Shown piece by piece: positions 1 through 64,000 of a stretch of DNA of 64,000 nt. The notes beneath the pieces were generated by a model. That model saw only the letters and a program-made list of their open reading frames with translations. It was not told the DNA's origin and ran no database searches. A program made the translations under genes and the position numbers. Position 1 is the stretch's first letter; each line of letters opens with the position of its first letter. The DNA is from a bacterium. GTDB lineage: Bacteria > Patescibacteriota > CPR2 > UBA1875 > JAJYID01. The stretch covers positions 74,523 to 138,522 of the forward strand of contig JAUSJO010000005.1 in NCBI GenBank assembly GCA_030647205.1. Reading direction: 5' to 3'.

Positions 1-480
1 TCCGCCTACGCCAATAGCAAATCCTGGTTTGGAATCGATTGAAGCGGTATTAAGCCCCGAAAATACTAACTACTACTACTTTTTCTCAGGTAAGGATGGA
101 AAGACCTATTTTTCGGAAAATCAGGATCAGCATGAAGCACTAAAGGCAAAGTATTTGTAGGTTTGTCATCCTGAGGTACGAAGAATCTCATCCTGTCATT
201 CCGGGCTTGATCCGGAATCCAGGCTAGTTAAATCTGCTATCGCAGTCATCATCATTTATCTACTTTTTTAGAAAAAGTAGAATCAAAAATCACCGACTAG
301 CACTACGAAATAGATAAAACTAATAAAAATTTATCATTCAAAACACGAAGCGTTTCACTAAAGCGTGCTTTTGTCCTAAAGGAACATTCTAAATTTTTAA
401 GTTTTATTGACTATTTCTTCGTGATGTCGGAGAAAATTAAGATTAAAATTTAGGCGGATTCGTTTGACAAGGGTAAGCTT
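1..480. repeat. Composite intergenic repeat element (type B body, hairpin units at 160-225), truncated by the window edge
   Basis: Positions 245-475 are near-identical to 19855-20100. Positions 170-222 carry GTCATCC/GTCATTCC...GGAATCC hairpins. Positions 60-115 share the 'gaaagacctatttttcg' module with 55980-56000. Confidence 0.8.
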
Positions 481-493
481 GTCGGGGTATAAT
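464..493 (+). promoter_or_regulatory. Sigma70-like promoter: TTGACA (464-469), 18-nt spacer, TATAAT (488-493)
   Basis: Hexamers read directly from the sequence, upstream of the LysM-CHAP gene. Confidence 0.5.
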
Positions 494-562
494 CTTGTTC
501 GTATCTTTAGGGAGGAAGCTTTACTGATATTGATAGAATAAAACCCCTTCAAGTACAAAAAA

Positions 563-1747
563 ATGAAAAAAATCTTTAGGCCTATTGGCCAAAATACTAA
601 AAAAATATTTTCCAAAGCTAAAGCGCCGTTTACAAACGTAAAGATGCCTGACAAGGAAGCATCCTTAGGTTGGGTTTCGGGAAAGAAAGAAGGCGCGGGG
701 AGCATATTTAAGCGTTCAACGAGACGGTTTTCTCATTATGCCGTGATGTTTATATTCCTGATCGTGATTGCTGTTGGGGTCTTTACAAGACCTCACGAAA
801 ATAAAACGGAAAAAAACCCTTATCTTTTCAATAAGGTTGATGAAGAGGTCAATGAGGTAACTTATATGCAGTCGGTAGCGACTATTGGCGGTATAGTTGA
901 CGAGAAGATCAGTCAACAGGTTTATGAAGTAGAAACAAAGAATGATACAGCTCCTGTTTTGGCGGTGGCTGGAAATGGATTTTTGGCGAAACCGGTTTTA
1001 TCAGAAGCGCGAAGTTCGGGGGATAAACCAAAGAATGATATAACCGAGTATATTGTAAAAGATGGAGATACACTCTCAATCATCGCAAACAGTCTTGGGC
1101 TTACAACAGACACCTTAAGGTGGGCAAACAATATCGATGACCCGGACTCTGTAAAGCCCGGAACGAAACTTCTGATACCTCCGACTAATGGTGTTTTATA
1201 TACTGCTCAGGCAGGAGATACCATTGAGTCTATCGCAAGCAGATACAGCGGTAGCGCATCTATGATTATTGCTCAAAATGACTTATATGGAGAAGAGATC
1301 AAGGCCGGGATGAGAATAATGATACCTGATGGTGTAGGACCTGACGTTGTAAAGCCTGAACCTGAGCCAGAACCACAACAAGAGGAAGACGATGCTCCTG
1401 CGCCTCAACCAAGAACGAAAGTGGCTTCATATGGTGGCTCGTCTTACAATAGGTTTCCATATGGCTGGTGCACTTATTATGTCGCATCTAGACGAAATGT
1501 ACCGTGGAGCGGAAATGCAGGAGACTGGTACTGGAATGCTCAAAGAGCCGGATATTCAGTTGGCAGGGCGCCGTCTGCGGGAGCTATCATGGTAACGGGC
1601 GAGTCCGGTTGGGGGCATGTGGCATACGTAGAAAGCGTAAGTGGTGGATCATTCACCGTTTCTGAGATGAACTATGCGGGTTGGGGTGTTGTTTCAAGAA
1701 GGACAATTACAACCGGTCAGGTTCCGTTGTACGGGTTTATTTATTAG
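563..1747 (+). CDS. Secreted or membrane-anchored peptidoglycan hydrolase: N-terminal TM helix, two LysM repeats, C-terminal CHAP domain
   Basis: LysM motifs DGDTLSIIANSLGLTTDTLRWANNI and AGDTIESIASRY. CHAP-like C-terminus (YGWCTYYVASRR...GHVAYVESV) with Cys/His. The start may be an internal ATG at 641. Confidence 0.7.
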   Translation: MKKIFRPIGQNTKKIFSKAKAPFTNVKMPDKEASLGWVSGKKEGAGSIFKRSTRRFSHYAVMFIFLIVIAVGVFTRPHENKTEKNPYLFNKVDEEVNEVTYMQSVATIGGIVDEKISQQVYEVETKNDTAPVLAVAGNGFLAKPVLSEARSSGDKPKNDITEYIVKDGDTLSIIANSLGLTTDTLRWANNIDDPDSVKPGTKLLIPPTNGVLYTAQAGDTIESIASRYSGSASMIIAQNDLYGEEIKAGMRIMIPDGVGPDVVKPEPEPEPQQEEDDAPAPQPRTKVASYGGSSYNRFPYGWCTYYVASRRNVPWSGNAGDWYWNAQRAGYSVGRAPSAGAIMVTGESGWGHVAYVESVSGGSFTVSEMNYAGWGVVSRRTITTGQVPLYGFIY

Positions 1748-1825
1748 CTAATAGTTTTTAGTTTTAATTTTGCAATTTGCAAACCTATCCTCATAAGAGG
1801 ATAATTTATTTTAAGAAAGGTAAGT

Positions 1826-3127
1826 ATGTTTTGTGATAAGGTGACAATTAAACTTACAGCGGGCAAGGGCGGAGATGGGCTTGTCAACTTTTTGCATGAA
1901 AAATATCGTGAAAAGGGAGGGCCGGACGGTGGAAATGGCGGCCACGGAGGAAGTGTTTTCATTGTTACAGATGCGAGCGTCAATACTCTTTATGCCTATA
2001 AAACAAAGAGCCGGTTAAAGGCGGAAAACGGAGAAAACGGCAAAAGAAGAGCAAAGGCGGGCGTCGGAGCAAAAGATTTATACGTAAAGGTTCCGATTGG
2101 AACGGTTATATACGACGAGGAAACAGGAGAAAAAATATTTGATTTAACAGGGGAAAAACAGGCAGTGCTAGCCGCAAAAGGTGGAGAAGGCGGGTATGGC
2201 AACGCTCACTTTGTCTCATCGGTCAGACAAGCACCTCAAGTAGCAGAAATAGGCGAAAGAGGAGAAGAAAGGTTTGTGCGGATGGAGCTGAAACTGATAG
2301 CCGATGTCGGTCTTGTAGGCTTGCCTAACGTCGGGAAATCGACTCTGCTTTCCGTGGTATCTGCTGCTAAACCGAAAATCGCCGACTATCATTTTACAAC
2401 GCTGGTTCCGAACTTGGGTGTTGTTGACGGTTCTAAATTTGGAATAGAAAACTTTAGTTTTGTGATTGCTGATATTCCGGGGCTGATCGAAGGCGCTTCT
2501 CAGGGGAAGGGTTTGGGCGATGAGTTCCTGCGCCACGTTGAGCGGACAAAAGTACTCGTTCATATTATCGAGTCAACGAGCCAAGACTTCGTAAAAGATT
2601 TCGACGATATAAATAATGAACTCGAGGTATTTAATAAGGACTTAATCCAAAAACCGCAGATTGTAGTGCTTTCAAAGGCAGATTTGTCAGCTGATTTCTC
2701 GGCGAGTTTAAAGAAATTCAAGGCGCATTTGAAGAAAGTTAAGGGAATACAAATCGTGAACCAAGAGCCAATCGTGATTTCAGCGCCAACCCACCAAGGT
2801 GTAAAAGCGCTGATGTCGCAAGTTGCCCAAACTTTACAAAAATATCAGCCGAAGGAGGAAGAAGTAATACAAGAAGAGTACAAAGTATTTACGCCGGAGG
2901 ATTTGGTTGGTAATAGATTTTCAGTCGAAAAGGAAGATGACAAGTTCATTATTACCGGGGCAAAAATAGAAAGGTTCGCCCGAAAAACTGACTTTAACAA
3001 TATCCATGCCAAGACGAGATTTGTAGATATTATGAAAAAAACAGGGATCTTGAAGGAACTTGAAAAACAAGGAGCAAGATCAGACTCGAACATTGAGGTT
3101 TCAGGAAAGAAATTTAAGTTAGGATAA
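1826..3127 (+). CDS. obg: GTPase Obg/CgtA
   Basis: Gly-rich Obg fold (GGDGGNGGHGGSV), G1 motif GLPNVGKST, C-terminal OCT/TGS-like domain. Confidence 0.9.
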   Translation: MFCDKVTIKLTAGKGGDGLVNFLHEKYREKGGPDGGNGGHGGSVFIVTDASVNTLYAYKTKSRLKAENGENGKRRAKAGVGAKDLYVKVPIGTVIYDEETGEKIFDLTGEKQAVLAAKGGEGGYGNAHFVSSVRQAPQVAEIGERGEERFVRMELKLIADVGLVGLPNVGKSTLLSVVSAAKPKIADYHFTTLVPNLGVVDGSKFGIENFSFVIADIPGLIEGASQGKGLGDEFLRHVERTKVLVHIIESTSQDFVKDFDDINNELEVFNKDLIQKPQIVVLSKADLSADFSASLKKFKAHLKKVKGIQIVNQEPIVISAPTHQGVKALMSQVAQTLQKYQPKEEEVIQEEYKVFTPEDLVGNRFSVEKEDDKFIITGAKIERFARKTDFNNIHAKTRFVDIMKKTGILKELEKQGARSDSNIEVSGKKFKLG

Positions 3128-3129
3128 AA

Positions 3130-4008
3130 GTGACCATAAAAGAAATTCTAATTTGGAGCACGAAAGAACTCAAAAATAACAATGTTTCCGAACCTGAAAA
3201 GTCGGCAGAGCTTTTGTTGCGGCAAATATTAAATTGGGACAAAGCGAAGTTGATAGCGAATCCGGATTACAAATTGAATTCTGCTCAGGAAAGTAAATTC
3301 CGGGAATTCATTGAAAGACGTAAAAAACATGAACCGGTTTGGTATATCACGGGAAAAATCGAATTTTACGGATTAGATCTGGCAGTAAACCAGGATGTAC
3401 TTATCCCGAGACCGGAAACGGAATTTTTAGTTGAGGAAGTTCTCTCTGTCATTCTGACGAAGGAAGAATCTAAAAAGAGATCCTTCGTGCCTCAGGATGA
3501 CATATTTAGGATATTAGAGCTAGGAACCGGCAGCGGTGCGATTGCATTGTCGTTGGCAAATAAATTAAAGTCAAAAATATTTGCTTCAGATATTTCAAAA
3601 GAAGCTCTAGAAGTTGCAAAGAAAAATACGAAGAAATTAGAATTAGAAAAATACATTGAGTTTAGACAGGGGAGTTTGTTTGAACCGTGGGGCAGTGAGA
3701 AATTCGATTGTTTCGTAGCGAATTTGCCATATATTCCACATGAAGATATGAGCTCGTTAGCTCTAGATATCCATCACTTCGAGCCACGCTTAGCATTAGA
3801 CGGAGGGAAAGAAGGATTAGAAATTTATGAGGAGCTGTTGTCTCAAGCAGGAGATTATTTAAACGAAAACGCTATGATGTTTTTTGAGATAGGAATTGAT
3901 CAGGGAGATAAATTAAAGAAATTAGTAGAAAAATATCTGCCGAAAGCAAAAGTGAGGATTATAAAGGATTATGGCGATATAGATCGCATAGCGGTTATTT
4001 CTACCTAA
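3130..4008 (+). CDS. prmC: Release-factor glutamine N5-methyltransferase PrmC/HemK (GTG start)
   Basis: SAM-binding motif LELGTGSGAIAL and the NPPY-type motif 'NLPYIP'. Confidence 0.8.
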   Translation: MTIKEILIWSTKELKNNNVSEPEKSAELLLRQILNWDKAKLIANPDYKLNSAQESKFREFIERRKKHEPVWYITGKIEFYGLDLAVNQDVLIPRPETEFLVEEVLSVILTKEESKKRSFVPQDDIFRILELGTGSGAIALSLANKLKSKIFASDISKEALEVAKKNTKKLELEKYIEFRQGSLFEPWGSEKFDCFVANLPYIPHEDMSSLALDIHHFEPRLALDGGKEGLEIYEELLSQAGDYLNENAMMFFEIGIDQGDKLKKLVEKYLPKAKVRIIKDYGDIDRIAVIST

Positions 4009-4029
4009 GCTGCTTGCCCCGCCAGAAGA

Positions 4030-4400
4030 GGGTAAACTCTGTGGAGGGATCCCTTTCTCTGTCATCCTGAGGCACGAAGGATCTCAATCCCATCATCCCC
4101 ACCTTCCTCTGTCATTCCCACGGAGGTGGGAATCCAGTCTTTAAAATATTATCCACTTTTTTAGAAAAAGTGGAGTAAAAATCGCGACTTATGGCGGCGA
4201 CAAAGTGTCGGATTTCAGTTCTCTCTCACTTTGAAAAAATGAACTCGCTAGATCGCTCAGACAACATTATTTTCAAAGTCTTCGTTCGCTTTATCCTCTC
4301 TTTGTCTTCGATAGTCGCATTAGAGATTATTCGGCTTATTCTCTTTTTGAAAAAATCATGCCGGGGGGGAAGTCGGATTTGGTAATTACTTTTGTCTTTT
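4030..4400. repeat. Composite intergenic repeat element (type A body, hairpin units at 4040-4140)
   Basis: Positions 4150-4385 are about 90% identical to 55765-55975. Same modules as 13262-13510 and 48880-49100: hairpin ccacttttttagaaaaagtgg, aaaatcgcgact, tttgaaaaaatgaactcgct, cgatagtcgca, tttgaaaaaatcatgccgg. Confidence 0.85.
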
Positions 4401-4406
4401 TAATTT

Positions 4407-4425
4407 TTGATTTGAGATTTATAAT
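4407..4425 (+). promoter_or_regulatory. -10 TATAAT (4420-4425) placed 6 nt before ATG 4432, implying a leaderless mRNA; TTGATT lies 7 nt upstream
   Basis: Read directly. Same architecture as 37841, 43784, 44955, 53630 and 57254. Confidence 0.45.
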
Positions 4426-4431
4426 CAAGTC

Positions 4432-5121
4432 ATGAAAGACAGAATAGAAAAACATACTCATGTAGAGAAAGATCTGCAGAAAAAACTAGTAAGGATCGGG
4501 GAGATTGTACAGAGTAACGAGAGAAACGCAGTTAAAGTATCTCTTATCAATGATATTTTAGGGGAGATGACTGACAAGTTTCTTGATATCCATTATCGGG
4601 CTTTAACGGACGAGATGACCGGTTTTGTGAATCGCTGGTTTTTGAATGAATTCCTAAAGAAAACAATGAAGTCCAGCCAAAGATATGGGCAGGACCTTTC
4701 TCTTGCGATTATGGATATAGATCATTTCAAAACAGTCAATGATACTTTCGGGCATACCGCGGGCGATATGGTTATTAAGGAAATTGCCGTAATAATTACT
4801 AAAAATATTCGTTCATCCGATGTGGTCTCTCGTTATGGCGGAGATGAGTTCATAGTTATCTTTCCTTCCACGAACCTTACTGATGCGAAAATCGTAATGA
4901 ACAGAATAAAACTTGCTGTAGCAGAGTATGAGTTTAGAGGCGGTATAAAGTCCGGGATAAGTTTTGGTATCGCAAATCTAAAGAAAAAGCACAGACTTTT
5001 TGAGGATCTGGTGAAAGACGCTGATGTAAAACTGTATAAAGCAAAAAAACATAGGGTAGACCCAAATGCAGGCGCAAAAAAGAGCCGTTTAAAGAAAGTA
5101 GTATCCCAGGCGAAAAAGTAG
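4432..5121 (+). CDS. Diguanylate cyclase: N-terminal coiled-coil plus GGDEF domain with intact GGDEF and RxxD I-site
   Basis: RSSDVVSRYGGDEF motif and DIDHFKTVND. Confidence 0.8.
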   Translation: MKDRIEKHTHVEKDLQKKLVRIGEIVQSNERNAVKVSLINDILGEMTDKFLDIHYRALTDEMTGFVNRWFLNEFLKKTMKSSQRYGQDLSLAIMDIDHFKTVNDTFGHTAGDMVIKEIAVIITKNIRSSDVVSRYGGDEFIVIFPSTNLTDAKIVMNRIKLAVAEYEFRGGIKSGISFGIANLKKKHRLFEDLVKDADVKLYKAKKHRVDPNAGAKKSRLKKVVSQAKK

Positions 5122-5168
5122 TTTTTCTTCAAAAGGTCGTGAATTCGTGCTAAAATAATTCCCGTTGT

Positions 5169-5244
5169 GGGCCCTTGGCTCAGTTGGTAGAGCGCATCCA
5201 TGGCATGGATGAGGTCACCGGTTCGATCCCGGTAGGGTCCACCA
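5169..5244 (+). tRNA. tRNA-Ala (anticodon GGC), CCA encoded
   Basis: Cloverleaf folded by hand. Anticodon loop ATGGCAT, G3:U70 identity pair, T-loop TTCGATC. Confidence 0.85.
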
Positions 5245-5251
5245 AAATATT

Positions 5252-5593
5252 ATGAGAGCAGTATTAAGATCAAAAATCCAAAACGTGACCGTCACAGAAG
5301 CCAACCTTGAGTATCAAGGTAGTGTTACTATTGATGAATCTCTGATGAAAAAAGCTGATATTTGGGAAGGCGAAAAAGTTCTTATTTCAAGTGTCACAAC
5401 AGGAAGGAGACTGGAAACCTATACGATTAAGGGGGAAATGGATTCGGGTGTAATTTGTATGAATGGTCCAGCCGCACATTTGATTAAAAAAGGCGAGAAT
5501 ATTACTATTATGGCATTTGAATATGTAGACGAGGAGATTACTGCAAAAAAAATACTGGCTGACGAAGAAAATAAATTTCTAAAATATTTATAA
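5252..5593 (+). CDS. panD: Aspartate 1-decarboxylase (pyruvoyl-dependent)
   Basis: Aligns along its full length to PanD (KIQNVTVTEANLEYQGSVTID with the Gly-Ser self-cleavage site; ETYTIKGE...GVICMNGPAAHL). Confidence 0.85.
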   Translation: MRAVLRSKIQNVTVTEANLEYQGSVTIDESLMKKADIWEGEKVLISSVTTGRRLETYTIKGEMDSGVICMNGPAAHLIKKGENITIMAFEYVDEEITAKKILADEENKFLKYL

Positions 5594-5619
5594 AGCTGAC
5601 TTATTAGAAGGAGAGCATA

Positions 5620-6522
5620 ATGGCAATAGAACAACCGCAAGAGCAATTTCTTGAAGATATAGAAGTACAAAAGCCCATTTCTGATGAGTCTAATGTTGAT
5701 ATTGAGAAACCAAACGATCTTGTAAGAAGAGCCGAAAGTGTAATGAGATATATGTTTAGGATCAACTTGCTAGGTGAGGAAAACATTGCAGAAATTCCTA
5801 AGGATAAAAAGGTTATCATAGCGGCAACACACATTTCCGATCAGGATATGCCGCTTGTTATCGCTGCACTAGGTAAACATTTTAAAAACATCGCCGTTGC
5901 TAGAAATGAGAAAGAGTTTGATATAAAGCGCGATCCGCTGCAAAAGGCACTCATTAAGTTTTTAGAAGGCGGTAAGGATTGTAACTTGCCAATCAGCTAC
6001 ACTCAGGGGAACAGACTCAATAGCAGAGGGGTTTTTGATCCGGAAGATTTTGAACAAATGAAGGGCTCCTTAGAAAACAATTCCCCGATAGTTATGGCAG
6101 CACATAAATTTAACAATCCAGGTGAATGGCAGCTTCCTTCAAAGGCGGGGAACGGTGTCGCTTATCTATCTCAAATAACAGAAGATTCGGTTATTTTGCC
6201 GGTTGCTGTCGATGTTAAATCAGACAAGCCAATAGGATATGGTCTCGATTTCCCAAAAATTATAGCCAAAAAACCGAGAGTAGATATAAGGATAGGTAAG
6301 CCTTTTGAGCCTGATAGAGATATCGATACTGAGGCGATAAAAACAACACTCGAGAAACGAGCTATAGGGGGAGATATAAGCAGTGAAGAAAAGAAAGCGT
6401 TTAGGGCATCGACCGAAAAACTAAAGCATCTATCGGAAGCAGTAATGGACAGACTTGCAGACCTTTTGCCTGAGGAGAAAAGAGGAGGGTGGGGAACTCA
6501 TCAAAATATAAGTTCTGAGTGA
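5620..6522 (+). CDS. PlsC-family (lyso)phospholipid acyltransferase-like protein
   Basis: HX4D motif (ATHISDQD). Good RBS 'aggagag'. Confidence 0.5.
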   Translation: MAIEQPQEQFLEDIEVQKPISDESNVDIEKPNDLVRRAESVMRYMFRINLLGEENIAEIPKDKKVIIAATHISDQDMPLVIAALGKHFKNIAVARNEKEFDIKRDPLQKALIKFLEGGKDCNLPISYTQGNRLNSRGVFDPEDFEQMKGSLENNSPIVMAAHKFNNPGEWQLPSKAGNGVAYLSQITEDSVILPVAVDVKSDKPIGYGLDFPKIIAKKPRVDIRIGKPFEPDRDIDTEAIKTTLEKRAIGGDISSEEKKAFRASTEKLKHLSEAVMDRLADLLPEEKRGGWGTHQNISSE

Positions 6523-6536
6523 TTTAAAGGAGAAAA

Positions 6537-6974
6537 ATGCTTAAGTACAAAAAATTAGAGAAGCAAGAACTAAGAATTCACTATGAGATGGTGAAGTCAC
6601 TTTACAGCCAATTAAGCAAAAGAAGTGGAGAACCCTCACTCGAGAGGTTGGAAGCAGTTATAGAAGCGGACCATGTGTTACTGGGTGCATTGGATGGAGA
6701 CAGATTGGTTGGGATAGGTTCCTTGTACATTTTGAAGATGCCAAAGGTTACTAAATGTTTGATAGAAGACATAGTGGTCGATGAATCCGCCAGAGGAAAA
6801 GGGGTGGGCAGATCAATCACAACAAAACTCATAGAGGAGGCTAAAAAGATAGACGCGAACTATGTGGACTTAACTAGCAAGAGAGCAAGAGTTGCCTCAC
6901 ATAAGCTTTACCAGTCGCTGGGGTTTGAAGAAAGAGAGTCAAATATCTACCGCCTACATTTCAAAGGGTATTAG
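6537..6974 (+). CDS. GNAT family N-acetyltransferase
   Basis: Acetyl-CoA binding motif VDESARGKGVGRSI. Confidence 0.7.
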   Translation: MLKYKKLEKQELRIHYEMVKSLYSQLSKRSGEPSLERLEAVIEADHVLLGALDGDRLVGIGSLYILKMPKVTKCLIEDIVVDESARGKGVGRSITTKLIEEAKKIDANYVDLTSKRARVASHKLYQSLGFEERESNIYRLHFKGY

Positions 6975-7064
6975 TGCTTTCTAGGTTTTTGATAAACTAC
7001 CGATAAAATGTTAAAATCTCATTAAGCACCTTAAGCCTCTATAAAATTTTCTCAAGGGAGAGAT

Positions 7065-7511
7065 ATGAAAATCGCGATTGGTTCTGACCACGCAGGTTAT
7101 GAGCTCAAAGAAGAACTCATGGCTCATCTGTCACATCGAGGATTTGAACTTGTGGATTTTGGCACCTATAACGGAGACACCTCCGTTGACTACCCTGACT
7201 ATGCTGAAGCTGTTGCCAGGGAAGTCTCAAACGGTGAGTTTGAAAAGGGAATCCTCGTTTGCGGTACCGGTATAGGCGTGGCGATCGCCGCTAACAAAGT
7301 CAAAGGTATTCGTGCCGCAAACTGTAATGAAGTCGAGATGGCAGTTTTGAGCCGCAGGCACAACGATGCCAACATACTTACTATCGGCGGCAGAGTGGTA
7401 GACCACAAAGATGCCCAAGATATAGCAAGTGTTTGGCTAAGTACTGAGTTTGAGGGAGAGAGGCACATCGGGAGGATCCAGAAGATATCAGATATCGAAG
7501 TATCTTCCTGA
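7065..7511 (+). CDS. rpiB: Ribose-5-phosphate isomerase B
   Basis: MKIAIGSDHAGYELKE...GILVCGTGIGVAIAANK is the typical RpiB/LacAB signature. Confidence 0.85.
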   Translation: MKIAIGSDHAGYELKEELMAHLSHRGFELVDFGTYNGDTSVDYPDYAEAVAREVSNGEFEKGILVCGTGIGVAIAANKVKGIRAANCNEVEMAVLSRRHNDANILTIGGRVVDHKDAQDIASVWLSTEFEGERHIGRIQKISDIEVSS

Positions 7512-7524
7512 GATTGTTCTTTAA

Positions 7525-7560
7525 ATAAAAAAAAGCGCCGCGGTATGCGGCGCTTTTAAA
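7525..7560. terminator. Bidirectional rho-independent terminator between convergent genes
   Basis: A-run, GC hairpin agcgccgcggtatgcggcgct, then T-run. Confidence 0.7.
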
Positions 7561-8140
7561 TCCAATTCATGAGGACATGATGTCCTCTGGCTAGGAATTC
7601 GTAAGTACGCCAATAGGTTTCATTATGAGCTCGCCACTGAGTGCCTTTCGGGTCATAACCCACGACTTCTAGCCCTGGCGGTATGATGACCTCTGCTCCC
7701 AGTTTTTCGAATACTTTCTGCATCCTCCAAACCAAGAGCGGGTGAGTGGCAATAATCACACGTGTCCAGCTGTTTTCTTGCATCCATTTCCAGGTTTGTG
7801 TCTCGATTTCATAGCATGAGACATATTTACCCGAGATATGGTGATGAAAAATTGCTTTCTCCACGTGGATTCCACTTAGTGCCTCAGATTGAACTATTTC
7901 ACCTTGGGCGCTGATGGGCAGACCGGTCTGCTGGTAGACTTTGCGAATTACTTCGCCCAGTCTTTCGTTCGGTGGGCCAGGTATTCTTAGCTCCTCAGAG
8001 ACCTTTTTGGGCCCCCGGAAACTGAAGGCCTGGCCACAGATGCATTGGCCCCTCGAAATGTCTCCTTTGGGATGGTATTCCCAGTTAGTGACTGCCTGAT
8101 ATATGAGTGGCACGTTAAACATTGCTAGCATAGAGAACAC
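7556..8140 (-). CDS. DUF218 (YdcF/ElyC/SanA-like) domain protein
   Basis: C-terminal VIIATHPLLVWRMQKVFEKLGAEVIIPPG resembles the DUF218 core. Matched from memory only. Confidence 0.4.
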   Translation of the reverse strand: MFSMLAMFNVPLIYQAVTNWEYHPKGDISRGQCICGQAFSFRGPKKVSEELRIPGPPNERLGEVIRKVYQQTGLPISAQGEIVQSEALSGIHVEKAIFHHHISGKYVSCYEIETQTWKWMQENSWTRVIIATHPLLVWRMQKVFEKLGAEVIIPPGLEVVGYDPKGTQWRAHNETYWRTYEFLARGHHVLMNWI

Positions 8141-8280
8141 CTCCTCAGGTGTTTGGACGTAGTAGGTGCGAATTCATATAATATAATAATAATTAAGATT
8201 AGTCAAGTTTATTAACGAAAATGATTGATAAGCAAAGCCGATTTGTGCTAAGATTTCCTTATTAAAGAGCGGTTTTTATT

Positions 8281-11187
8281 ATGGCGGAAAAATACAATCA
8301 TAAAAGGATTGAATCTAAATGGCAGGAAGTTTGGGAGAAAACAAAAATCAACCGGACTGATTTGACGTCTGAAAAGCCGAAATTTTATAATCTCATAATG
8401 TTTCCTTATCCAAGCGGGGATTATCTGCATCTTGGCCATGGCTACTCGAACTCTGGGGCCGATGTATATGGCAGATATAAGGCTTTAAACGGTTTTAATA
8501 TTTTTATGCCCATTGGCTATGATTCTTTCGGTCTCCCGGCCGAAAACTTTGCTATAAAAAAAGGTATTCACCCCAGAAAAAGCGTTTCTCAAAATATTGA
8601 ACATGCGCAGAAACAGCTAAAGACTTGGGGTTGCATGTTTGATTTCTCTCGAGAGGTGACGACGTCCGAGCCGAACTATTATAAATGGACCCAATGGCTA
8701 TTTTTAAAGCTGTACGAGCAAGGTTTGGCATACCAGAAAGAGTCGCCGGTGAACTGGTGTCCGAAGTGTATGACCGTTCTCGCCAACGAACAAGTCAAAG
8801 ATGGTTTCTGTGAGAGATGCGAAGCAGAAGTAGTTCAAAAAAATATGAAACAGTGGTTTTTCAAAATCACTGACTATGCAGACAGACTGATTAAAGATTT
8901 GGATAAGGTAGACTGGCCGGAATCATCCGTGACCAAACAAAGAAACTGGATTGGCAGGAGCGAAGGGGTTCAGATGGATATGCCGGTTGCCGACTCGAAA
9001 GAGAAATTATCCGTTTTTACGACCAGAATAGATACAGTTTATGGCATGACGTATGTCGTTTTAGCTCCCGAACATCCTTTAGTTGATAAGGTTACAACTG
9101 CTGATCAGAAGAAAGAAGTTGAAAAGTACAAGATTCAAGCACAAAAACAGACGGAAATAGAACGGCAATCTCTAGAAAAGGAAAAAACAGGGGTATTTAC
9201 CGGCTCATATGCCATAAACCCATTTAACGGCGAAAAGGTACCAATTTGGATAGCCGACTATGTTTTGTTTGGATATGGCACTGGCGCCGTGATGGCAGTA
9301 CCAGCCCATGATGAGAGAGATTTTGAGTTTGCGAAGAAGTATGATTTGCCGATTATCCAGTCGATAGCTCCTGTTTTTGTTGATCCTACAAATCCGCCAA
9401 AAGATGGCATTGAAGATACGGTAAGACATGGCGTAATAGTTTTAGTTAAGCATTGGAGCGAGGACAAATATTTGCTGGATTATTCTCCGAAGTTTGGCTG
9501 GAAATGTCTTTTCTGCGGTGGTGTAGAAGATGGCGAAGATCCACTTGAGGCGGCTGCACGGGAGATCAGAGAAGAAGCGGGGTATCAGAATATCAAAGAA
9601 GTGAGATATATGCCGCTTCATCACATAGATAGATTCCATGCTCCTCACAAGGGAGTAAACAGGTACGCTCACCAAAAAAATATTTATATTGAACTTGCTG
9701 ATGGCGAGTATGTTGAACCGACTGAGGAAGAGAAAGAGCTTCATCAGGTTAGCTGGCATACTAAGGAAGAAATGCTTGAGCAAATAACATTAGTTAACCA
9801 TAAATATATTTTCGAAACGGAACTTATGAGCGGCCAAGCTTGGACAGGTTATGGAGCTCTTGTTGATTCCGCAGAGTTTACTGGACTACTTTCCGAAGAA
9901 GCGAAGAAGAAAATGGCTGAGTGGCTGGAGAAGAAGAAAGCAGGAGAAACGAAGGTTAACTATCGTCTGCATGACTGGTCTATCGGCCGGCAGAGATACT
10001 GGGGCGCTCCTATTCCCATCATTTATTGTGAGAAGTGTGGCGTTGTGCCAGTGCCTGAGAAAGATTTACCGGTTGAGCTGCCTGAAAAAATTAAAGATTT
10101 CAGGCCAAAAGGAACGGGGAAGGGGCCACTCGCCTCAGTTAAAGAATTCGTCGAAACGACATGTCCGAAATGCGGTGGTAAAGCTGAGCGTGAAACTGAC
10201 ACGATGGATACATTTGTAGACTCTAGTTTCTACTATCTCAGATATCCGAGTGTTGGTAATGATAGTGAAATGATGGAAAAGAAAGTCATCGAGAAGTGGC
10301 TGCCGGTAGATATGTATGTCGGCGGGGCTGAGCACGTGACGATGCATCTTCTCTATGCCAGGTTTATCGCAAAGGCTCTTTATGACGCTAAGCTTTTGAA
10401 ATTTGACGAACCATTTTTGAAACTTCGACATCAAGGGATGATACTTGGTCCGGACGGCAAGAAAATGTCCAAGTCTAAGGGAAATGTGGTCATACCGGAC
10501 GCAGTTATCAAGGAGCATGGAACTGATATTTTCAGGACATACATCCTTTTCATGGGCAGATTTGAAGACGGCGGGCCATGGGATCCGAAGGGGATTGTAG
10601 GCATAAAGAGATTTTTAGAAAAATATTGGTCGCTTGCTAACTTGATTTCAGCTGAAAACTTTGATTTAGATCAGTCAGTCGATGGTTCTCAGGATATGAT
10701 AGTAAAGAAAACTATCAATAAAGCTATTAAAAAAGTTGGTGAAGATATAGAAAGTTTTAAGTTTAATACGGCAATAAGCTCTCTAATGGAATGCGTTAAT
10801 GCTTTAAATTTTCTTGAAATGAAATATAAACCTAAACAGAGTATAGAATTATGGAAAAACACGGTAGAAAAATTGACCATCATACTTTCTCCATTTGCTC
10901 CCCATATGACCGAGGAAATTTGGGAGAGTCTAGGAAATACGGAGAGTGTTCATTTACAAAGTTGGCCGAAATACGATAAGGATTTAATAAAAGATGAGAC
11001 AGTAACGGTGGCTGTTCAGATAAATGGCAAGGTGAGAGAGCAGCTTCTGATCAACGTCGAAGCAGAGGAAAAAGAAGTTTTAGAACTAGCAAAAGCGAGT
11101 AAAAAAGTGCAGAATTATTTGCAAGGCAAAGAAATCAAAAAGGTGATTTATATCAAAGGTAAGCTCCTTAGCCTTGTAGTTAGCTAA
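8281..11187 (+). CDS. leuS: Leucyl-tRNA synthetase with an inserted Nudix hydrolase domain
   Basis: HIGH-type motif HLGHGYS, KMSKS (KMSKSKGN), CP1 TTRxDT motif and VNYRLHDW. About 135 extra residues (nt ~9426-9830) carry the Nudix box GGVEDGEDPLEAAAREIREEAGY (nt 9517-9585). Confidence 0.9.
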   Translation: MAEKYNHKRIESKWQEVWEKTKINRTDLTSEKPKFYNLIMFPYPSGDYLHLGHGYSNSGADVYGRYKALNGFNIFMPIGYDSFGLPAENFAIKKGIHPRKSVSQNIEHAQKQLKTWGCMFDFSREVTTSEPNYYKWTQWLFLKLYEQGLAYQKESPVNWCPKCMTVLANEQVKDGFCERCEAEVVQKNMKQWFFKITDYADRLIKDLDKVDWPESSVTKQRNWIGRSEGVQMDMPVADSKEKLSVFTTRIDTVYGMTYVVLAPEHPLVDKVTTADQKKEVEKYKIQAQKQTEIERQSLEKEKTGVFTGSYAINPFNGEKVPIWIADYVLFGYGTGAVMAVPAHDERDFEFAKKYDLPIIQSIAPVFVDPTNPPKDGIEDTVRHGVIVLVKHWSEDKYLLDYSPKFGWKCLFCGGVEDGEDPLEAAAREIREEAGYQNIKEVRYMPLHHIDRFHAPHKGVNRYAHQKNIYIELADGEYVEPTEEEKELHQVSWHTKEEMLEQITLVNHKYIFETELMSGQAWTGYGALVDSAEFTGLLSEEAKKKMAEWLEKKKAGETKVNYRLHDWSIGRQRYWGAPIPIIYCEKCGVVPVPEKDLPVELPEKIKDFRPKGTGKGPLASVKEFVETTCPKCGGKAERETDTMDTFVDSSFYYLRYPSVGNDSEMMEKKVIEKWLPVDMYVGGAEHVTMHLLYARFIAKALYDAKLLKFDEPFLKLRHQGMILGPDGKKMSKSKGNVVIPDAVIKEHGTDIFRTYILFMGRFEDGGPWDPKGIVGIKRFLEKYWSLANLISAENFDLDQSVDGSQDMIVKKTINKAIKKVGEDIESFKFNTAISSLMECVNALNFLEMKYKPKQSIELWKNTVEKLTIILSPFAPHMTEEIWESLGNTESVHLQSWPKYDKDLIKDETVTVAVQINGKVREQLLINVEAEEKEVLELAKASKKVQNYLQGKEIKKVIYIKGKLLSLVVS

Positions 11188-11212
11188 AAAATCTGCTATA
11201 ATTTCTTGGTCA

Positions 11213-11318
11213 ACACTCTTGTCATCCTCGGGCTTGACCCGGGGATCTAGAGCAAAGATATCGGAGGAGAACAGAAGAAAGGAATGGATTCCCGCCTTCG
11301 CGGGAATGACACAAGGAA
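11213..11318. repeat. Two GTCATCC...GGATC / GATTCCC...GGGAATGAC hairpin repeat units
   Basis: Palindromes cttgtcatcctcgggcttgacccggggatc and gattcccgccttcgcgggaatgac belong to the same hairpin family as the other sites. Confidence 0.75.
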
Positions 11319-11320
11319 TA

Positions 11321-11736
11321 TGAAACAAGAACCTTACAAGTTGGACGTCAAAGATTTTCTCGTAAAAGGAGATATTGGCAGCAGAGAAGTTTTTGTTGTT
11401 AAAGCTAAGTTAGACATTGAACTAGATGAAGAAAATGTTTTGAAAAGCTATGAAGGTGAGGTTAAACTGACACTTCTGGAAAATGAAATACTGGCAGAGT
11501 TTAGCATAAATTATATTGCAGAAACTATATGTGCCAGATGTTTGAAAAAGTACAAAAGAGAAGGTAGGTTGTCTTTTGACAGAGAATACGTAATCGGTAG
11601 AAGAGTGGCAGAAGGAGACGAACTACTAGTTGATAAGGAATTTAAAATAGAAATTGGCGGGCCGACTTTAGAAGAAATAGCATTTGATGTACCGATGAAA
11701 CCGCTATGCAAAGAAAGTTGCAAAGGAATTAAATAA
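11321..11736 (+). CDS. yceD: YceD/DUF177 family protein (large-subunit rRNA accumulation), upstream of rpmF
   Basis: Conserved yceD-rpmF synteny and C-terminal Cys cluster (CARC...C..C). The first M of the ORF (11284) lies inside the repeat hairpin, so ATG 11321 is preferred. Confidence 0.6.
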
Positions 11737-11764
11737 TAGTAAATAAATTAAGGATAAGTTTGAA

Positions 11765-12001
11765 ATGGCTGTACCAAAGAGAAAAAAATCGAAAAGAAGA
11801 ACCAGACAGGGAAGATCACACCACGCTTTAACTGCCCCAACTCTTTCGACTTGCTCAAAGTGCGGAGAGCAGATTATGCCGCATAATGCATGCCAGACTT
11901 GCGGATACTATGGCGAAAGAAAAGCTGTAGATGTTGAAACAAAGCTGGACAAGAAACTTAAAAAGAAAGAAAATAAGGAAAACGAAACTAAGGAGAAGTA
12001 A
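11765..12001 (+). CDS. rpmF: 50S ribosomal protein L32 with a Lys-rich C-terminal tail
   Basis: MAVPKRKKSKRRTRQGRSHHAL, Cys4 knuckle CSKCG...CQTCG. Confidence 0.9.
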   Translation: MAVPKRKKSKRRTRQGRSHHALTAPTLSTCSKCGEQIMPHNACQTCGYYGERKAVDVETKLDKKLKKKENKENETKEK

Positions 12002-12513
12002 TGGCCTCGAACCGTCACTTATCAAGGATTATCGCACTGCAGTCTCTTTTTGAGTCAGCTTTTTGCGATTTTAACCTTGAAGCGAAAAGGACTCAAGCTG
12101 AGAAATCTAAAAAGATCAAAGAGACGGTAGAGAGGAATGTAACTGAGTTTGCATCAGGCGAGCAAAACAAAGATTTTGCGCTTTCCATAGCCAAAGGGGT
12201 TATAGATAACGAATCCAGAATTGACGAGATTATCAAACCGGCCGCTCCTGAATGGCCAATAGAACAAATAGCCCTCGTGGATCTTACAATCCTTAGAATG
12301 AGCGTATATGAGCTCCTTTTTGCCAAAGAAGAGGTGCCTCCAAAAGTTGCTATTAACGAAGCCGTTGAACTCGCAAAAGCATTTGGTGGACCGAGATCTA
12401 GCAAGTTTGTAAATGGTGTTTTAGGGACGATTTACCGGGCAAGTGATAAATATAACCCGGCAGACGACAAAAAGCCGCCGGAGAAGAAGGAAGACGAAAA
12501 AGCTAAAAAGTAA
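12001..12513 (+). CDS. nusB: Transcription antitermination factor NusB
   Basis: NusB fold motifs (RIIALQSLF; AINEAVELAKAFGG...FVNGVLG). Confidence 0.8.
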   Translation: MASNRHLSRIIALQSLFESAFCDFNLEAKRTQAEKSKKIKETVERNVTEFASGEQNKDFALSIAKGVIDNESRIDEIIKPAAPEWPIEQIALVDLTILRMSVYELLFAKEEVPPKVAINEAVELAKAFGGPRSSKFVNGVLGTIYRASDKYNPADDKKPPEKKEDEKAKK

Positions 12514-13193
12514 TGAAGGATTTTGCCAAACTACAGAAAAAAATCGGAACTAACTTTAAAGATGAACAGCTTCTAATAAACGCCTTTATCCACCGTTCAT
12601 ACTTAAACGAAAACTCTGATTATGCCCAACACAACGAGCGTCTCGAATTCTTAGGAGACGCGGTTTTGGAGTTGGTGACAACCGAGTTTTTATATCAAAA
12701 CTACCCAAACCCAGAGGGAGACCTTACAAACTGGAGAAGCGCTCTTGTAAAAACCGAAACCATTTCTGATGTTTCAAAGAGCCTTGGATTTGAAGATTAT
12801 CTTTTCTTGTCTCGAGGAGAGTCCAAGAGTAAAGGTAGAGCTAGGCAGCTTATCTTGGCAAACTGTTTCGAAGCGGTCATTGGGGCTACATATTTAGACA
12901 GAGGTTATGATGAAGCAAAGAAATTTATTACAAAACATCTTTTGAAACTACTTCCTGAAATTATCGAAAAGAAACTATATGTTGATGCAAAAAGCCAACT
13001 TCAGGAAATTGCGCAGAGGAATGAGAGTATAACACCGAGGTATGACGTTTTGTCAGAAACTGGCCCGGATCACAAAAGGGTATTTAAAATCGGTGTGTTC
13101 TTAAATGACAAGAAAATCGGTGAGGGTGAAGGGGCATCAAAACAACTTGCCCAGCAGGCAGCGGCTGAGGACGCACTAAAAAGTTATAAATAG
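12513..13193 (+). CDS. rnc: Ribonuclease III
   Basis: RNase III signature ERLEFLGDAVLEL plus a C-terminal dsRBD. Confidence 0.9.
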   Translation: MKDFAKLQKKIGTNFKDEQLLINAFIHRSYLNENSDYAQHNERLEFLGDAVLELVTTEFLYQNYPNPEGDLTNWRSALVKTETISDVSKSLGFEDYLFLSRGESKSKGRARQLILANCFEAVIGATYLDRGYDEAKKFITKHLLKLLPEIIEKKLYVDAKSQLQEIAQRNESITPRYDVLSETGPDHKRVFKIGVFLNDKKIGEGEGASKQLAQQAAAEDALKSYK

Positions 13194-13196
13194 TTC

Positions 13197-13515
13197 TCTT
13201 TCTCTGTCATTCCGACCGAAGCGGAGGAATCCCTTTCTCGTCATTCTGGCTTGTCCAGAATCTATTATTATTTATCCACTTTTTTAGAAAAAGTAGAGCA
13301 AAAATCGCGACTAGACGGCTTCTCAAAGTGTCGCTCAAACCTCATCTCAAATTTGAAAAAGGACAACAAGCCGATTCCGGAAGCCCTTTTCCAAAATTTC
13401 GTCTCGGTTTTCACTCGCTTATTGAACCGATAGTCGCAAATACTATTTATAAAGTTCATTCTCGCTTTGAAAAAAATCATGCCGGAGGACTCTCTTCCTT
13501 TGTGATGCTGGGAGT
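13197..13515. repeat. Composite intergenic repeat element (hairpin units 13200-13265 plus a type A variant body)
   Basis: Same module order as the 4030 and 55603 copies. ORFs at 13251-13561 on both strands lie inside it and are judged spurious. Confidence 0.8.
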
Positions 13516-13589
13516 AAAATTTCAATTTTCGAATCTTTTTTCTTGTGCTACAATAGTTTAGATTTATTTAGGATTTTTTGGAGGCGTAT

Positions 13590-16127
13590 TTGTATTTAAA
13601 AAATATCAATGTAACGGGGTTTAAATCTTTCGGGGCGAAGAACGTCTTGGATTTTCCCCGTGAAGGAAAAGGCAAGCAGCGAAGCTTTACCGCTGTTGTC
13701 GGACCAAACGGAAGCGGGAAGAGCAATATCGCAGATGCTATCCGCTGGGCATTGGGCGAACAATCCTCTAAGTTATTACGAGTTAAGAAAAACGAAGATG
13801 TCATCTTTTTTGGAAGTGCCAAGAAGGGCAAAGGGTCGTTCACCGAGATTTCAATGACTCTTGATAACTCCGACAAGTCCGCGCCGGTTGATCTCACTGA
13901 AATAGAAGTAACTCGCCGTCTCTACAGAAACGGCGACAACGAATATCTTATTAACCGCAAAAAAGTACGGCTTTTAGACGTTCAGGAGTTGCTTGCCAAG
14001 TGTGGCATCGGACGCTCAACTTATACTGTTATCGGCCAGGGGATGGTTGACTCGCTTTTGTTTTATGGCCCCGCAGAAAGAAAGGTTCTCTTTGAAGAAG
14101 CGTCAGGGGTTAAACAATATGAGATTAAGCGGTCGGAATCCATAAGGAAACTGGATGCCACCGATAAAAATATTATCCGCATAAAAGATTTGCTATACGA
14201 ACTCGAGCCAAGGCTGAAGCAGGCAGAGAGACAGAACAAGAAATTCCAGAAAAAGCAGGAGATAGAGACGGAGCTGGATGAACTCAGTCGTAAATACTAC
14301 ACAAATGTCTTATCGGATATTACGGGCAAAAAGTCTGTTTTGGACGCAAAGCTAGAAAAACTGAGAGAGCAGGAAGGTGTCTTAAAGTCAGAAATAGTTG
14401 CCATTGAAGCTCGCATTGCCAAGGGATTAAAAGCACAAGGGAGCGATAAGGAAGAAAAAGAGCTAAAGGCGAAGATTGATGGGTTGTATTCTAAGAAGAA
14501 TGTGATTTCGCAGCAAATTTACAAAATCCAGGCAGAGAGTGAGGCAGTTGTATCGGTTTATGCCAGAGAAAAGGATGGTTTGGTCCGTGAAAAAGAAACT
14601 TGCGAGAGGGAGATCGCTAACCTCAAGGAGCGTTCAGCTAGGATTAGTACCGAAAACGGACAGCTGGCAGAGAGACTAAATGGTGCGAAAAAGGAACTAG
14701 AAGGCATTGATGTAAAAATTGTAGCGGCAAACGAGGAACTTGCAAAAGCGCAGCGGGAAAGCGTGGTCATGGGTAAAGACGACATCTCACGAGAGCTTGA
14801 AAGTGTATCCGCTGACTATAAAAAGATAGTTACGCAAATTAGTACGGTCAAGGACTTAAAATCACTTACAAATCTCAAATCTGGGGCAGAAGAGTTAAGC
14901 CAAAAGATGGACGAGTTGATAAGAAAGATTAAAAAGAGCCAAAATGCCGATACTTCAAATATAGAGAAGAAACAGGAAGAGATTGGAAGATTATCAGGGA
15001 ATAAAGAAATTATTTTGAAAGAGATTCAGGATTTGAGAGTTCGGGAAATATCTCGGGCAGAGACTTTAAAGAATATTGATACTCAGGCCAAAGATTACGG
15101 CTCAAGACTTGAGGTTGCGGGTCAAAAGATTGCAAAGCTGGAAAAACCGGCCGAAAAAGATTCATCAGAGGTGAATAAATTGATTTCAGAGAAAGAAAAG
15201 TTAGAATCAGAAATTACTGGTTTGAAGGCAAAGCTAGAAAAGATCGAGAATGCCAGCGCAAGCGGGGACTACTCGAAAGTTCTTGAAGAAGAAAAGGCAA
15301 AAAGGGCAGAGATTTCTAGAGTTGGGGACGATATTAACTCGGCAATGGTAGAGCTAGCAAGAGTTGAAACAAAGAGCGATGATCTAAAAAGTGAAATTCA
15401 TGAGTTTTTGGGCGAGGCATTTTACAAAGAAATTTCCGATTCTCGTCATTCTGGCAATGTCCAGAATCCATCAGAAAACGTAGAACATCTAATGCCAAAA
15501 ATTCAACGGCTTCGCAAGGACATGTATGCGCTTGGCGAGATAGATCACTTTATCAAGGAAGAGTTTGAAGAACTAGAGGTGAGAGTTGGTGAGCTTTCAA
15601 GTCAGCTTGGGGATTTGGAAAAAGCAAAAACAGATATTTTAAAAATCATCGGTGAGTTGGATATAAGGATCAAAACACAGTTTCAAGCCACTTTTGCTAG
15701 GATTTCTGAAGAGTTTACTAAATATTTCAAAATACTCTTTAATGGCGGCAATGCGACGCTAAATCTGGAGACAGATGAAGAGGGGAACTTTGGAGTAGAA
15801 ATAGGCGCGACACCGCCGGGGAAGAAAAACCAGTCATTGAATTCATTATCAGGTGGCGAAAGAGCGCTGACGTCTATAGCACTTCTTTTTGCAATTCTGT
15901 CCGTCAATCCAAGCCCATTCTGTGTACTTGATGAGGTTGATGCCTCGCTTGACGAAACAAATACAGAACGATTTCTAAAAATATTACAGACGCTTTCTCA
16001 TAAAACTCAGTTTGTCGTGGTTACGCATAACCGCGAAAGCATGAAAAAAGCCGACATTATTTACGGCGTTTCGATGGATGACAACCACGTCTCGCAGGTG
16101 TACTCTTTGAAACTGACGGAAGTTTAG
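13590..16127 (+). CDS. smc: SMC-like chromosome segregation ATPase: short, hinge-less, all coiled-coil between the head halves
   Basis: N-terminal FKSFG...GPNGSGKSNIADAIRWALGEQS (Walker A). C-terminal LSGGERALTSIALLFAI signature and Walker B (CVLDEVDASLD). RBS GGAGG precedes TTG 13590. Only about 845 aa with no Gly-rich hinge visible. Confidence 0.8.
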   Translation: MYLKNINVTGFKSFGAKNVLDFPREGKGKQRSFTAVVGPNGSGKSNIADAIRWALGEQSSKLLRVKKNEDVIFFGSAKKGKGSFTEISMTLDNSDKSAPVDLTEIEVTRRLYRNGDNEYLINRKKVRLLDVQELLAKCGIGRSTYTVIGQGMVDSLLFYGPAERKVLFEEASGVKQYEIKRSESIRKLDATDKNIIRIKDLLYELEPRLKQAERQNKKFQKKQEIETELDELSRKYYTNVLSDITGKKSVLDAKLEKLREQEGVLKSEIVAIEARIAKGLKAQGSDKEEKELKAKIDGLYSKKNVISQQIYKIQAESEAVVSVYAREKDGLVREKETCEREIANLKERSARISTENGQLAERLNGAKKELEGIDVKIVAANEELAKAQRESVVMGKDDISRELESVSADYKKIVTQISTVKDLKSLTNLKSGAEELSQKMDELIRKIKKSQNADTSNIEKKQEEIGRLSGNKEIILKEIQDLRVREISRAETLKNIDTQAKDYGSRLEVAGQKIAKLEKPAEKDSSEVNKLISEKEKLESEITGLKAKLEKIENASASGDYSKVLEEEKAKRAEISRVGDDINSAMVELARVETKSDDLKSEIHEFLGEAFYKEISDSRHSGNVQNPSENVEHLMPKIQRLRKDMYALGEIDHFIKEEFEELEVRVGELSSQLGDLEKAKTDILKIIGELDIRIKTQFQATFARISEEFTKYFKILFNGGNATLNLETDEEGNFGVEIGATPPGKKNQSLNSLSGGERALTSIALLFAILSVNPSPFCVLDEVDASLDETNTERFLKILQTLSHKTQFVVVTHNRESMKKADIIYGVSMDDNHVSQVYSLKLTEV
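15443..15470. repeat. Hairpin repeat unit (tcgtcattctggcaatgtccagaatcc) inserted in-frame inside smc
   Basis: Near-identical to the intergenic unit at 13237-13263. It is read through as ...SDSRHSGNVQNPSE.... Confidence 0.7.
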
Positions 16128-16141
16128 TCCAAGCATAAATG

Positions 16142-16170
16142 TTGACAAACAAGATGTTATCTTCTATAAT
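16142..16170 (+). promoter_or_regulatory. Perfect sigma70 consensus promoter: TTGACA, 17-nt spacer, TATAAT
   Basis: TTGACA 16142-16147 and TATAAT 16165-16170. A leader of about 130 nt and RBS AGGAGG follow before ATG 16301. Confidence 0.65.
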
Positions 16171-16300
16171 TTAGTTCTTATTCTGTCATAAAAATAATTT
16201 TTGGCGATTATATTTAGGAGAGTGGGCGGTTGAATAGTTCTTTTAACATCTTAAGTTCTGAATGATTTAGCAATTCAAAGTCAAACAATCCTAGGAGGCA

Positions 16301-17005
16301 GTGATGCAGGTTGTTACAGAGTCATATCGCAAGGCGGATAGTACAGAAAGAAGCGAGGACTTTGCTGCAATGAAGGCGAGAAGGGCCAAGATGTGTGAGG
16401 CTCTTAATCTGCAAGCTCAGGTTTCAGCACAGGCAATAGCCGAAGAAGCAGCTATTTTCTACAAAGAGATCACTGGCTACGAGCTCGCGATGTGGCGTGA
16501 ATTCCTCCCGACTGCTTATGAGGACTTCGCTGAATACAGTTACGATGTTATTCCGGAGGTTGCTCTCGAAGACATCGTTACTGCCAACAATATGAACATT
16601 TTCAGCACTATGGAAATATGGACCCCCGAGATCGAGGTCAACTCTATGGACCCTATGGCGGTTGGTATAACCGGTGTAGGGCGTGACAGGCGTTTCTTCC
16701 CGATTGTTCGTTGGGGAGCAGAGAAACTGCTCACACCTGAACAGATCGAAAGGGTAGTTGCACGCAGGCAACAAGATAGGTGGCGTTCATATGGTGTAAA
16801 CAGTGTTCCAGAAACCATCCTTGATCATATTGTAGCGAAGTTTCGTGAATCGGAAGGTGTCTACGAATACGGCATAAGGCGTGCAAGTGGAGGATTTATG
16901 CGGATGCGTCGCTGCTGTGGCAAGAAGATGTATGCCCTGAGATGGTTTGGAGAGCATCCGGACGAAAATGTCTGCGCTGAATGCGGAAATGTCCGAGAAA
17001 CCTGA
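16301..17005 (+). CDS. Hypothetical protein with a C-terminal zinc ribbon (CCGKK...CAECG); GC-richer than its surroundings
   Basis: Strong RBS, consensus promoter upstream, terminator downstream. No family recognised. Confidence 0.5.
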   Translation: MMQVVTESYRKADSTERSEDFAAMKARRAKMCEALNLQAQVSAQAIAEEAAIFYKEITGYELAMWREFLPTAYEDFAEYSYDVIPEVALEDIVTANNMNIFSTMEIWTPEIEVNSMDPMAVGITGVGRDRRFFPIVRWGAEKLLTPEQIERVVARRQQDRWRSYGVNSVPETILDHIVAKFRESEGVYEYGIRRASGGFMRMRRCCGKKMYALRWFGEHPDENVCAECGNVRET

Positions 17006-17054
17006 TCAGCAAGGATATATAAGTCAGCACCCAGAAGCGGGGCGCGCGAGCGCC

Positions 17055-17086
17055 CCGCTTTTTCATTCCAAGTTATTCCAAGCATA
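17055..17086 (+). terminator. Rho-independent terminator
   Basis: Hairpin gcggggcgcgcgagcgccccgc followed by ttttt. Confidence 0.75.
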
Positions 17087-17102
17087 GAAACATTGACGAA
17101 AT

Positions 17103-17131
17103 CTAATCTTCATGATATACTTTTGTTCAAT
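17103..17131 (+). promoter_or_regulatory. Sigma70-like promoter: TTGACG, 17-nt spacer, TGaTATACT (extended -10)
   Basis: Read directly. Confidence 0.55.
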
Positions 17132-17155
17132 TTACATCGGTAATGTAACTTCAAA

Positions 17156-17830
17156 ATGAAGGAGGCGGCTTTGCCGGAAAAACCGACAAAAATGGCACTT
17201 GCAGTAAGGGGTGGCAAGGTTAGTATTTCACCTCCCATATGGCCGGATCGTGAGCTCAAGGTCCAACCCGGCGATCTTTCACAAATCGTTCCTTATGGGA
17301 ATGGTATATATGGTTACCAGGATCATGAAGGCAAAGACCCGTTTAAAAGCGCGCCCTCTCAGGAAGCTTCCGGAGGAGTTATGTACTTCGACAATAGGGT
17401 TTCCAGGGAGGATTTCGAAGCACTCATGCGTATCCTGGGGGTTCAGCCTGCGCATAGGGTTAATCCTTCGAAAGATTTCGCAGTGTTTACTGCCGAGTCT
17501 GAGAGACCGGGCGAAGACGGATATCTTGCGCAGATGCGCGTGGTATCCAAGTTCGGGCTTCGTTATATGTTCAATGCGCTTGATAATAGTGAATACGAGG
17601 AGTTCCCCGAGCAGGAGCTGACCATGGTAGAAGCGCTATGGTCATTCATCGAGTATGAGTGTGGTCGCTGGGGAACGAGTTTCTCACAGGATGGCCAGAA
17701 TGGGTTACGGGGCCTCTTTGGAGGTGATGGTGACTACGCTCGTGAGGAACTATCCTTTGGCTTCATGGTGGAGAATGACTACCATAGCGTGTATCGCATA
17801 TGGTCACGAGCATGGCTAGTTACAAAGTAG
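17156..17830 (+). CDS. Hypothetical protein (GC-rich orphan); start uncertain (ATG 17156, TTG 17170 or ATG 17192)
   Basis: RBS AAGGAGG at 17158. Terminator at 17841. No family recognised. Confidence 0.45.
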   Translation: MKEAALPEKPTKMALAVRGGKVSISPPIWPDRELKVQPGDLSQIVPYGNGIYGYQDHEGKDPFKSAPSQEASGGVMYFDNRVSREDFEALMRILGVQPAHRVNPSKDFAVFTAESERPGEDGYLAQMRVVSKFGLRYMFNALDNSEYEEFPEQELTMVEALWSFIEYECGRWGTSFSQDGQNGLRGLFGGDGDYAREELSFGFMVENDYHSVYRIWSRAWLVTK

Positions 17831-17840
17831 ATAGTTTATT

Positions 17841-17872
17841 CCGGCGATCCCTCAGGGGGTCGCCGGTTTTCA
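17841..17872 (+). terminator. Rho-independent terminator
   Basis: Hairpin ccggcgatccctcagggggtcgccgg followed by tttt. Confidence 0.7.
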
Positions 17873-17890
17873 TTTCGCAAAACATTTTAA

Positions 17891-17919
17891 TTGACTTTTG
17901 GGTCGTAATTGACTATAAT
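17891..17919 (+). promoter_or_regulatory. Perfect sigma70 consensus promoter (TTGACT, 17-nt spacer, TATAAT) for rpsP
   Basis: TTGACT 17891-17896 and TATAAT 17914-17919. Confidence 0.65.
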
Positions 17920-17964
17920 ATTTCAGTAAATCATTAAATCAGTTAATTTGCAGAAGGAGCAGGA

Positions 17965-18456
17965 TTGGTAGTAATCAGACTCACCCGTGTCGGTAAGAAA
18001 AAGCAGGCACACTATAGAATCGTAGTAGCAGAATCAAAACGAGCAGTACAAGGCAAGTTTATTTCAATATTGGGTTGGTATAACCCGCATACAAAAGAGC
18101 TACAGGTAAAGAAAGACGAGTTACAAGCTTGGTTCGATAAAGGAGCCATGCCTTCTAATACTGTGGCAAAATTACTGAAAAAAGAAGGTGTCAAGTTGCC
18201 TAAATGGGTGAAAATAACAGAGAAGAAAAGAGCACCAAAGAAAGCCGAAGAAGAAAAGAAAGAAGCGCCTAAGGCGGAGGCAAAATCTGAGGAAGGAGTA
18301 GAAGCAGAGGAAACTACTGAAGCTCCGGCGGAGGAAGCGAAAGAAGAGGTAGCCGAAGAAGCACCGGCAGAAAATACTGAGGTAGAAGCAGTAGAGGAAG
18401 AAAAAACAGAAGAAGTTGCAGAAGAGGTAACTGAAGAAAATAAAGAAGATAAATAA
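17965..18456 (+). CDS. rpsP: 30S ribosomal protein S16 with a long acidic/Lys-rich C-terminal extension (TTG start)
   Basis: MVVIRLTRVGKKKQAHYRIVVAESKRAVQGKFISILGWYNP. RBS AAGGAG. Confidence 0.85.
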   Translation: MVVIRLTRVGKKKQAHYRIVVAESKRAVQGKFISILGWYNPHTKELQVKKDELQAWFDKGAMPSNTVAKLLKKEGVKLPKWVKITEKKRAPKKAEEEKKEAPKAEAKSEEGVEAEETTEAPAEEAKEEVAEEAPAENTEVEAVEEEKTEEVAEEVTEENKEDK

Positions 18457-18457
18457 C

Positions 18458-18532
18458 CAATTTTGTCATTCTGAAGCACGACTTCAGAATCCAGAAAATA
18501 TAGATTCTCAGGTCAAGCCCGGAATGACAGAT
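18458..18532. repeat. Two hairpin repeat units (gtcattctgaagcacgacttcagaatcc; gattctcaggtcaagcccggaatgac)
   Basis: Same GTCATTC...GAATCC family, in opposite orientations. Confidence 0.7.
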
Positions 18533-18591
18533 TAGGATAATTTAATAAAATTAAGTAAAGACCCCGCATACGCAGGGCAAGGGAGGCCAAG

Positions 18592-18993
18592 ATGGCAAAA
18601 GAAAAAGATCAGGAATTCGTTGAGTACGTTGTAAAGGAAATCGTATCAAACAAAGACGCGGTAAAAGTTGTTAGGAGTATTGATGAAAAAGGTGTCCTAC
18701 TTGAGCTTACAGTAGATCCTGAGGATATGGGTGTAGTTATTGGTAAAGAAGGAAAAACTGCTAAATCTATCCGAACTTTGCTTCGTGTTTTGGGCGCAAA
18801 GAACGATTCACGTGTTAACTTAAAAATTGTTGAGCCTGAAGGTTCTGAAAGACCCGCTAGAAAAGAAGAAGCTAGTGAAGAGTCTGCAGCTGAAGTAACA
18901 GAAGAAGTAGAAGAAGCTCCTGTCGGAGAAGAAGCTTCAGAAGTCGTTGAGGAAGAAACAGAAGAAGAGCCAATGGCAGACCTTGATATCTAA
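18592..18993 (+). CDS. KH-domain RNA-binding protein (KhpA/YlqC-like) with an acidic tail
   Basis: KH motif VIGKEGKTAKSIRTLLRVLGA. Conserved position between rpsP and trmD. Confidence 0.7.
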   Translation: MAKEKDQEFVEYVVKEIVSNKDAVKVVRSIDEKGVLLELTVDPEDMGVVIGKEGKTAKSIRTLLRVLGAKNDSRVNLKIVEPEGSERPARKEEASEESAAEVTEEVEEAPVGEEASEVVEEETEEEPMADLDI

Positions 18994-19009
18994 TCAAATC
19001 GAAACTAAA

Positions 19010-19040
19010 GAAAAAAGCCACACTCGTGGCTTTTTTTGAT
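19010..19040 (+). terminator. Rho-independent terminator
   Basis: Hairpin aagccacactcgtggctt followed by ttttttt. Confidence 0.6.
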
Positions 19041-19051
19041 AAAATAAAACT

Positions 19052-19720
19052 ATGAAATTTAATGTAATTACACTTTTCCCGGAAACGATTCATAGCCTGA
19101 CAGACTACAGTATTCTTGGACGGGGCATAAAATCAAAAATTATAGAGATTGAAACCTACAATCTCCGTGACTTTGGATTAGGCAAATATAAGCAGGTAGA
19201 TGATACGCCGTATGGCGGTGGTGCTGGCATGCTTCTGAAAGTTGATATTCTGGACAAAGCGATAGAAAAGGTGAGAGCCCAAAACAAGGGCACATTCGTT
19301 ATTCTCCTTACTCCGAAAGGGCAGAAATATGGCCAAAGCCAAGCTAAAAAATTATCAAGAAAAGATAATATTACCTTTGTTTGCGGACATTATGAAGGAT
19401 TTGATGAGAGGATTCGCGAGTTGGTTGATGCAGAAATATCTATCGGTGACTATGTTTTATCTGGTGGGGAGATTGCAGCTGCGGCCATCATTGACTCTGT
19501 TAGCCGTTTGATCCCCGGAGTTTTAGGCAAAGAGGAGTCGCACAAAGATGAATCTTTTGAAGATGGAATGCTAGAATACCCTCACTATACAAACCCGAGG
19601 GAGTATAAAGGTATGAGTGTGCCGGAGGTGCTACTATCCGGGAATCACGGAGAGATTGAGAAGTGGAGAAAAGAGCAGGCTCAGAAAGTTACAAAGGATA
19701 AAAGACCGGATTTAAAATAG
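19052..19720 (+). CDS. trmD: tRNA (guanine37-N1)-methyltransferase
   Basis: MKFNVITLFPE...; SPOUT knot motifs (GGGAGM; GHYEGFDERI). Confidence 0.9.
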   Translation: MKFNVITLFPETIHSLTDYSILGRGIKSKIIEIETYNLRDFGLGKYKQVDDTPYGGGAGMLLKVDILDKAIEKVRAQNKGTFVILLTPKGQKYGQSQAKKLSRKDNITFVCGHYEGFDERIRELVDAEISIGDYVLSGGEIAAAAIIDSVSRLIPGVLGKEESHKDESFEDGMLEYPHYTNPREYKGMSVPEVLLSGNHGEIEKWRKEQAQKVTKDKRPDLK

Positions 19721-19727
19721 CAAGATT

Positions 19728-20110
19728 AATCTTGTCATTCCGACCGATACCACGCTAGTGGAAAGCGGAGGAATCCCTTTCTCCGTATGTCATTCCCGCA
19801 CTGGATCTAGTTCAGCGTAAACATCCGGCGGGAATCTAGTCTTTAAAATATTATCCACTTTTGTTTGGGCAAAAGTGGAGCAAAACCCACCGACTAGCAC
19901 TACGAAATAGATAAAACTAATAAAAATTTATCATTCTTGCGCACGAAGCGTTTCACTAAAGCGTGCTTTTGTCCTAAAGGAGCATTCTAAATTTTTAAGT
20001 TTTATTAGCGACGTAAGGTGAGTGGTATGAAAAGGTAATCCTTTTTTATATCTGAGCCGAGGAGCTAAAATATTTTAACTATTTCTTCGTAATGTCGGGA
20101 AGAGAACAAA
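19728..20110. repeat. Composite intergenic repeat element (hairpin units 19730-19850 plus a type B body)
   Basis: The body is near-identical to 245-475. Confidence 0.85.
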
Positions 20111-20231
20111 AAATCACGCCGGACGAGATACTGTGACGTTGGGAGGAGAGAAAAATTTTCCACTTTACACGGAGTCAAAAAATATCTATTATTTATCTAT
20201 AAAACTAAAATATTGAGGGAGTTTATTTAAA

Positions 20232-20414
20232 ATGCCAAAGTTAGAAGTTGATGAAAACCTTTGTTCAGGTTGCGGAACTTGCGTAAGCGAATGTCCGGAC
20301 TGTTTTGAAATGGGCGATGATTTCAAATCTCATGTCAAAAAAGAAACTTGTGACGGTTGCGATCTGGGTAATGTCGCGGCCGACTGTCCTATGGGGGCTA
20401 TAAGCTATGAATGA
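20232..20414 (+). CDS. Small single-cluster ferredoxin
   Basis: CSGCGTCVSECP ... CDGC...CP cysteine pattern. Confidence 0.65.
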   Translation: MPKLEVDENLCSGCGTCVSECPDCFEMGDDFKSHVKKETCDGCDLGNVAADCPMGAISYE

Positions 20415-21174
20415 TCCGATGAATCCAATGCAGCCGCCGCAGGGCCCTGTTGATCCGATGAATCAGAGTTTCGAGAACAATGATCCGATGCATCCTGTTT
20501 ATGAAGAGACAACACATCTCTCCAAACTATACAAAATTATTATTGGAGTTATGGGTTTTGTTATTTTTGTCCTATTGATTTTGCTGATCATCTTTATCGT
20601 TAAATCTAACGATAGTCAGGCTCGCATAAATGCTGCAGTAGAGAAGGCAACAGAGAAGAAGGAAAAAGAAATTCGAGATGCTTGTGAGCTTGAAAAGAAA
20701 GAAATTAGGGAAAACCCTTGGGCTGACTTCAAAGCTCGTGAGGACTTTGGAACATTTAAGTTTATTGTTCCGCGAAACTGGGCATATTATGAACATTTTG
20801 ATATCAATGCCAACAACCCTTACAGCTTGTACTTCAACCCGGATATGGTTAGGTATGATTCAAACGAGAACATAAGAGAGACACATGCTGCTCTGGAAGT
20901 AACAATTACAAAGAAGCTTTATGCTCAGGAAGTCAAAGATCTTAAAGAGAAAATCAAGAATTCAAAGGACAAAAGCGCAACTGAAGAAACTGTTAATATC
21001 TCCAACTTTACCGGAACCAAGTTTACCTATAAAGACAAGGACCTTGGCAGGAAAGTCGGCGTTATCATCTTGCCATACAGAGACAGAGCATTTTTCATCA
21101 GGACTGATGACTATGATCAGTGGAATGATAAATACTACGATAAGTTTTTCAAATCTTTCGCCATAACTCCGTAG
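20407..21174 (+). CDS. Hypothetical membrane-anchored protein (Pro/Met-rich N-terminus, one TM helix)
   Basis: ORF overlapping the ferredoxin stop. No family recognised. Confidence 0.45.
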   Translation: MNDPMNPMQPPQGPVDPMNQSFENNDPMHPVYEETTHLSKLYKIIIGVMGFVIFVLLILLIIFIVKSNDSQARINAAVEKATEKKEKEIRDACELEKKEIRENPWADFKAREDFGTFKFIVPRNWAYYEHFDINANNPYSLYFNPDMVRYDSNENIRETHAALEVTITKKLYAQEVKDLKEKIKNSKDKSATEETVNISNFTGTKFTYKDKDLGRKVGVIILPYRDRAFFIRTDDYDQWNDKYYDKFFKSFAITP

Positions 21175-21249
21175 GCTAGAACAGAAATCGTGATTCTTTA
21201 AGAGGCTTGAGCTGGAGTTTGAGTCTCTTTTAGGTTATAATAAGTCGCT

Positions 21250-23298
21250 ATGGATAAGTTTGTATTAAAAAGCAAATACGCACTCACCGGCGACCAACCT
21301 GATGCTACGGCAAAGCTGATTCGCGGTTTGGAAAAAGGTCTGGATAAGCAGATTCTTTTAGGCGTGACCGGTTCGGGCAAGACTTTCACGGCGGCAAATG
21401 TCATTGAAAAGATCAACAAGCCAACAATAGTTATCTCTCACAACAAAACTCTTGCTGCTCAGTTATATTCAGAATTCAAAGAGTTTTTCCCCGATAATGC
21501 CGTCCGCTATTTCGTCAGTTATTATGACTACTACCAGCCGGAGGCGTATATCCCTAGAACTGACACATACATTGAAAAAGATTCTAGTATAAATGAAGAA
21601 ATTGATCGTCTGAGGAATGCTGCAACGGCGGCGCTTCTTTCGCGTCCTGACACCCTCATAGTCGCCAGTGTTTCCTGTATCTATGGTCTTGGCTCGCCGG
21701 AGGACTACATAAATATGAAACTGGATTTTGAGGTGGGTAAAGAGCTAAATCAAGAGAAAGTAATGAAAAAGCTCCTTGCCGTACAATATGAGCGCAATGA
21801 TCAGGCGTTTGAACGGGGAAAGTTTCGTGTTCGCGGAGATGTTCTCGATATATTCCCTGTGTATGAAGAAAAGGCTATTCGTATAGTATTTGATGGCAAT
21901 GTTGTAGAGTCCATTCGCGACTTAAATCCTTTGACTGGCGAACTGGGTAAAAAAACGGATAAGATTTCTATCTTTCCGGCGAAGCATTTCGTAACTCCAA
22001 GAGAGAAACTGCTTGGTGCAATCCCTGAAATAATGAAGGAGCTGCAGATACGATTAAAGATATTAAAGAAAGAAGGAAAGCTTCTGGAAGCGCAAAGGCT
22101 GGAACAGCGCACCAAGTTCGATATGGAGATGATCAAAGAAACCGGCTATTGTTCAGGGATAGAGAACTATTCTCGCTACTTGGCGGGTAGAAATCCCGGT
22201 GAACCGCCGGCAACGTTACTGGACTTCTTTCCTGATGACTTCCTTATGCTTATTGACGAGTCGCATATGAGCGTCCCGCAAGTCAGAGGGATGTATAACG
22301 GCGACCGGTCCAGAAAAGAAACTCTCGTCGAACATGGATTCCGTCTCCCATCGGCACTAGATAACCGCCCGCTTCATTTCTCAGAATTTAAGAAATTCAT
22401 GGATAAAACTATCTTTATCTCAGCAACACCTGGCGATTATGAATTCAGAACAGCGAGCGACCATAAAATAGGTTCTAGCGATGAGTATTATGAAAAGGCG
22501 AGAAAAGGTGCAAACTTCGACTGGATATCCGAGCAGGTTATCCGTCCGACAGGACTTTTGGATCCCGAAGTTGAAGTGAGAGGTACGAAACATCAGATAG
22601 ATGACCTTATGAATGAGATCCAGATGCGGGTGAAGAAAAAGCAGCGTGTGATAGTCACAACACTTACAAAGCGGATGGCGGAGGACTTAAGCGAGTATCT
22701 ACAGGAGCTAAATATCAAAGTGACTTATATCCACTCGGAAATCAACACTCTGGAGCGCCCTGAAATTCTGCGTGATCTCCGAAAAGGGATTTATGACGTG
22801 GTAATCGGTGTGAATCTCCTTCGTGAAGGGTTGGATCTCCCCGAAGTTTCATTAGTAGTTATTCTAGATGCAGATAAAGAGGGATTCTTGAGGGGTGAAA
22901 ATGCCCTGATCCAAACTATTGGCAGGGCAGCACGGCACTCCGAAGGAAAGGTCATAATGTATGGTGACAAGATGACGAGGTCTATGAAGAAAGCGATATC
23001 AGAGACGGCGAGAAGGCGAAAAATACAGGAAGAATATAATAAAAAACACGGCATCACACCGACAACTATCAAAAAATCTATTCGTGAAGATATAGCCTCG
23101 TCTAAGAAAAGCAAAAAAGAAGAAAAGTTCGATATTATCGATATGCCGCCGGATGAGCTGGAAAGAATTATTAAAGATATGCGAAAGCAAATGGTGATTG
23201 CCTCAAATAACTTAGAGTTTGAGCAAGCCGCTAAACTCCGCGACCAAATACGTGAGATTAGAGACCGCTTGGAATCTCAACGCAAATTTAAGCCTTAA
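21250..23298 (+). CDS. uvrB: Excinuclease ABC subunit B
   Basis: Walker A GVTGSGKTFT, helicase motifs, C-terminal UVR motif (EFEQAAKLRDQIREI). Confidence 0.95.
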   Translation: MDKFVLKSKYALTGDQPDATAKLIRGLEKGLDKQILLGVTGSGKTFTAANVIEKINKPTIVISHNKTLAAQLYSEFKEFFPDNAVRYFVSYYDYYQPEAYIPRTDTYIEKDSSINEEIDRLRNAATAALLSRPDTLIVASVSCIYGLGSPEDYINMKLDFEVGKELNQEKVMKKLLAVQYERNDQAFERGKFRVRGDVLDIFPVYEEKAIRIVFDGNVVESIRDLNPLTGELGKKTDKISIFPAKHFVTPREKLLGAIPEIMKELQIRLKILKKEGKLLEAQRLEQRTKFDMEMIKETGYCSGIENYSRYLAGRNPGEPPATLLDFFPDDFLMLIDESHMSVPQVRGMYNGDRSRKETLVEHGFRLPSALDNRPLHFSEFKKFMDKTIFISATPGDYEFRTASDHKIGSSDEYYEKARKGANFDWISEQVIRPTGLLDPEVEVRGTKHQIDDLMNEIQMRVKKKQRVIVTTLTKRMAEDLSEYLQELNIKVTYIHSEINTLERPEILRDLRKGIYDVVIGVNLLREGLDLPEVSLVVILDADKEGFLRGENALIQTIGRAARHSEGKVIMYGDKMTRSMKKAISETARRRKIQEEYNKKHGITPTTIKKSIREDIASSKKSKKEEKFDIIDMPPDELERIIKDMRKQMVIASNNLEFEQAAKLRDQIREIRDRLESQRKFKP

Positions 23299-23487
23299 AA
23301 TAGTAGTGCAAGCTTGCCGACTGAAATCTCATAATTTCGGCTACAAGCCACTCAAATCTCGTCAGAATATTCTAATATTCTTTCTCGATTTTCACGTCTT
23401 TCGCTCGGAATTCTGAAATTTCAGTTCGACATGAGATTCCGCGCAGTCTCTGAGAGAAAATAGAGTCAAAAAAGATTAAATAAGGCG

Positions 23488-24345
23488 TTAACCTTCCTCT
23501 TTACTTTTCGTAATGCCTAGTGCAGAGAAGACAACCAAAGAACCTCCAAGCACCATATTCCACGTTACCGCTTCACCAAGTATTATTGCCGCAAGCGCTA
23601 TGGCACTCACCATCTCCAGATAAGAAAGTAGCGATGTTTTGATTACTCCTATTTTCTTTAGTGCAGAAAAGAAAAGCACATAGCCCACAAGTCCGATTAC
23701 AATCGAAAATGCAGTGCCTAAAAGCATTTGGTTGACTGTTGGGAAGGGTTTATTTATAAAAACAAAGGGTAAAAAGATGATAGCACCCAAAAAATTATAA
23801 TAAAAAACAGTCTCATATTTTGAATATCTTTCAAGACCCGGTTTCAAGATTGTCGTCGTGAAGCCCATGATGATAGCTTCCAAAGTCACGGCCACCATAC
23901 CTATAAAGTCCTTACTGTCCAAGGAAAATTGTTTGTTTGCATATATCAAAACGGCGCCCAAAAAAGATATGGCGACAAGACACAACGTTCTAAGGTTTAC
24001 TTTTTCTTTTAGAATTATAATGCTAAATAGTACGGCAAATATAGGCCATGTGTAATGGATAATGACGGCGTTTCCCACAGAGGTAAAGAGGAAAGCTATT
24101 GTATAAAGGTATATTCGAAGAGCCGTTAAGGCGGAAGAGGCTAGAACTACTTTGTTGTCGCCGCGGAAAAGTTTGGTTTTTTTATAGACAAGATAACCAC
24201 CCAAAATAATGGTGGGGAAGAGGAGCCGAAAAAATGAGATAGTTGTTGCGGGAAGCGCCAAAATTTTTACAAGTATACCACTGCTTCCCCACAGAGTTGC
24301 AGCTACAATAATTTCAAAATATCCGCTTTTTATGTTTTTAACCAT
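23488..24345 (-). CDS. EamA/DMT-family transporter (10 TM)
   Basis: Two EamA-like hydrophobic halves. Confidence 0.6.
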   Translation of the reverse strand: MVKNIKSGYFEIIVAATLWGSSGILVKILALPATTISFFRLLFPTIILGGYLVYKKTKLFRGDNKVVLASSALTALRIYLYTIAFLFTSVGNAVIIHYTWPIFAVLFSIIILKEKVNLRTLCLVAISFLGAVLIYANKQFSLDSKDFIGMVAVTLEAIIMGFTTTILKPGLERYSKYETVFYYNFLGAIIFLPFVFINKPFPTVNQMLLGTAFSIVIGLVGYVLFFSALKKIGVIKTSLLSYLEMVSAIALAAIILGEAVTWNMVLGGSLVVFSALGITKSKEEG

Positions 24346-24377
24346 AAAAGCTATTATAAAGCTATTCGGATCAAAGG

Positions 24378-24407
24378 AAAAGCCCCGCTAGAGCGGGGCT
24401 TTTTTGA
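24378..24407. terminator. Bidirectional hairpin terminator
   Basis: aaaagccccgctagagcggggctttttt. Confidence 0.6.
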
Positions 24408-24642
24408 AACCTTCAGAGCTGGGGACAAAGGTCCATGTCATCCTTCCGTTTAGTTCAACCTTTTTTACTATGAATCCTTTTTTGCCCATAGCTTTCAAGG
24501 CAAAGTGAACGGGGATTAGGATGATCATGCGCACAAGGACGATGAATGCGAAGATTGAGTATAGAAAGATAGATGGCCACTTTACAAGTGGATTTTTACT
24601 CCAACATCCCATGTAAGTTTTTTTGATGATGTGCTTTATCAC
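24388..24642 (-). CDS. Small membrane protein (hypothetical)
   Basis: ORF with two hydrophobic segments. Confidence 0.4.
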   Translation of the reverse strand: MIKHIIKKTYMGCWSKNPLVKWPSIFLYSIFAFIVLVRMIILIPVHFALKAMGKKGFIVKKVELNGRMTWTFVPSSEGFKKAPL

Positions 24643-24675
24643 TTACTTCCTTTCCTTTCATGTATGCCATGTTTT

Positions 24676-25080
24676 TTAGGAAGCGATGCTGACCCTCTCC
24701 CGGTTTTCTACATAAACCGACACAGGGCTTAAGAAGGCGGTTATGAAACCCTTCTCCGGATTGATCCCGCATGTTTCTTTGATCTTTTGCACGATATTCT
24801 CGAGAAGACGGTGCTCTTTATCTTCAAGCGCCGGGTAACATTCCCAGAGATCGTCAGAGATCTGCACTTCAACATTCACTTTTGAGAAGAGGGGATCGTC
24901 AGAGTTTTCATATCGGACCTCTATGTCGGTCCTCGGATCCCGCATAACCTTATCAAGGTTGTGAGCATAGTAAACTGTGTACTTGATATGATCTCTGAGC
25001 TCAGCTTTCAGACCCTCTATATCTTCCACCTTTGCTCTTTCAAAGAGCTTTTGTGCATTCGTGATTATAATGCGTAGCAC
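24676..25080 (-). CDS. Hypothetical protein
   Basis: ORF only. No family recognised. Confidence 0.4.
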   Translation of the reverse strand: MLRIIITNAQKLFERAKVEDIEGLKAELRDHIKYTVYYAHNLDKVMRDPRTDIEVRYENSDDPLFSKVNVEVQISDDLWECYPALEDKEHRLLENIVQKIKETCGINPEKGFITAFLSPVSVYVENRERVSIAS

Positions 25081-25179
25081 GATAGGTCCTTTCGATAGAC
25101 TTTGTAGATTCCATCAAATAAGTAAGGGTAATTTTAACATGTTATCTATAAGTTGTAAATGAAATATCCGTAACATAGG

Positions 25180-25208
25180 AAAAGCCCCGCTCTGCAGCGG
25201 GGCTTTTG
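25180..25208. terminator. Hairpin terminator (gccccgctctgcagcggggc flanked by A/T runs)
   Basis: Read directly. Confidence 0.55.
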
Positions 25209-25226
25209 GGGTGCGTAGCATGATAA

Positions 25227-25988
25227 CTAGAGCCGGTAGTAAGTAGATGTATAGTCGATAGCTTCTTTTATGTTGAGCTTGTCGGTAATCGGGTCACGGA
25301 GTTTGCCCTCGGCATCTGTACCTGTGTTTGGAAAGCGCCTTAGAATGGGGGCAACTATGTTACTATTTTTACCGTAGAGCCCGCCCGCAAGTACGACTCC
25401 GACGTCCAGGTTAGCCGTCTCTATCGCCTCAATGTGTCTCATAATGAGATCCGGGTTTAGCTCTTTCCCGAGTCCGCCACTCAGATCAAGTATCAGGTAG
25501 TCCACTTCTCCGTTTGGAAATGCAGTTTGGAAGCCGTTTACCAGCTTTTCTGCCGACTCATCTGTATTTTTGAGAGTGCGTGTACCTGCTTGTAGGACTA
25601 TCTGCATTTCAGGATACTTTTCCTTGAACTCGGTAATCTCTCTAGCCTCAGGCCATGTCATATTCAGCTGAAAGCCGTGGAGATTTGGGCCGCCGTACTC
25701 TCTGGTGATAGAGATAAGAACCTTCCCGAGGCCTTCATGATGCTTCATGCCATCGCCATAGTGGACCAGGTTTAAGGCTCGCTCATCGTCTGAGGTTATC
25801 TTTGCGATATCCCTCGTTATTGGATATCTCTCCGGCCATTTGTTTGGCAGGCCGGCTATCGTCTTCTGGCTTGCAAGTATTCCGACCATGAACTTTTTTG
25901 TTGATCCCTCGGGTATGGCGCTCATTACCTCATCGACTTCTTCGCGTGTCATAAAACCGGTAATGCCAATGTACGGTTCGCGTTTCAT
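25227..25988 (-). CDS. TIM-barrel protein resembling phosphoribosylanthranilate isomerase (TrpF-like)
   Basis: IGITGF N-terminus; DYLILDLSGGLGKELNPD; VVLAGGLYGKNSN; GTDAEGKLRD. These parallel TrpF landmarks, matched from memory. Confidence 0.35.
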   Translation of the reverse strand: MKREPYIGITGFMTREEVDEVMSAIPEGSTKKFMVGILASQKTIAGLPNKWPERYPITRDIAKITSDDERALNLVHYGDGMKHHEGLGKVLISITREYGGPNLHGFQLNMTWPEAREITEFKEKYPEMQIVLQAGTRTLKNTDESAEKLVNGFQTAFPNGEVDYLILDLSGGLGKELNPDLIMRHIEAIETANLDVGVVLAGGLYGKNSNIVAPILRRFPNTGTDAEGKLRDPITDKLNIKEAIDYTSTYYRL

Positions 25989-26146
25989 TTTTTGCCTCCT
26001 TTTGTTATCAAGTTGCTAGTAAACCTATAATATCCATGTTGTATGCATGTTGATATTGCGTTATGTGGTCAGGATTAGGCGACATTTTAAGTTAAAAATA
26101 ATAAAATTAAGTTGAAACATATCTATTTATATGTCAATATGTTGAT

Positions 26147-26593
26147 ATGATAAAGTGTCCATATTGCAGAAAAGATTTCAATGACGTCAAAAACAGCCGT
26201 TCTACTTTTGGTAGTTCACAAATCTGGAGAAGGCGTTTGTGTAGGAAATGCGGCAAAACTTTCACCACGTATGAAAAAGTGCGGCCGGACTTCCTATTTG
26301 TTATTAAAAGATCAGGCAAGAAAGAGAGGTATTCCAGAGAGAATATTTACTCCGGTATATATCGCGCTGCTCTTGACTGGGAAGATAAGGAGCGCATAGT
26401 CAACAAAATAGTAAATGTTGTCGAGTCAAGAATACTGGATCTTGGCAAGAAAGAGGTTAAAACATCGGATATATCGGATATTGTTCTTAAAGTCTTGAAA
26501 CATAGGAATATAAAGACGTTTGTCCGTTTTCTGGCATACAACAAACAACCAAAAGGCGAAGAGGAGTTCTTGAGTCTTTTCCGCAAGTACTAA
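26147..26593 (+). CDS. nrdR: Transcriptional repressor NrdR (zinc ribbon plus ATP-cone)
   Basis: CPYC...DVKNSR...RRRLCRKCGKTFTTYE. Confidence 0.8.
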   Translation: MIKCPYCRKDFNDVKNSRSTFGSSQIWRRRLCRKCGKTFTTYEKVRPDFLFVIKRSGKKERYSRENIYSGIYRAALDWEDKERIVNKIVNVVESRILDLGKKEVKTSDISDIVLKVLKHRNIKTFVRFLAYNKQPKGEEEFLSLFRKY

Positions 26594-26675
26594 AACTTTA
26601 CTTTATTTATAAAAAATTTTATAATTTTTATATAAAATAAAGCTTACGTAAAAATAAAATGAAGGAGACTATAAA

Positions 26676-27914
26676 ATGTCAGAGGGGAATGTGACACCGG
26701 AAGGAATATATAGCGACCATAAGGAAGCTGCGGGCATGTTAGAGTCGTCAGCCGAGAGGCACGAAGCAGCAAAGGCTGATCTTAAAGATGCTCGAGAACT
26801 CTACAACATGACGGAAGGAAGCGGTCTTAACGAGGGGGTTATCGCCAAGGCAAAGGATATTCATGAGTCTGCAAAAGCCGAGAATACCGCCGCCAGGAAT
26901 GAAAGCAAAGAGGTCAAAGGTTTATATGATGATAATCTCGAAATGGCTAAACAGTCAGTAACTCCTGAACTTGTAGATAGGGCAGAGTATGAAAACGAAA
27001 TGCGCGACAAAATTATAAGCGCCATAGATGAACATAACTATGGGATAGCAAAAGGTTTACTAGAAGAGCTTTTCAAAAAGGAAACAGGGATATCAATGGG
27101 GTCGGAAACTGAAGAAAACACGGTCATCACAGAGATTCCGATAGAGAAAGTAGATTCTCCGAAAGTATCGATACCCGTTAGAGAAGCAAAAGATACAGCA
27201 GAAAGTCCGGTTATCGAGATACCGGTAGAAAAGAAAAGTTCTCCTGAAGTGTCGATACCGGTTAGAGAGGCGGCAAACACAACTTCTGATCTGGATGATT
27301 TGAATCCTGAAGTTAAGGAATGTATCGATCTTATAAATATTGAAACAAGAAACTGCTTCAAGCCGGAGAACTTATCACCGGAAGAACTAAAGAGGCTTGC
27401 AGACTTGTTGGAAAACTCTACTCAGGAAGAAGTGATGGAGATAGTGAGGACTAGAGCGCATGAGATGAAGCTGATAGACTATGTCGCCACTCCCACCGCT
27501 TTTGAGAAAAACATGCACAAAAGCAATTATGGGAAAATGGGGCAGAGAGATCTGACAGATGATGTTTTGAATGCAAGGCTTTCAAGAGAAATATTAACTG
27601 AAGGGGAACAGAAAGAGCTTGAAGAAGCATTGGAGCAAAAGGGTGATAGTATTGAGATCAATGAAGAAGATAAAAGGCTTTTAGAGCTGGTAGTAAAAGC
27701 ATATAGGATCTTAAAAAGAGGCGAGCAGGATCCGGGAGGCGTAACAAAAGATCTTTATGCAACCGGCTACAGTAACATTGGCGATATGAAGAATGACTAC
27801 TCTGCTGATAATTTGTTAAAGATTATACAGACAAGCGACTATGTACTTACAGCCGTAAGACATGACAGAATCTTAAAGGATAGGATCAAGGACACTCTGG
27901 CAAAAGCCAAATAA
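26676..27914 (+). CDS. Acidic hypothetical protein with an internal ~30-aa tandem repeat
   Basis: RBS AAGGAG. Repeats IPIEKVDSPKVSIPVREAKDT / IPVEKKSSPEVSIPVREAANT. Confidence 0.5.
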   Translation: MSEGNVTPEGIYSDHKEAAGMLESSAERHEAAKADLKDARELYNMTEGSGLNEGVIAKAKDIHESAKAENTAARNESKEVKGLYDDNLEMAKQSVTPELVDRAEYENEMRDKIISAIDEHNYGIAKGLLEELFKKETGISMGSETEENTVITEIPIEKVDSPKVSIPVREAKDTAESPVIEIPVEKKSSPEVSIPVREAANTTSDLDDLNPEVKECIDLINIETRNCFKPENLSPEELKRLADLLENSTQEEVMEIVRTRAHEMKLIDYVATPTAFEKNMHKSNYGKMGQRDLTDDVLNARLSREILTEGEQKELEEALEQKGDSIEINEEDKRLLELVVKAYRILKRGEQDPGGVTKDLYATGYSNIGDMKNDYSADNLLKIIQTSDYVLTAVRHDRILKDRIKDTLAKAK

Positions 27915-27927
27915 AGGGAAAAAAGAG

Positions 27928-27970
27928 AAAGAGGAAGTATCTTTTAAGGGGATACTTCCTCTTTTTTTGT
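27928..27970 (+). terminator. Rho-independent terminator
   Basis: Hairpin gaggaagtatcttttaaggggatacttcctc followed by ttttttt. Confidence 0.7.
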
Positions 27971-27993
27971 TGAGATCTATGCTTTGTTAGCGG

Positions 27994-28320
27994 TCAGGCT
28001 GACCAGCTATATACAAATGCATAGTTCTCAGATGGTGTTTCTGCTACGGCCTTAGACTCGAAATATTCATCAAAGGCCGATACTACGGTCTGATCCTCAT
28101 CGGTCAGACCTAAAACGAAACTCGTGCTGTCTGAATGGATGATTTGCGCTATATTTTCTTTGTTTGCGCCGTAGAAAAAGCATTCTCCACAGTCATCGTT
28201 CCAGTTGATGTCCACTCCGTGGCGTCTTAGGATCCTCACCACTTCGTAAGTGTCCACCATTGAGAACTTCGATGACTCGAAGTCGCAAACTGGAATCTTC
28301 TTTTCGGACATTGTTATCAC
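27994..28320 (-). CDS. Hypothetical protein
   Basis: ORF only. Confidence 0.4.
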   Translation of the reverse strand: MITMSEKKIPVCDFESSKFSMVDTYEVVRILRRHGVDINWNDDCGECFFYGANKENIAQIIHSDSTSFVLGLTDEDQTVVSAFDEYFESKAVAETPSENYAFVYSWSA

Positions 28321-28440
28321 ACCCTCTATTTTTTTAGGTACACAGCTGTGTCAGCTGATAATGTCGTGATATAGTAACATAAAAATAATGTTGTGTAAAG
28401 GGCTTTATTTACAGTCTATCCCTTTTTCTTTTATTCTAAT

Positions 28441-28532
28441 CGTGCTATAGTAAGCACTCAAATTAGCTACGAAAGTTAGGGGGTAGCCTCTAACTTTTTA
28501 AAAGCTCGAACTTTGAAACGAGGTGAACTAAG
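28441..28532 (+). promoter_or_regulatory. Extended -10 promoter (TGcTATAGT) plus an ~85-nt conserved leader, copy 1
   Basis: About 80% identical to 29553-29642 upstream of a different gene. Confidence 0.6.
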
Positions 28533-29492
28533 TTGACAGCTCATTCAGAAAGAGGCCGGCGAGGTACTTTTTGGAATGGCAGAAAGCCGGTGGTATTAGT
28601 AAATGGAGCCGCCAGGAACGGTAAAAAGTTCGGACAAGAGTTGGTCTCATATCTAACCGCGGAAAAACTGGAACCTGCTGTGGTAGAGACAGGAAAGCCC
28701 GGAAATGCATCCATGATTGTCAGTGAATTGATGAAGGAGGCAAATGCTATATTTGTGGTTGGAGGCGATGGCACTTTGACTGAAGCGGCTGGGGGAGTTG
28801 TCACGGCCCAAAGGAAGAATGAAAAAGCAGTTCTTATTTTTGTGCCCGGTGGCACCGCTAACCTCATTTCCCGGAAAGTCATTCCCGGCGGCTTAAAAAG
28901 CATAAAGGAAATGATTCAGCGGGACGCAATTTCTCCTGACAAAATGGATGCTTTGAAAATAAGGTTGGTTGAAAGAGACGGGAGAGTCAAAGAACTGGTA
29001 GTACTAGGCCATATTGGCTTTGGCGTTACGGCGAAAGGTGCCGAAATCATTATGGAGAAAAGGCCGGGGAATCGTCTGACCGAATTAAAGGCTGTAACTG
29101 CTGCCCTGAAAAAACCGGTAGAGATAACGATGGAAGGAAGAGACTTAAAAGTAAGACACTTGCTTCTAAACAACGTTGGTGTTTCCGGCAGGTATATAAA
29201 GACGAGTAATTCTCTGATTGACGATGGCCTGATGGAAGTGGTTATAAACAATGGCAACCTCTTGTCGCTGTTTGGAGACGGCCTTCGAGCATTTATCAAG
29301 GGGATTAAGGGGGAACAGAGGAAAACTCTGTCTTTTGAAATACCGGACGGTACTATTGCTCAGATAGATGGGGAGATTCTCAGCATAGCGCCAAAGACAG
29401 AGGTTGTAGTAAGTGTTTTACCGGGGGCAATCCCGATGGTTACGGATAAATGCTTCTGTTTATCATTTTCGAAACAGCCGAATCGTTACTGA
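28533..29492 (+). CDS. Lipid kinase of the DAGK-catalytic / YegS / BmrU family (TTG start)
   Basis: DAGK_cat signature VVGGDGTLTEAAGGVV. N-terminal RKPVVLVNGAARNGK. Confidence 0.75.
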   Translation: MTAHSERGRRGTFWNGRKPVVLVNGAARNGKKFGQELVSYLTAEKLEPAVVETGKPGNASMIVSELMKEANAIFVVGGDGTLTEAAGGVVTAQRKNEKAVLIFVPGGTANLISRKVIPGGLKSIKEMIQRDAISPDKMDALKIRLVERDGRVKELVVLGHIGFGVTAKGAEIIMEKRPGNRLTELKAVTAALKKPVEITMEGRDLKVRHLLLNNVGVSGRYIKTSNSLIDDGLMEVVINNGNLLSLFGDGLRAFIKGIKGEQRKTLSFEIPDGTIAQIDGEILSIAPKTEVVVSVLPGAIPMVTDKCFCLSFSKQPNRY

Positions 29493-29493
29493 A

Positions 29494-29546
29494 AGGAGAG
29501 GACGTGAGATTTGTCTCACGTGAAGTACCTCTCCTTTTTCTTTTTC
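29494..29546 (+). terminator. Strong rho-independent terminator
   Basis: Long hairpin aggagaggacgtgagatttgtctcacgtgaagtacctctcct followed by ttttcttttt. Confidence 0.75.
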
Positions 29547-29552
29547 AAATTT

Positions 29553-29642
29553 TGTGCTATAATAAACACTCAAATTAGCTAGGAAAAGTTGGAGGGTATC
29601 TTCAGCTTTTTAAATGCTTGAACTTTGAAAAAGGAGACGGTA
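29553..29642 (+). promoter_or_regulatory. Extended -10 promoter (TGcTATAAT) plus the conserved leader, copy 2
   Basis: Paralogous to 28441-28532. Confidence 0.6.
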
Positions 29643-29831
29643 ATGTACAAACTATTTAAGTGGCTAACTTTCATATCGGTAGCCGGTTTGGCATTTTTAC
29701 TGCTATTGATAGTCTTTCTTAAGCCGACATCTGACAATGGACTTTGGGCGGCAATTGGCGGATATTTCTGTCTTGGCTGTTTCGCACTTTTTGCCGGAAT
29801 AACGCTCTATTTGCGTGAGGAAAGAGCCTGA
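29643..29831 (+). CDS. Small two-TM membrane protein (ORF could also start at TTG 29625)
   Basis: RBS AAGGAG sits 6 nt before ATG 29643. Confidence 0.5.
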   Translation: MYKLFKWLTFISVAGLAFLLLLIVFLKPTSDNGLWAAIGGYFCLGCFALFAGITLYLREERA

Positions 29832-30141
29832 GGAAATAAATTTCAAATCATGGAATGGGGTGAATGGAATGGAAAAGCTAGTGAGCGAGCCGCAGAACAG
29901 CCAAGAGTTTCGATATATCAAGATTCAGTTGCCGTCACGTTGCGCGGTTTGTGATGTGACTCAAGACTTCTCATGGCTAAAGCAGAAGTGTGGGGAAGTT
30001 CTATTTGGTCCGCATCTTTCTACGGTTTGTGGCAAGGTGGAGGAAAAGAACTTCGATCAAGTCATAGCTGCTATCAGAAGAGGATTCATAGTTGAGGAGA
30101 TATCCGAAAACGAGTATGCAGCTTTTTCCTGGGGCCTTTAG
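29815..30141 (+). CDS. Hypothetical protein (probable start ATG 29872)
   Basis: ORF only. Confidence 0.35.
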   Translation: MRKEPEEINFKSWNGVNGMEKLVSEPQNSQEFRYIKIQLPSRCAVCDVTQDFSWLKQKCGEVLFGPHLSTVCGKVEEKNFDQVIAAIRRGFIVEEISENEYAAFSWGL

Positions 30142-30158
30142 AGCAAACATGAAAAATA

Positions 30159-30428
30159 ATGGAGGTGGATGAGTTGGCTGAAGCTGTTGCAATAATCTTA
30201 AAAGGCGGATGGAACTGGAAGAGTTCGGTTCCGTATATGGCGGTGGCCTGTTTCTTAAAGATCATCATCATCGGCTGTATCGGTGTGATTGCTTCCGATA
30301 TGTCAGGTCCGACGATTGATCGGGTAGAAAGCACCATTATCGTGGCTGCTTTGCTCGATGCCCCGATCAGTATACTTGCGGTCAAGCTGTTTGTTGATGA
30401 GTTGAGGGATATCAGGAGAGGGAGGTAG
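30159..30428 (+). CDS. Small hydrophobic protein 1 of a four-gene overlapping operon
   Basis: ORF. Stops and starts overlap through 31274. Confidence 0.4.
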   Translation: MEVDELAEAVAIILKGGWNWKSSVPYMAVACFLKIIIIGCIGVIASDMSGPTIDRVESTIIVAALLDAPISILAVKLFVDELRDIRRGR

Positions 30429-30433
30429 CTAAA

Positions 30434-30634
30434 ATGCAAGTGATCATATCCGTAGTGCTTATTGTCTGGGCTGTAATAGTTACGTTCATAATCCAGCCTC
30501 ATATCGGTCAACCGGTGAATCCCTCTTATGTCGTTTGGCTTTTCTTCGGTCTCATGCCCGGTAGTATCGGTGCCGGTCTTTTGGCTGCCAGCCTTAGATC
30601 TAGTATATTGCCCAATGCAAAAAAAGGTGGTTGA
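30434..30634 (+). CDS. Small two-TM protein 2
   Basis: ORF, hydrophobic. Confidence 0.4.
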   Translation: MQVIISVVLIVWAVIVTFIIQPHIGQPVNPSYVVWLFFGLMPGSIGAGLLAASLRSSILPNAKKGG

Positions 30635-30990
30635 TCATGGGAATCTTCAAACCAAATGCTCCGAAAAGTTCCAAGATACTTCTGTACGGCTTTGCACTTG
30701 CGTTTATCGGGGTGTTGGCATGCACACTTTCCAGTATTATCTTTCCCAATAACTGGGACTTACTACTGATTTCAATGCTGGCACCTGGTATTCCGGGCAT
30801 GACGCTAATGCTGTATTTCTGGTTCAAATACGCGCCGGAACTTGCTTGCCCATATGACAGAGGCGAGTGCGATGGCGAGTGCGTTAGCAAAGACCAGAGC
30901 ATCATTTGCGGCCGGTATTGTAAATGCTGGGGGGAAAATGTAACAGATGGTCCCAGAACTGCTCTGGTCAGACTGAATGGAGGTGAGTGA
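30631..30990 (+). CDS. Membrane protein 3 with a Cys-rich C-terminus (CPYDRGECDGECVS...CGRYCKCWGE)
   Basis: ORF. ATGA overlap with both neighbours. Confidence 0.45.
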   Translation: MIMGIFKPNAPKSSKILLYGFALAFIGVLACTLSSIIFPNNWDLLLISMLAPGIPGMTLMLYFWFKYAPELACPYDRGECDGECVSKDQSIICGRYCKCWGENVTDGPRTALVRLNGGE

Positions 30991-31274
30991 AGATGCAGAC
31001 GGTATATGCTATTCTGGCAGCTGTAGTACTTGGCCTTTTGTTCATAGGTTACTTTCTGGTGGGTATAGGGATAGTTGCTATAAGCAAGACTAAGTATTTT
31101 CGCTGGCTTGCATCAGAGAGATATTGGAGGCGTTGTGACATGCGTGGCATCAATGAAGCCGATATCGATCTCCTTTGGCCGTTTACGCTAATTGTTTTGC
31201 CAAGCCTTGTCCTTCTAAAGGGTTCACAAATCTTGATAAGAAGGTGGGGACTGGACAACAGTTTTATTAGATAG
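30987..31274 (+). CDS. Small membrane protein 4
   Basis: ORF. Confidence 0.4.
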   Translation: MKMQTVYAILAAVVLGLLFIGYFLVGIGIVAISKTKYFRWLASERYWRRCDMRGINEADIDLLWPFTLIVLPSLVLLKGSQILIRRWGLDNSFIR

Positions 31275-31380
31275 TGATAAAGGCATTTTGGCGGGGACAA
31301 GAGAAAGTAATCTTGTCCCCGCAAAAGGGGACTTTTTGAAAAAAGAGTCCTTTTTTCTTTTGTTTGTTTTGCAAAAACCC

Positions 31381-31409
31381 TTGAAACTTCCGAAAAAATT
31401 CTGTATACT
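31381..31409 (+). promoter_or_regulatory. Sigma70-like promoter (TTGAAA, 17-nt spacer, TATACT) for uvrA
   Basis: Read directly. Confidence 0.5.
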
Positions 31410-31489
31410 ATTTAGGTTTCTAGATTTGGGCTTAAAGCAGGCTTTTTATTGTTATAGATTCCCGTTTGAGCGGGAGTAAAGGATGGGTT

Positions 31490-34315
31490 ATGCAGGATAA
31501 AATCATAGTCAGGGGTGCTCGCGAGCACAACCTAAAAAATATAGATGTTGAAATCCCTAGGGATAAATTAGTCGTGTTTACAGGACTTTCCGGTTCAGGA
31601 AAGTCCTCTTTGGCCTTTGATACCATTTATGCTGAGGGCCAGAGGCGCTACGTGGAGAGTCTTTCCTCATATGCGCGCCAGTTCCTCGGCCTCATGGAAA
31701 AACCCGATGTGGACCAGATAGAGGGCCTCTCACCGGCTATTTCTATCGATCAGAAGTCTACCACCCGCAACCCGCGCTCCACAGTCGGCACCGTTACTGA
31801 GATTTACGACTATTTGAGAATACTTTATGCACGCATCGGCGTTCCACACTGTCCTTTGTGTGGGAAAGAGATTAGAAAGCAGACCATACCTCAAATCATT
31901 GAACAGATAATGGCGATGAAAAAGGGCACCAAGTTCATGATACTGGCACCTATCATCCGTGATAAGAAAGGCGTTCATAAGTATGTCTTTGCCGAGCTGC
32001 AAAAGGCCGGCTATGCAAGGGTGCGCGTGGACGGCAAGGTCTATGAAGTTGAGGATACGCCCGTTTTAGATAAGAACAAAAAGCATACGATAGATGCGGT
32101 TATAGACCGATTTACTTTAGATAAAGAAATAGAAAAGCGCATATCCCAGTCGGTAGAAAGTGCCGTAAATCTTGGCGAGGGAGTAATAATTTTGTTCAAC
32201 TCCGAGACCAAAGAAGAGAAAATATTTTCCCAGCACTTTGCATGCCTCGACTGCGGCATCAACCTTCCTGAAATATCACCGAGAAGCTTCTCGTTTAACT
32301 CTCCATACGGCGCGTGCCCGTACTGCACGGGACTTGGCGTCAAGCTTGAAATAGACCCGAAACTTGTCGTTCCAAACGCAAATCTTAGTATTCCAGAAGG
32401 CGCTATCCGCCCTTGGTCCAGAACCGCCAGCAAGATGGGTTGGTACATCAAACTGCTCTACGGAGTTGCCGAGAAGCACGGATTTGATATAAACGCGCCC
32501 TACAAAGACCTGCCCAAAAAGGCAAAAGACATCGTGATGTACGGCACGGGTGACGAAACCTACAACGTTCACATGGGGCTTCGAGAGTACACCTCAGACT
32601 ATGAAGGCGTAGTTGCTAATCTTGGCAGACGTCACAAAGAAACCGACTCTGATTATGTCAGAAAAGAAATAGAAAGGTATATGAGTGAGAAGGAGTGTCC
32701 GAAGTGTAAAGGAACTCGCCTCAAGCCTGAAATAGCCGCAGTTACAGTTGGCGGTAAGACAATAGTCGAGATAGTCACTATGTCACTCGATAGGGCACAC
32801 GAGTTTTTTGAAACCATGAAACTTTCAGATAGAGATCAGCAAATAGCTGTTCAAGTCCGCAAAGAGTTGTCAGAGCGAATAAATTTTTTGCTCAATGTCG
32901 GACTTAACTACCTGACACTCGACCGTTCTGCGACGACCCTTTCCGGCGGAGAAGCCCAACGTATAAGATTAGCCACACAGATCGGTTCATCCCTCATGGG
33001 CGTGCTTTATATACTAGACGAGCCGTCCATCGGCCTTCACCAGCGTGACAATATACGCCTCATCGAGACATTAAAGCGCCTTCGTGACCTTGGAAACACC
33101 GTCATCGTCGTAGAGCACGACGAGGAAACCATGCTGAACTCAAACTGGATTCTCGACATTGGTCCCGGAGCAGGGGAAGCTGGCGGACGCATCATCGCCC
33201 AGGGCACACCGGAGCAGATTATGAAAGACCCGAAGTCCATCACAGGACTCTACCTTTCAGGCAAGAAAACCGTAGATTCACCAGAAAAGCGCCGAAATGG
33301 ACACGGAAACTCCATCACCATAGAGGGCGCCACCGAGCATAACTTACGTGACGTCACAGTAGACATCCCACTCGGCAAGCTCGTTCTCTGTACAGGCGTC
33401 TCTGGCTCAGGCAAGTCATCTCTCATTAACGACATCCTAGCCAAGAAGCTCTCCCAAGTATTCCACCGGGCACAGGCGCTACCGGGCAAACACAAGAGCA
33501 TCAAAGGCCTCACCAATCTCGACAAAGTCATCGACATCGACCAGTCGCCGATAGGCAGAACCCCTAGAAGCAACCCCGCCACCTACACAGGCGTATTTAC
33601 GGAAATCCGCGACCTTTTCGCATCCGTTCCCGAGGCAAAGATACGCGGGTACAAGCCGGGACGCTTCAGTTTCAACGTCAAAGGCGGCCGATGTGAGGCG
33701 TGTCGCGGTGAAGGTATCCTGAAGATTGAGATGCACTTCCTCCCCGACGTCTACATCACTTGCGAGGAGTGTAAGGGCAAGCGCTACAACGCGGAAGTTC
33801 TCGATATCAAATACAAAGGCAAAAATATCTCTGATGTTCTGGAAATGACGGTCTCAGAGGCGCTCCAATTCTTTAAAAATATTCCTAAAATCCAAATGAA
33901 GCTGGAAACGCTTGAACGAGTAGGCTTGGGTTACATACGACTTGGCCAGCCGGCAACGACACTTTCCGGCGGTGAATCTCAAAGGGTGAAATTATCGACC
34001 GAATTATCTAAGAAATCTACCGGCAAGACGCTCTACATTCTGGATGAGCCGACTACCGGCCTGCACATGGACGATGTAAATCGCCTAATGAATATCCTAA
34101 ACGCGCTTGTTGACATGGGAAATACCGTGCTTGTTATCGAGCACAATCTGGAGGTTATCAAGGGCGCGGACTGGATTATAGATCTCGGGCCTGAAGGCGG
34201 GGATAAAGGGGGAGAAGTGGTTGCCGAAGGAACCCCGGAACAAGTGGCACGAAATAAAAAATCTTATACAGGGCAATACTTGGCTGAGATCTTGAAGAAA
34301 GGAGCTATTAAATGA
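31490..34315 (+). CDS. uvrA: Excinuclease ABC subunit A (start chosen at ATG 31490; the ORF extends to TTG 31466)
   Basis: [18 protein letters not shown]; two ABC modules; Zn fingers. The C-terminal tail after ...EGTPEQV is a lineage-specific extension. Confidence 0.95.
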
Positions 34316-34545
34316 ATTGGCTCAGTGCTTTAGCTGATATATTTACAATTTTAGGATTCCCAATAGCTGTTATTTTAGTAATAAAAGAGTTTCGTAAAGA
34401 GGGGAAAATTCTAAATAACATTGAAAGCTCAATTTCTAGTGGGAATATTTCTGCTGACAAGATAAACAATAAAGGTGATATTATAAATTATACAGTCAAT
34501 AATCATATTAGCAGCGAACTAAAGGAAAAAAGCAATGAAAAATGA
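34312..34545 (+). CDS. Small membrane protein (hypothetical) in the AT-rich segment
   Basis: ORF overlapping the uvrA stop. Confidence 0.4.
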
Positions 34546-34870
34546 AAACAAATTTGATATCAAAGAAGGGACTGTTAGTTTTTGGACAAAACCTGGGCAA
34601 ATCGATTTTTCAGGTAATCAGATTATGCCGATGATACAATTCGACTCTCCAAATGGATCAATTTTTATTGTCAAGGATGATGATAAGAAGATTAAATTTT
34701 TCCACGTTTACTTAGGTAAGGGAAGAACTGATGTAGAACATGATGTTTCGGGTTTAGACCCAAAAACTGAACATATGTTTGCTTTTACGTGGAGCATAAA
34801 AGAGAGATCTCTAAATATTTATATTGATGGCGAGCTGAAAAATACAACAAAGATTGACTATATAAAGTAA
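34535..34870 (+). CDS. Concanavalin-A-like (Laminin_G_3-type) jelly-roll domain fragment
   Basis: GTVSFWTKPGQ...MFAFTWSIKERSLNIYIDGEL matches LamG_3 hallmarks. Confidence 0.45.
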   Translation: MKNENKFDIKEGTVSFWTKPGQIDFSGNQIMPMIQFDSPNGSIFIVKDDDKKIKFFHVYLGKGRTDVEHDVSGLDPKTEHMFAFTWSIKERSLNIYIDGELKNTTKIDYIK

Positions 34871-34872
34871 TT

Positions 34873-34922
34873 GGGGCGGGGAAATAGTGGCAGAAGGAAC
34901 TCCGGAACAAGCGGCAAAATAA
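34873..34922 (+). pseudogene. Degraded duplicate of the uvrA 3' end (encodes ...[11 protein letters not shown])
   Basis: Aligns to uvrA 34193-34257 (ggcgggga.aa...gaaggaac.ccggaacaag.ggca..aaataa). Confidence 0.7.
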
Positions 34923-34984
34923 CTTCCTTTTCTATTGACAAAAACCCCAATTAGAACTAATATTTGTTTTAAGAAAGGGATTTT

Positions 34985-35767
34985 ATGAAATCCAGGATTT
35001 GTTTACTAATTTTTGCTCTCGCACTAATGGCCTTTCCATTAGGAAATGTTAATGCCGCTGTTAAAGTTAATGGCTATATTAGAGATGGAAAGTGGGTTAG
35101 CAGTTATGTTCGTTCCGAACCAAATGCATTAAAATATGACAATTATAGCTATAAATCCGGTGATGATCTTTACAACAAGAGTTATTCTTCTTCCACTAAG
35201 AGTTATTCTTCAAAATGGTATACGCCCTCATATAGCTGGGACGATGATTATTACACTGGTCTTTCTTGGTACAATACTTACGGTGGAGGAAGTAAAACTA
35301 AAACTTATAGTTCATCATATTCCCCGTCTTTAAGTAGTTATACTTTTCCCAGCACAAGTAGTTATTCACTAGATAATGATAACTATTACTCAAGTTATTG
35401 GACTTCTAGATATAAACCTTCATATTCTTCCAGCACTTATAAATCGTTATTTGATGATTCTGAAGACGATAATAATAGTTATACGCCTTCATATAATTCA
35501 ACATATAAACCCTATACTCCTAGTTACACCCCAAGCTACAAACCTTACACACCCAGTTACACAACACCGAGTTACACCACTCCAAGCTATAAACCCTATA
35601 CTCCTAGTTACAGTACGCCGAGCTACAATTCTTACGCACCAAGCTATGGGTCTTCAAGTTATGGTAGCTCTGGAAGTTCTTATGGCGGATATGGTTCTTC
35701 GAGTTATGGCAGTTCGTATGGTTCTGGAAGTTATGGTTCAAGCTATGGATCATCATATAATTATTAG
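34985..35767 (+). CDS. Secreted Ser/Tyr/Gly/Pro-rich low-complexity repeat protein
   Basis: Signal peptide MKSRICLLIFALALMAFPLGNVNA; repeats (TPSY/KPYTPSY)n and GSSYG. Confidence 0.55.
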   Translation: MKSRICLLIFALALMAFPLGNVNAAVKVNGYIRDGKWVSSYVRSEPNALKYDNYSYKSGDDLYNKSYSSSTKSYSSKWYTPSYSWDDDYYTGLSWYNTYGGGSKTKTYSSSYSPSLSSYTFPSTSSYSLDNDNYYSSYWTSRYKPSYSSSTYKSLFDDSEDDNNSYTPSYNSTYKPYTPSYTPSYKPYTPSYTTPSYTTPSYKPYTPSYSTPSYNSYAPSYGSSSYGSSGSSYGGYGSSSYGSSYGSGSYGSSYGSSYNY

Positions 35768-35783
35768 TTAAGTAGGAGTATTT

Positions 35784-36092
35784 ATGAAAAAATCAGAAAA
35801 ATTTTTAGTTGTTGTTGGAGTACTTTTTGTTGTTGCATTTACTTTTTCAGCAGTTCTTAATTACCTAGATTACAAATTAAAGAAAGAAGGGTATATAACA
35901 ACTCTTTTTCAAACATATACCAGTAATGTAGAAGCATGTCGGGAAGCAGTTAATAAAGCTAACGAGAAGGCTTCTGATCAAGAAAAGAAAGACGCAGTTA
36001 AAAAGACATGTATTGATGAAATCAACAATAACAGCAGAGAAGCAAAGCTTTTGAAAAATTGGGGACAGAGTAGTCTTTTAAGTAAGGAATAG
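35784..36092 (+). CDS. Small membrane-anchored hypothetical protein
   Basis: RBS AGGAG. ORF. Confidence 0.4.
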   Translation: MKKSEKFLVVVGVLFVVAFTFSAVLNYLDYKLKKEGYITTLFQTYTSNVEACREAVNKANEKASDQEKKDAVKKTCIDEINNNSREAKLLKNWGQSSLLSKE

Positions 36093-36103
36093 GAAATTTT
36101 AAT

Positions 36104-36511
36104 ATGGACTTAGTGAAGGCTAGTAAAGATGATTGTATTTTTAAATGTAGAGATTACAAAAAAGTATTAACTCATTTTACAAAAAAAAATTATTATCGTC
36201 ATGCAAAAAAAAGACCAATTTTGCTAGATAAAACCTTCCTTCCCCCAAGAGTCAAAGAGGCACTCGTTAATCCATCAATAATAATGCCGAGTCACAACGA
36301 TAAAGACGCTCATTGTTATTACCATCACGAGATAAGCGTTAATAGGAATATTAACTGGTATACAAAAGTCGTTGTTCATATTGGACATACGGACGTTGAC
36401 ACTAAAGAGAGAGTGAACTATATTAAAACTGCATGGAGAGTAAACTTAATCAAAGAATTAGCATATAATAAAAAACCAATATATTATGATGGCACCAGTC
36501 CCAAAAGTTAA
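36104..36511 (+). CDS. Hypothetical protein (possible DUF4258-like toxin partner)
   Basis: ORF adjacent to and overlapping a DUF2283-like gene. Weak support. Confidence 0.3.
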   Translation: MDLVKASKDDCIFKCRDYKKVLTHFTKKNYYRHAKKRPILLDKTFLPPRVKEALVNPSIIMPSHNDKDAHCYYHHEISVNRNINWYTKVVVHIGHTDVDTKERVNYIKTAWRVNLIKELAYNKKPIYYDGTSPKS

Positions 36512-36920
36512 ATTAGATATTGATAAAATCAAAGACCAATTAGCTAGTCTGATGAAGATAGCAAAGACAAAAAGTTGGAAATTTGCTTATGATGAAGAAT
36601 TGGATTGTCTTTATTATTCACCTGAAGAATTAAAGGGTAATTTGATAACATTTAGCTTTGACAAGGAATTTACATTTTATATTGACACAAAGTCCAATAT
36701 ACATGGTTTTTTTATTGAATACTTCTCTACGAACTTTCTTGAGCATGAGAAAAAATTCAAAGAACTACCTGGGATGATGACTAAAGAAGAGAATGGCCTT
36801 AAAGTTGTTCCCAAAAAAGACCAAGAAAAATCAGAACTAGTAGAAACGGCTTTAGTCTCAGAAGTTATGTCGGGTTTTTTTCAAAATACTAAAAATCTAA
36901 AAGATTTAGTAGTAGCTTAG
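36486..36920 (+). CDS. Hypothetical protein with a DUF2283-like motif (FAYDEELDCLYYSP)
   Basis: Motif match from memory. Confidence 0.35.
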   Translation: MMAPVPKVKLDIDKIKDQLASLMKIAKTKSWKFAYDEELDCLYYSPEELKGNLITFSFDKEFTFYIDTKSNIHGFFIEYFSTNFLEHEKKFKELPGMMTKEENGLKVVPKKDQEKSELVETALVSEVMSGFFQNTKNLKDLVVA

Positions 36921-37033
36921 TTTGAAACCTCGCCCTAAAGTCTAGTGAAGTTTTGTATACTTGTCTTGGTTTAATAAAAGGAATAAAATACTAATGAGGG
37001 TGAGGCCCTTATTTTTTATTAGTATTCTAAATA

Positions 37034-37756
37034 ATGGATAAAGAGACAATAAAACTTTTAATAAGTCCAGAGGCTATACAAGCGATAACGGTTGGAATTT
37101 TTCTGATTATAATAATATTTACGTTAAAGAAAATAGTATCTTCAGAAGATCGCAATTTTGAAATAACCCTACAAAAAATTATTGGCGGTTTGAGCGTGTT
37201 TATCATCGCGGTTATATCTCAAAATACCTATGTCTTTTTATTGTCTCTTTTTATAGGAGGCTTAATTATTGCTAGTGAGGATTTCATGAAAGTTTTTGCA
37301 GCAATTCTTCGATCAGACCCAGAAAAAATACATGAAATTATCAATGCTGATATTGGTAGAAAAAAACCATCTGAAGTACAGCCTTCAAAGGAGGGAATTG
37401 AAGCGAGGGCTAGTGATGCCGGCAAGGTTATTGACGAGAAAGATAATGAAAAGACAAAACTGCAAATTGAGTTGGATTTCGAAAGAATTTATAATTTTAT
37501 TTTTGGTAGTCAAATATTCTTATTAAGAGAGATAAAAAGTAGGAATGGGGTAGGGTGGGATTATGTAAGTGATTATTTTGATTCTCTTAGAAGAGAATAT
37601 TCAGTCTTCAACAGTTGGAATTTGAATACTTATCTTGAATTCCTAAAAACTCATAGTTTAATTGAAATGAAAGATAATTTTATAACAGTTAGCCAGAAGG
37701 GAGAAACCTTTATAAGTTATATTGATTATATGAACTATCAAAAGTATGGTCTTTAG
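37034..37756 (+). CDS. Hypothetical membrane protein
   Basis: ORF with N-terminal TM helices. Confidence 0.4.
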   Translation: MDKETIKLLISPEAIQAITVGIFLIIIIFTLKKIVSSEDRNFEITLQKIIGGLSVFIIAVISQNTYVFLLSLFIGGLIIASEDFMKVFAAILRSDPEKIHEIINADIGRKKPSEVQPSKEGIEARASDAGKVIDEKDNEKTKLQIELDFERIYNFIFGSQIFLLREIKSRNGVGWDYVSDYFDSLRREYSVFNSWNLNTYLEFLKTHSLIEMKDNFITVSQKGETFISYIDYMNYQKYGL

Positions 37757-37837
37757 TTTAATTCTCAACCCCACCGCCTTTGGCGGGGCAGGCCCTGGAT
37801 TTTCTCGGGCAGGCAAACCCTCAAATTAAAATAATTG

Positions 37838-37846
37838 TGCTATAAT
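37838..37846 (+). promoter_or_regulatory. Extended -10 (TGcTATAAT) 7 nt upstream of ATG 37854, implying a leaderless mRNA
   Basis: Read directly. Confidence 0.45.
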
Positions 37847-37853
37847 TTTGCTT

Positions 37854-38957
37854 ATGGAAGAAGAAGAGCTAAAGAAACCTAATTTCTTTAAAAGACACTG
37901 GAAGCTTTTGATGATAGTTTTCGGGATACTTATTATTCTGGCTGTTGGTACTATTGTCGGCCTTAATAAACTAGATAGGTATTATAAAGAAAAGTCCGGA
38001 GAGGTCGCCCCAAAAGTCGAGACAGAGTGCAAAAAGCCCGAGTTCACTCATCCCATGACTGATCTATCAAAGATTGCTTCTATCGGGAAGCTGGGTGGTT
38101 TTGGCTGTGGTTCGCCGGCGAGAAGCTACCTTACGATTAAGGGAGGTGAAGTTCCTGTATATGCGCCGATGGATGCTACTCTCGAGACCATTATTTATAC
38201 ACCGAGAGGTGGACCGGAAACTCCGCCGGAATATGGACTGTATTTTAATGCCGGTTGTAATGTGACATTTCTGTTGGATCATATAGACAGAGTGACTGAT
38301 GAGCTGAAGGCACTAGCGCCACAGCAGCCGGCTGAGTCTACCAGGACTGAGCTTGGAACGCGTCCGAACAAGAAGATTAAAGCAGGGACACTAGTCGGCT
38401 ACTCTGATGGTACACCACAGGCGAAGACATTTGACTTTCTGGTGATGGATATGTCAAAAGTGGGGGAGCATATAAATCCTTCTCGTTGGGAGACTGACCA
38501 GGCTAAGTATGGGGTTTGTCCGTACGACTACTACATTGCCCCTTATAAGGAGCAGTTTATGGAGAAGATAGGGATTAGTAGTGATACTGGTTTCACACCG
38601 GAGGATAGCTGTGGAATACCTTCTCAGGATGTGGTGGGCACACTCTCGGGAGGTTGGTTTAAGGGTACGGGTACCAATATGAAAGGCGAATTTTTAGGTA
38701 TCGGCCAGAACATACTAAGGGTTGAAGTGGCCTTGCGTAAGGATGGTAACTTTGACTTTAGTCTGCAGGACTGGGATATGGGGAAGAAAAAGCCGAAAGA
38801 CGTGAAGGTAGGGGAACAAATCTGCTACAGCGACCAAGGTAGTAATCTCTGGGCATGGATAAGGTTAGTTTCCCAAGATAAAATCTCGTTTGCGAAGGGC
38901 AGCGGGAAGTGTCCGGCCGCTTTTCCGGAATCTCAGGCGGAAATTTGGGAAAGATAG
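37854..38957 (+). CDS. Hypothetical membrane-anchored protein
   Basis: ORF. Leaderless start MEEEELKKPNFF with a TM anchor. Confidence 0.5.
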   Translation: MEEEELKKPNFFKRHWKLLMIVFGILIILAVGTIVGLNKLDRYYKEKSGEVAPKVETECKKPEFTHPMTDLSKIASIGKLGGFGCGSPARSYLTIKGGEVPVYAPMDATLETIIYTPRGGPETPPEYGLYFNAGCNVTFLLDHIDRVTDELKALAPQQPAESTRTELGTRPNKKIKAGTLVGYSDGTPQAKTFDFLVMDMSKVGEHINPSRWETDQAKYGVCPYDYYIAPYKEQFMEKIGISSDTGFTPEDSCGIPSQDVVGTLSGGWFKGTGTNMKGEFLGIGQNILRVEVALRKDGNFDFSLQDWDMGKKKPKDVKVGEQICYSDQGSNLWAWIRLVSQDKISFAKGSGKCPAAFPESQAEIWER

Positions 38958-38981
38958 TTTCAATGTAGAACAGTTTCTGTG

Positions 38982-39167
38982 CTATTTTTTATTTATATAT
39001 TTCCACAATGCGGCGATACCGAGAATTAGGGCGACTATGACGAGTATGTAGCCAATCCACATAAAAATCATGGCTCCGCCATAGCTTCCACCCATCATGT
39101 TTTGATAGGAATCGTAGTTGTACATCATTGTAAATCTCCTTTGTTTAGCTTGAGTATAGGTAAACAA
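38982..39167 (-). CDS. Tiny single-TM protein, paralog of 42520-42708 (real start probably MMYNYDSY...)
   Basis: About 85% amino-acid identity to the paralog. RBS AAAGGAG precedes ATG ATG. Confidence 0.55.
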   Translation of the reverse strand: MFTYTQAKQRRFTMMYNYDSYQNMMGGSYGGAMIFMWIGYILVIVALILGIAALWKYINKK

Positions 39168-39558
39168 TGATGGATTTACTATGGGCAGGAATACAAAAGA
39201 ATCAGAACATTTTCGTGGCTATTTTTTAGCTAAATCCAGCAAGTTTTTGAAAAGAGTTAAGGCCGCCCTTGCGGGCGGCCTTGTTGGTACGTGTTTTCGC
39301 GTTGTTTTCTTGCAGTTTCTGGTTGTCAGCCTTGGGAGCTAATTATCAAGAGCATTAACGCGATGCAGAAGATAGCTATGGGGAGCCAGTTTCTTTTGAT
39401 GTCTCTCCCGAGCTCAAACAAGGGCCAGAACATCTCGTCGCGATTCGCCACCTTCTTGATTCTTGTCATTCTTGTCGTCATTGCGATAACCTCCTTGAGA
39501 TGTTACGTGGTTAGTAACATGCCGATTGACTGGGGTGCAGGTGTACATGGAAGTTGGC

Positions 39559-39951
39559 CTATACGGCCAGAGATTCCTTTTTTGAGCGGAGTCGTTCGAG
39601 TGTTTGCTGGAGCCTAGCGAGCTCAGGTCTGACTGCCTTGATTGCATAAAGGCGCTGAGAAGCAGTGAGCGGAGGATCGTTCGTGATTTCTTCAAGCCGC
39701 GGTGCTGAGCCGAGAGGGAAAAGGGGAGGGGTAGTAAATCCAGGTATATCCATTGCGCATAAACCCTCCTTATTGATAACCAGATTTCCCCGCTCATCCG
39801 ACTCGAAAGTAATTGCCTTAAAGTAAGAATCAGCGAGTTCAGCTGTGATCTCTTTGATGAGCTTGTCTGCCTGAAGCGCGAGCTCATCCTCTGTTCCTTT
39901 TTCGGCCGCTTCATCCCAGGTCATCTCAGTTTTTTGTTCTGACGACATCAA
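39559..39951 (-). CDS. Acidic hypothetical protein
   Basis: Strong RBS AGGAGG. GC-rich. Confidence 0.5.
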   Translation of the reverse strand: MMSSEQKTEMTWDEAAEKGTEDELALQADKLIKEITAELADSYFKAITFESDERGNLVINKEGLCAMDIPGFTTPPLFPLGSAPRLEEITNDPPLTASQRLYAIKAVRPELARLQQTLERLRSKKESLAV

Positions 39952-40058
39952 AACCTCCTAGGGTAGTTACGCTTTTTGAAGCTCATCCTAACTTACAAAA
40001 GTCTGAAGATTATAATACTTTTAAGATAAATTCTCAACCCAAACCTCGAATTTTTCCA

Positions 40059-40092
40059 AAAGAAAAAGACGGGTGACTAGCACCCGTCTTTT
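40059..40092. terminator. Bidirectional terminator
   Basis: aaaaagacgggtgactagcacccgtctttt. Confidence 0.65.
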
Positions 40093-40110
40093 GGATTGGA
40101 ATCCTCCTTG

Positions 40111-40587
40111 CTATACCGAAGAAAGCCGCTCTGTTAATGCTTTTTCCTCGCGGATTTTCCGGAGTATTTTCCGCACGCGCCGGAGAGAAGGCTTGAATCT
40201 CCTGATTGCTGCTTCTCGCTGAAAATCGTACGGTAATGCATCTATGGCATGAGGGTACATGATCGATAGCCCTTGGCTCGCAACGACCAGTCTGTTTCCG
40301 TCTTTCTTCATCAGATCGACGATCTTGCCCTCTCCGGCAAGTTCCGAAATCATCTTCTGGATAATAAGGTCGACTTCATATGCAAGCTGTTGTTCGTACT
40401 GAGGGCTGTCGGCCTTGTCCCAAGTTAGTTCGAATTCGCGATCGAGAATAGCTTGATAACCTTTGTCTACCTCCTTAAGGTCAATAGTCCCGGCCAGAAT
40501 TCGATTTCGAATTTCTGTTTCCTTTCTGTAAATGGCCAACATCAGATCGTCCTCGACAGCTTTTTTGTCTTTCGCCGTCATCGACAA
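40111..40587 (-). CDS. Hypothetical protein
   Basis: RBS AAGGAGG. Confidence 0.5.
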   Translation of the reverse strand: MSMTAKDKKAVEDDLMLAIYRKETEIRNRILAGTIDLKEVDKGYQAILDREFELTWDKADSPQYEQQLAYEVDLIIQKMISELAGEGKIVDLMKKDGNRLVVASQGLSIMYPHAIDALPYDFQREAAIRRFKPSLRRVRKILRKIREEKALTERLSSV

Positions 40588-40723
40588 CCTCCTTTGGATA
40601 CGTACCTCTAGCGGAGGTATTCGCCTTATCTCGATATGAGACGACCCCTAAGCGGATAGGGGAATTAGGCATTCATTCTAACATAATTATTATGTATTGT
40701 CAATAAAATCTCAAAAAGGATTT

Positions 40724-40751
40724 TTAGAAAAAGCAAAAAGGCCCCTTGCGG
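40724..40751. terminator. Bidirectional terminator
   Basis: aaaaaggccccttgcggggccctttt. Confidence 0.65.
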
Positions 40752-40774
40752 GGCCCTTTTAAAATCAGGTGTTG

Positions 40775-41017
40775 TTACTTAGGAGGAATAGAGATTGGTG
40801 ATGCATCCGGTGTTCCGGTGTCACCGTCCCAGGGGGGTTCATCTGATCTTTGGATGGCGATATCGTACAACCCCGGTCCTGTCTTGAAGATGATTGTCTG
40901 AGTGTGTTCGATTTTCGGACTCGTTGCTGTCCCGTTTTGGTTGCCGCAACTTGCGATCAGAACGAGACTGACCAGAAGGGCAACTACCAGCAGGATCCTC
41001 TGTACGTTTATTGACAT
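40775..41017 (-). CDS. Small lipoprotein
   Basis: Signal peptide plus lipobox LIASC. Confidence 0.5.
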   Translation of the reverse strand: MSINVQRILLVVALLVSLVLIASCGNQNGTATSPKIEHTQTIIFKTGPGLYDIAIQRSDEPPWDGDTGTPDASPISIPPK

Positions 41018-41220
41018 GACTCCTCCTTGAGTCTCTGTTTTCCAGAATATTTTTTACCGCTTCGTTAGAAGCGGAGTAACCTGATTTAATGTATGGTTCA
41101 CTCTAAAGCCAAAATTTCTGCTTAAGAGAATAATGTATACTACCATAGAATATCTTTTTTGTCAATAGTTATTTAAACCCCAAATTCTCACCTTCGCAGT
41201 AGAAAATAGGGGAAACTACA

Positions 41221-41254
41221 GGCACGAGATTTTGCTATCGCACAATCTCGTGCC
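41221..41254. promoter_or_regulatory. 34-bp palindrome ggcacgagattttgctatcgcacaatctcgtgcc (copy 1)
   Basis: Perfect 11-bp arms. The second copy lies 167 bp downstream. Confidence 0.5.
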
Positions 41255-41387
41255 ACCTCACTCCTAAAACTCAGGATTATAAAGTAAAACTCAGAAATAT
41301 TGATGATATTTGCTTTTGTATACTTGTTTCTCATTTCTGAAAGGCATTAAAATATTTAGCACAAAGACAAAGTTAACGGCACGAGTT

Positions 41388-41421
41388 TTTGCTATCGCTC
41401 AAACTCGTGCCTTATAAAGGA
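41388..41421. promoter_or_regulatory. 34-bp palindrome ggcacgagtttttgctatcgctcaaactcgtgcc (copy 2), immediately before the PaaX-like gene
   Basis: Read directly. Confidence 0.5.
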
Positions 41422-41426
41422 AACAA

Positions 41427-41960
41427 TTGAAAAAGAAAAGAAAGATATATTTAGGGAAGAATGAGAGAGAAATTCTAAGGATGGTGGGAACAGGAGCTTT
41501 GGTGGCTGCTTCTTTGGTCGCGCCGAACTTGCCAAGTGCCTTTGCGGGCAAGAAAAAGAAATCTTATCGGCAGAGTTTCCAGAGGGCGTACGATAAAAAC
41601 CTAATTTATTTGAGCGGTGAGAAGGTTCAGCTCTCGGAAAAGGGACAGAAGCTGATGGAACAGATACTTAGCGAGGATATTGAAATTAAAAAGCATGAAT
41701 GGGATGGGATTTGGCGGATTGTTTCGTATGACATTCCGGAAGATCCGCTGAAAAAAGAACGAAGTTATTTCAGGCGAAAACTTGAGAGTTTAGGATTTGT
41801 GGAACTGCAGAAAAGTATGATGGTGATACCTTATGAATGCAAAGAAGAGATAGCGGTAATTGCACAGAATTTGCGGATCTCGCCATATGTCATGCATCTC
41901 ATCACCGATAACCTGCCTAGACAGAATGAGTTTGTTAAGAGATTTGGATTGGAAGAATAA
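41427..41960 (+). CDS. PaaX-like domain protein (putative transcriptional regulator)
   Basis: WDGIWRIVSYDIPE...RSYFRRKLESLGFVELQKSMMVIPY parallels the PaaX core. Confidence 0.45.
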   Translation: MKKKRKIYLGKNEREILRMVGTGALVAASLVAPNLPSAFAGKKKKSYRQSFQRAYDKNLIYLSGEKVQLSEKGQKLMEQILSEDIEIKKHEWDGIWRIVSYDIPEDPLKKERSYFRRKLESLGFVELQKSMMVIPYECKEEIAVIAQNLRISPYVMHLITDNLPRQNEFVKRFGLEE

Positions 41961-42044
41961 TTCTCAACATTTTGCTACCTGTCCGCCCGTAGCTTCAGCG
42001 AAGGAGGATCGCTCAAAGTTGAGAATTTATAAGACATGTTTTGA

Positions 42045-42497
42045 TTATTTTTTAGCTAAATCGAGCAAGTGCTTGTGCTGCCACTCTCGTTCTTTGGCAA
42101 CATCTCCGCCTGCTCTATGAATAGCTTGTAATGCGTAAATTGCACTGCCGATGGCGTGAGTGGGGACGTGCGCGGTTGCCGCTGCCTGGCCTGCGGCTCG
42201 GGCGGCAGAACGGGCTGAGCTATCCTTGTTTACATCACGGGCGGCAGCATGAGATGCAAGGGAAGCGCCGCGGATAACAGACATTTTAAATACACCTGTA
42301 TCTAGCCATGTTTGCAATGTTTCCAGAGCTTGTTTGGGTCGTTTATCATTTGGAAAACTATCTTCAAAATAGGGCAGAACCCGCTCAGCACAGTCAACAG
42401 CCCAGACAGCCAAGGTTTTCTGGTCAGCTTTACTGACTATGTCTATAAAATATTCCTTCTGCTCCGCGAGTGAAAAACTAGATTTCATACCTCTCAT
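42045..42497 (-). CDS. Helical Ala-rich protein resembling predicted immunity-protein families
   Basis: AAARDV..SSARSAARAAGQAAATAHVPTHAIGSAIYALQA. GC-rich. Weak family call. Confidence 0.3.
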   Translation of the reverse strand: MRGMKSSFSLAEQKEYFIDIVSKADQKTLAVWAVDCAERVLPYFEDSFPNDKRPKQALETLQTWLDTGVFKMSVIRGASLASHAAARDVNKDSSARSAARAAGQAAATAHVPTHAIGSAIYALQAIHRAGGDVAKEREWQHKHLLDLAKK

Positions 42498-42519
42498 TAT
42501 ACACCAGGGCAGAATGTGG

Positions 42520-42708
42520 CTATTTTTTGTTTAGATATTTCCACAACGCGGCGATACCGAGGATTAAAGTAACTATGACTAGTATGTATCCAAGCCACAT
42601 GAAGAGCACGGCTCCACCTGTGCTCCCACCCATCATATTTTGATAGGAATCGTAGTTGTACATCATCATAAATCTCCTTTGTTTAGTTTGAGTATGGATT
42701 AAAAGCAA
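42520..42708 (-). CDS. Tiny single-TM protein, paralog of 38982-39167
   Basis: See the paralog entry. Confidence 0.55.
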   Translation of the reverse strand: MLLIHTQTKQRRFMMMYNYDSYQNMMGGSTGGAVLFMWLGYILVIVTLILGIAALWKYLNKK

Positions 42709-42765
42709 TGATTTTCCTATGGGCAGGAATACAAAAGAATCAGAACATTTTTGTGGGCGGTCTCG

Positions 42766-43206
42766 TTATACTTGAGCTTGCTTTTCGGGTATAAACCTCG
42801 TAATGTACAGGCAAAAGACCATGGTAAAAAGGCCCAAGTAATAAAAGAAGTTGGTTATAGGGAATACGCCCACCTTGAGCCAGATGAAAAGAGGGGCATG
42901 AATAGACAAGAAGCCTAAGACAAACAGTATAAGAATCACTTTCTTTTCTAAGAGCTTTTTTGTAAAGAATCCGGGTATCATTATATCCAGTCCGAGAATT
43001 GCGGATATCTTATAAATCTCCATCGAGGGGTAATGGCCGCTTTTGAACAGTGCAATAGTTGGTATAAAAAAGGCAGCGCTTATTCCAAGGGCGATGAATA
43101 TCTGCCGTTTGTAAAGCTGTATTTTCATCTTCATATTTTCCATATACAAGAGAATACCATAAAAAGAGAAAGTAGGACATTTCCGTGGTCGTTTTAAAAA
43201 AAGCAA
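42766..43206 (-). CDS. Membrane protein (4 TM); real start probably an internal Met
   Basis: ORF, hydrophobic. Confidence 0.45.
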   Translation of the reverse strand: MLFLKRPRKCPTFSFYGILLYMENMKMKIQLYKRQIFIALGISAAFFIPTIALFKSGHYPSMEIYKISAILGLDIMIPGFFTKKLLEKKVILILFVLGFLSIHAPLFIWLKVGVFPITNFFYYLGLFTMVFCLYITRFIPEKQAQV

Positions 43207-43228
43207 AAAGCCGGCTTACGCCGGCTCT
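43190..43228 (-). terminator. Terminator for 43245-43595 on the - strand
   Basis: agccggcgtaagccggct followed by ttttgcttttttt (read on the - strand). Confidence 0.65.
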
Positions 43229-43244
43229 TCGCAAACAAACATTT

Positions 43245-43595
43245 TTACCCCCTGGGCTCAAGGTAGGCGCCCATTGCCGCGATGATCTCATCGAGTTCCT
43301 CAGAGAGAACATGCTGGTACTTGCCCGTAGGCAACTGGATTGCCATGATATAACCCGGTGATAAGGTCGCCTTGCAGAATGAGCCCCGTATTAAAGGAAA
43401 TCGGGAATAAACGTGTCTGCATGGTACGACCGCGACTTTTGAGTCGGCGTTGTGTTCCACTAGCTCAGTCACTGCCTCCTTACTGAAGTATATCTTTCCC
43501 TGCAAGTCTGGCAGGGTGAGGCTGCAGATGGCGAAATGCTCGGTGTCTTCATCTGCCGGTCCAACTACAGGTTTTTCTATAATTTCTGTCGCCAT
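43245..43595 (-). CDS. Hypothetical protein (start MATEIIEK after RBS GGAGGTG)
   Basis: ORF plus RBS. Confidence 0.45.
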   Translation of the reverse strand: MATEIIEKPVVGPADEDTEHFAICSLTLPDLQGKIYFSKEAVTELVEHNADSKVAVVPCRHVYSRFPLIRGSFCKATLSPGYIMAIQLPTGKYQHVLSEELDEIIAAMGAYLEPRG

Positions 43596-43780
43596 GATCA
43601 CCTCCAAATAGCTTGTTTGCGTTTGAGATCTAAACCTGCCATTTAGCAAAAACTTATTTCGGCCAAATGTCAGGTCTAGAGAGAGCTGGAAAGGTACGAT
43701 AGTGATTTATAATAGCATGAAAGATATAAAATATCAATTCTGAAGTCGTCACAATATAACATTCTCGTGAGCGGTTTTTG

Positions 43781-43789
43781 TGCTATAAT
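43781..43789 (+). promoter_or_regulatory. Extended -10 TGcTATAAT 6 nt before ATG 43796, implying a leaderless mRNA
   Basis: Read directly. Confidence 0.45.
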
Positions 43790-43795
43790 TCTGCC

Positions 43796-44260
43796 ATGGA
43801 AATCATCAAGAAAATAGATATTCATAAGGAATCAGAAAATTTTCTAAAAGAGTGTTCGCCTCCATCGGTAGGATATCTAGAAAGAGCCTTTAATAAGTAT
43901 AAGTTTTGGTATCAAATCTCTGTAGATGAAGATGATTTTAGTAAAATTATGATTGGCGGTTCTCCTTTAAAAGATGAACCTTGTTTTCTCAAGGAAGCGG
44001 TTGAAGAGCTAGTCCAAAATAAGCACTTACTAGAGGTTGAGCAAGAGGGGGTTAACACAAAACATGTTGGGAAATATCTAGAAGCGAACTATTTAGGTGA
44101 TATATTTCTAATACAGAAAGACTTTATAACCAAGAACGATCTCTATGTTATAGACGGGATGCATAGACTTTTAGCGTATGGGCTGAGGCTAAAGGAAGGT
44201 GAGAAGTTTCAGGATTTCATCGCTTATCTTGGTTGGAATGAAAAACTCTTAGTGGAGTAA
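43796..44260 (+). CDS. Hypothetical protein
   Basis: ORF only. Confidence 0.4.
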   Translation: MEIIKKIDIHKESENFLKECSPPSVGYLERAFNKYKFWYQISVDEDDFSKIMIGGSPLKDEPCFLKEAVEELVQNKHLLEVEQEGVNTKHVGKYLEANYLGDIFLIQKDFITKNDLYVIDGMHRLLAYGLRLKEGEKFQDFIAYLGWNEKLLVE

Positions 44261-44297
44261 GGAGCAAGGCAGAACATTCTTGTGATATCATTGATAT

Positions 44298-44915
44298 ATG
44301 AAAAAAGTTTATAAACAAACCCAGGCGGTCTATGAAAAGCTTGCCAAAAAATATGTCGAAAATATTAAGGATCTAACACCAGATGATCTGTATAGGTTTA
44401 TAGAACTTCTTCCGAGTGGTGCCTCGATCTTGGAAGTTGGTTGTGCTGGCGGGAGGGACGCGAGGATATTTCTAGATAAGGGATTTAAGGTTGCCGGCAT
44501 AGATTTAGTTAAAGCATTCATCGATATTGCCAGAGAAGAATGTCCAGATGGCGACTTCTATCAAATGGATGTGCTGGATTTAGATTTCCCTGACAGCAAA
44601 TTTGATGCTGTTTGGGCCTATGCGTCTCTTTTGCACTTGGATGATGAGGATATGCTAAAGGCACTAGTTAATATCAACAAGGTTTTGAAGTCGCAAGGAA
44701 AAATATTTCTTGGTCTTAAGCTAGGGGATAAAGAATCTATTGTTTCTGATAAGTTGTCAGATGGGGAAGAGAGGTACTTTAACTTTACAACCAAAGAGAG
44801 AGTGTTTGAGTATCTTCAGGAAAGCGGATTTAAAGTGTTAAAATATTTTCTTGTTGCAGATAAGGCGGGAAGAGATGATGTGAAATGGATATACGTATTT
44901 GCGGAAAAATCTTAA
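44298..44915 (+). CDS. Class I SAM-dependent methyltransferase
   Basis: Motif I LEVGCAGGRDA; motif post-I KVAGIDL. Confidence 0.7.
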   Translation: MKKVYKQTQAVYEKLAKKYVENIKDLTPDDLYRFIELLPSGASILEVGCAGGRDARIFLDKGFKVAGIDLVKAFIDIAREECPDGDFYQMDVLDLDFPDSKFDAVWAYASLLHLDDEDMLKALVNINKVLKSQGKIFLGLKLGDKESIVSDKLSDGEERYFNFTTKERVFEYLQESGFKVLKYFLVADKAGRDDVKWIYVFAEKS

Positions 44916-44951
44916 AGTAGAACATCTCCGTGGTCGATTTTGTGATATCTC

Positions 44952-44960
44952 TGCTATAAT
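44952..44960 (+). promoter_or_regulatory. Extended -10 TGcTATAAT 6 nt before ATG 44967, implying a leaderless mRNA
   Basis: Read directly. Confidence 0.45.
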
Positions 44961-44966
44961 AGGGCA

Positions 44967-45482
44967 ATGAAAAGGGCGATTATCATACATGCATGGGACA
45001 GTGCTCCGGAGCAGCACTGGTACCAGGAGGAGAAGAAACTTCTGGAAGAGAAGGGCTACTCTGTTGATTTACCAAAAATGCCCGGCGGTCTCTGGCCGAA
45101 GCAGGGTGAATGGCTGAAAGTTATTGAAGGCCTAAAACCTGATAAAGATACGATCATGATCGGTCATAGTTTGGGTGTCCCAGCTATACTTAGATATTTG
45201 GAAGATACTGGCAGTAAAGTCGATAAGCTATTTCTCATTGCTGCTTTTGCCGTAGATCTGGGGATAGAGGAGACTAGCAACTTTTTTGAAAAGCCCTTTG
45301 ATTGGGAGAAAATTAAGGGTGACACTAGCGAGTCCTATGTGATAAATGAACAGAATGATCCGTATGTTCCGTTGGAAAAAGGTAAAGAAGTCGCTGATGG
45401 ACTAGGAGCTGAATTTAGTGCTGTAGAAAGTAATATCCATTTTGATAAAATGGATTTGGATTTAATAAATTCGAGATTATGA
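44967..45482 (+). CDS. Serine hydrolase of the YdeN/RBBP9 (DUF1234) alpha/beta-hydrolase family
   Basis: IIHAWDSAPEQHW ... MIGHSLG. Confidence 0.6.
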   Translation: MKRAIIIHAWDSAPEQHWYQEEKKLLEEKGYSVDLPKMPGGLWPKQGEWLKVIEGLKPDKDTIMIGHSLGVPAILRYLEDTGSKVDKLFLIAAFAVDLGIEETSNFFEKPFDWEKIKGDTSESYVINEQNDPYVPLEKGKEVADGLGAEFSAVESNIHFDKMDLDLINSRL

Positions 45483-45742
45483 AAAAAGATTTAGAGAGTG
45501 AGATAAATGACATCAAGGAAAGAAACAAACGGGTTGAGGCAGATAAGGCCTGGGAAACGAGCCTGTTTCGAAAGGTTTTGATCATGGCCTTTACTTATAT
45601 AATAACTGCCATGGTTTTTTACCTATTAGGAGTAGATAATTATCTGGCAAGCGCGCTAATACCAACCATAGGTTACTTTTTATCAGTACAGTCGCTACCG
45701 TTTATCAAAAAGTGGTGGATTGATAAACATTATAAAGTTTGA
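45479..45742 (+). CDS. Small membrane protein
   Basis: ORF. Confidence 0.4.
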   Translation: MKKDLESEINDIKERNKRVEADKAWETSLFRKVLIMAFTYIITAMVFYLLGVDNYLASALIPTIGYFLSVQSLPFIKKWWIDKHYKV

Positions 45743-45762
45743 ATAAATAATTTATTCTGATT

Positions 45763-47190
45763 ATGGATTTGAAAAAGACAGTTCAAAAACTTCCAACGAC
45801 TCCCGGCGTCTATATCTACCGAAACGCGGGAGGGAAGATTATATACATCGGAAAAGCTATCAACCTGCGTGCCAGGGTGAGGTCGTACTTTCAGGATTCT
45901 CCGCAAGAGCCCAAAACTCAGAAATTAGTTAGAAATATCGCCACATTAGAGCATATGAAGACGGGTTCTGAGATAGAAGCACTAATCCTTGAAGCTGAGC
46001 TTATAAAGCGCTATAAACCGAGGTTTAATATCATTTGGCGTGATGACAAAAACTATATCTACATCAAGATTACGAACGAAGATTACCCACAAGTTTCGCT
46101 AGTACGCCAGATAGTAGACGATAAGGCGAAGTATATCGGGCCTTTTGTGAGTGCCGGTGCTGTACGAGGATTACTCCGCTATATAAGGAAAATATTCATG
46201 TTCCGGCATTGTGAAAACCTGCCTCAGAAAGTTTGTCTTCAATATTCCATCGGAAACTGTTCAGGACCTTGTGAGAAGTTTATTACGAAGGTAGAGTATA
46301 AAAAAAGTATTCGCCAGATGGAGAAGCTCTTTCAAGGAAAGACGAAGGAGATAGAAAAAGAGTTCAAGCGTGAGATGAAGCTTGCTGCTAAGGGTGAGGA
46401 CTTTGAGAAGGCGGCTTTGTACAGAAATCGGCTGATGTGGCTAAAGAAGATTAAAACCATAGAACTGGGCGAGGAAGAGAGGGATTTGAAGCGGGATAAG
46501 GCACTAGTTGGGCTTCGCGATGCGCTAAATCTAGGTGCCGTGCCGAAAAGGATAGAGTGCTACGACATTTCCAATATTTTTGGTAAGGCGGCTGTGGGCT
46601 CAATGGTGGTTTTTGTGGACGGGATTCCGGAGAAAAACCATTACCGTAGATTTGAGATTAAAACAGTAGACAAGATTAGTGATACGGATATGATACGTGA
46701 AGTTTTGGGGCGCAGATTCAAGAAATTTGGCAACATAACCAAGCCGGACGATTCATTCTCGCAGATTCCTGACCTCCTTATTATAGACGGAGGGAAAGGA
46801 CAATATTCGGCGGCCGAAAAAGCACTTGCGCAATATGGACTAAACTTGAATTTAATATCTTTAGCGAAACAGCGCGAGGAAATATTCAGAAGGAATCCGG
46901 AAACAGGCGAGTTCTATAAAACTATGCTGGAGGAAGGTTCGGAGAGCTTGTATCTGGTCCAAAGAATTCGTGATGAGGCACACAGATTTGCCATTACATA
47001 CCATAGAAGCAAGAGGGGGAAGGAAATGGCAGTTTCAAATCTGGATGTTGTTGATGGTATCGGCCCAAAAACAAAGAAAGTGCTTCTCAAAACTTTCGGT
47101 TCGGTAGAAAATGTCAGAAACACATCAGTTGAAGATTTGTCAAAAATAGTCGGTGAAAAATTAGCAAAAAAGATTAAGGAAACTTTATGA
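45763..47190 (+). CDS. uvrC: Excinuclease ABC subunit C (compact, 475 aa)
   Basis: GIY-YIG (GVYIYRNAGGKIIYIGKA), UVR motif, endonuclease V-like domain, C-terminal (HhH)2. Confidence 0.9.
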   Translation: MDLKKTVQKLPTTPGVYIYRNAGGKIIYIGKAINLRARVRSYFQDSPQEPKTQKLVRNIATLEHMKTGSEIEALILEAELIKRYKPRFNIIWRDDKNYIYIKITNEDYPQVSLVRQIVDDKAKYIGPFVSAGAVRGLLRYIRKIFMFRHCENLPQKVCLQYSIGNCSGPCEKFITKVEYKKSIRQMEKLFQGKTKEIEKEFKREMKLAAKGEDFEKAALYRNRLMWLKKIKTIELGEEERDLKRDKALVGLRDALNLGAVPKRIECYDISNIFGKAAVGSMVVFVDGIPEKNHYRRFEIKTVDKISDTDMIREVLGRRFKKFGNITKPDDSFSQIPDLLIIDGGKGQYSAAEKALAQYGLNLNLISLAKQREEIFRRNPETGEFYKTMLEEGSESLYLVQRIRDEAHRFAITYHRSKRGKEMAVSNLDVVDGIGPKTKKVLLKTFGSVENVRNTSVEDLSKIVGEKLAKKIKETL

Positions 47191-47705
47191 AAAAACCGAT
47201 TTGCATTCTAACTGCCGGTCCGCCAGGGGCATCGAAGACTCCGGTTGCTTATTATTTGTCTTGGAATTTGGGCTTAGGGATGTTTAGTACGGATGCAATC
47301 CGGTTGGAAGTACTTGAAGATATTCTAGAAAATGATCTGGAGAATGAGCAAATAAATCAGCGAATAGACGAAAGATTGGAAAAACTTATAAACTCGAAAA
47401 GAAGCTTTATCTATGATGCAAGTATTGATAGAAAGTGGCCAAAAATTAAAAAGCAGCTTGAAGACAATGGTTATAGATATTTCATAATCAGCTTTGACTT
47501 AAACCCTGAACTTTTAGAAAAAATGGCGAAAGCCAAAAGATATGGTTCGGGCCAAGAACTCGTAGACAGGTGGTACAACGACCATCAGAATTTCTTGGAG
47601 GAATATGGGCAAGAGGTAGCTCTTTCAATCAAGAATAATAATTTTTCAAACAGGCTAGACATTTCATTAAAAGCAGTAGAAAAATTTCTGAAGGAAAGTT
47701 TATGA
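47187..47705 (+). CDS. P-loop NTPase/kinase-like protein (position analogous to RapZ/YvcJ upstream of yvcK)
   Basis: Walker A GPPGASKT. Confidence 0.45.
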   Translation: MKKPICILTAGPPGASKTPVAYYLSWNLGLGMFSTDAIRLEVLEDILENDLENEQINQRIDERLEKLINSKRSFIYDASIDRKWPKIKKQLEDNGYRYFIISFDLNPELLEKMAKAKRYGSGQELVDRWYNDHQNFLEEYGQEVALSIKNNNFSNRLDISLKAVEKFLKESL

Positions 47706-48676
47706 AAAGGAAAAAAGTTGTTGTTATCGGAGGTGGGACAGGGAACTTTACCGTTCTCTCTGGTCTAAAAAAGTATGACATTGATCTTTCCGCAATAGTA
47801 AGTATGGCAGATGACGGAGGCTCAACCGGTATCTTGCGTGATGAGATGGGGGTACTTCCTCCCGGAGATGTCAGGCAGTGTTTGATAGCCTTATCCGAAT
47901 CATCGGAAGAGTTGAGAGACCTTTTTAACTACCGGTTTGAAAATGGCAGTTTAGGAGGGCATAACTTCGGCAATCTTTTTCTATCCGCTTTGGAAAAAGT
48001 GGCAGGAAGTTTTGAAAAAGCTGTTGAGGAGGCGGGGAGAATTCTTTGCTGTAAGGGGAGAGTGCTGCCGGTAACGTATGATGAAGTGGTGCTTCAGGCA
48101 GATCTCGGTAATGGCAAGACCATAAAGGGTCAGGTCAATATAGATAAAGCGGGTATGTATAAGTACCCCTTAAAGAGGCTCTTCATCGAGCCCAAGGCGA
48201 AGGTTAATCCAAAGGCAGAAAAAGCCATAAAAGAAGCTGATCTAATAGTTGTCGCTCCCGGATCTTTGTATTCCAGTTTGCTCCCAAATCTACTAGTTGA
48301 GGGAGTGCCGAAAGCGTTGCAAGAGACAAAGGCAAAGATTCTCTATATCTGCAATCTGGTAAACAAGCCGCATGAAACAGCCGGATACACAGTTTGTGAC
48401 TATGTGATGGAGCTAGAGAAGGCAGGAGGCAGAAAGATTGACTACGTTCTCTATAATACGAAAAAGCCGAGGAATAAAGTTCTTGAAAAATATATTAAAC
48501 AAAATGAGCTATTGGTCGGTGAATGCCGCGCATCATCTAACTATAAGATTATCGAAGGTGATATTTTGAAAGATGCGGTCTCGTCTCAAAAAAAAGGAGA
48601 TCTGATGAACAGATCTTTTATCAGGCATGACAGTGAAAAACTGACATCTGCCATAATAAAAATTCTGGAGAAATGA
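47702..48676 (+). CDS. yvcK: YvcK/CofD-like gluconeogenesis factor (UPF0052)
   Basis: VVIGGGTGNFTVLSGLK...AIVSMADDGGSTGILRDEMGVLPPGDVRQCLIAL. Confidence 0.8.
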   Translation: MKRKKVVVIGGGTGNFTVLSGLKKYDIDLSAIVSMADDGGSTGILRDEMGVLPPGDVRQCLIALSESSEELRDLFNYRFENGSLGGHNFGNLFLSALEKVAGSFEKAVEEAGRILCCKGRVLPVTYDEVVLQADLGNGKTIKGQVNIDKAGMYKYPLKRLFIEPKAKVNPKAEKAIKEADLIVVAPGSLYSSLLPNLLVEGVPKALQETKAKILYICNLVNKPHETAGYTVCDYVMELEKAGGRKIDYVLYNTKKPRNKVLEKYIKQNELLVGECRASSNYKIIEGDILKDAVSSQKKGDLMNRSFIRHDSEKLTSAIIKILEK

Positions 48677-48829
48677 AATGAAACAGAAATGGGAGGAGGA
48701 AGAAGAGAGGCTCCGCAAAAATAGAAAGAGCAAGAAAAAGCCCGTGCAAAAGATGAAAGTTTCGGGAAAGAGTGTTTTTGGTATTGCCAAAGAACTTAAG
48801 AAAAAATAATCTTTCTACTTTTTGACAGC

Positions 48830-49100
48830 AAAAATTCACTTATCTACTTTTTTAGAATCTATTTTCAACTTTTGGCAGCAAAAATTTATTTATTACTTTT
48901 TTAAAAAAAGTAATGCAAAAATCGCGGCTTAGGCGGTCTCTCAAAGTATCATCTGGTTCGCTCTCTCATCTTTAAAAAAATTAACTCGCTTCTCTCAAAC
49001 AAAATTCTTTTTAAAGGTTCGTTCACTTCCAGACTTTCTTTTCGAGCCGATAGTCGCAAGAGAGCTCCCTTTGAAAAAATCATGCTAGGAATTAGATTGG
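48830..49100. repeat. Composite intergenic repeat element (type A variant with a duplicated 5' module)
   Basis: Shares caaaaatcgcggcttaggcgg...cgatagtcgcaagagagctccctttgaaaaaatcatgc with 56030-56080. Confidence 0.75.
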
Positions 49101-49121
49101 ATTTACTTATCTGCTAAATTC

Positions 49122-49130
49122 TGATAGAAT
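49122..49130 (+). promoter_or_regulatory. Extended -10 TGaTAGAAT 7 nt before ATG 49138, implying a leaderless mRNA
   Basis: Read directly. Confidence 0.4.
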
Positions 49131-49137
49131 TGCACTC

Positions 49138-49359
49138 ATGCAAAAAGAAATACTTACAAGCATTATCATAGCTTCTGCGGTCGTTCTCATCATTTCAGTG
49201 CTACTTCAGAAAAAAGACGGTGGACTTGGCGCGACATTCGGTAGCAGTGGAGGCGCATATATGAAAAAAAGGGGTGCGGAAAAGGTTATTTTCTTTGTGA
49301 CTATTATCTCGGCTATAGTTTTTGGCGGGACTATCTTGGTCAGTCTCATTCTTAAATAA
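49138..49359 (+). CDS. secG: Preprotein translocase subunit SecG
   Basis: LLQKKDGGLGATFGSSGG motif and two TM helices. Confidence 0.75.
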   Translation: MQKEILTSIIIASAVVLIISVLLQKKDGGLGATFGSSGGAYMKKRGAEKVIFFVTIISAIVFGGTILVSLILK

Positions 49360-49363
49360 AAAA

Positions 49364-51133
49364 ATGAAATTCAAAAGATTTTTCTTAAGACACTCTCTCA
49401 ATTTCCAAAAGATTAAAATAAAGGCGAGAAATCTGGATGCGGAGGATTTCCAGAAGGCCTATATTGTCGTTTCAAAGAGACTGTATAGGGTTATTCATCT
49501 TCGTAATCTAGTGGCGTTTTGCCTTGTGTTTATAATAGTTGTTTTTTCGATGTTTATATCGTCTTTTAATACCATTGAGGCGTTCTACAATAAAGACAAT
49601 CCGTTATCCGGCGGTACATATGCGGAAGGGAATCTGGGGAAGTTCTCGAGGATAAACCCTCTGTATTCACAGACAAACCCTAACGATGAAGATGCGGTAA
49701 ATCTAATCTTCAGCGGGCTGATGAAACGGGGTGATAACAGAAGTTTAAAGACAGACATGGCGAGTAAGTGGACTCTTTCTGAGGATAAGAAAACTTATAC
49801 ATTTGAACTGAAAAAGGGCGTGAAGTGGCATGACGGAGTAGAGTTTAGCGCTGATGACGTGCTTTTTACTATAGAACTTATCCAAAACCCTGATGCCAGA
49901 AGCTCACTTTATGAGGCGTGGAAAGGGGTTAAAGCGGAAAAAACAGAAAAAGGGGAAGTGAAGTTTACCTTGGGAGAGCCATCTGACTCATTTCTAGAAA
50001 ACACAACATTAAAAATCCTACCGAAACATATTTTGGCAAAAATCCCTCCGGCAAGCATTCAGACTGTGGACTTTAATACCAAACCTGTAGGTACCGGACC
50101 ATATGAGTTTGACAGCCTGACGAAGGAGTCCGGCAGGGAAACTCTGATAATGAGCCTAAACGATAAATATTATGATAAGAAACCTTATCTGACAAAAGTA
50201 ATGCTCGAAAGTTTTCTGGACGAAAAAGAAATGATGGACGAGTATAACAAAAGAAATATCAAGGGGATAGGAAATCCGACTCAAGGATTAGTAGATAAAA
50301 TCGGTAAAGAAGGGAGCACCAGTCTCCACGAATATGCCCTGCCGAGATATGTGGCAATGTTTTTCAATGTTGAGAGCGAGAAACTGAAAGAAAAAAATTT
50401 GCGTGTCGCAATAAACCAGGCTGTTGATAGAAAAGACATTTTGGAAAAAGCGGCAGAGGGAAGAGCTCTCCCGGCTTATTATCCGATAGCTCCGGGGCTT
50501 GCGAGTCAAACAGGAATAAAAGTTGAAAGCAAAGGAGACATCGGTAAAGCGAGTGAAACTCTAAAAGGCGCGAGCTATACGCTAGAATCCGGTCAACTGA
50601 AATATCAAGGCAAGGATGTTACATTAAAAATTGCTACGGGGGACACAGTTGAGCTGAAGAAAACTGCTGAGATAGTTGCAGATGAACTAAAAAAACTAGG
50701 CATAAAGACAGAAATAAAGTCTGAAAATATGAATGTTTTGCAGAAAGATTATATAAGGCCCAGAAATTATGACATTCTGATAATCGGTGAAGATTTAGGC
50801 CTTACACCGGATCTTTTCAGCTTTTGGCATTCATCTCAAGTAAACGACCCGGGACTGAACTTTTCGAAGTATAAGGATAGAAAACTGGACAAGTTCATCG
50901 AGGTTGCCAGAAAGACAACAGATGCAACAGAAAAAAAATCAAAGCTGGAAGAGATTCAAAAAATAATCCTCGAGGATGTGCCGGCTGTCTATCTGTATAA
51001 TCCTTTTTATGTTTTCATAACTTCCGATAAAGTGAAGGGAGTGCGTGACGGCAAGATGATATCTCCGTCTGATAGATTCGAAGATATAGAAAACTGGTAC
51101 CTAAAAGCCGATCGTGTGATGATTGACGGCTAG
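49364..51133 (+). CDS. Membrane-anchored solute-binding protein, ABC-type family 5 (oligopeptide/nickel binding-like)
   Basis: SBP_bac_5 N-terminal signature; N-terminal TM anchor. The ORF extends upstream to 49322, overlapping secG. Confidence 0.65.
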   Translation: MKFKRFFLRHSLNFQKIKIKARNLDAEDFQKAYIVVSKRLYRVIHLRNLVAFCLVFIIVVFSMFISSFNTIEAFYNKDNPLSGGTYAEGNLGKFSRINPLYSQTNPNDEDAVNLIFSGLMKRGDNRSLKTDMASKWTLSEDKKTYTFELKKGVKWHDGVEFSADDVLFTIELIQNPDARSSLYEAWKGVKAEKTEKGEVKFTLGEPSDSFLENTTLKILPKHILAKIPPASIQTVDFNTKPVGTGPYEFDSLTKESGRETLIMSLNDKYYDKKPYLTKVMLESFLDEKEMMDEYNKRNIKGIGNPTQGLVDKIGKEGSTSLHEYALPRYVAMFFNVESEKLKEKNLRVAINQAVDRKDILEKAAEGRALPAYYPIAPGLASQTGIKVESKGDIGKASETLKGASYTLESGQLKYQGKDVTLKIATGDTVELKKTAEIVADELKKLGIKTEIKSENMNVLQKDYIRPRNYDILIIGEDLGLTPDLFSFWHSSQVNDPGLNFSKYKDRKLDKFIEVARKTTDATEKKSKLEEIQKIILEDVPAVYLYNPFYVFITSDKVKGVRDGKMISPSDRFEDIENWYLKADRVMIDG

Positions 51134-51154
51134 GTGACTTTACAATTAGAAATT

Positions 51155-51186
51155 AAAAAAATCACTAGGTAATGGTGATTTTTTCA
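51155..51186. terminator. Bidirectional terminator between the SBP gene and the tRNA operon
   Basis: aaaaaaatcactaggtaatggtgatttttt. Confidence 0.5.
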
Positions 51187-51342
51187 TTGGTGCTTGCTGC
51201 GAGGGCTTGAAGCAGTATCACTGCTTTTGATTTTTCTATTTTCTGTTCGAAATTTCTAGATTGTTTCTTCAATACACCGATATCTTAAATTTCTTGGCAG
51301 TTACAGGAGGTTCTGCGTTCCTCTCGCATTAAACAATTTTAT

Positions 51343-51430
51343 TGGTGCTGCGGAGAGGACTTGAACCTCCACGACCTAAGCGGTCACTAGCCCCTCAAGC
51401 TAGCGCGTCTACCAATTCCGCCACCGCAGC
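51343..51430 (-). tRNA. tRNA-Leu (GAG), type II long variable arm, CCA encoded
   Basis: Hand-folded cloverleaf. Anticodon loop TTGAGGG. Confidence 0.8.
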
Positions 51431-51447
51431 ATAATATTTATTTTTCT

Positions 51448-51534
51448 TGGTGCCTAGGGGGGGACTCGAACCCCCAAGGTCGTAAGACCAACGGATTTTA
51501 AGTCCGTCGCGTATACCAATTCCGCCACCCAGGC
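51448..51534 (-). tRNA. tRNA-Leu (TAA), long variable arm, CCA encoded
   Basis: Anticodon loop CTTAAAA. T-loop TTCGAGT. Confidence 0.8.
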
Positions 51535-51539
51535 ATATT

Positions 51540-51613
51540 TGGAGGCCTCGCCCGGAATTGAACCGGGGTAAACGGTTTTGCAGACCGCTGCGTAACCACT
51601 CCGCCACGAGGCC
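51540..51613 (-). tRNA. tRNA-Cys (GCA), CCA encoded
   Basis: Anticodon loop CTGCAAA. Confidence 0.75.
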
Positions 51614-51696
51614 ATATAACAAGGTATATTTTACAGTATTTTAGCCCCAAAGTCACCCCATAAACGAAAATAAAGCCGATTCTCTCGACTTCATTT

Positions 51697-51773
51697 TGGA
51701 GCGGGAAACGAGATTCGAACTCGCGACCTCATCCTTGGCAAGGATGCGCTCTAGCCAACTGAGCTATTCCCGC
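51697..51773 (-). tRNA. tRNA-Gly (GCC), CCA encoded
   Basis: Anticodon loop TTGCCAA. Confidence 0.8.
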
Positions 51774-51774
51774 A

Positions 51775-51850
51775 TGGTGGCGAGACCCGGAATCGAACCG
51801 GGGACGCAAGGATTTTCAGTCCTTCGCTCTACCAACTGAGCTACCTCGCC
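51775..51850 (-). tRNA. tRNA-Phe (GAA), CCA encoded
   Basis: Anticodon loop CTGAAAA. Confidence 0.8.
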
Positions 51851-51878
51851 GTATGTTAAAAAATCTCAGTAATTTATT

Positions 51879-51955
51879 TGGTGGGCGCTGAGGGATTCGA
51901 ACCCCCGACCCTCTCGGTGTAAACGAGATGCTCTAGCCAACTGAGCTAAGCGCCC
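51879..51955 (-). tRNA. tRNA-Val (TAC), CCA encoded
   Basis: Anticodon loop TTTACAC. Confidence 0.8.
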
Positions 51956-51972
51956 TAAATATTTACCAAAAC

Positions 51973-52000
51973 ATTATACTATAAAACGGTGATTTGTAAA
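51973..52000 (-). promoter_or_regulatory. Promoter of the six-tRNA operon on the - strand (TTTACA, 16-nt spacer, TATAAT)
   Basis: - strand reads ttttacaaatcaccgttttatagtataat, about 17 nt before the tRNA-Val 5' end. Confidence 0.55.
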
Positions 52001-52399
52001 AGGAAAATTGGCAGAATAGACTATTTTCAATGTTGACACAAGTAGTATAATAAATGTGTAAGGAAAACATCCTTGCTAGTACCACCCTAGTAAACTCCTC
52101 CTACCGGGCAATTTGGCACCCCGGCCAATGCAAGCTGCTACCTTGGTTTGACGACTCAACTAAGGGCTTTGTTAGCAAACGGCGCGCCGTTAACAAAGTA
52201 TCATGATCTAGTAGCCCATTGGGCATCCGTCTTACCAGCGGAGGGAGAAGAAAAAATAAAAGGAATCTCACGACACTTGAAATCCCAAACCCATTTAATA
52301 AAAAAACCCGAGATTCCTAAAACCCTCTACGGGCCGTCGCATTTGACGGCCCACTTCTTTTTATTCCAAAATGTTGCAAAGTTTCATATAATAAAACCC

Positions 52400-53599
52400 A
52401 TGAAACGTTTATTTAAATATATTGTCCCGGTTATTCTAGTTGCCATTATAGTTGGCATCGCATACAAAGCCGGTTTTATAGACTTAAGAAGATATCCAGT
52501 GGCTACTGGACCGAAACAGGTAGTTTTAAATTGTACCTACCATGGCCAGAAGCTCACAATCAACGAAAATCTTTATCAAAGCGTTGATGAATATTACGCT
52601 TCTGATCCGAGAAAAATGAGGCTAGACTATAAGTCTTTTGTATCCTCGAATTCAAAAGATCTGACTATTAAAGACCTAACCCAAAAAATAAAGGTAAAGG
52701 GGACAGAGCTTGGCTTGTCCAGTGACCAGACGATGGATCTGGCGACTTGCTTTGTCCAAAATATTCCTTATGATACTGAAAAAGCAAAAATAGTTCTTTC
52801 CCAGAATCCCGGCGATAAACTCACAAGGGTTACCCAGCGGGAGTATTATGACCGTTTTCCATACGAAACTTTGTATGAGAACAAGGGTATCTGCACAGAT
52901 AAATCATATCTGGAGGCCGCAATATTAAAAGAAATGGGGTATGGGGCATCGATACTTACATTTAATACCGAAAAGCACATGGCAGTTGGAGTACAAACCC
53001 CGAAAGGGTATACATCTTTTAATACCGACTATAGTTATGTCGAAACGACCAGCCCGGGATATAAGGTCGGGCAGTTGCCGTCAATAGATAAAAATACCGG
53101 TGGGGCGAAAAAGGCAGAGCTTGATAAAGTATCAGGCAGCCAGGGCAATGAGCTAATCCCGCAGTTTCCGGAGTCTGACTTTTCTCCGCCAAGCGAAATT
53201 ATCAAAATATCAGACGGAAAAGAATATCAAAGAATTATAGAAATTACAAACGACATAAACCGGCTGAAAAGTCTGGTGGCAGAGATCAATAGTGCAAATA
53301 CGGGTATAGCAGCATATAAAACGGAGCTAAAAAATGCCGAGGGTCAGGCCCAGTCAGCAAGAGACGAGCTCTCCCAAGCCGAGTCAAAAGTTAACAATGC
53401 AAAAAATATCTACAAATCAGATTCGACCGAGGGAAACTATGCTTCATATACTGCCGCGTATGATGAATATCAGAGCGTTTATAAAAATACGAGGTCAGTT
53501 ATAAATGGCTATAACTCCAAAGTTAATCAGTATAACTCTGCCATTGGCCAGCTAAACGGGCTTATTGATGAATACAATAAACTGATAAAGAGTGACTAA
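52400..53599 (+). CDS. Hypothetical membrane-anchored protein with a C-terminal coiled-coil (start ATG 52400, 7 nt after TATAAT 52387-52392)
   Basis: TM anchor MKRLFKYIVPVILVAIIVGIAY. The upstream part of the listed ORF (52148-52399) spans a terminator hairpin and is judged non-coding. Confidence 0.5.
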   Translation: MKRLFKYIVPVILVAIIVGIAYKAGFIDLRRYPVATGPKQVVLNCTYHGQKLTINENLYQSVDEYYASDPRKMRLDYKSFVSSNSKDLTIKDLTQKIKVKGTELGLSSDQTMDLATCFVQNIPYDTEKAKIVLSQNPGDKLTRVTQREYYDRFPYETLYENKGICTDKSYLEAAILKEMGYGASILTFNTEKHMAVGVQTPKGYTSFNTDYSYVETTSPGYKVGQLPSIDKNTGGAKKAELDKVSGSQGNELIPQFPESDFSPPSEIIKISDGKEYQRIIEITNDINRLKSLVAEINSANTGIAAYKTELKNAEGQAQSARDELSQAESKVNNAKNIYKSDSTEGNYASYTAAYDEYQSVYKNTRSVINGYNSKVNQYNSAIGQLNGLIDEYNKLIKSD

Positions 53600-53626
53600 T
53601 TGCAAGCTTGTTGCGTTTGCATTTTG

Positions 53627-53635
53627 TGATATAAT
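53627..53635 (+). promoter_or_regulatory. Extended -10 TGaTATAAT 6 nt before ATG 53642, implying a leaderless mRNA; TTGCAT lies 7 nt upstream
   Basis: Read directly. Confidence 0.45.
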
Positions 53636-53641
53636 GAAGCC

Positions 53642-54097
53642 ATGAAAAAGCCACAACTATCAACCTCTCTAAGTGAGGATTTGAAAAAGCATTCAAAAAA
53701 TGACAAGAAAAGGCGTATTGTCGCTAATGTCTCTGTGGTCTTAGTTATAGCACTTTTCGTGATTTTAGCTAAAGTATATGTTTTCAAAGGTGATATAAAA
53801 ATAAATAGCGAACAAACAAAAAGCCCAAGTGAAAAAATAGAAAACCAGCCGGCAGCGGAGGATAGCAAGGCTCCTGCGCCGGCAGCTGCAACACCGGCTG
53901 CTCCGGCTCCGGCCACTCCGGCACCGGCACCAGCAGCGGATAGCGGGTTTACGACATACGTTATTAAAGAAGGTGATACTTTGAGCACCATTGCGAACTC
54001 AAACGGGATGACCTCAAAACAACTCATGGATTATAACGGGATAGTCGATCCTGCCAGCATAATGCCTGGTCAGAACATAAAAATACCAAAAAGTTAA
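53642..54097 (+). CDS. Membrane-anchored LysM domain protein with an (AP)n linker
   Basis: TM helix; PAPAAATPAAPAPATPAPAPAA; LysM YVIKEGDTLSTIANSNGMTSKQLMDYNGI. Confidence 0.7.
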   Translation: MKKPQLSTSLSEDLKKHSKNDKKRRIVANVSVVLVIALFVILAKVYVFKGDIKINSEQTKSPSEKIENQPAAEDSKAPAPAAATPAAPAPATPAPAPAADSGFTTYVIKEGDTLSTIANSNGMTSKQLMDYNGIVDPASIMPGQNIKIPKS

Positions 54098-54138
54098 AAT
54101 TAAAAAGTAGCCCCATTAGCGGGATATAAGGAGACGCC

Positions 54139-54699
54139 ATGATAATGTTTATAGTATTAGGTTTAGTAGTAGTTTTGGTTGCCGGTGTGATTTTCATTTA
54201 TAACGGCCTCATAAGAGCAAAAGTCAGAGTTGACGAGGCTTGGAGTGATATCGATGTCCAGCTAAAAAGAAGATATGATCTTATTCCAAACTTGATAGAG
54301 ACGGTAAAAGGTTATGCGAAGCACGAGAAGGAAGTTTTTGAGAAAGTCACTGCGCAGAGAACTCAAGCCATGAATGCGACAGGTCCGGTAGAGAAGGAGA
54401 AGGCTGAAAATATGCTTTCCGGGACACTAAAGAGTCTTTTTGCGGTAGCTGAGAATTACCCCGACCTTAAGGCAAACCAGAACTTTCTGGAGCTTCAAAA
54501 AGAACTGACTGACACAGAAGATAAAATCCAGGCAGCCAGAAGATTTTACAACGGTAATGTCCGCGACTTCAACACAAAAATTCAGGTATTTCCAAATAAT
54601 ATTTTGGCTGGGATACTTGGGTATAAAGACAGGGAATTTTTCCAGGCTGACGAAGGCGACAAAGAGCCGGTAAAGGTTGACTTTAGCGAAGAGAAATAA
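54139..54699 (+). CDS. lemA: LemA family protein
   Basis: N-terminal TM helix plus LemA core (DEAWSDIDVQLKRRYDLIPNLIETVKGYA). Confidence 0.75.
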   Translation: MIMFIVLGLVVVLVAGVIFIYNGLIRAKVRVDEAWSDIDVQLKRRYDLIPNLIETVKGYAKHEKEVFEKVTAQRTQAMNATGPVEKEKAENMLSGTLKSLFAVAENYPDLKANQNFLELQKELTDTEDKIQAARRFYNGNVRDFNTKIQVFPNNILAGILGYKDREFFQADEGDKEPVKVDFSEEK

Positions 54700-55602
54700 A
54701 TGGCACTGGTCTATAACGAAATAGGTTCCAACAAAAGAAAAACGGTCTTTTTTATGGCCGGTTTTCTTATTTTCATCATTGGTCTCGGCTGGATCTTTTC
54801 TCGGGTCTTGGGGATGTTCTGGATATTGCCGGTTGCAGTTGCCTTTGCCTCGATCCAAGCAGTTGTAAGCTACTGGTATAGCGACAGGATAACGCTTGGA
54901 ATATCAAAGGCTCATGAGATTACACATGAAAACAACAAAGACCTTTTTCATATTGTTGAGAATCTTTGTATTACAGCGGGCTTGCCTATGCCGCGGATTT
55001 ACATCATAGAAGATTCGGCCCCAAATGCCTTTGCGACAGGACGTGATCCGGAGCATGCGGTTATCTGCTATACAACGGGAATCATAGAGAAGTTGGATAA
55101 GCCGGAGCTGGAAGGTGTGACGGCGCATGAACTTTCGCATATTGGTAACTATGATATTCGCTTGATGACGGTAATAGTGGTTTTGGTTGGTATTGTTGTG
55201 CTTTTATCCGATTGGTTTTTGAGAATCAGTTTCTGGGGCGGAGGAGATGATGATAGTGATAATGGTCAGTTGGGTCTAATTCTGATGATAGCAGGAATAG
55301 TCCTTGCGATACTGGCGCCGGTTATTGCCATGATTATACAGCTTGCTCTATCTAGAAACAGGGAATATCTGGCCGACTCAAGCGGGGCTCTTTTGACCCG
55401 TTATCCGGAAGGCTTAGCAAGGGCGCTTGAGAAAATATCTGCAGACACCGAGCCTCTCGAAGCGGCAAACAAAGCAACGGCCCATCTCTATATTGCAAAT
55501 CCACTGAAAGAGCACAAAGGAAAACCGCGAGGATGGTTTAGCGGGCTTTTTGACACGCATCCGCCTATAGAGGAGAGAGTAAAAAAACTTAGGGAAATGT
55601 GA
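54700..55602 (+). CDS. htpX: M48 zinc metalloprotease HtpX-like
   Basis: HEXXH (VTAHELSHIGNYD); four TM segments; conserved LemA-HtpX pairing. Confidence 0.8.
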   Translation: MALVYNEIGSNKRKTVFFMAGFLIFIIGLGWIFSRVLGMFWILPVAVAFASIQAVVSYWYSDRITLGISKAHEITHENNKDLFHIVENLCITAGLPMPRIYIIEDSAPNAFATGRDPEHAVICYTTGIIEKLDKPELEGVTAHELSHIGNYDIRLMTVIVVLVGIVVLLSDWFLRISFWGGGDDDSDNGQLGLILMIAGIVLAILAPVIAMIIQLALSRNREYLADSSGALLTRYPEGLARALEKISADTEPLEAANKATAHLYIANPLKEHKGKPRGWFSGLFDTHPPIEERVKKLREM

Positions 55603-56110
55603 GGTAAATCTCTGTCATCCTGAGGTACGAAGGATCTCTTTTCTTCTGTCATTCCGACCGATACCACGCTAGTGGAAAGCGGAGGGATCCCTTTTCCCGT
55701 ATGTCATTCCCGCCCGCCAAAGGTCGGATAAACTCCGGCGGGAATCCAGTCTTTTTAAAATATTATCCACTTTTTTAGAAAAAGTGGAGTAAAAATCGCG
55801 ACTTATGGCGGCGACAAAGTGTCGGATTTCAGTTCACTCAGGTTTGAAAAAATGAACTCGCTAGAGAGCTCAGACAACATTCTTTTCAAAGTCTTCATTC
55901 ACTTTATCCTCGCTTTGTCTTCGATAGTCGCAAGAGATCCTTTGCTTTCAAGCTTTCTTTATTAAAACCATGCCAGGAGGGGGAAAGACCTATTTCTTCG
56001 TGATGTCGGGAATACAAAATCCTCGCTTTTCGAGCCGATAGCCGCAAGAGAGCTCCCTTTGAAAAAATCATGCCGGGGAGAGAAAGACCTATTCTTCTTG
56101 GTTGCGGGAG
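55603..56110. repeat. Largest composite intergenic repeat element (hairpin units 55605-55760, type A body, duplicated tail modules)
   Basis: 55765-55975 is about 90% identical to 4150-4385. Tail modules recur at 48990-49100 and 60-115. Confidence 0.85.
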
Positions 56111-56200
56111 GAAATTTTATTTTATTAAAACTTGTTGTTTTATTTTTTTCCTTTGGTATTATATAAGTATTATAAAGTATTTTTTGATCTAGGAGGGTAA

Positions 56201-57205
56201 ATGGGTATTTTAATCGGAATTATAATAGGAACGCTAGTTATTGCTGGTGCTGGTGGCGGTGTTTACGTTCTTGTATTTAGAGCGAAGCACAAGAAAGAGC
56301 TTCTCGCAAATTCACAGATGGGGAATAATCTTCCAACCTTAGGGGCGGAACCTGCTCAGCAAAATCAAACACAAGGACTACCTAACTTAGGTGGAGTCCC
56401 AAATCAAGGCCAAGGGAGTCCCATGGCTAGTCCAGTCATGAATGATATTACTGGTGGAGGATTGCCGCAAGTCCCTCAGGCGCCGGCTGCACCGATGCAG
56501 GAGGAACCTTCTTTTATGAGTCCCCAAGAACCGCCGACAATAAATCGCAGTTTTCCGGATACGCCTCAGGTGCCAGAAGCCCCGGTTGCTGACAGTCTAG
56601 GTATGATACCTGAAGCACCTGCTGCACCAGCCAATACATTTGATTTAAGTCAAATGGATCAGAGTACAATCGGCTCAGGGAGTTTGCTTGATGATACAGA
56701 AACCGTAGGGCCTGTTGCCGGAATGGCAGAAGACTCGTTAAGCAATGCAACTGATGTTGATATAAGCGATTCTACAGTACCGGTTACAAGAGAGAATGAA
56801 TCTTTGGAACAAGTAGAGTCTGAACTTGGTGATGTCTCAGTATCTGCTCAGACAGAGGAAAGAGAAGAGCAAAATGCAGCTCCGGAAGTTCCTGTCATGT
56901 CTTCAGTACCGCAGCCTGATCCGGTTAGTGCCCCAGAACCTGTTGTACAGCCTGAACCACCGGTTACTCCAGAACCATCTATAAGTATCCCTGTACAGGA
57001 TTTTCCGAATATTGGTCAGTCGTCAGAACCTCAAAATACACCGAGCGAACAAATTCCTGACGTGCCAATCGCTTCTCAAGGAAATATGTCGCCAATGCCA
57101 GGGATTTCTACTGTATCAGACTTTCCGTCAATCCCGTCAGCACCACAGGCGGCAGGATCACCTGAAAACAATACTGATTCTGGTACACAGGAAATGCATA
57201 TTTAA
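56201..57205 (+). CDS. Membrane-anchored Pro/Ser/Gln-rich low-complexity protein
   Basis: RBS AGGAGG; N-terminal TM; P-rich repeats. Confidence 0.5.
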   Translation: MGILIGIIIGTLVIAGAGGGVYVLVFRAKHKKELLANSQMGNNLPTLGAEPAQQNQTQGLPNLGGVPNQGQGSPMASPVMNDITGGGLPQVPQAPAAPMQEEPSFMSPQEPPTINRSFPDTPQVPEAPVADSLGMIPEAPAAPANTFDLSQMDQSTIGSGSLLDDTETVGPVAGMAEDSLSNATDVDISDSTVPVTRENESLEQVESELGDVSVSAQTEEREEQNAAPEVPVMSSVPQPDPVSAPEPVVQPEPPVTPEPSISIPVQDFPNIGQSSEPQNTPSEQIPDVPIASQGNMSPMPGISTVSDFPSIPSAPQAAGSPENNTDSGTQEMHI

Positions 57206-57220
57206 CTAAACTATTTTCTC

Positions 57221-59248
<2,028 letters not shown>

Positions 59249-59303
59249 TTTGTAATTTAGCCCAGTAATGAGATAATATTCAGTAGTTAAATAAGGAGAA
59301 ACT

Positions 59304-59705
59304 ATGGTAAGTAAAAATTTAGAGAGGTATATCCATACTGAGGATGATGAAGCTGCAGGCGCAAAGAAAGGCTATGTAAAGGACAAAGAAATTGCAGAAG
59401 ATACAGCAGAGTTTCTGGAACAGATCAATGATTTAGCGTCGCCAGAGGAGTTAAATCGAAAGGCTGAAGGAAATATTGGAAGGATGATTGCTGAAAAAGA
59501 AGCCCTAAGAAATATAAAAAGTTCTATTGCAGGCAGTAACCTGGACTACTTCCATGAAAATCCTGATCGTGCTGGACTTGCAATGAAAGAGGATATTTCC
59601 GAAGGTAAAAAGGTTGGAGAGGAATACAAAGAATTTGTGAAAAGGAGTGATAGTGAGGAATTAGACAGATTGAGAAAAAAAATGCGAGAAGAAGGCCAGA
59701 ACTAA
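59304..59705 (+). CDS. Acidic hypothetical protein
   Basis: RBS AAGGAG. Confidence 0.45.
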   Translation: MVSKNLERYIHTEDDEAAGAKKGYVKDKEIAEDTAEFLEQINDLASPEELNRKAEGNIGRMIAEKEALRNIKSSIAGSNLDYFHENPDRAGLAMKEDISEGKKVGEEYKEFVKRSDSEELDRLRKKMREEGQN

Positions 59706-59708
59706 GTT

Positions 59709-60005
59709 ATGGCAGAAAAAATATCAAAAGAAGAGGTTGAATATTTGGCGAAGCTGGCGAGAGTCGGTTTGACGGATGCTGAGATTACAAAATACCGGAA
59801 AGATCTGGCGGATATTTTGGGCTATGTAGAAAAGCTGAATGAAGTAAATACTGACAATGTGGAGCCGATGGCACAAGGGATTAAAGCGAAGAACGTCACA
59901 CGAGAGGACCGAATCGAGATACTGGAAGGTACGCCGGCAGAGCTTCTCTCTGAAGCGCCATCAAAAGAAGATGGATTTATTAAAGTAAAGTCGATATTTG
60001 AATAG
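59709..60005 (+). CDS. gatC: Asp/Glu-tRNA(Asn/Gln) amidotransferase subunit C
   Basis: ISKEEVEYLAKLARVGLTDAE...; precedes gatA. Confidence 0.8.
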   Translation: MAEKISKEEVEYLAKLARVGLTDAEITKYRKDLADILGYVEKLNEVNTDNVEPMAQGIKAKNVTREDRIEILEGTPAELLSEAPSKEDGFIKVKSIFE

Positions 60006-60066
60006 CTGTCATCCTGAGGAGGCACGACGAAGGATCTCGAGATTCTTCCTGCGTCAGAATGACGGA
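60006..60066. repeat. Two hairpin repeat units between gatC and gatA
   Basis: gtcatcctgaggaggcacgacgaaggatctc and cgtcagaatgacggaata. Confidence 0.7.
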
Positions 60067-60084
60067 ATACAAACAAAATAAGAA

Positions 60085-61509
60085 ATGGAATTTATAAACA
60101 AAACAATTAAAGAGTTAAGTAAAAAAGACAAAAGGGAAGTTCTTTCTGATTGTTTTAGCAGAATCAAGGAAGTTGAGCCGAAACTTCATGCTTTTGTGAC
60201 TGTTTTAAGCGGTCTGGAAGAGGTAGATAGAAAAGACAATCCGAAAAGTATATTGAATGGGATTCCTGTGGGGATAAAAGATGTTCTTTGCACGAGGAAT
60301 TTACGGACAACTGCTAGTGCAAAAATGCTCGATGGATTTACCCCGCCATATAACGCAACTGTTGTTAAAAAGCTAAAAGATGCAGGAGCGATAATAGTCG
60401 GCAAAAACAACTGTGATGCTTGGGCGCATGGAGCTTCAACAGAGAACTCTGACTATGGGGTTACGCCAAATCCTTGGGATTTGGAGCGTGTTTCCGGCGG
60501 ATCTTCCGGAGGTTCGGCAGCAGCTGTGGCAGCGGGTGAAGTACCTTACTCTATAGGTACAGATACAGGCGGGTCTATCCGCCAGCCGGCAAGTTTCTGT
60601 GGCGTGGTAGGATTAAAACCGACTTATGGACGAGTTTCTCGTTATGGACTTATAGCCATGGCGTCATCACTGGATTGCCCGGGACCGATAACGCATACAG
60701 TAGAAGACGCGGCCATTGTTCTAAATGTCATTGCAGGGAAAGATGAAAAAGATGCTACGACATCTGATTCACAGGTTCTTGATTACACTAAAGATTTAAA
60801 TAAAGATATCAAAGGTTTAAAGATTGGCGTTCCAAAAGAGTATTTTGGCTTAGGGTTGTTTGATGAGGTTGGTGAAGTATTTAAAAAATCCTTGGAAACT
60901 TTTGAGAAAATGGGTGCAGAGGTCGTCAATATAACGTTACCTCATACGGAATATGGCGTGGCGACTTATTATATTATTCAAACGGCAGAAGTATCATCAA
61001 ACTTAGGAAGATATGATGGGGTGAAATATGGATTTTCGGCTAAAGATTCAAAGGATTTAATCGATTCATATTTCAAGACGCGTGACGAAGGTTTTGGTGA
61101 TGAAGCGAAGAGAAGAATCATGCTTGGAACATACGTACTTTCAAGCGGATATTATGATGCGTACTACTTGAAAGCAGCGAAAGTTCGCAGATTGATTCAT
61201 GATGACTTTGTGAAGGCATTTGAAAAAGTAGACATTATTCTTACTCCAACCGCGCCGACTCCGGCTTTTAAAATCGGCGAGAAGGCAGATCCGGTTTCTA
61301 TGTATATGGCAGATGTCTTTACGGCTCCGGTGAGCTTGGCGGGACTTCCGGCGATATCAGTTCCGGCCGGATTTTCTGCTGATAAGCTGCCTGTTGGAAT
61401 CCAGATAGTCGGTCCGCATTTTGAAGAAAACAAAATATTGAACGTAGCACACATGTTTGAAAAAGAAGCGGCAAATGCAGATTGGCGTAAAAATAAGGTG
61501 GCAGTGTAA
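60085..61509 (+). CDS. gatA: Glutamyl-tRNA(Gln) amidotransferase subunit A
   Basis: Amidase signature GGSSGGSAAAVAAG; Ser-cisSer-Lys triad context. Confidence 0.9.
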   Translation: MEFINKTIKELSKKDKREVLSDCFSRIKEVEPKLHAFVTVLSGLEEVDRKDNPKSILNGIPVGIKDVLCTRNLRTTASAKMLDGFTPPYNATVVKKLKDAGAIIVGKNNCDAWAHGASTENSDYGVTPNPWDLERVSGGSSGGSAAAVAAGEVPYSIGTDTGGSIRQPASFCGVVGLKPTYGRVSRYGLIAMASSLDCPGPITHTVEDAAIVLNVIAGKDEKDATTSDSQVLDYTKDLNKDIKGLKIGVPKEYFGLGLFDEVGEVFKKSLETFEKMGAEVVNITLPHTEYGVATYYIIQTAEVSSNLGRYDGVKYGFSAKDSKDLIDSYFKTRDEGFGDEAKRRIMLGTYVLSSGYYDAYYLKAAKVRRLIHDDFVKAFEKVDIILTPTAPTPAFKIGEKADPVSMYMADVFTAPVSLAGLPAISVPAGFSADKLPVGIQIVGPHFEENKILNVAHMFEKEAANADWRKNKVAV

Positions 61510-61943
61510 TGAAAATGTTGGATAGTAAATCCATGGTAAATGGACTCTTGAATTTTTTTCTGATTACCCTTTTAACTCCATTATCCGGACTTTTAATTTT
61601 GTTCTTTGGCATTATCCTGAAGCCATTTTTCCCGATGACAGATGCCATAAACTGGTATGCTGTCATGATCCCTTACAGCCTGAGCCTAACAGTAATCATT
61701 TTCATTATTAGATTTATCATCCAGAAAAGAGTAAAGGATAAACTGGTCGCGACTTGGACATTATTGCCCGTAGCTACTGTAGCATTGTGTTCATACTTAG
61801 CTTGGTTTGTTCTGTCGTCACGAGATGACATGTCGGCGGTATTGCCGGCATCTTCTGCTTTCTTGATGACTGTTTATATGGTTACGATTTTTGTCTTTAC
61901 CGGGAAGTTTTTTATTAAAACTAAAAATACGAAGAAGGCCTAA
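61509..61943 (+). CDS. Hypothetical 4-TM membrane protein
   Basis: ORF, hydrophobic. Confidence 0.4.
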   Translation: MKMLDSKSMVNGLLNFFLITLLTPLSGLLILFFGIILKPFFPMTDAINWYAVMIPYSLSLTVIIFIIRFIIQKRVKDKLVATWTLLPVATVALCSYLAWFVLSSRDDMSAVLPASSAFLMTVYMVTIFVFTGKFFIKTKNTKKA

Positions 61944-62693
61944 ATGGGAAAAAATCAAAAAATAAAGTTAGAGAGAAAGCTTGGACAGATTAAAAGGGAA
62001 AAGCAGAAGAAAGAAAGGCGAAAAAACTTTTTGAAAACTTTTTTCGTGGGATTTGCAGTGATTATGTTGGGATTAGTAGGGGCTTATGGGTACAAGGAGT
62101 TTGTACTAAAGAAAGGTGATCGAAATCAGGCGAATAAATCTAATGAAATAAAAAAGGAGAACAGCGTGAAAAAATATGACAAATATCCGGATATGGTGAT
62201 AGATGCAAACAAAAAGTATACTGCACTTCTCAAAACAAGTAAGGGTGACATTACGGTAGAGCTTGACGCAAAGAATTCTCCCAAAACCGTAAACAACTTT
62301 GTTTTTCTCTCTAAAAAAGGTTTCTATGACGGGTTAACGTTCCATAGAGTTATCAAAGATTTCATGATACAGAGCGGCGATCCGAATGGAAATGGCACAG
62401 GTGATCCGGGGTATAAGTTTGACGATGAACCAATTGTGAAAGACTATCTGCCTGGGACTTTGGCGATGGCGAACTCCGGGAAAAACACAAATGGGTCGCA
62501 ATTCTTCATAATGACCGCTGACTACTCAGGAGGCAAGCTGCCAAAAAACTATGTAATCTTTGGCAATGTGATTACGGGTATGGATACGGTAAAGAAGATT
62601 GCAGAGACACCGGTAGAGCAAAGTAGCGGAGGGGAATCGTCCAAACCAAAAGAGAAAGTCACCATAGAAACAATTACAATCGAGGAGAAATAA
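61944..62693 (+). CDS. Membrane-anchored cyclophilin-type peptidyl-prolyl cis-trans isomerase
   Basis: FHRVIKDFMIQSGDP...MANSGKNTNGSQFFI. Confidence 0.8.
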   Translation: MGKNQKIKLERKLGQIKREKQKKERRKNFLKTFFVGFAVIMLGLVGAYGYKEFVLKKGDRNQANKSNEIKKENSVKKYDKYPDMVIDANKKYTALLKTSKGDITVELDAKNSPKTVNNFVFLSKKGFYDGLTFHRVIKDFMIQSGDPNGNGTGDPGYKFDDEPIVKDYLPGTLAMANSGKNTNGSQFFIMTADYSGGKLPKNYVIFGNVITGMDTVKKIAETPVEQSSGGESSKPKEKVTIETITIEEK

Positions 62694-63148
62694 TGGATAC
62701 AACATTTCTGTACTTAACATTCTGGGCGGCTATTTTCGGAGTTGTTTTCGCAATCCTTATAAGAAAAGGATGGATACTCGGTGGTGTGAAAAAGAAAACC
62801 GGTGCAAGGGGATCTTTGGATTTAAACTTTGTTAGTAGCAAATGGCAGGAGATAGAGCAGCTTATAGGTCAGGGCAAGCCCAGCACATATAAAGTAGCGA
62901 TTATGGAAGCTGATAAACTAGTGGATTACGTTTTAAAGGCGAAGGTTGGCAGTGACGGGACTATGGCGGATCGTATGAAGAAGGCGCAGAAATTTTTCTC
63001 AAGTTATAGTGATTATCAAAATCTATGGAGTGCCCATAAAACCCGAAATATGATTGCTCATGAGGCAACCCATGATCTTCTTTTCCCTGAAGTTAAAAGA
63101 ACAATGACCTATTTTGAGAAATCTCTGAGAGATTTAAAAGCGTTATAA
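62693..63148 (+). CDS. Membrane-anchored HEPN-like (DUF4145-type) protein
   Basis: Rx4H motif (KTRNMIAHE) in a helical domain after an N-terminal TM. Confidence 0.4.
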   Translation: MDTTFLYLTFWAAIFGVVFAILIRKGWILGGVKKKTGARGSLDLNFVSSKWQEIEQLIGQGKPSTYKVAIMEADKLVDYVLKAKVGSDGTMADRMKKAQKFFSSYSDYQNLWSAHKTRNMIAHEATHDLLFPEVKRTMTYFEKSLRDLKAL

Positions 63149-63218
63149 CTTATTTATCTAAAAAATAATTGTCATTATTCATAATGTTTTTACGCCTTTA
63201 TTCCTATATCCTTTTGGT

Positions 63219-63689
63219 ATGGAAAAGTTGCCAAAAGATATCGCCGCAAAGTTAGATCACGCTCTTGAATTCGATGAGCACATTCTTGATTTTCGTAAAG
63301 AGCCCTGGAGCTTATATAAAAGAAATAGGTGGGTTGTTTTAACAAGTAAGAGAATTTATCTTATCAAAAAAGTCTTTTTTGGCATGAGTTTTGATATTAT
63401 CCAGATTTTGCTGGGTCAGGGTCACTTTGAACTGGTTGAGGGGATTGTCTTTGACACGATATTTATAAGAGTTTCCAGTGAGCCTGAACATATAATCCAG
63501 TTTTTCCCATCAGAAAGAAAAAAAACGGTGGATTTTTTTGAGAAAATTGAAAAAGCAAGAGAGGGTGACCCGGAAGCAACGGTGGTTACTCAGGCAGAGT
63601 TAGAGGCATTAGCTCAGATTTTTTATGAAAAATTGATTACAAAAAAAGAATATGAGAAAAAGAAGAAAGAGCTCCTCGATAAGTTATAA
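63219..63689 (+). CDS. bPH (PH-like) domain protein with a C-terminal SHOCT motif
   Basis: KEPWSLYKRNRWVVLTSKRIYL; C-terminal LEALAQIFYEKLITKKEYEKKKKELL. Confidence 0.45.
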   Translation: MEKLPKDIAAKLDHALEFDEHILDFRKEPWSLYKRNRWVVLTSKRIYLIKKVFFGMSFDIIQILLGQGHFELVEGIVFDTIFIRVSSEPEHIIQFFPSERKKTVDFFEKIEKAREGDPEATVVTQAELEALAQIFYEKLITKKEYEKKKKELLDKL

Positions 63690-63780
63690 CTTCTAAATAA
63701 TAATGCTTCATTTTGTCAAATATTCTAATGTTTTTGTACCATCCTGAGTCCATAATCTTATTAAGAAAAGGGGGTGGATT

Positions 63781-64000
63781 ATGAACATTAAATTACCAAA
63801 AGTAGTGCAGGCGCACTTGGACGATGTTTTAGAAGAGGGTGAAAAAGTGGTCGATATTGTCAAGGAGCCATGGAGCTACGCAAAGTGGCATCGTTGGACG
63901 GTGCTGACAGATAGAAGGATCGTAGTGCTTGTTAGGTGGCCTCTCGGGATATCTCATGATGTTTGGCCGATGTATTTAGGTGCGCTGAGTGTGGATATGA
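63781..64000 (+). CDS. Paralog of 63219-63689 (partial, runs off the window)
   Basis: KEPWSYAKWHRWTVLTDRRIVV parallels the previous gene. Confidence 0.4.
   Translation, partial: MNIKLPKVVQAHLDDVLEEGEKVVDIVKEPWSYAKWHRWTVLTDRRIVVLVRWPLGISHDVWPMYLGALSVDM

Follow-up and report, generated by a model that had tools for sequence, protein, structure and literature searches.

What do two similar direct repeats, enclosing about 3.5 kb between uvrA and uvrC, represent in a CPR-type bacterium? They lie in a 64-kb stretch of DNA, here called the window, whose source is a metagenome-assembled genome (MAG). An earlier note had read them as the edges of a recombining cassette array, possibly a polymorphic toxin/immunity locus. 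With a probability of roughly 60%, they are instead two copies, long diverged, of a single small, self-contained gene in a strain-variable uvrA-uvrC stretch; the copies would be either old paralogues or a resident gene and one acquired from a related lineage.

A repeat search of the window pairs positions 38981-39218 with 42519-42756 (238 nt, 85% identity), and MAFFT alignment sets the limits at 38978-39218 and 42516-42756, about 241 nt with a single 1-nt indel and again 85% identity. Beyond these limits the copies cannot be aligned in register, so the repeat of about 85% identity claimed earlier is real, but it is shorter than the 270 bp proposed. Each copy amounts to one full small gene on the minus strand. 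Copy 1 (38978..39218) is the complete module of the gene tiny1, comprising a distal conserved block, a weak promoter, an RBS, the CDS and its stop, and copy 2 (42516..42756) is the corresponding module of tiny2. The distal upstream element of copy 1, block 1 (39179..39218, minus strand), is identical to 42717-42756 at 39/40 positions and includes an exact 35-nt run (39179-39213), while the repeats are otherwise 85% identical. The RBS regions match at 26/27 positions, and the stretch between them and block 1 is only about 50% identical. Block 1 occurs just twice in the window, has no significant RNA fold and is a putative regulator-binding site; alternatively, local gene conversion, and not constraint on the site, could account for its near-perfect match. 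Promoter prediction gave no strong sigma-70 promoter upstream of the tiny genes. The gene tiny1 sits behind a terminator, and tiny2 may be co-transcribed with memb125 (42766..43143, minus strand), a multi-pass membrane protein gene that stops 9 nt short of copy 2's block 1.

The coding sequences of tiny1 (38982..39128, minus strand; NCBI locus tag Q7S53_03590; MMYNYDSYQNMMGGSYGGAMIFMWIGYILVIVALILGIAALWKYINKK) and tiny2 (42520..42666, minus strand) each specify 48 amino acids, and the only recorded source of the exact tiny2 sequence is a Logan assembly. Both open with MMYNYDSY and have AAGGAG 7 nt upstream of the start codon, which bears out the earlier description of a small single-TM gene with an RBS in each repeat. 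Of the 48-60 amino acids suggested there, the lower figure is the likely product, since 25 other genomes have homologues that begin at the MM position; the readings of 60-62 amino acids begin at upstream TTG codons. The two genes differ at 21/147 nt (11 synonymous and 6 replacement codons), giving a dS of 0.76, a dN of 0.068 and a dN/dS of 0.09. This synonymous divergence is about that between the window genome and its closest relative, L004 (dS of 0.90 for uvrC, 0.56 for Ser_hydrolase and 1.07 for Imm5). The copies are thus old, still functional and under purifying selection. A recent segmental duplication, as implied by the proposal of duplication at a junction motif, is ruled out by the 85% identity, the dS equal to the whole-genome divergence from L004 and the mid-upstream region that is only about 50% identical.

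Repeats in a MAG also raise the prospect that two strain alleles of a single tiny gene were misjoined across the 35-nt core, and Logan contig L001, from an independent assembly, breaks exactly at this 35-mer (39184 and 42746, k=31), which marks the repeat as a graph branch point. However, the same contig reproduces 39184-42746 at 100% identity, so that an independent assembler recovered the inner structure. The 35 nt are far shorter than a read, and mismatches follow at once on either side of the core. The alternative joining would also drop Imm5 and lipo80, which in L004 are backbone neighbours of g134, and L003 has the same order around Imm5. An assembly artefact is therefore extremely improbable.

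Within the enclosed segment lies a gene for an Imm5_like protein of 147 amino acids (42045..42488, minus strand; Q7S53_03625). It matches the Pfam family Imm5_like (PF21805) at 145.9 bits, where the cut-off is 25, with an E of 7.6e-43 over positions 3-127 of the 129-position model, and its homologues bear the same assignment, so the immunity-like gene that the earlier note placed at 42045-42497 is a true member of this family. With a promoter, TGTATAAT, 7 nt upstream of its ATG, the gene probably yields a leaderless mRNA. Next to copy 1 stands the 3' stub of a lost Imm5_like gene (39219..39251, minus strand), about 33 nt that encode, in frame, ...FKNLLDLAKK-stop. Positions 39220-39249 of this stub match the end of the resident gene (42046-42075) at 27/30 nt, where 100 shuffles gave an expectation of 0 matches, and its terminal TAGCC agrees with the Imm5 ends of relatives. 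Immediately upstream is the intrinsic terminator of the g130/g51 unit (39259..39282, minus strand), as expected from the claim of a gene remnant following a terminator hairpin. L038, L039 and L040 have a second, independent stub immediately upstream of Imm5. The two stubs, 33 and 36 nt long, are a little more similar in length than random deletions would lead one to expect, and their presence in two lineages suggests that tandem Imm5 copies existed in the past.

The repeats had also been described as bounded by a junction motif, GTGGCTATTTTTT. Only positions 39215 and 42516 have exact copies; at the left end of copy 1 the motif is shortened by a 1-nt deletion, and the right end of copy 2 shows no more than GTGG, which leaves three of the four boundaries. 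Most of the motif consists of the Lys-Lys-stop ends of two unrelated genes, with just 4 nt (CCAC) beyond them: the tiny gene ends in ...NKK-stop across its family and Imm5 in ...AKK-stop in its relatives. Microhomology of 13 nt is sufficient for illegitimate recombination, and an event at the shared 13-mer AAAAAATAGCCAC could have joined the Imm5 3' end to the tiny module and made the duplication. Consistent with this, the exact 13-mer is found at 39215 and 42516, with 0.18 chance matches expected, and the junctions of the stub with U1 and of tiny2 with the Imm5 upstream region both fall on it. However, nine of the 13 nt are native coding sequence in each gene, so the shared 13-mer needs no common recombination origin, and it would remain unexplained why the Imm5 body upstream of the stub was lost. 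Such an origin is doubtful and, given the age of the copies (dS 0.76), any event of this kind would be ancient and beyond reconstruction.

Polymorphic toxin systems include orphan immunity genes and polyimmunity loci (Zhang et al., 2012, PMC3482391). Like these, the window has a clear Imm5_like gene, remnants of additional copies in two lineages and a strain-variable neighbourhood, as would be expected of an immunity array whose toxin lies elsewhere in the genome or has been lost. Unlike them, it has no heterogeneous immunity array, and no toxin gene or secretion system was found: searches of the island proteins and the larger window ORFs with Pfam, PADLOC and PHROGs returned no toxin or secretion-associated domain, nor does a toxin adjoin Imm5_like in L003, L004, L005, L031, L033, L038 or L041. 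Moreover, the repeated gene is not the immunity gene. Six related genomes (the window, L003, L004, L005, L038 and L041) each have a single Imm5_like gene at one and the same chromosomal location, with a dN/dS of 0.12-0.23 in the clade and a dS close to that of the backbone gene uvrC. One intact gene and a 33-nt stub, at this dS, are not the rapidly diversifying array that such a locus would predict. In unrelated and distant genomes the gene stands alone among housekeeping genes, and it has more than 5,000 homologues at 65-83% identity, a degree of conservation unusual among immunity proteins. Neither a solved structure nor an experiment was found behind the family name. Imm5_like belongs to the backbone as a conserved gene, in single copy and under purifying selection, and a toxin/immunity role for the locus is very improbable.

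The setting of these genes is the stretch between uvrA and uvrC. UvrA and UvrC are 98.8% and 95.4% identical to those of L004, whereas the genes between them differ except for lipo80, Imm5, g134, Ser_hydrolase and g87; the region varies gene by gene among related genomes, as the earlier note had anticipated. All the observations on which that note had staked its reading, namely Imm5 homology, a variable locus and a stub match beyond shuffled sequence, were made. The segment between the repeats contains g130 (39559..39951, minus strand), an acidic ORFan that found only itself among 5.8 billion proteins and is weakly paralogous to g158 (40111..40587, minus strand), which has its own promoter and terminator. 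These are followed by lipo80 (40775..41017, minus strand), a backbone gene for an 80-aa lipoprotein with the lipobox LIASC, and by a PaaX_M (Cas2-like) module on the plus strand (41171..42038), whose gene at 41427-41960 was assigned by Pfam and which contains three conserved-centre hairpins (41220-41254, 41378-41412 and 41961-42030). The lipoprotein, PaaX-like and immunity-like genes noticed earlier are therefore all present. The GC-rich patches noticed at g130 (0.50) and Imm5 (0.49) are not special, as g158, lipo80, g134 and g369 have similar values (0.47-0.50; window mean 0.417).

The PaaX_M module is inserted in the window when compared with L003 and L004. It flanks Imm5 on one side in the window and on the other in L005, so modules do move here. 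An element able to move or excise might thus be sought in the tiny cassette, with CCAC(R) at its ends and block 1 as attachment site, or in a 3.54-kb unit excised via the 35-nt core. Both module ends do carry CCAC(R), the exact 35-nt run stands out in repeats of 85% identity, and just upstream of its Imm5, L003 carries CCACGTAAATGTTCTGA, which agrees with the start of block 1 at 16/17 positions; the ends and the L003 match hint at something more site-specific than random rearrangement. Against this, no recombinase, integrase, transposase, HUH protein or defence gene was detected in searches that covered the island proteins and the larger ORFs of the window, and plasmid collections, phage collections and viral contigs gave no matches. 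Block 1 is confined to two copies in the window, and the gene family is single-copy in all other loci. The 3.5-kb segment is not a foreign unit, because lipo80 directly adjoins Imm5 in L004 and, in L003, the lipo80 promoter/5' UTR region (window 41069-41170) follows Imm5, the gene downstream of it having no match to lipo80. Such an element is highly unlikely. A transposable element or MITE was rejected because the module ends lack inverted repeats and share just a direct repeat of 4-5 nt, CCAC(R), and because there are two copies in 64 kb and one in all other loci.

Integron cassette arrays share with the window compact, single-gene modules arranged head to tail on one strand, with strain-variable content. 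Unlike integrons, the window has no IntI-type integrase or other recombinase domain among the proteins searched, no attC-like imperfect palindromes or palindromes shared at gene ends, and units that each have their own promoter; its only hairpin family belongs to the PaaX_M gene. An integron was rejected on these grounds. Of the recombining cassette array proposed earlier, the stub, the Imm5_like membership and the variability stand, but no recombinase was found among the proteins searched, the copies are old and Imm5_like does not form a polymorphic array. The region is an ordinary flexible island with scars. Like other flexible islands, it has conserved flanks and landmarks (uvrA, uvrC, Ser_hydrolase, g134, Imm5 and lipo80) with differing single-gene modules between them, heterogeneous GC (0.33 to 0.50), ORFans and gene stubs. 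It differs from typical ones in being very small (about 11 kb) in a small CPR-type genome, in nearly all modules having their own promoter and terminator, and in having no mobility genes among the proteins searched.

Two old copies of one small gene would account for the repeat as follows. The limits of similarity coincide with those of a functional unit (distal cis element, weak promoter, RBS and 48 codons), and selection would have kept only this unit constant as the surroundings were replaced gene by gene. The 33-nt Imm5 fragment would be the deletion scar of a second Imm5_like gene that formerly lay upstream of tiny1. The order of these rearrangements is one that we infer.

The tiny proteins belong to an undescribed small-protein family, defined here, that is spread across the candidate phyla radiation. 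Its members have 40-50 amino acids, an N-terminal Met/Gly-rich segment of the MM..MMGG type and one TM helix that ends with LGIAALWKY and leads into a short basic tail; both tiny copies align over their full length with 25 homologues. LGIAALWKY is invariant, and Met and Gly make up 31% and 25% of the N-terminal segment. The 25 loci, found in GTDB species representatives, are mostly labelled as CPR/Patescibacteria lineages; the other labels read Gammaproteobacteria in four cases, Burkholderiaceae and Woesearchaeota in one each, and in two only ‘bacterium’. A profile search of 1.84 billion proteins yielded 92 clusters at 50% identity, almost all of 37-55 amino acids, and no Pfam or NCBIfam model matches the family.

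Relatives of the tiny genes adjoin metal-efflux genes, which speaks against a tie to toxins or immunity. CDF transporters are encoded nearby in L002 and L006, copper or heavy-metal HMA/P-type ATPases in L008, L009, L010 and L014, and CsoR-type repressors in L010 and L022. DUF5676 occurs in L008 by Pfam, with similar small ORFs, judged by eye, in L010, L011 and L016. Upstream of the L010 family gene is an ATCCCC...GGGGTAT palindrome that we take to be of the CsoR-operator kind. In all, at least 9/26 loci of relatives show linkage to metal transporters or regulators; unlike metal-efflux operon proteins, neither tiny copy in the window has metal genes beside it. By the positive-inside rule, the Met/Gly-rich N-terminal tail is probably outside the cell and the Lys-rich C-terminus inside. 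Met-rich segments that bind Cu(I)/Ag(I) are known from the Mets motifs of Ctr1 and from small metal-efflux accessory proteins such as CusF and PcoE/SilE. The family resembles these in its probably extracytoplasmic N-terminus with about 31% Met (MM..MMGG) and in relatives that have genes for P1B-type ATPases, CDF transporters and CsoR-like repressors as neighbours, but it has no sequence homology to them and is distinguished by a single pass, 40-50 amino acids and the invariant LGIAALWKY. The tiny proteins may bind metal, and the neighbourhoods in other genomes point, by association, to a family that is accessory to copper or heavy-metal export or homeostasis.

The segment between the genes for UvrA (31466-34315) and UvrC (45763-47190) lies in a window of chromosomal core that also encodes LeuRS, SMC, UvrB, LigA, Obg and tRNAs. 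In L004, a related genome that, like L003, comes from the SRR223880xx series, UvrA and UvrC are 98.8% and 95.4% identical to those of the window; the gene set between them differs. With genes not shared between the two loci in square brackets, the window reads uvrA-[7 genes, tiny1, g51, g130, g158]-lipo80-[PaaX_M]-Imm5-[tiny2, memb125]-g134-[g160, methyltransferase]-Ser_hydrolase-g87-uvrC, and L004 reads uvrA-[8 other genes]-lipo80-Imm5-[DUF4202]-g134-Ser_hydrolase-g87-[MFS]-uvrC. Four further relatives (L003, L005, L038 and L041) each place still other neighbours around the same Imm5_like gene. The locus is therefore variable among strains, as the earlier note had supposed, with all five relatives differing in the genes around Imm5_like. 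Both tiny1 and tiny2, the small membrane-protein genes of the two repeat copies, fall in strain-specific parts, while the Imm5_like gene and the 80-aa lipoprotein gene lipo80, which the repeats enclose, are part of the shared backbone. The locus is best explained as two old copies of a conserved gene for a small membrane protein within a flexible island, together with the deletion scar of a second Imm5_like gene.

The repeat itself is well defined. A repeat search of the window gives a direct repeat of 238 nt at 85% identity (38981-39218 and 42519-42756), which pairwise alignment widens to 38978-39218 and 42516-42756, with one 1-nt indel, before homology ends. The duplicated cassette of ~270 bp described previously is real as a repeat, while its outer 10-20 nt at each end are out of register in pairwise alignment. 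On the minus strand, each copy forms a compact gene module consisting of ~90 nt of upstream DNA, an AAGGAG 7 nt before the ATG, an ORF of 48 codons (tiny1, 38982-39128; tiny2, 42520-42666) and a stop. From the proposed range of 48-60 aa for the product, 48 aa is retained; TTG-initiated readings of 61/62 aa are unlikely because homologues in other genomes begin at the same Met-Met. A rival explanation for the pair, an assembly artefact, is very improbable. Logan contig L001, from an independent assembly (SRR13727527), equals 39184-42746 at 100% identity; its ends fall precisely at the 35-nt run common to both copies, where a k=31 graph is bound to break. The NCBI locus tags Q7S53_03590 and Q7S53_03625 lie on a 279,812-bp contig of the NCBI MAG from which the window comes. 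Whereas tiny1 is represented at NCBI, the exact 48-aa sequence of tiny2 is recorded only from a Logan assembly, the MAG annotation having probably missed it or assigned it another start. In the contig index, no record matched tiny1 exactly.

The pair is not a recent duplication. Of the 147 nt of coding sequence, 21 differ between tiny1 and tiny2, with 11 synonymous and six replacement codons, giving Nei-Gojobori estimates of dS 0.76, dN 0.068 and dN/dS 0.09. Applied to the window and L004, this method yields dS values of 0.90 for uvrC, 0.56 for Ser_hydrolase and 1.07 for Imm5, so that the divergence between the tiny copies matches that between the two genomes. It reflects either an old duplication or the gain of a second copy from a comparably distant relative. 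Both copies are retained as protein-coding genes. The sharp end of similarity at the module ends is as expected from selection on a functional unit and provides no evidence for recent recombination there.

Upstream of the ORFs, conservation varies. Block 1, the distal 40 nt (39179-39218 and 42717-42756), is identical at 39 positions, including the exact 35-nt run, and is followed by ~25 nt at about 50% identity, and then by a -10-like box, 5′ UTR and RBS that together match at 26 of 27 positions. With synonymous sites half saturated, such identity means that block 1 is either under constraint or the product of recent conversion. It contains no significant RNA fold and no strong match to a sigma-70 promoter, and we infer a candidate protein-binding site for an activator-dependent promoter. 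An RNA structure or riboswitch in the upstream region was rejected (fold z-scores of -0.58 and +0.74; only sub-threshold chance matches in Rfam), as was the idea that block 1 holds a Xer/dif-like site or an integron attC: no dif-like arms were seen by eye, no palindromes occur, and cumulative GC skew shows no terminus. Within g160, 43829-43844 resembles block 1 at 15 of 16 nt, a match put down to chance.

The 'junction motif' that was thought to bound each copy and drive a cassette array has a simpler origin. On the coding strand, GTGGCTATTTTTT reads AAAAAATAG-CCAC, and its first nine bases encode Lys-Lys-stop, the native end of the tiny family and, independently, of the Imm5_like protein of this clade (...LLDLAKK-stop). 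The exact 13-mer occurs twice, once where the tiny2 stop meets the start of the Imm5 upstream region and once where the stop of the Imm5 remnant meets the start of block 1. Bounding by the motif thus holds at these two junctions; the left end of copy 1 carries the motif with a deletion and the right end of copy 2 lacks it. As Lys-Lys-stop is native to both genes and the motif is imperfect at the other ends, it is not a dedicated recombination site. An array driven by the junction motif is accordingly not upheld, nine of the 13 motif bases being native gene ends and the limits of similarity fitting a functional unit. Instead, the 13-mer could have provided the microhomology for an illegitimate recombination long ago. 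An 11-nt match between the 3′ end of tiny2 and the sequence after memb125 in L041 overlaps the stop of that gene in another frame and was judged to be chance.

The deletion scar lies beside copy 1. Positions 39220-39249 match the 3′ end of the Imm5_like gene (42045-42488) at 27 of 30 nt, with no such match expected in shuffled sequences, which substantiates the 3′ gene remnant noticed earlier. The stub translates in frame as ...FKNLLDLAKK-stop, ends in TAGCC as do orthologues in related genomes, and comes directly after a terminator (39282-39259). A second, independent stub, a 36-nt Imm5 3′ fragment, is found in L038 (4747-4781), L039 and L040; it reads CAATACCAGCACTTGCT-GATTTAGCCAAAATTTAA and runs directly up to the TGTATAAT -10 box of their intact Imm5_like gene. 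Tandem Imm5 copies therefore arose and decayed repeatedly, or did so once in an ancestor.

This history of extra copies recalls immunity loci (PMC3482391) and lends weak support to the toxin/immunity locus suspected before; it is outweighed by the absence of every other defining feature. The Pfam Imm5_like assignment of the gene is solid and bears out its earlier reading as immunity-like; no solved structure was found behind the family name. Within the clade the gene is single-copy and keeps one chromosomal position across six genomes; its dN/dS is 0.12-0.23, with dS equal to that of the backbone. Homologues at 65-83% identity number more than 5,000, and in unrelated genomes the gene stands alone amid housekeeping genes. 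Searches of the island proteins and larger window ORFs against Pfam, PADLOC and PHROGs gave no toxin, secretion-related, defence or recombinase domain. With no toxin or secretion-related domain among the proteins searched and Imm5_like a single-copy backbone gene, a toxin/immunity locus is not demonstrable.

Most minus-strand island genes have their own promoter and terminator, and GC content across the island ranges from 0.33 to 0.50. The strongly AT-rich part next to uvrA (34316-37847; GC 0.327 against 0.417 for the window) encodes six proteins, five without a family match above threshold and the sixth a Laminin_G_3-like fragment (34535-34870). Extended -10 boxes (TGTGCTATAAT or TGTATAAT) lie ~7 nt before the ATG at 37836-37849, 43779-43790 and 42496-42503, a spacing that suggests leaderless mRNAs for g369, g160 and Imm5_like. 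The TGTGCTATAAT motif precedes window genes at 37854 and 43796, and the same extended -10 motif precedes divergent genes in L003 and L004. The string 'TATAGCACAG' upstream of Imm5 in those two loci, considered as a 3′ relic of tiny, is actually the -10 consensus TGTGCTATAAT of the divergent neighbours. The lipo80 promoter and ~120-nt 5′ UTR (41018-41170, minus strand) contain a hairpin in the UTR and are 88% identical to L003 over window positions 41069-41170, more conserved than the lipo80 coding sequence is with L004 (~79% nt); the UTR matches no Rfam family. The acidic proteins g130 (39559-39951) and g158 (40111-40587) are ~25% identical and may be old paralogues. In 5.8 billion proteins g130 has no relative besides itself, and as an ORFan it offers no route to an intact g130-Imm5-tiny arrangement. 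Elsewhere in the window, the leucyl-tRNA synthetase (8281-11187) has a NUDIX domain insertion (residues 386-502, E 7e-15) that follows its editing domain.

A family of hairpins accompanies the PaaX_M gene, which encodes a Cas2-like domain. These palindromes share a conserved centre, TTTTGCTATCGCNCAAA, and have variable stems of 8-11 bp. Two lie upstream of the gene in the window (41220-41254 and 41378-41412) and one downstream (41961-42030); in L005 both lie upstream (2988-3028 and 3084-3126). Compensatory double changes affect six of 13 pairs, with 96.9% of cells paired and fold z-scores down to -8.5. The central motif is confined to loci with PaaX_M, namely L001 (the window itself) and L005; none of the remaining 40 loci has it. 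L003 and L004 lack the entire module (41171-42038) between Imm5 and lipo80, and L005 has it on the opposite side of Imm5.

Mobility of the tiny module is a far less probable explanation. The module would be a single-gene cassette inserted site-specifically by a host-encoded recombinase beside Imm5-type promoter or 3′-end sequences, and/or the identical 35-nt core would let the 3.5-kb segment holding Imm5_like, PaaX_M, the lipoprotein gene, g158 and g130 loop out and re-integrate. Such a cassette would be edged by the CCAC(R) found on both sides of the module and headed by the 40-nt element, near-invariant while synonymous sites are half saturated. In L003, CCACGTAAATGTTCTGA, just upstream of the Imm5 -10 box, matches the start of block 1 at 16 of 17 nt. 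If true, this would constitute a recombinase-gene-free cassette system in a CPR genome. A phage or plasmid origin was discarded, as blastn gave no match in phage or plasmid collections; IMG/VR held no tiny relatives by peptide patterns or the back-translated GIAALWKY motif, and PHROGs and PADLOC returned nothing meaningful.

The old pair belongs to a family that no Pfam or NCBIfam model recognises. A word-seeded search found three clusters only, and a full profile search recovered 92 clusters at 50% identity, nearly all of 37-55 aa; scanning metagenomes with tiny2 added at least one distant locus. Pattern scans of GTDB species representatives gave 25 loci, most of them labelled CPR (Saccharibacteria, Berkelbacteria, Parcubacteria, Magasanikbacteria, Kerfeldbacteria, Peregrinibacteria, Doudnabacteria and Buchananbacteria), with four labelled Gammaproteobacteria, one Burkholderiaceae, one Woesearchaeota MAG and two only 'bacterium'. 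Carriers outside CPR by label include the MAG of the Woesearchaeota, a DPANN archaeon (L021, 562-696), as well as L008, L011, L015, L023 and L030; the Gammaproteobacteria-labelled MAGs carry members and the Burkholderiaceae MAG a longer form. These labels point to mislabelled bins, or to transfer beyond CPR. The window is the sole sampled locus with two copies.

Members combine an N-terminal segment rich in Met (31%) and Gly (25%) with one hydrophobic helix that ends in an invariant LGIAALWKY, followed in most cases by a [IL][NS]KK-stop tail. The positive-inside rule predicts that the Met-rich tail faces outward. Tiny relatives adjoin genes for cation diffusion facilitators (L002, L006), P-type ATPases, several with HMA domains (L008, L009, L010, L014), and CsoR-type metal-sensitive repressors (L010, L022). 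A DUF5676 2-TM protein adjoins the relative in L008 (Pfam-confirmed), with similar small ORFs seen by eye in L010, L011 and L016. The palindrome preceding the L010 tiny gene presumably resembles CsoR operators. In the window, neither tiny1 nor tiny2 has metal-related neighbours. Because of the metal-gene neighbours and the outward Met-rich tail, we propose from gene association that the tiny protein may be an accessory in copper or heavy-metal handling.

What was suspected to be a recombining toxin/immunity cassette array becomes an ordinary flexible chromosomal island with an old gene pair and a deletion scar, which is mainly a clarification. The hairpin family with compensatory stem changes that moves with the PaaX_M gene is one of three by-products. 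An 'Imm5_like' gene can stand alone in the backbone and be conserved by vertical descent, which casts doubt on immunity as the sole role of that family. The tiny proteins represent an unannotated yet widespread family of ~45-aa Met-rich membrane proteins in CPR, repeatedly linked to copper or heavy-metal export genes.
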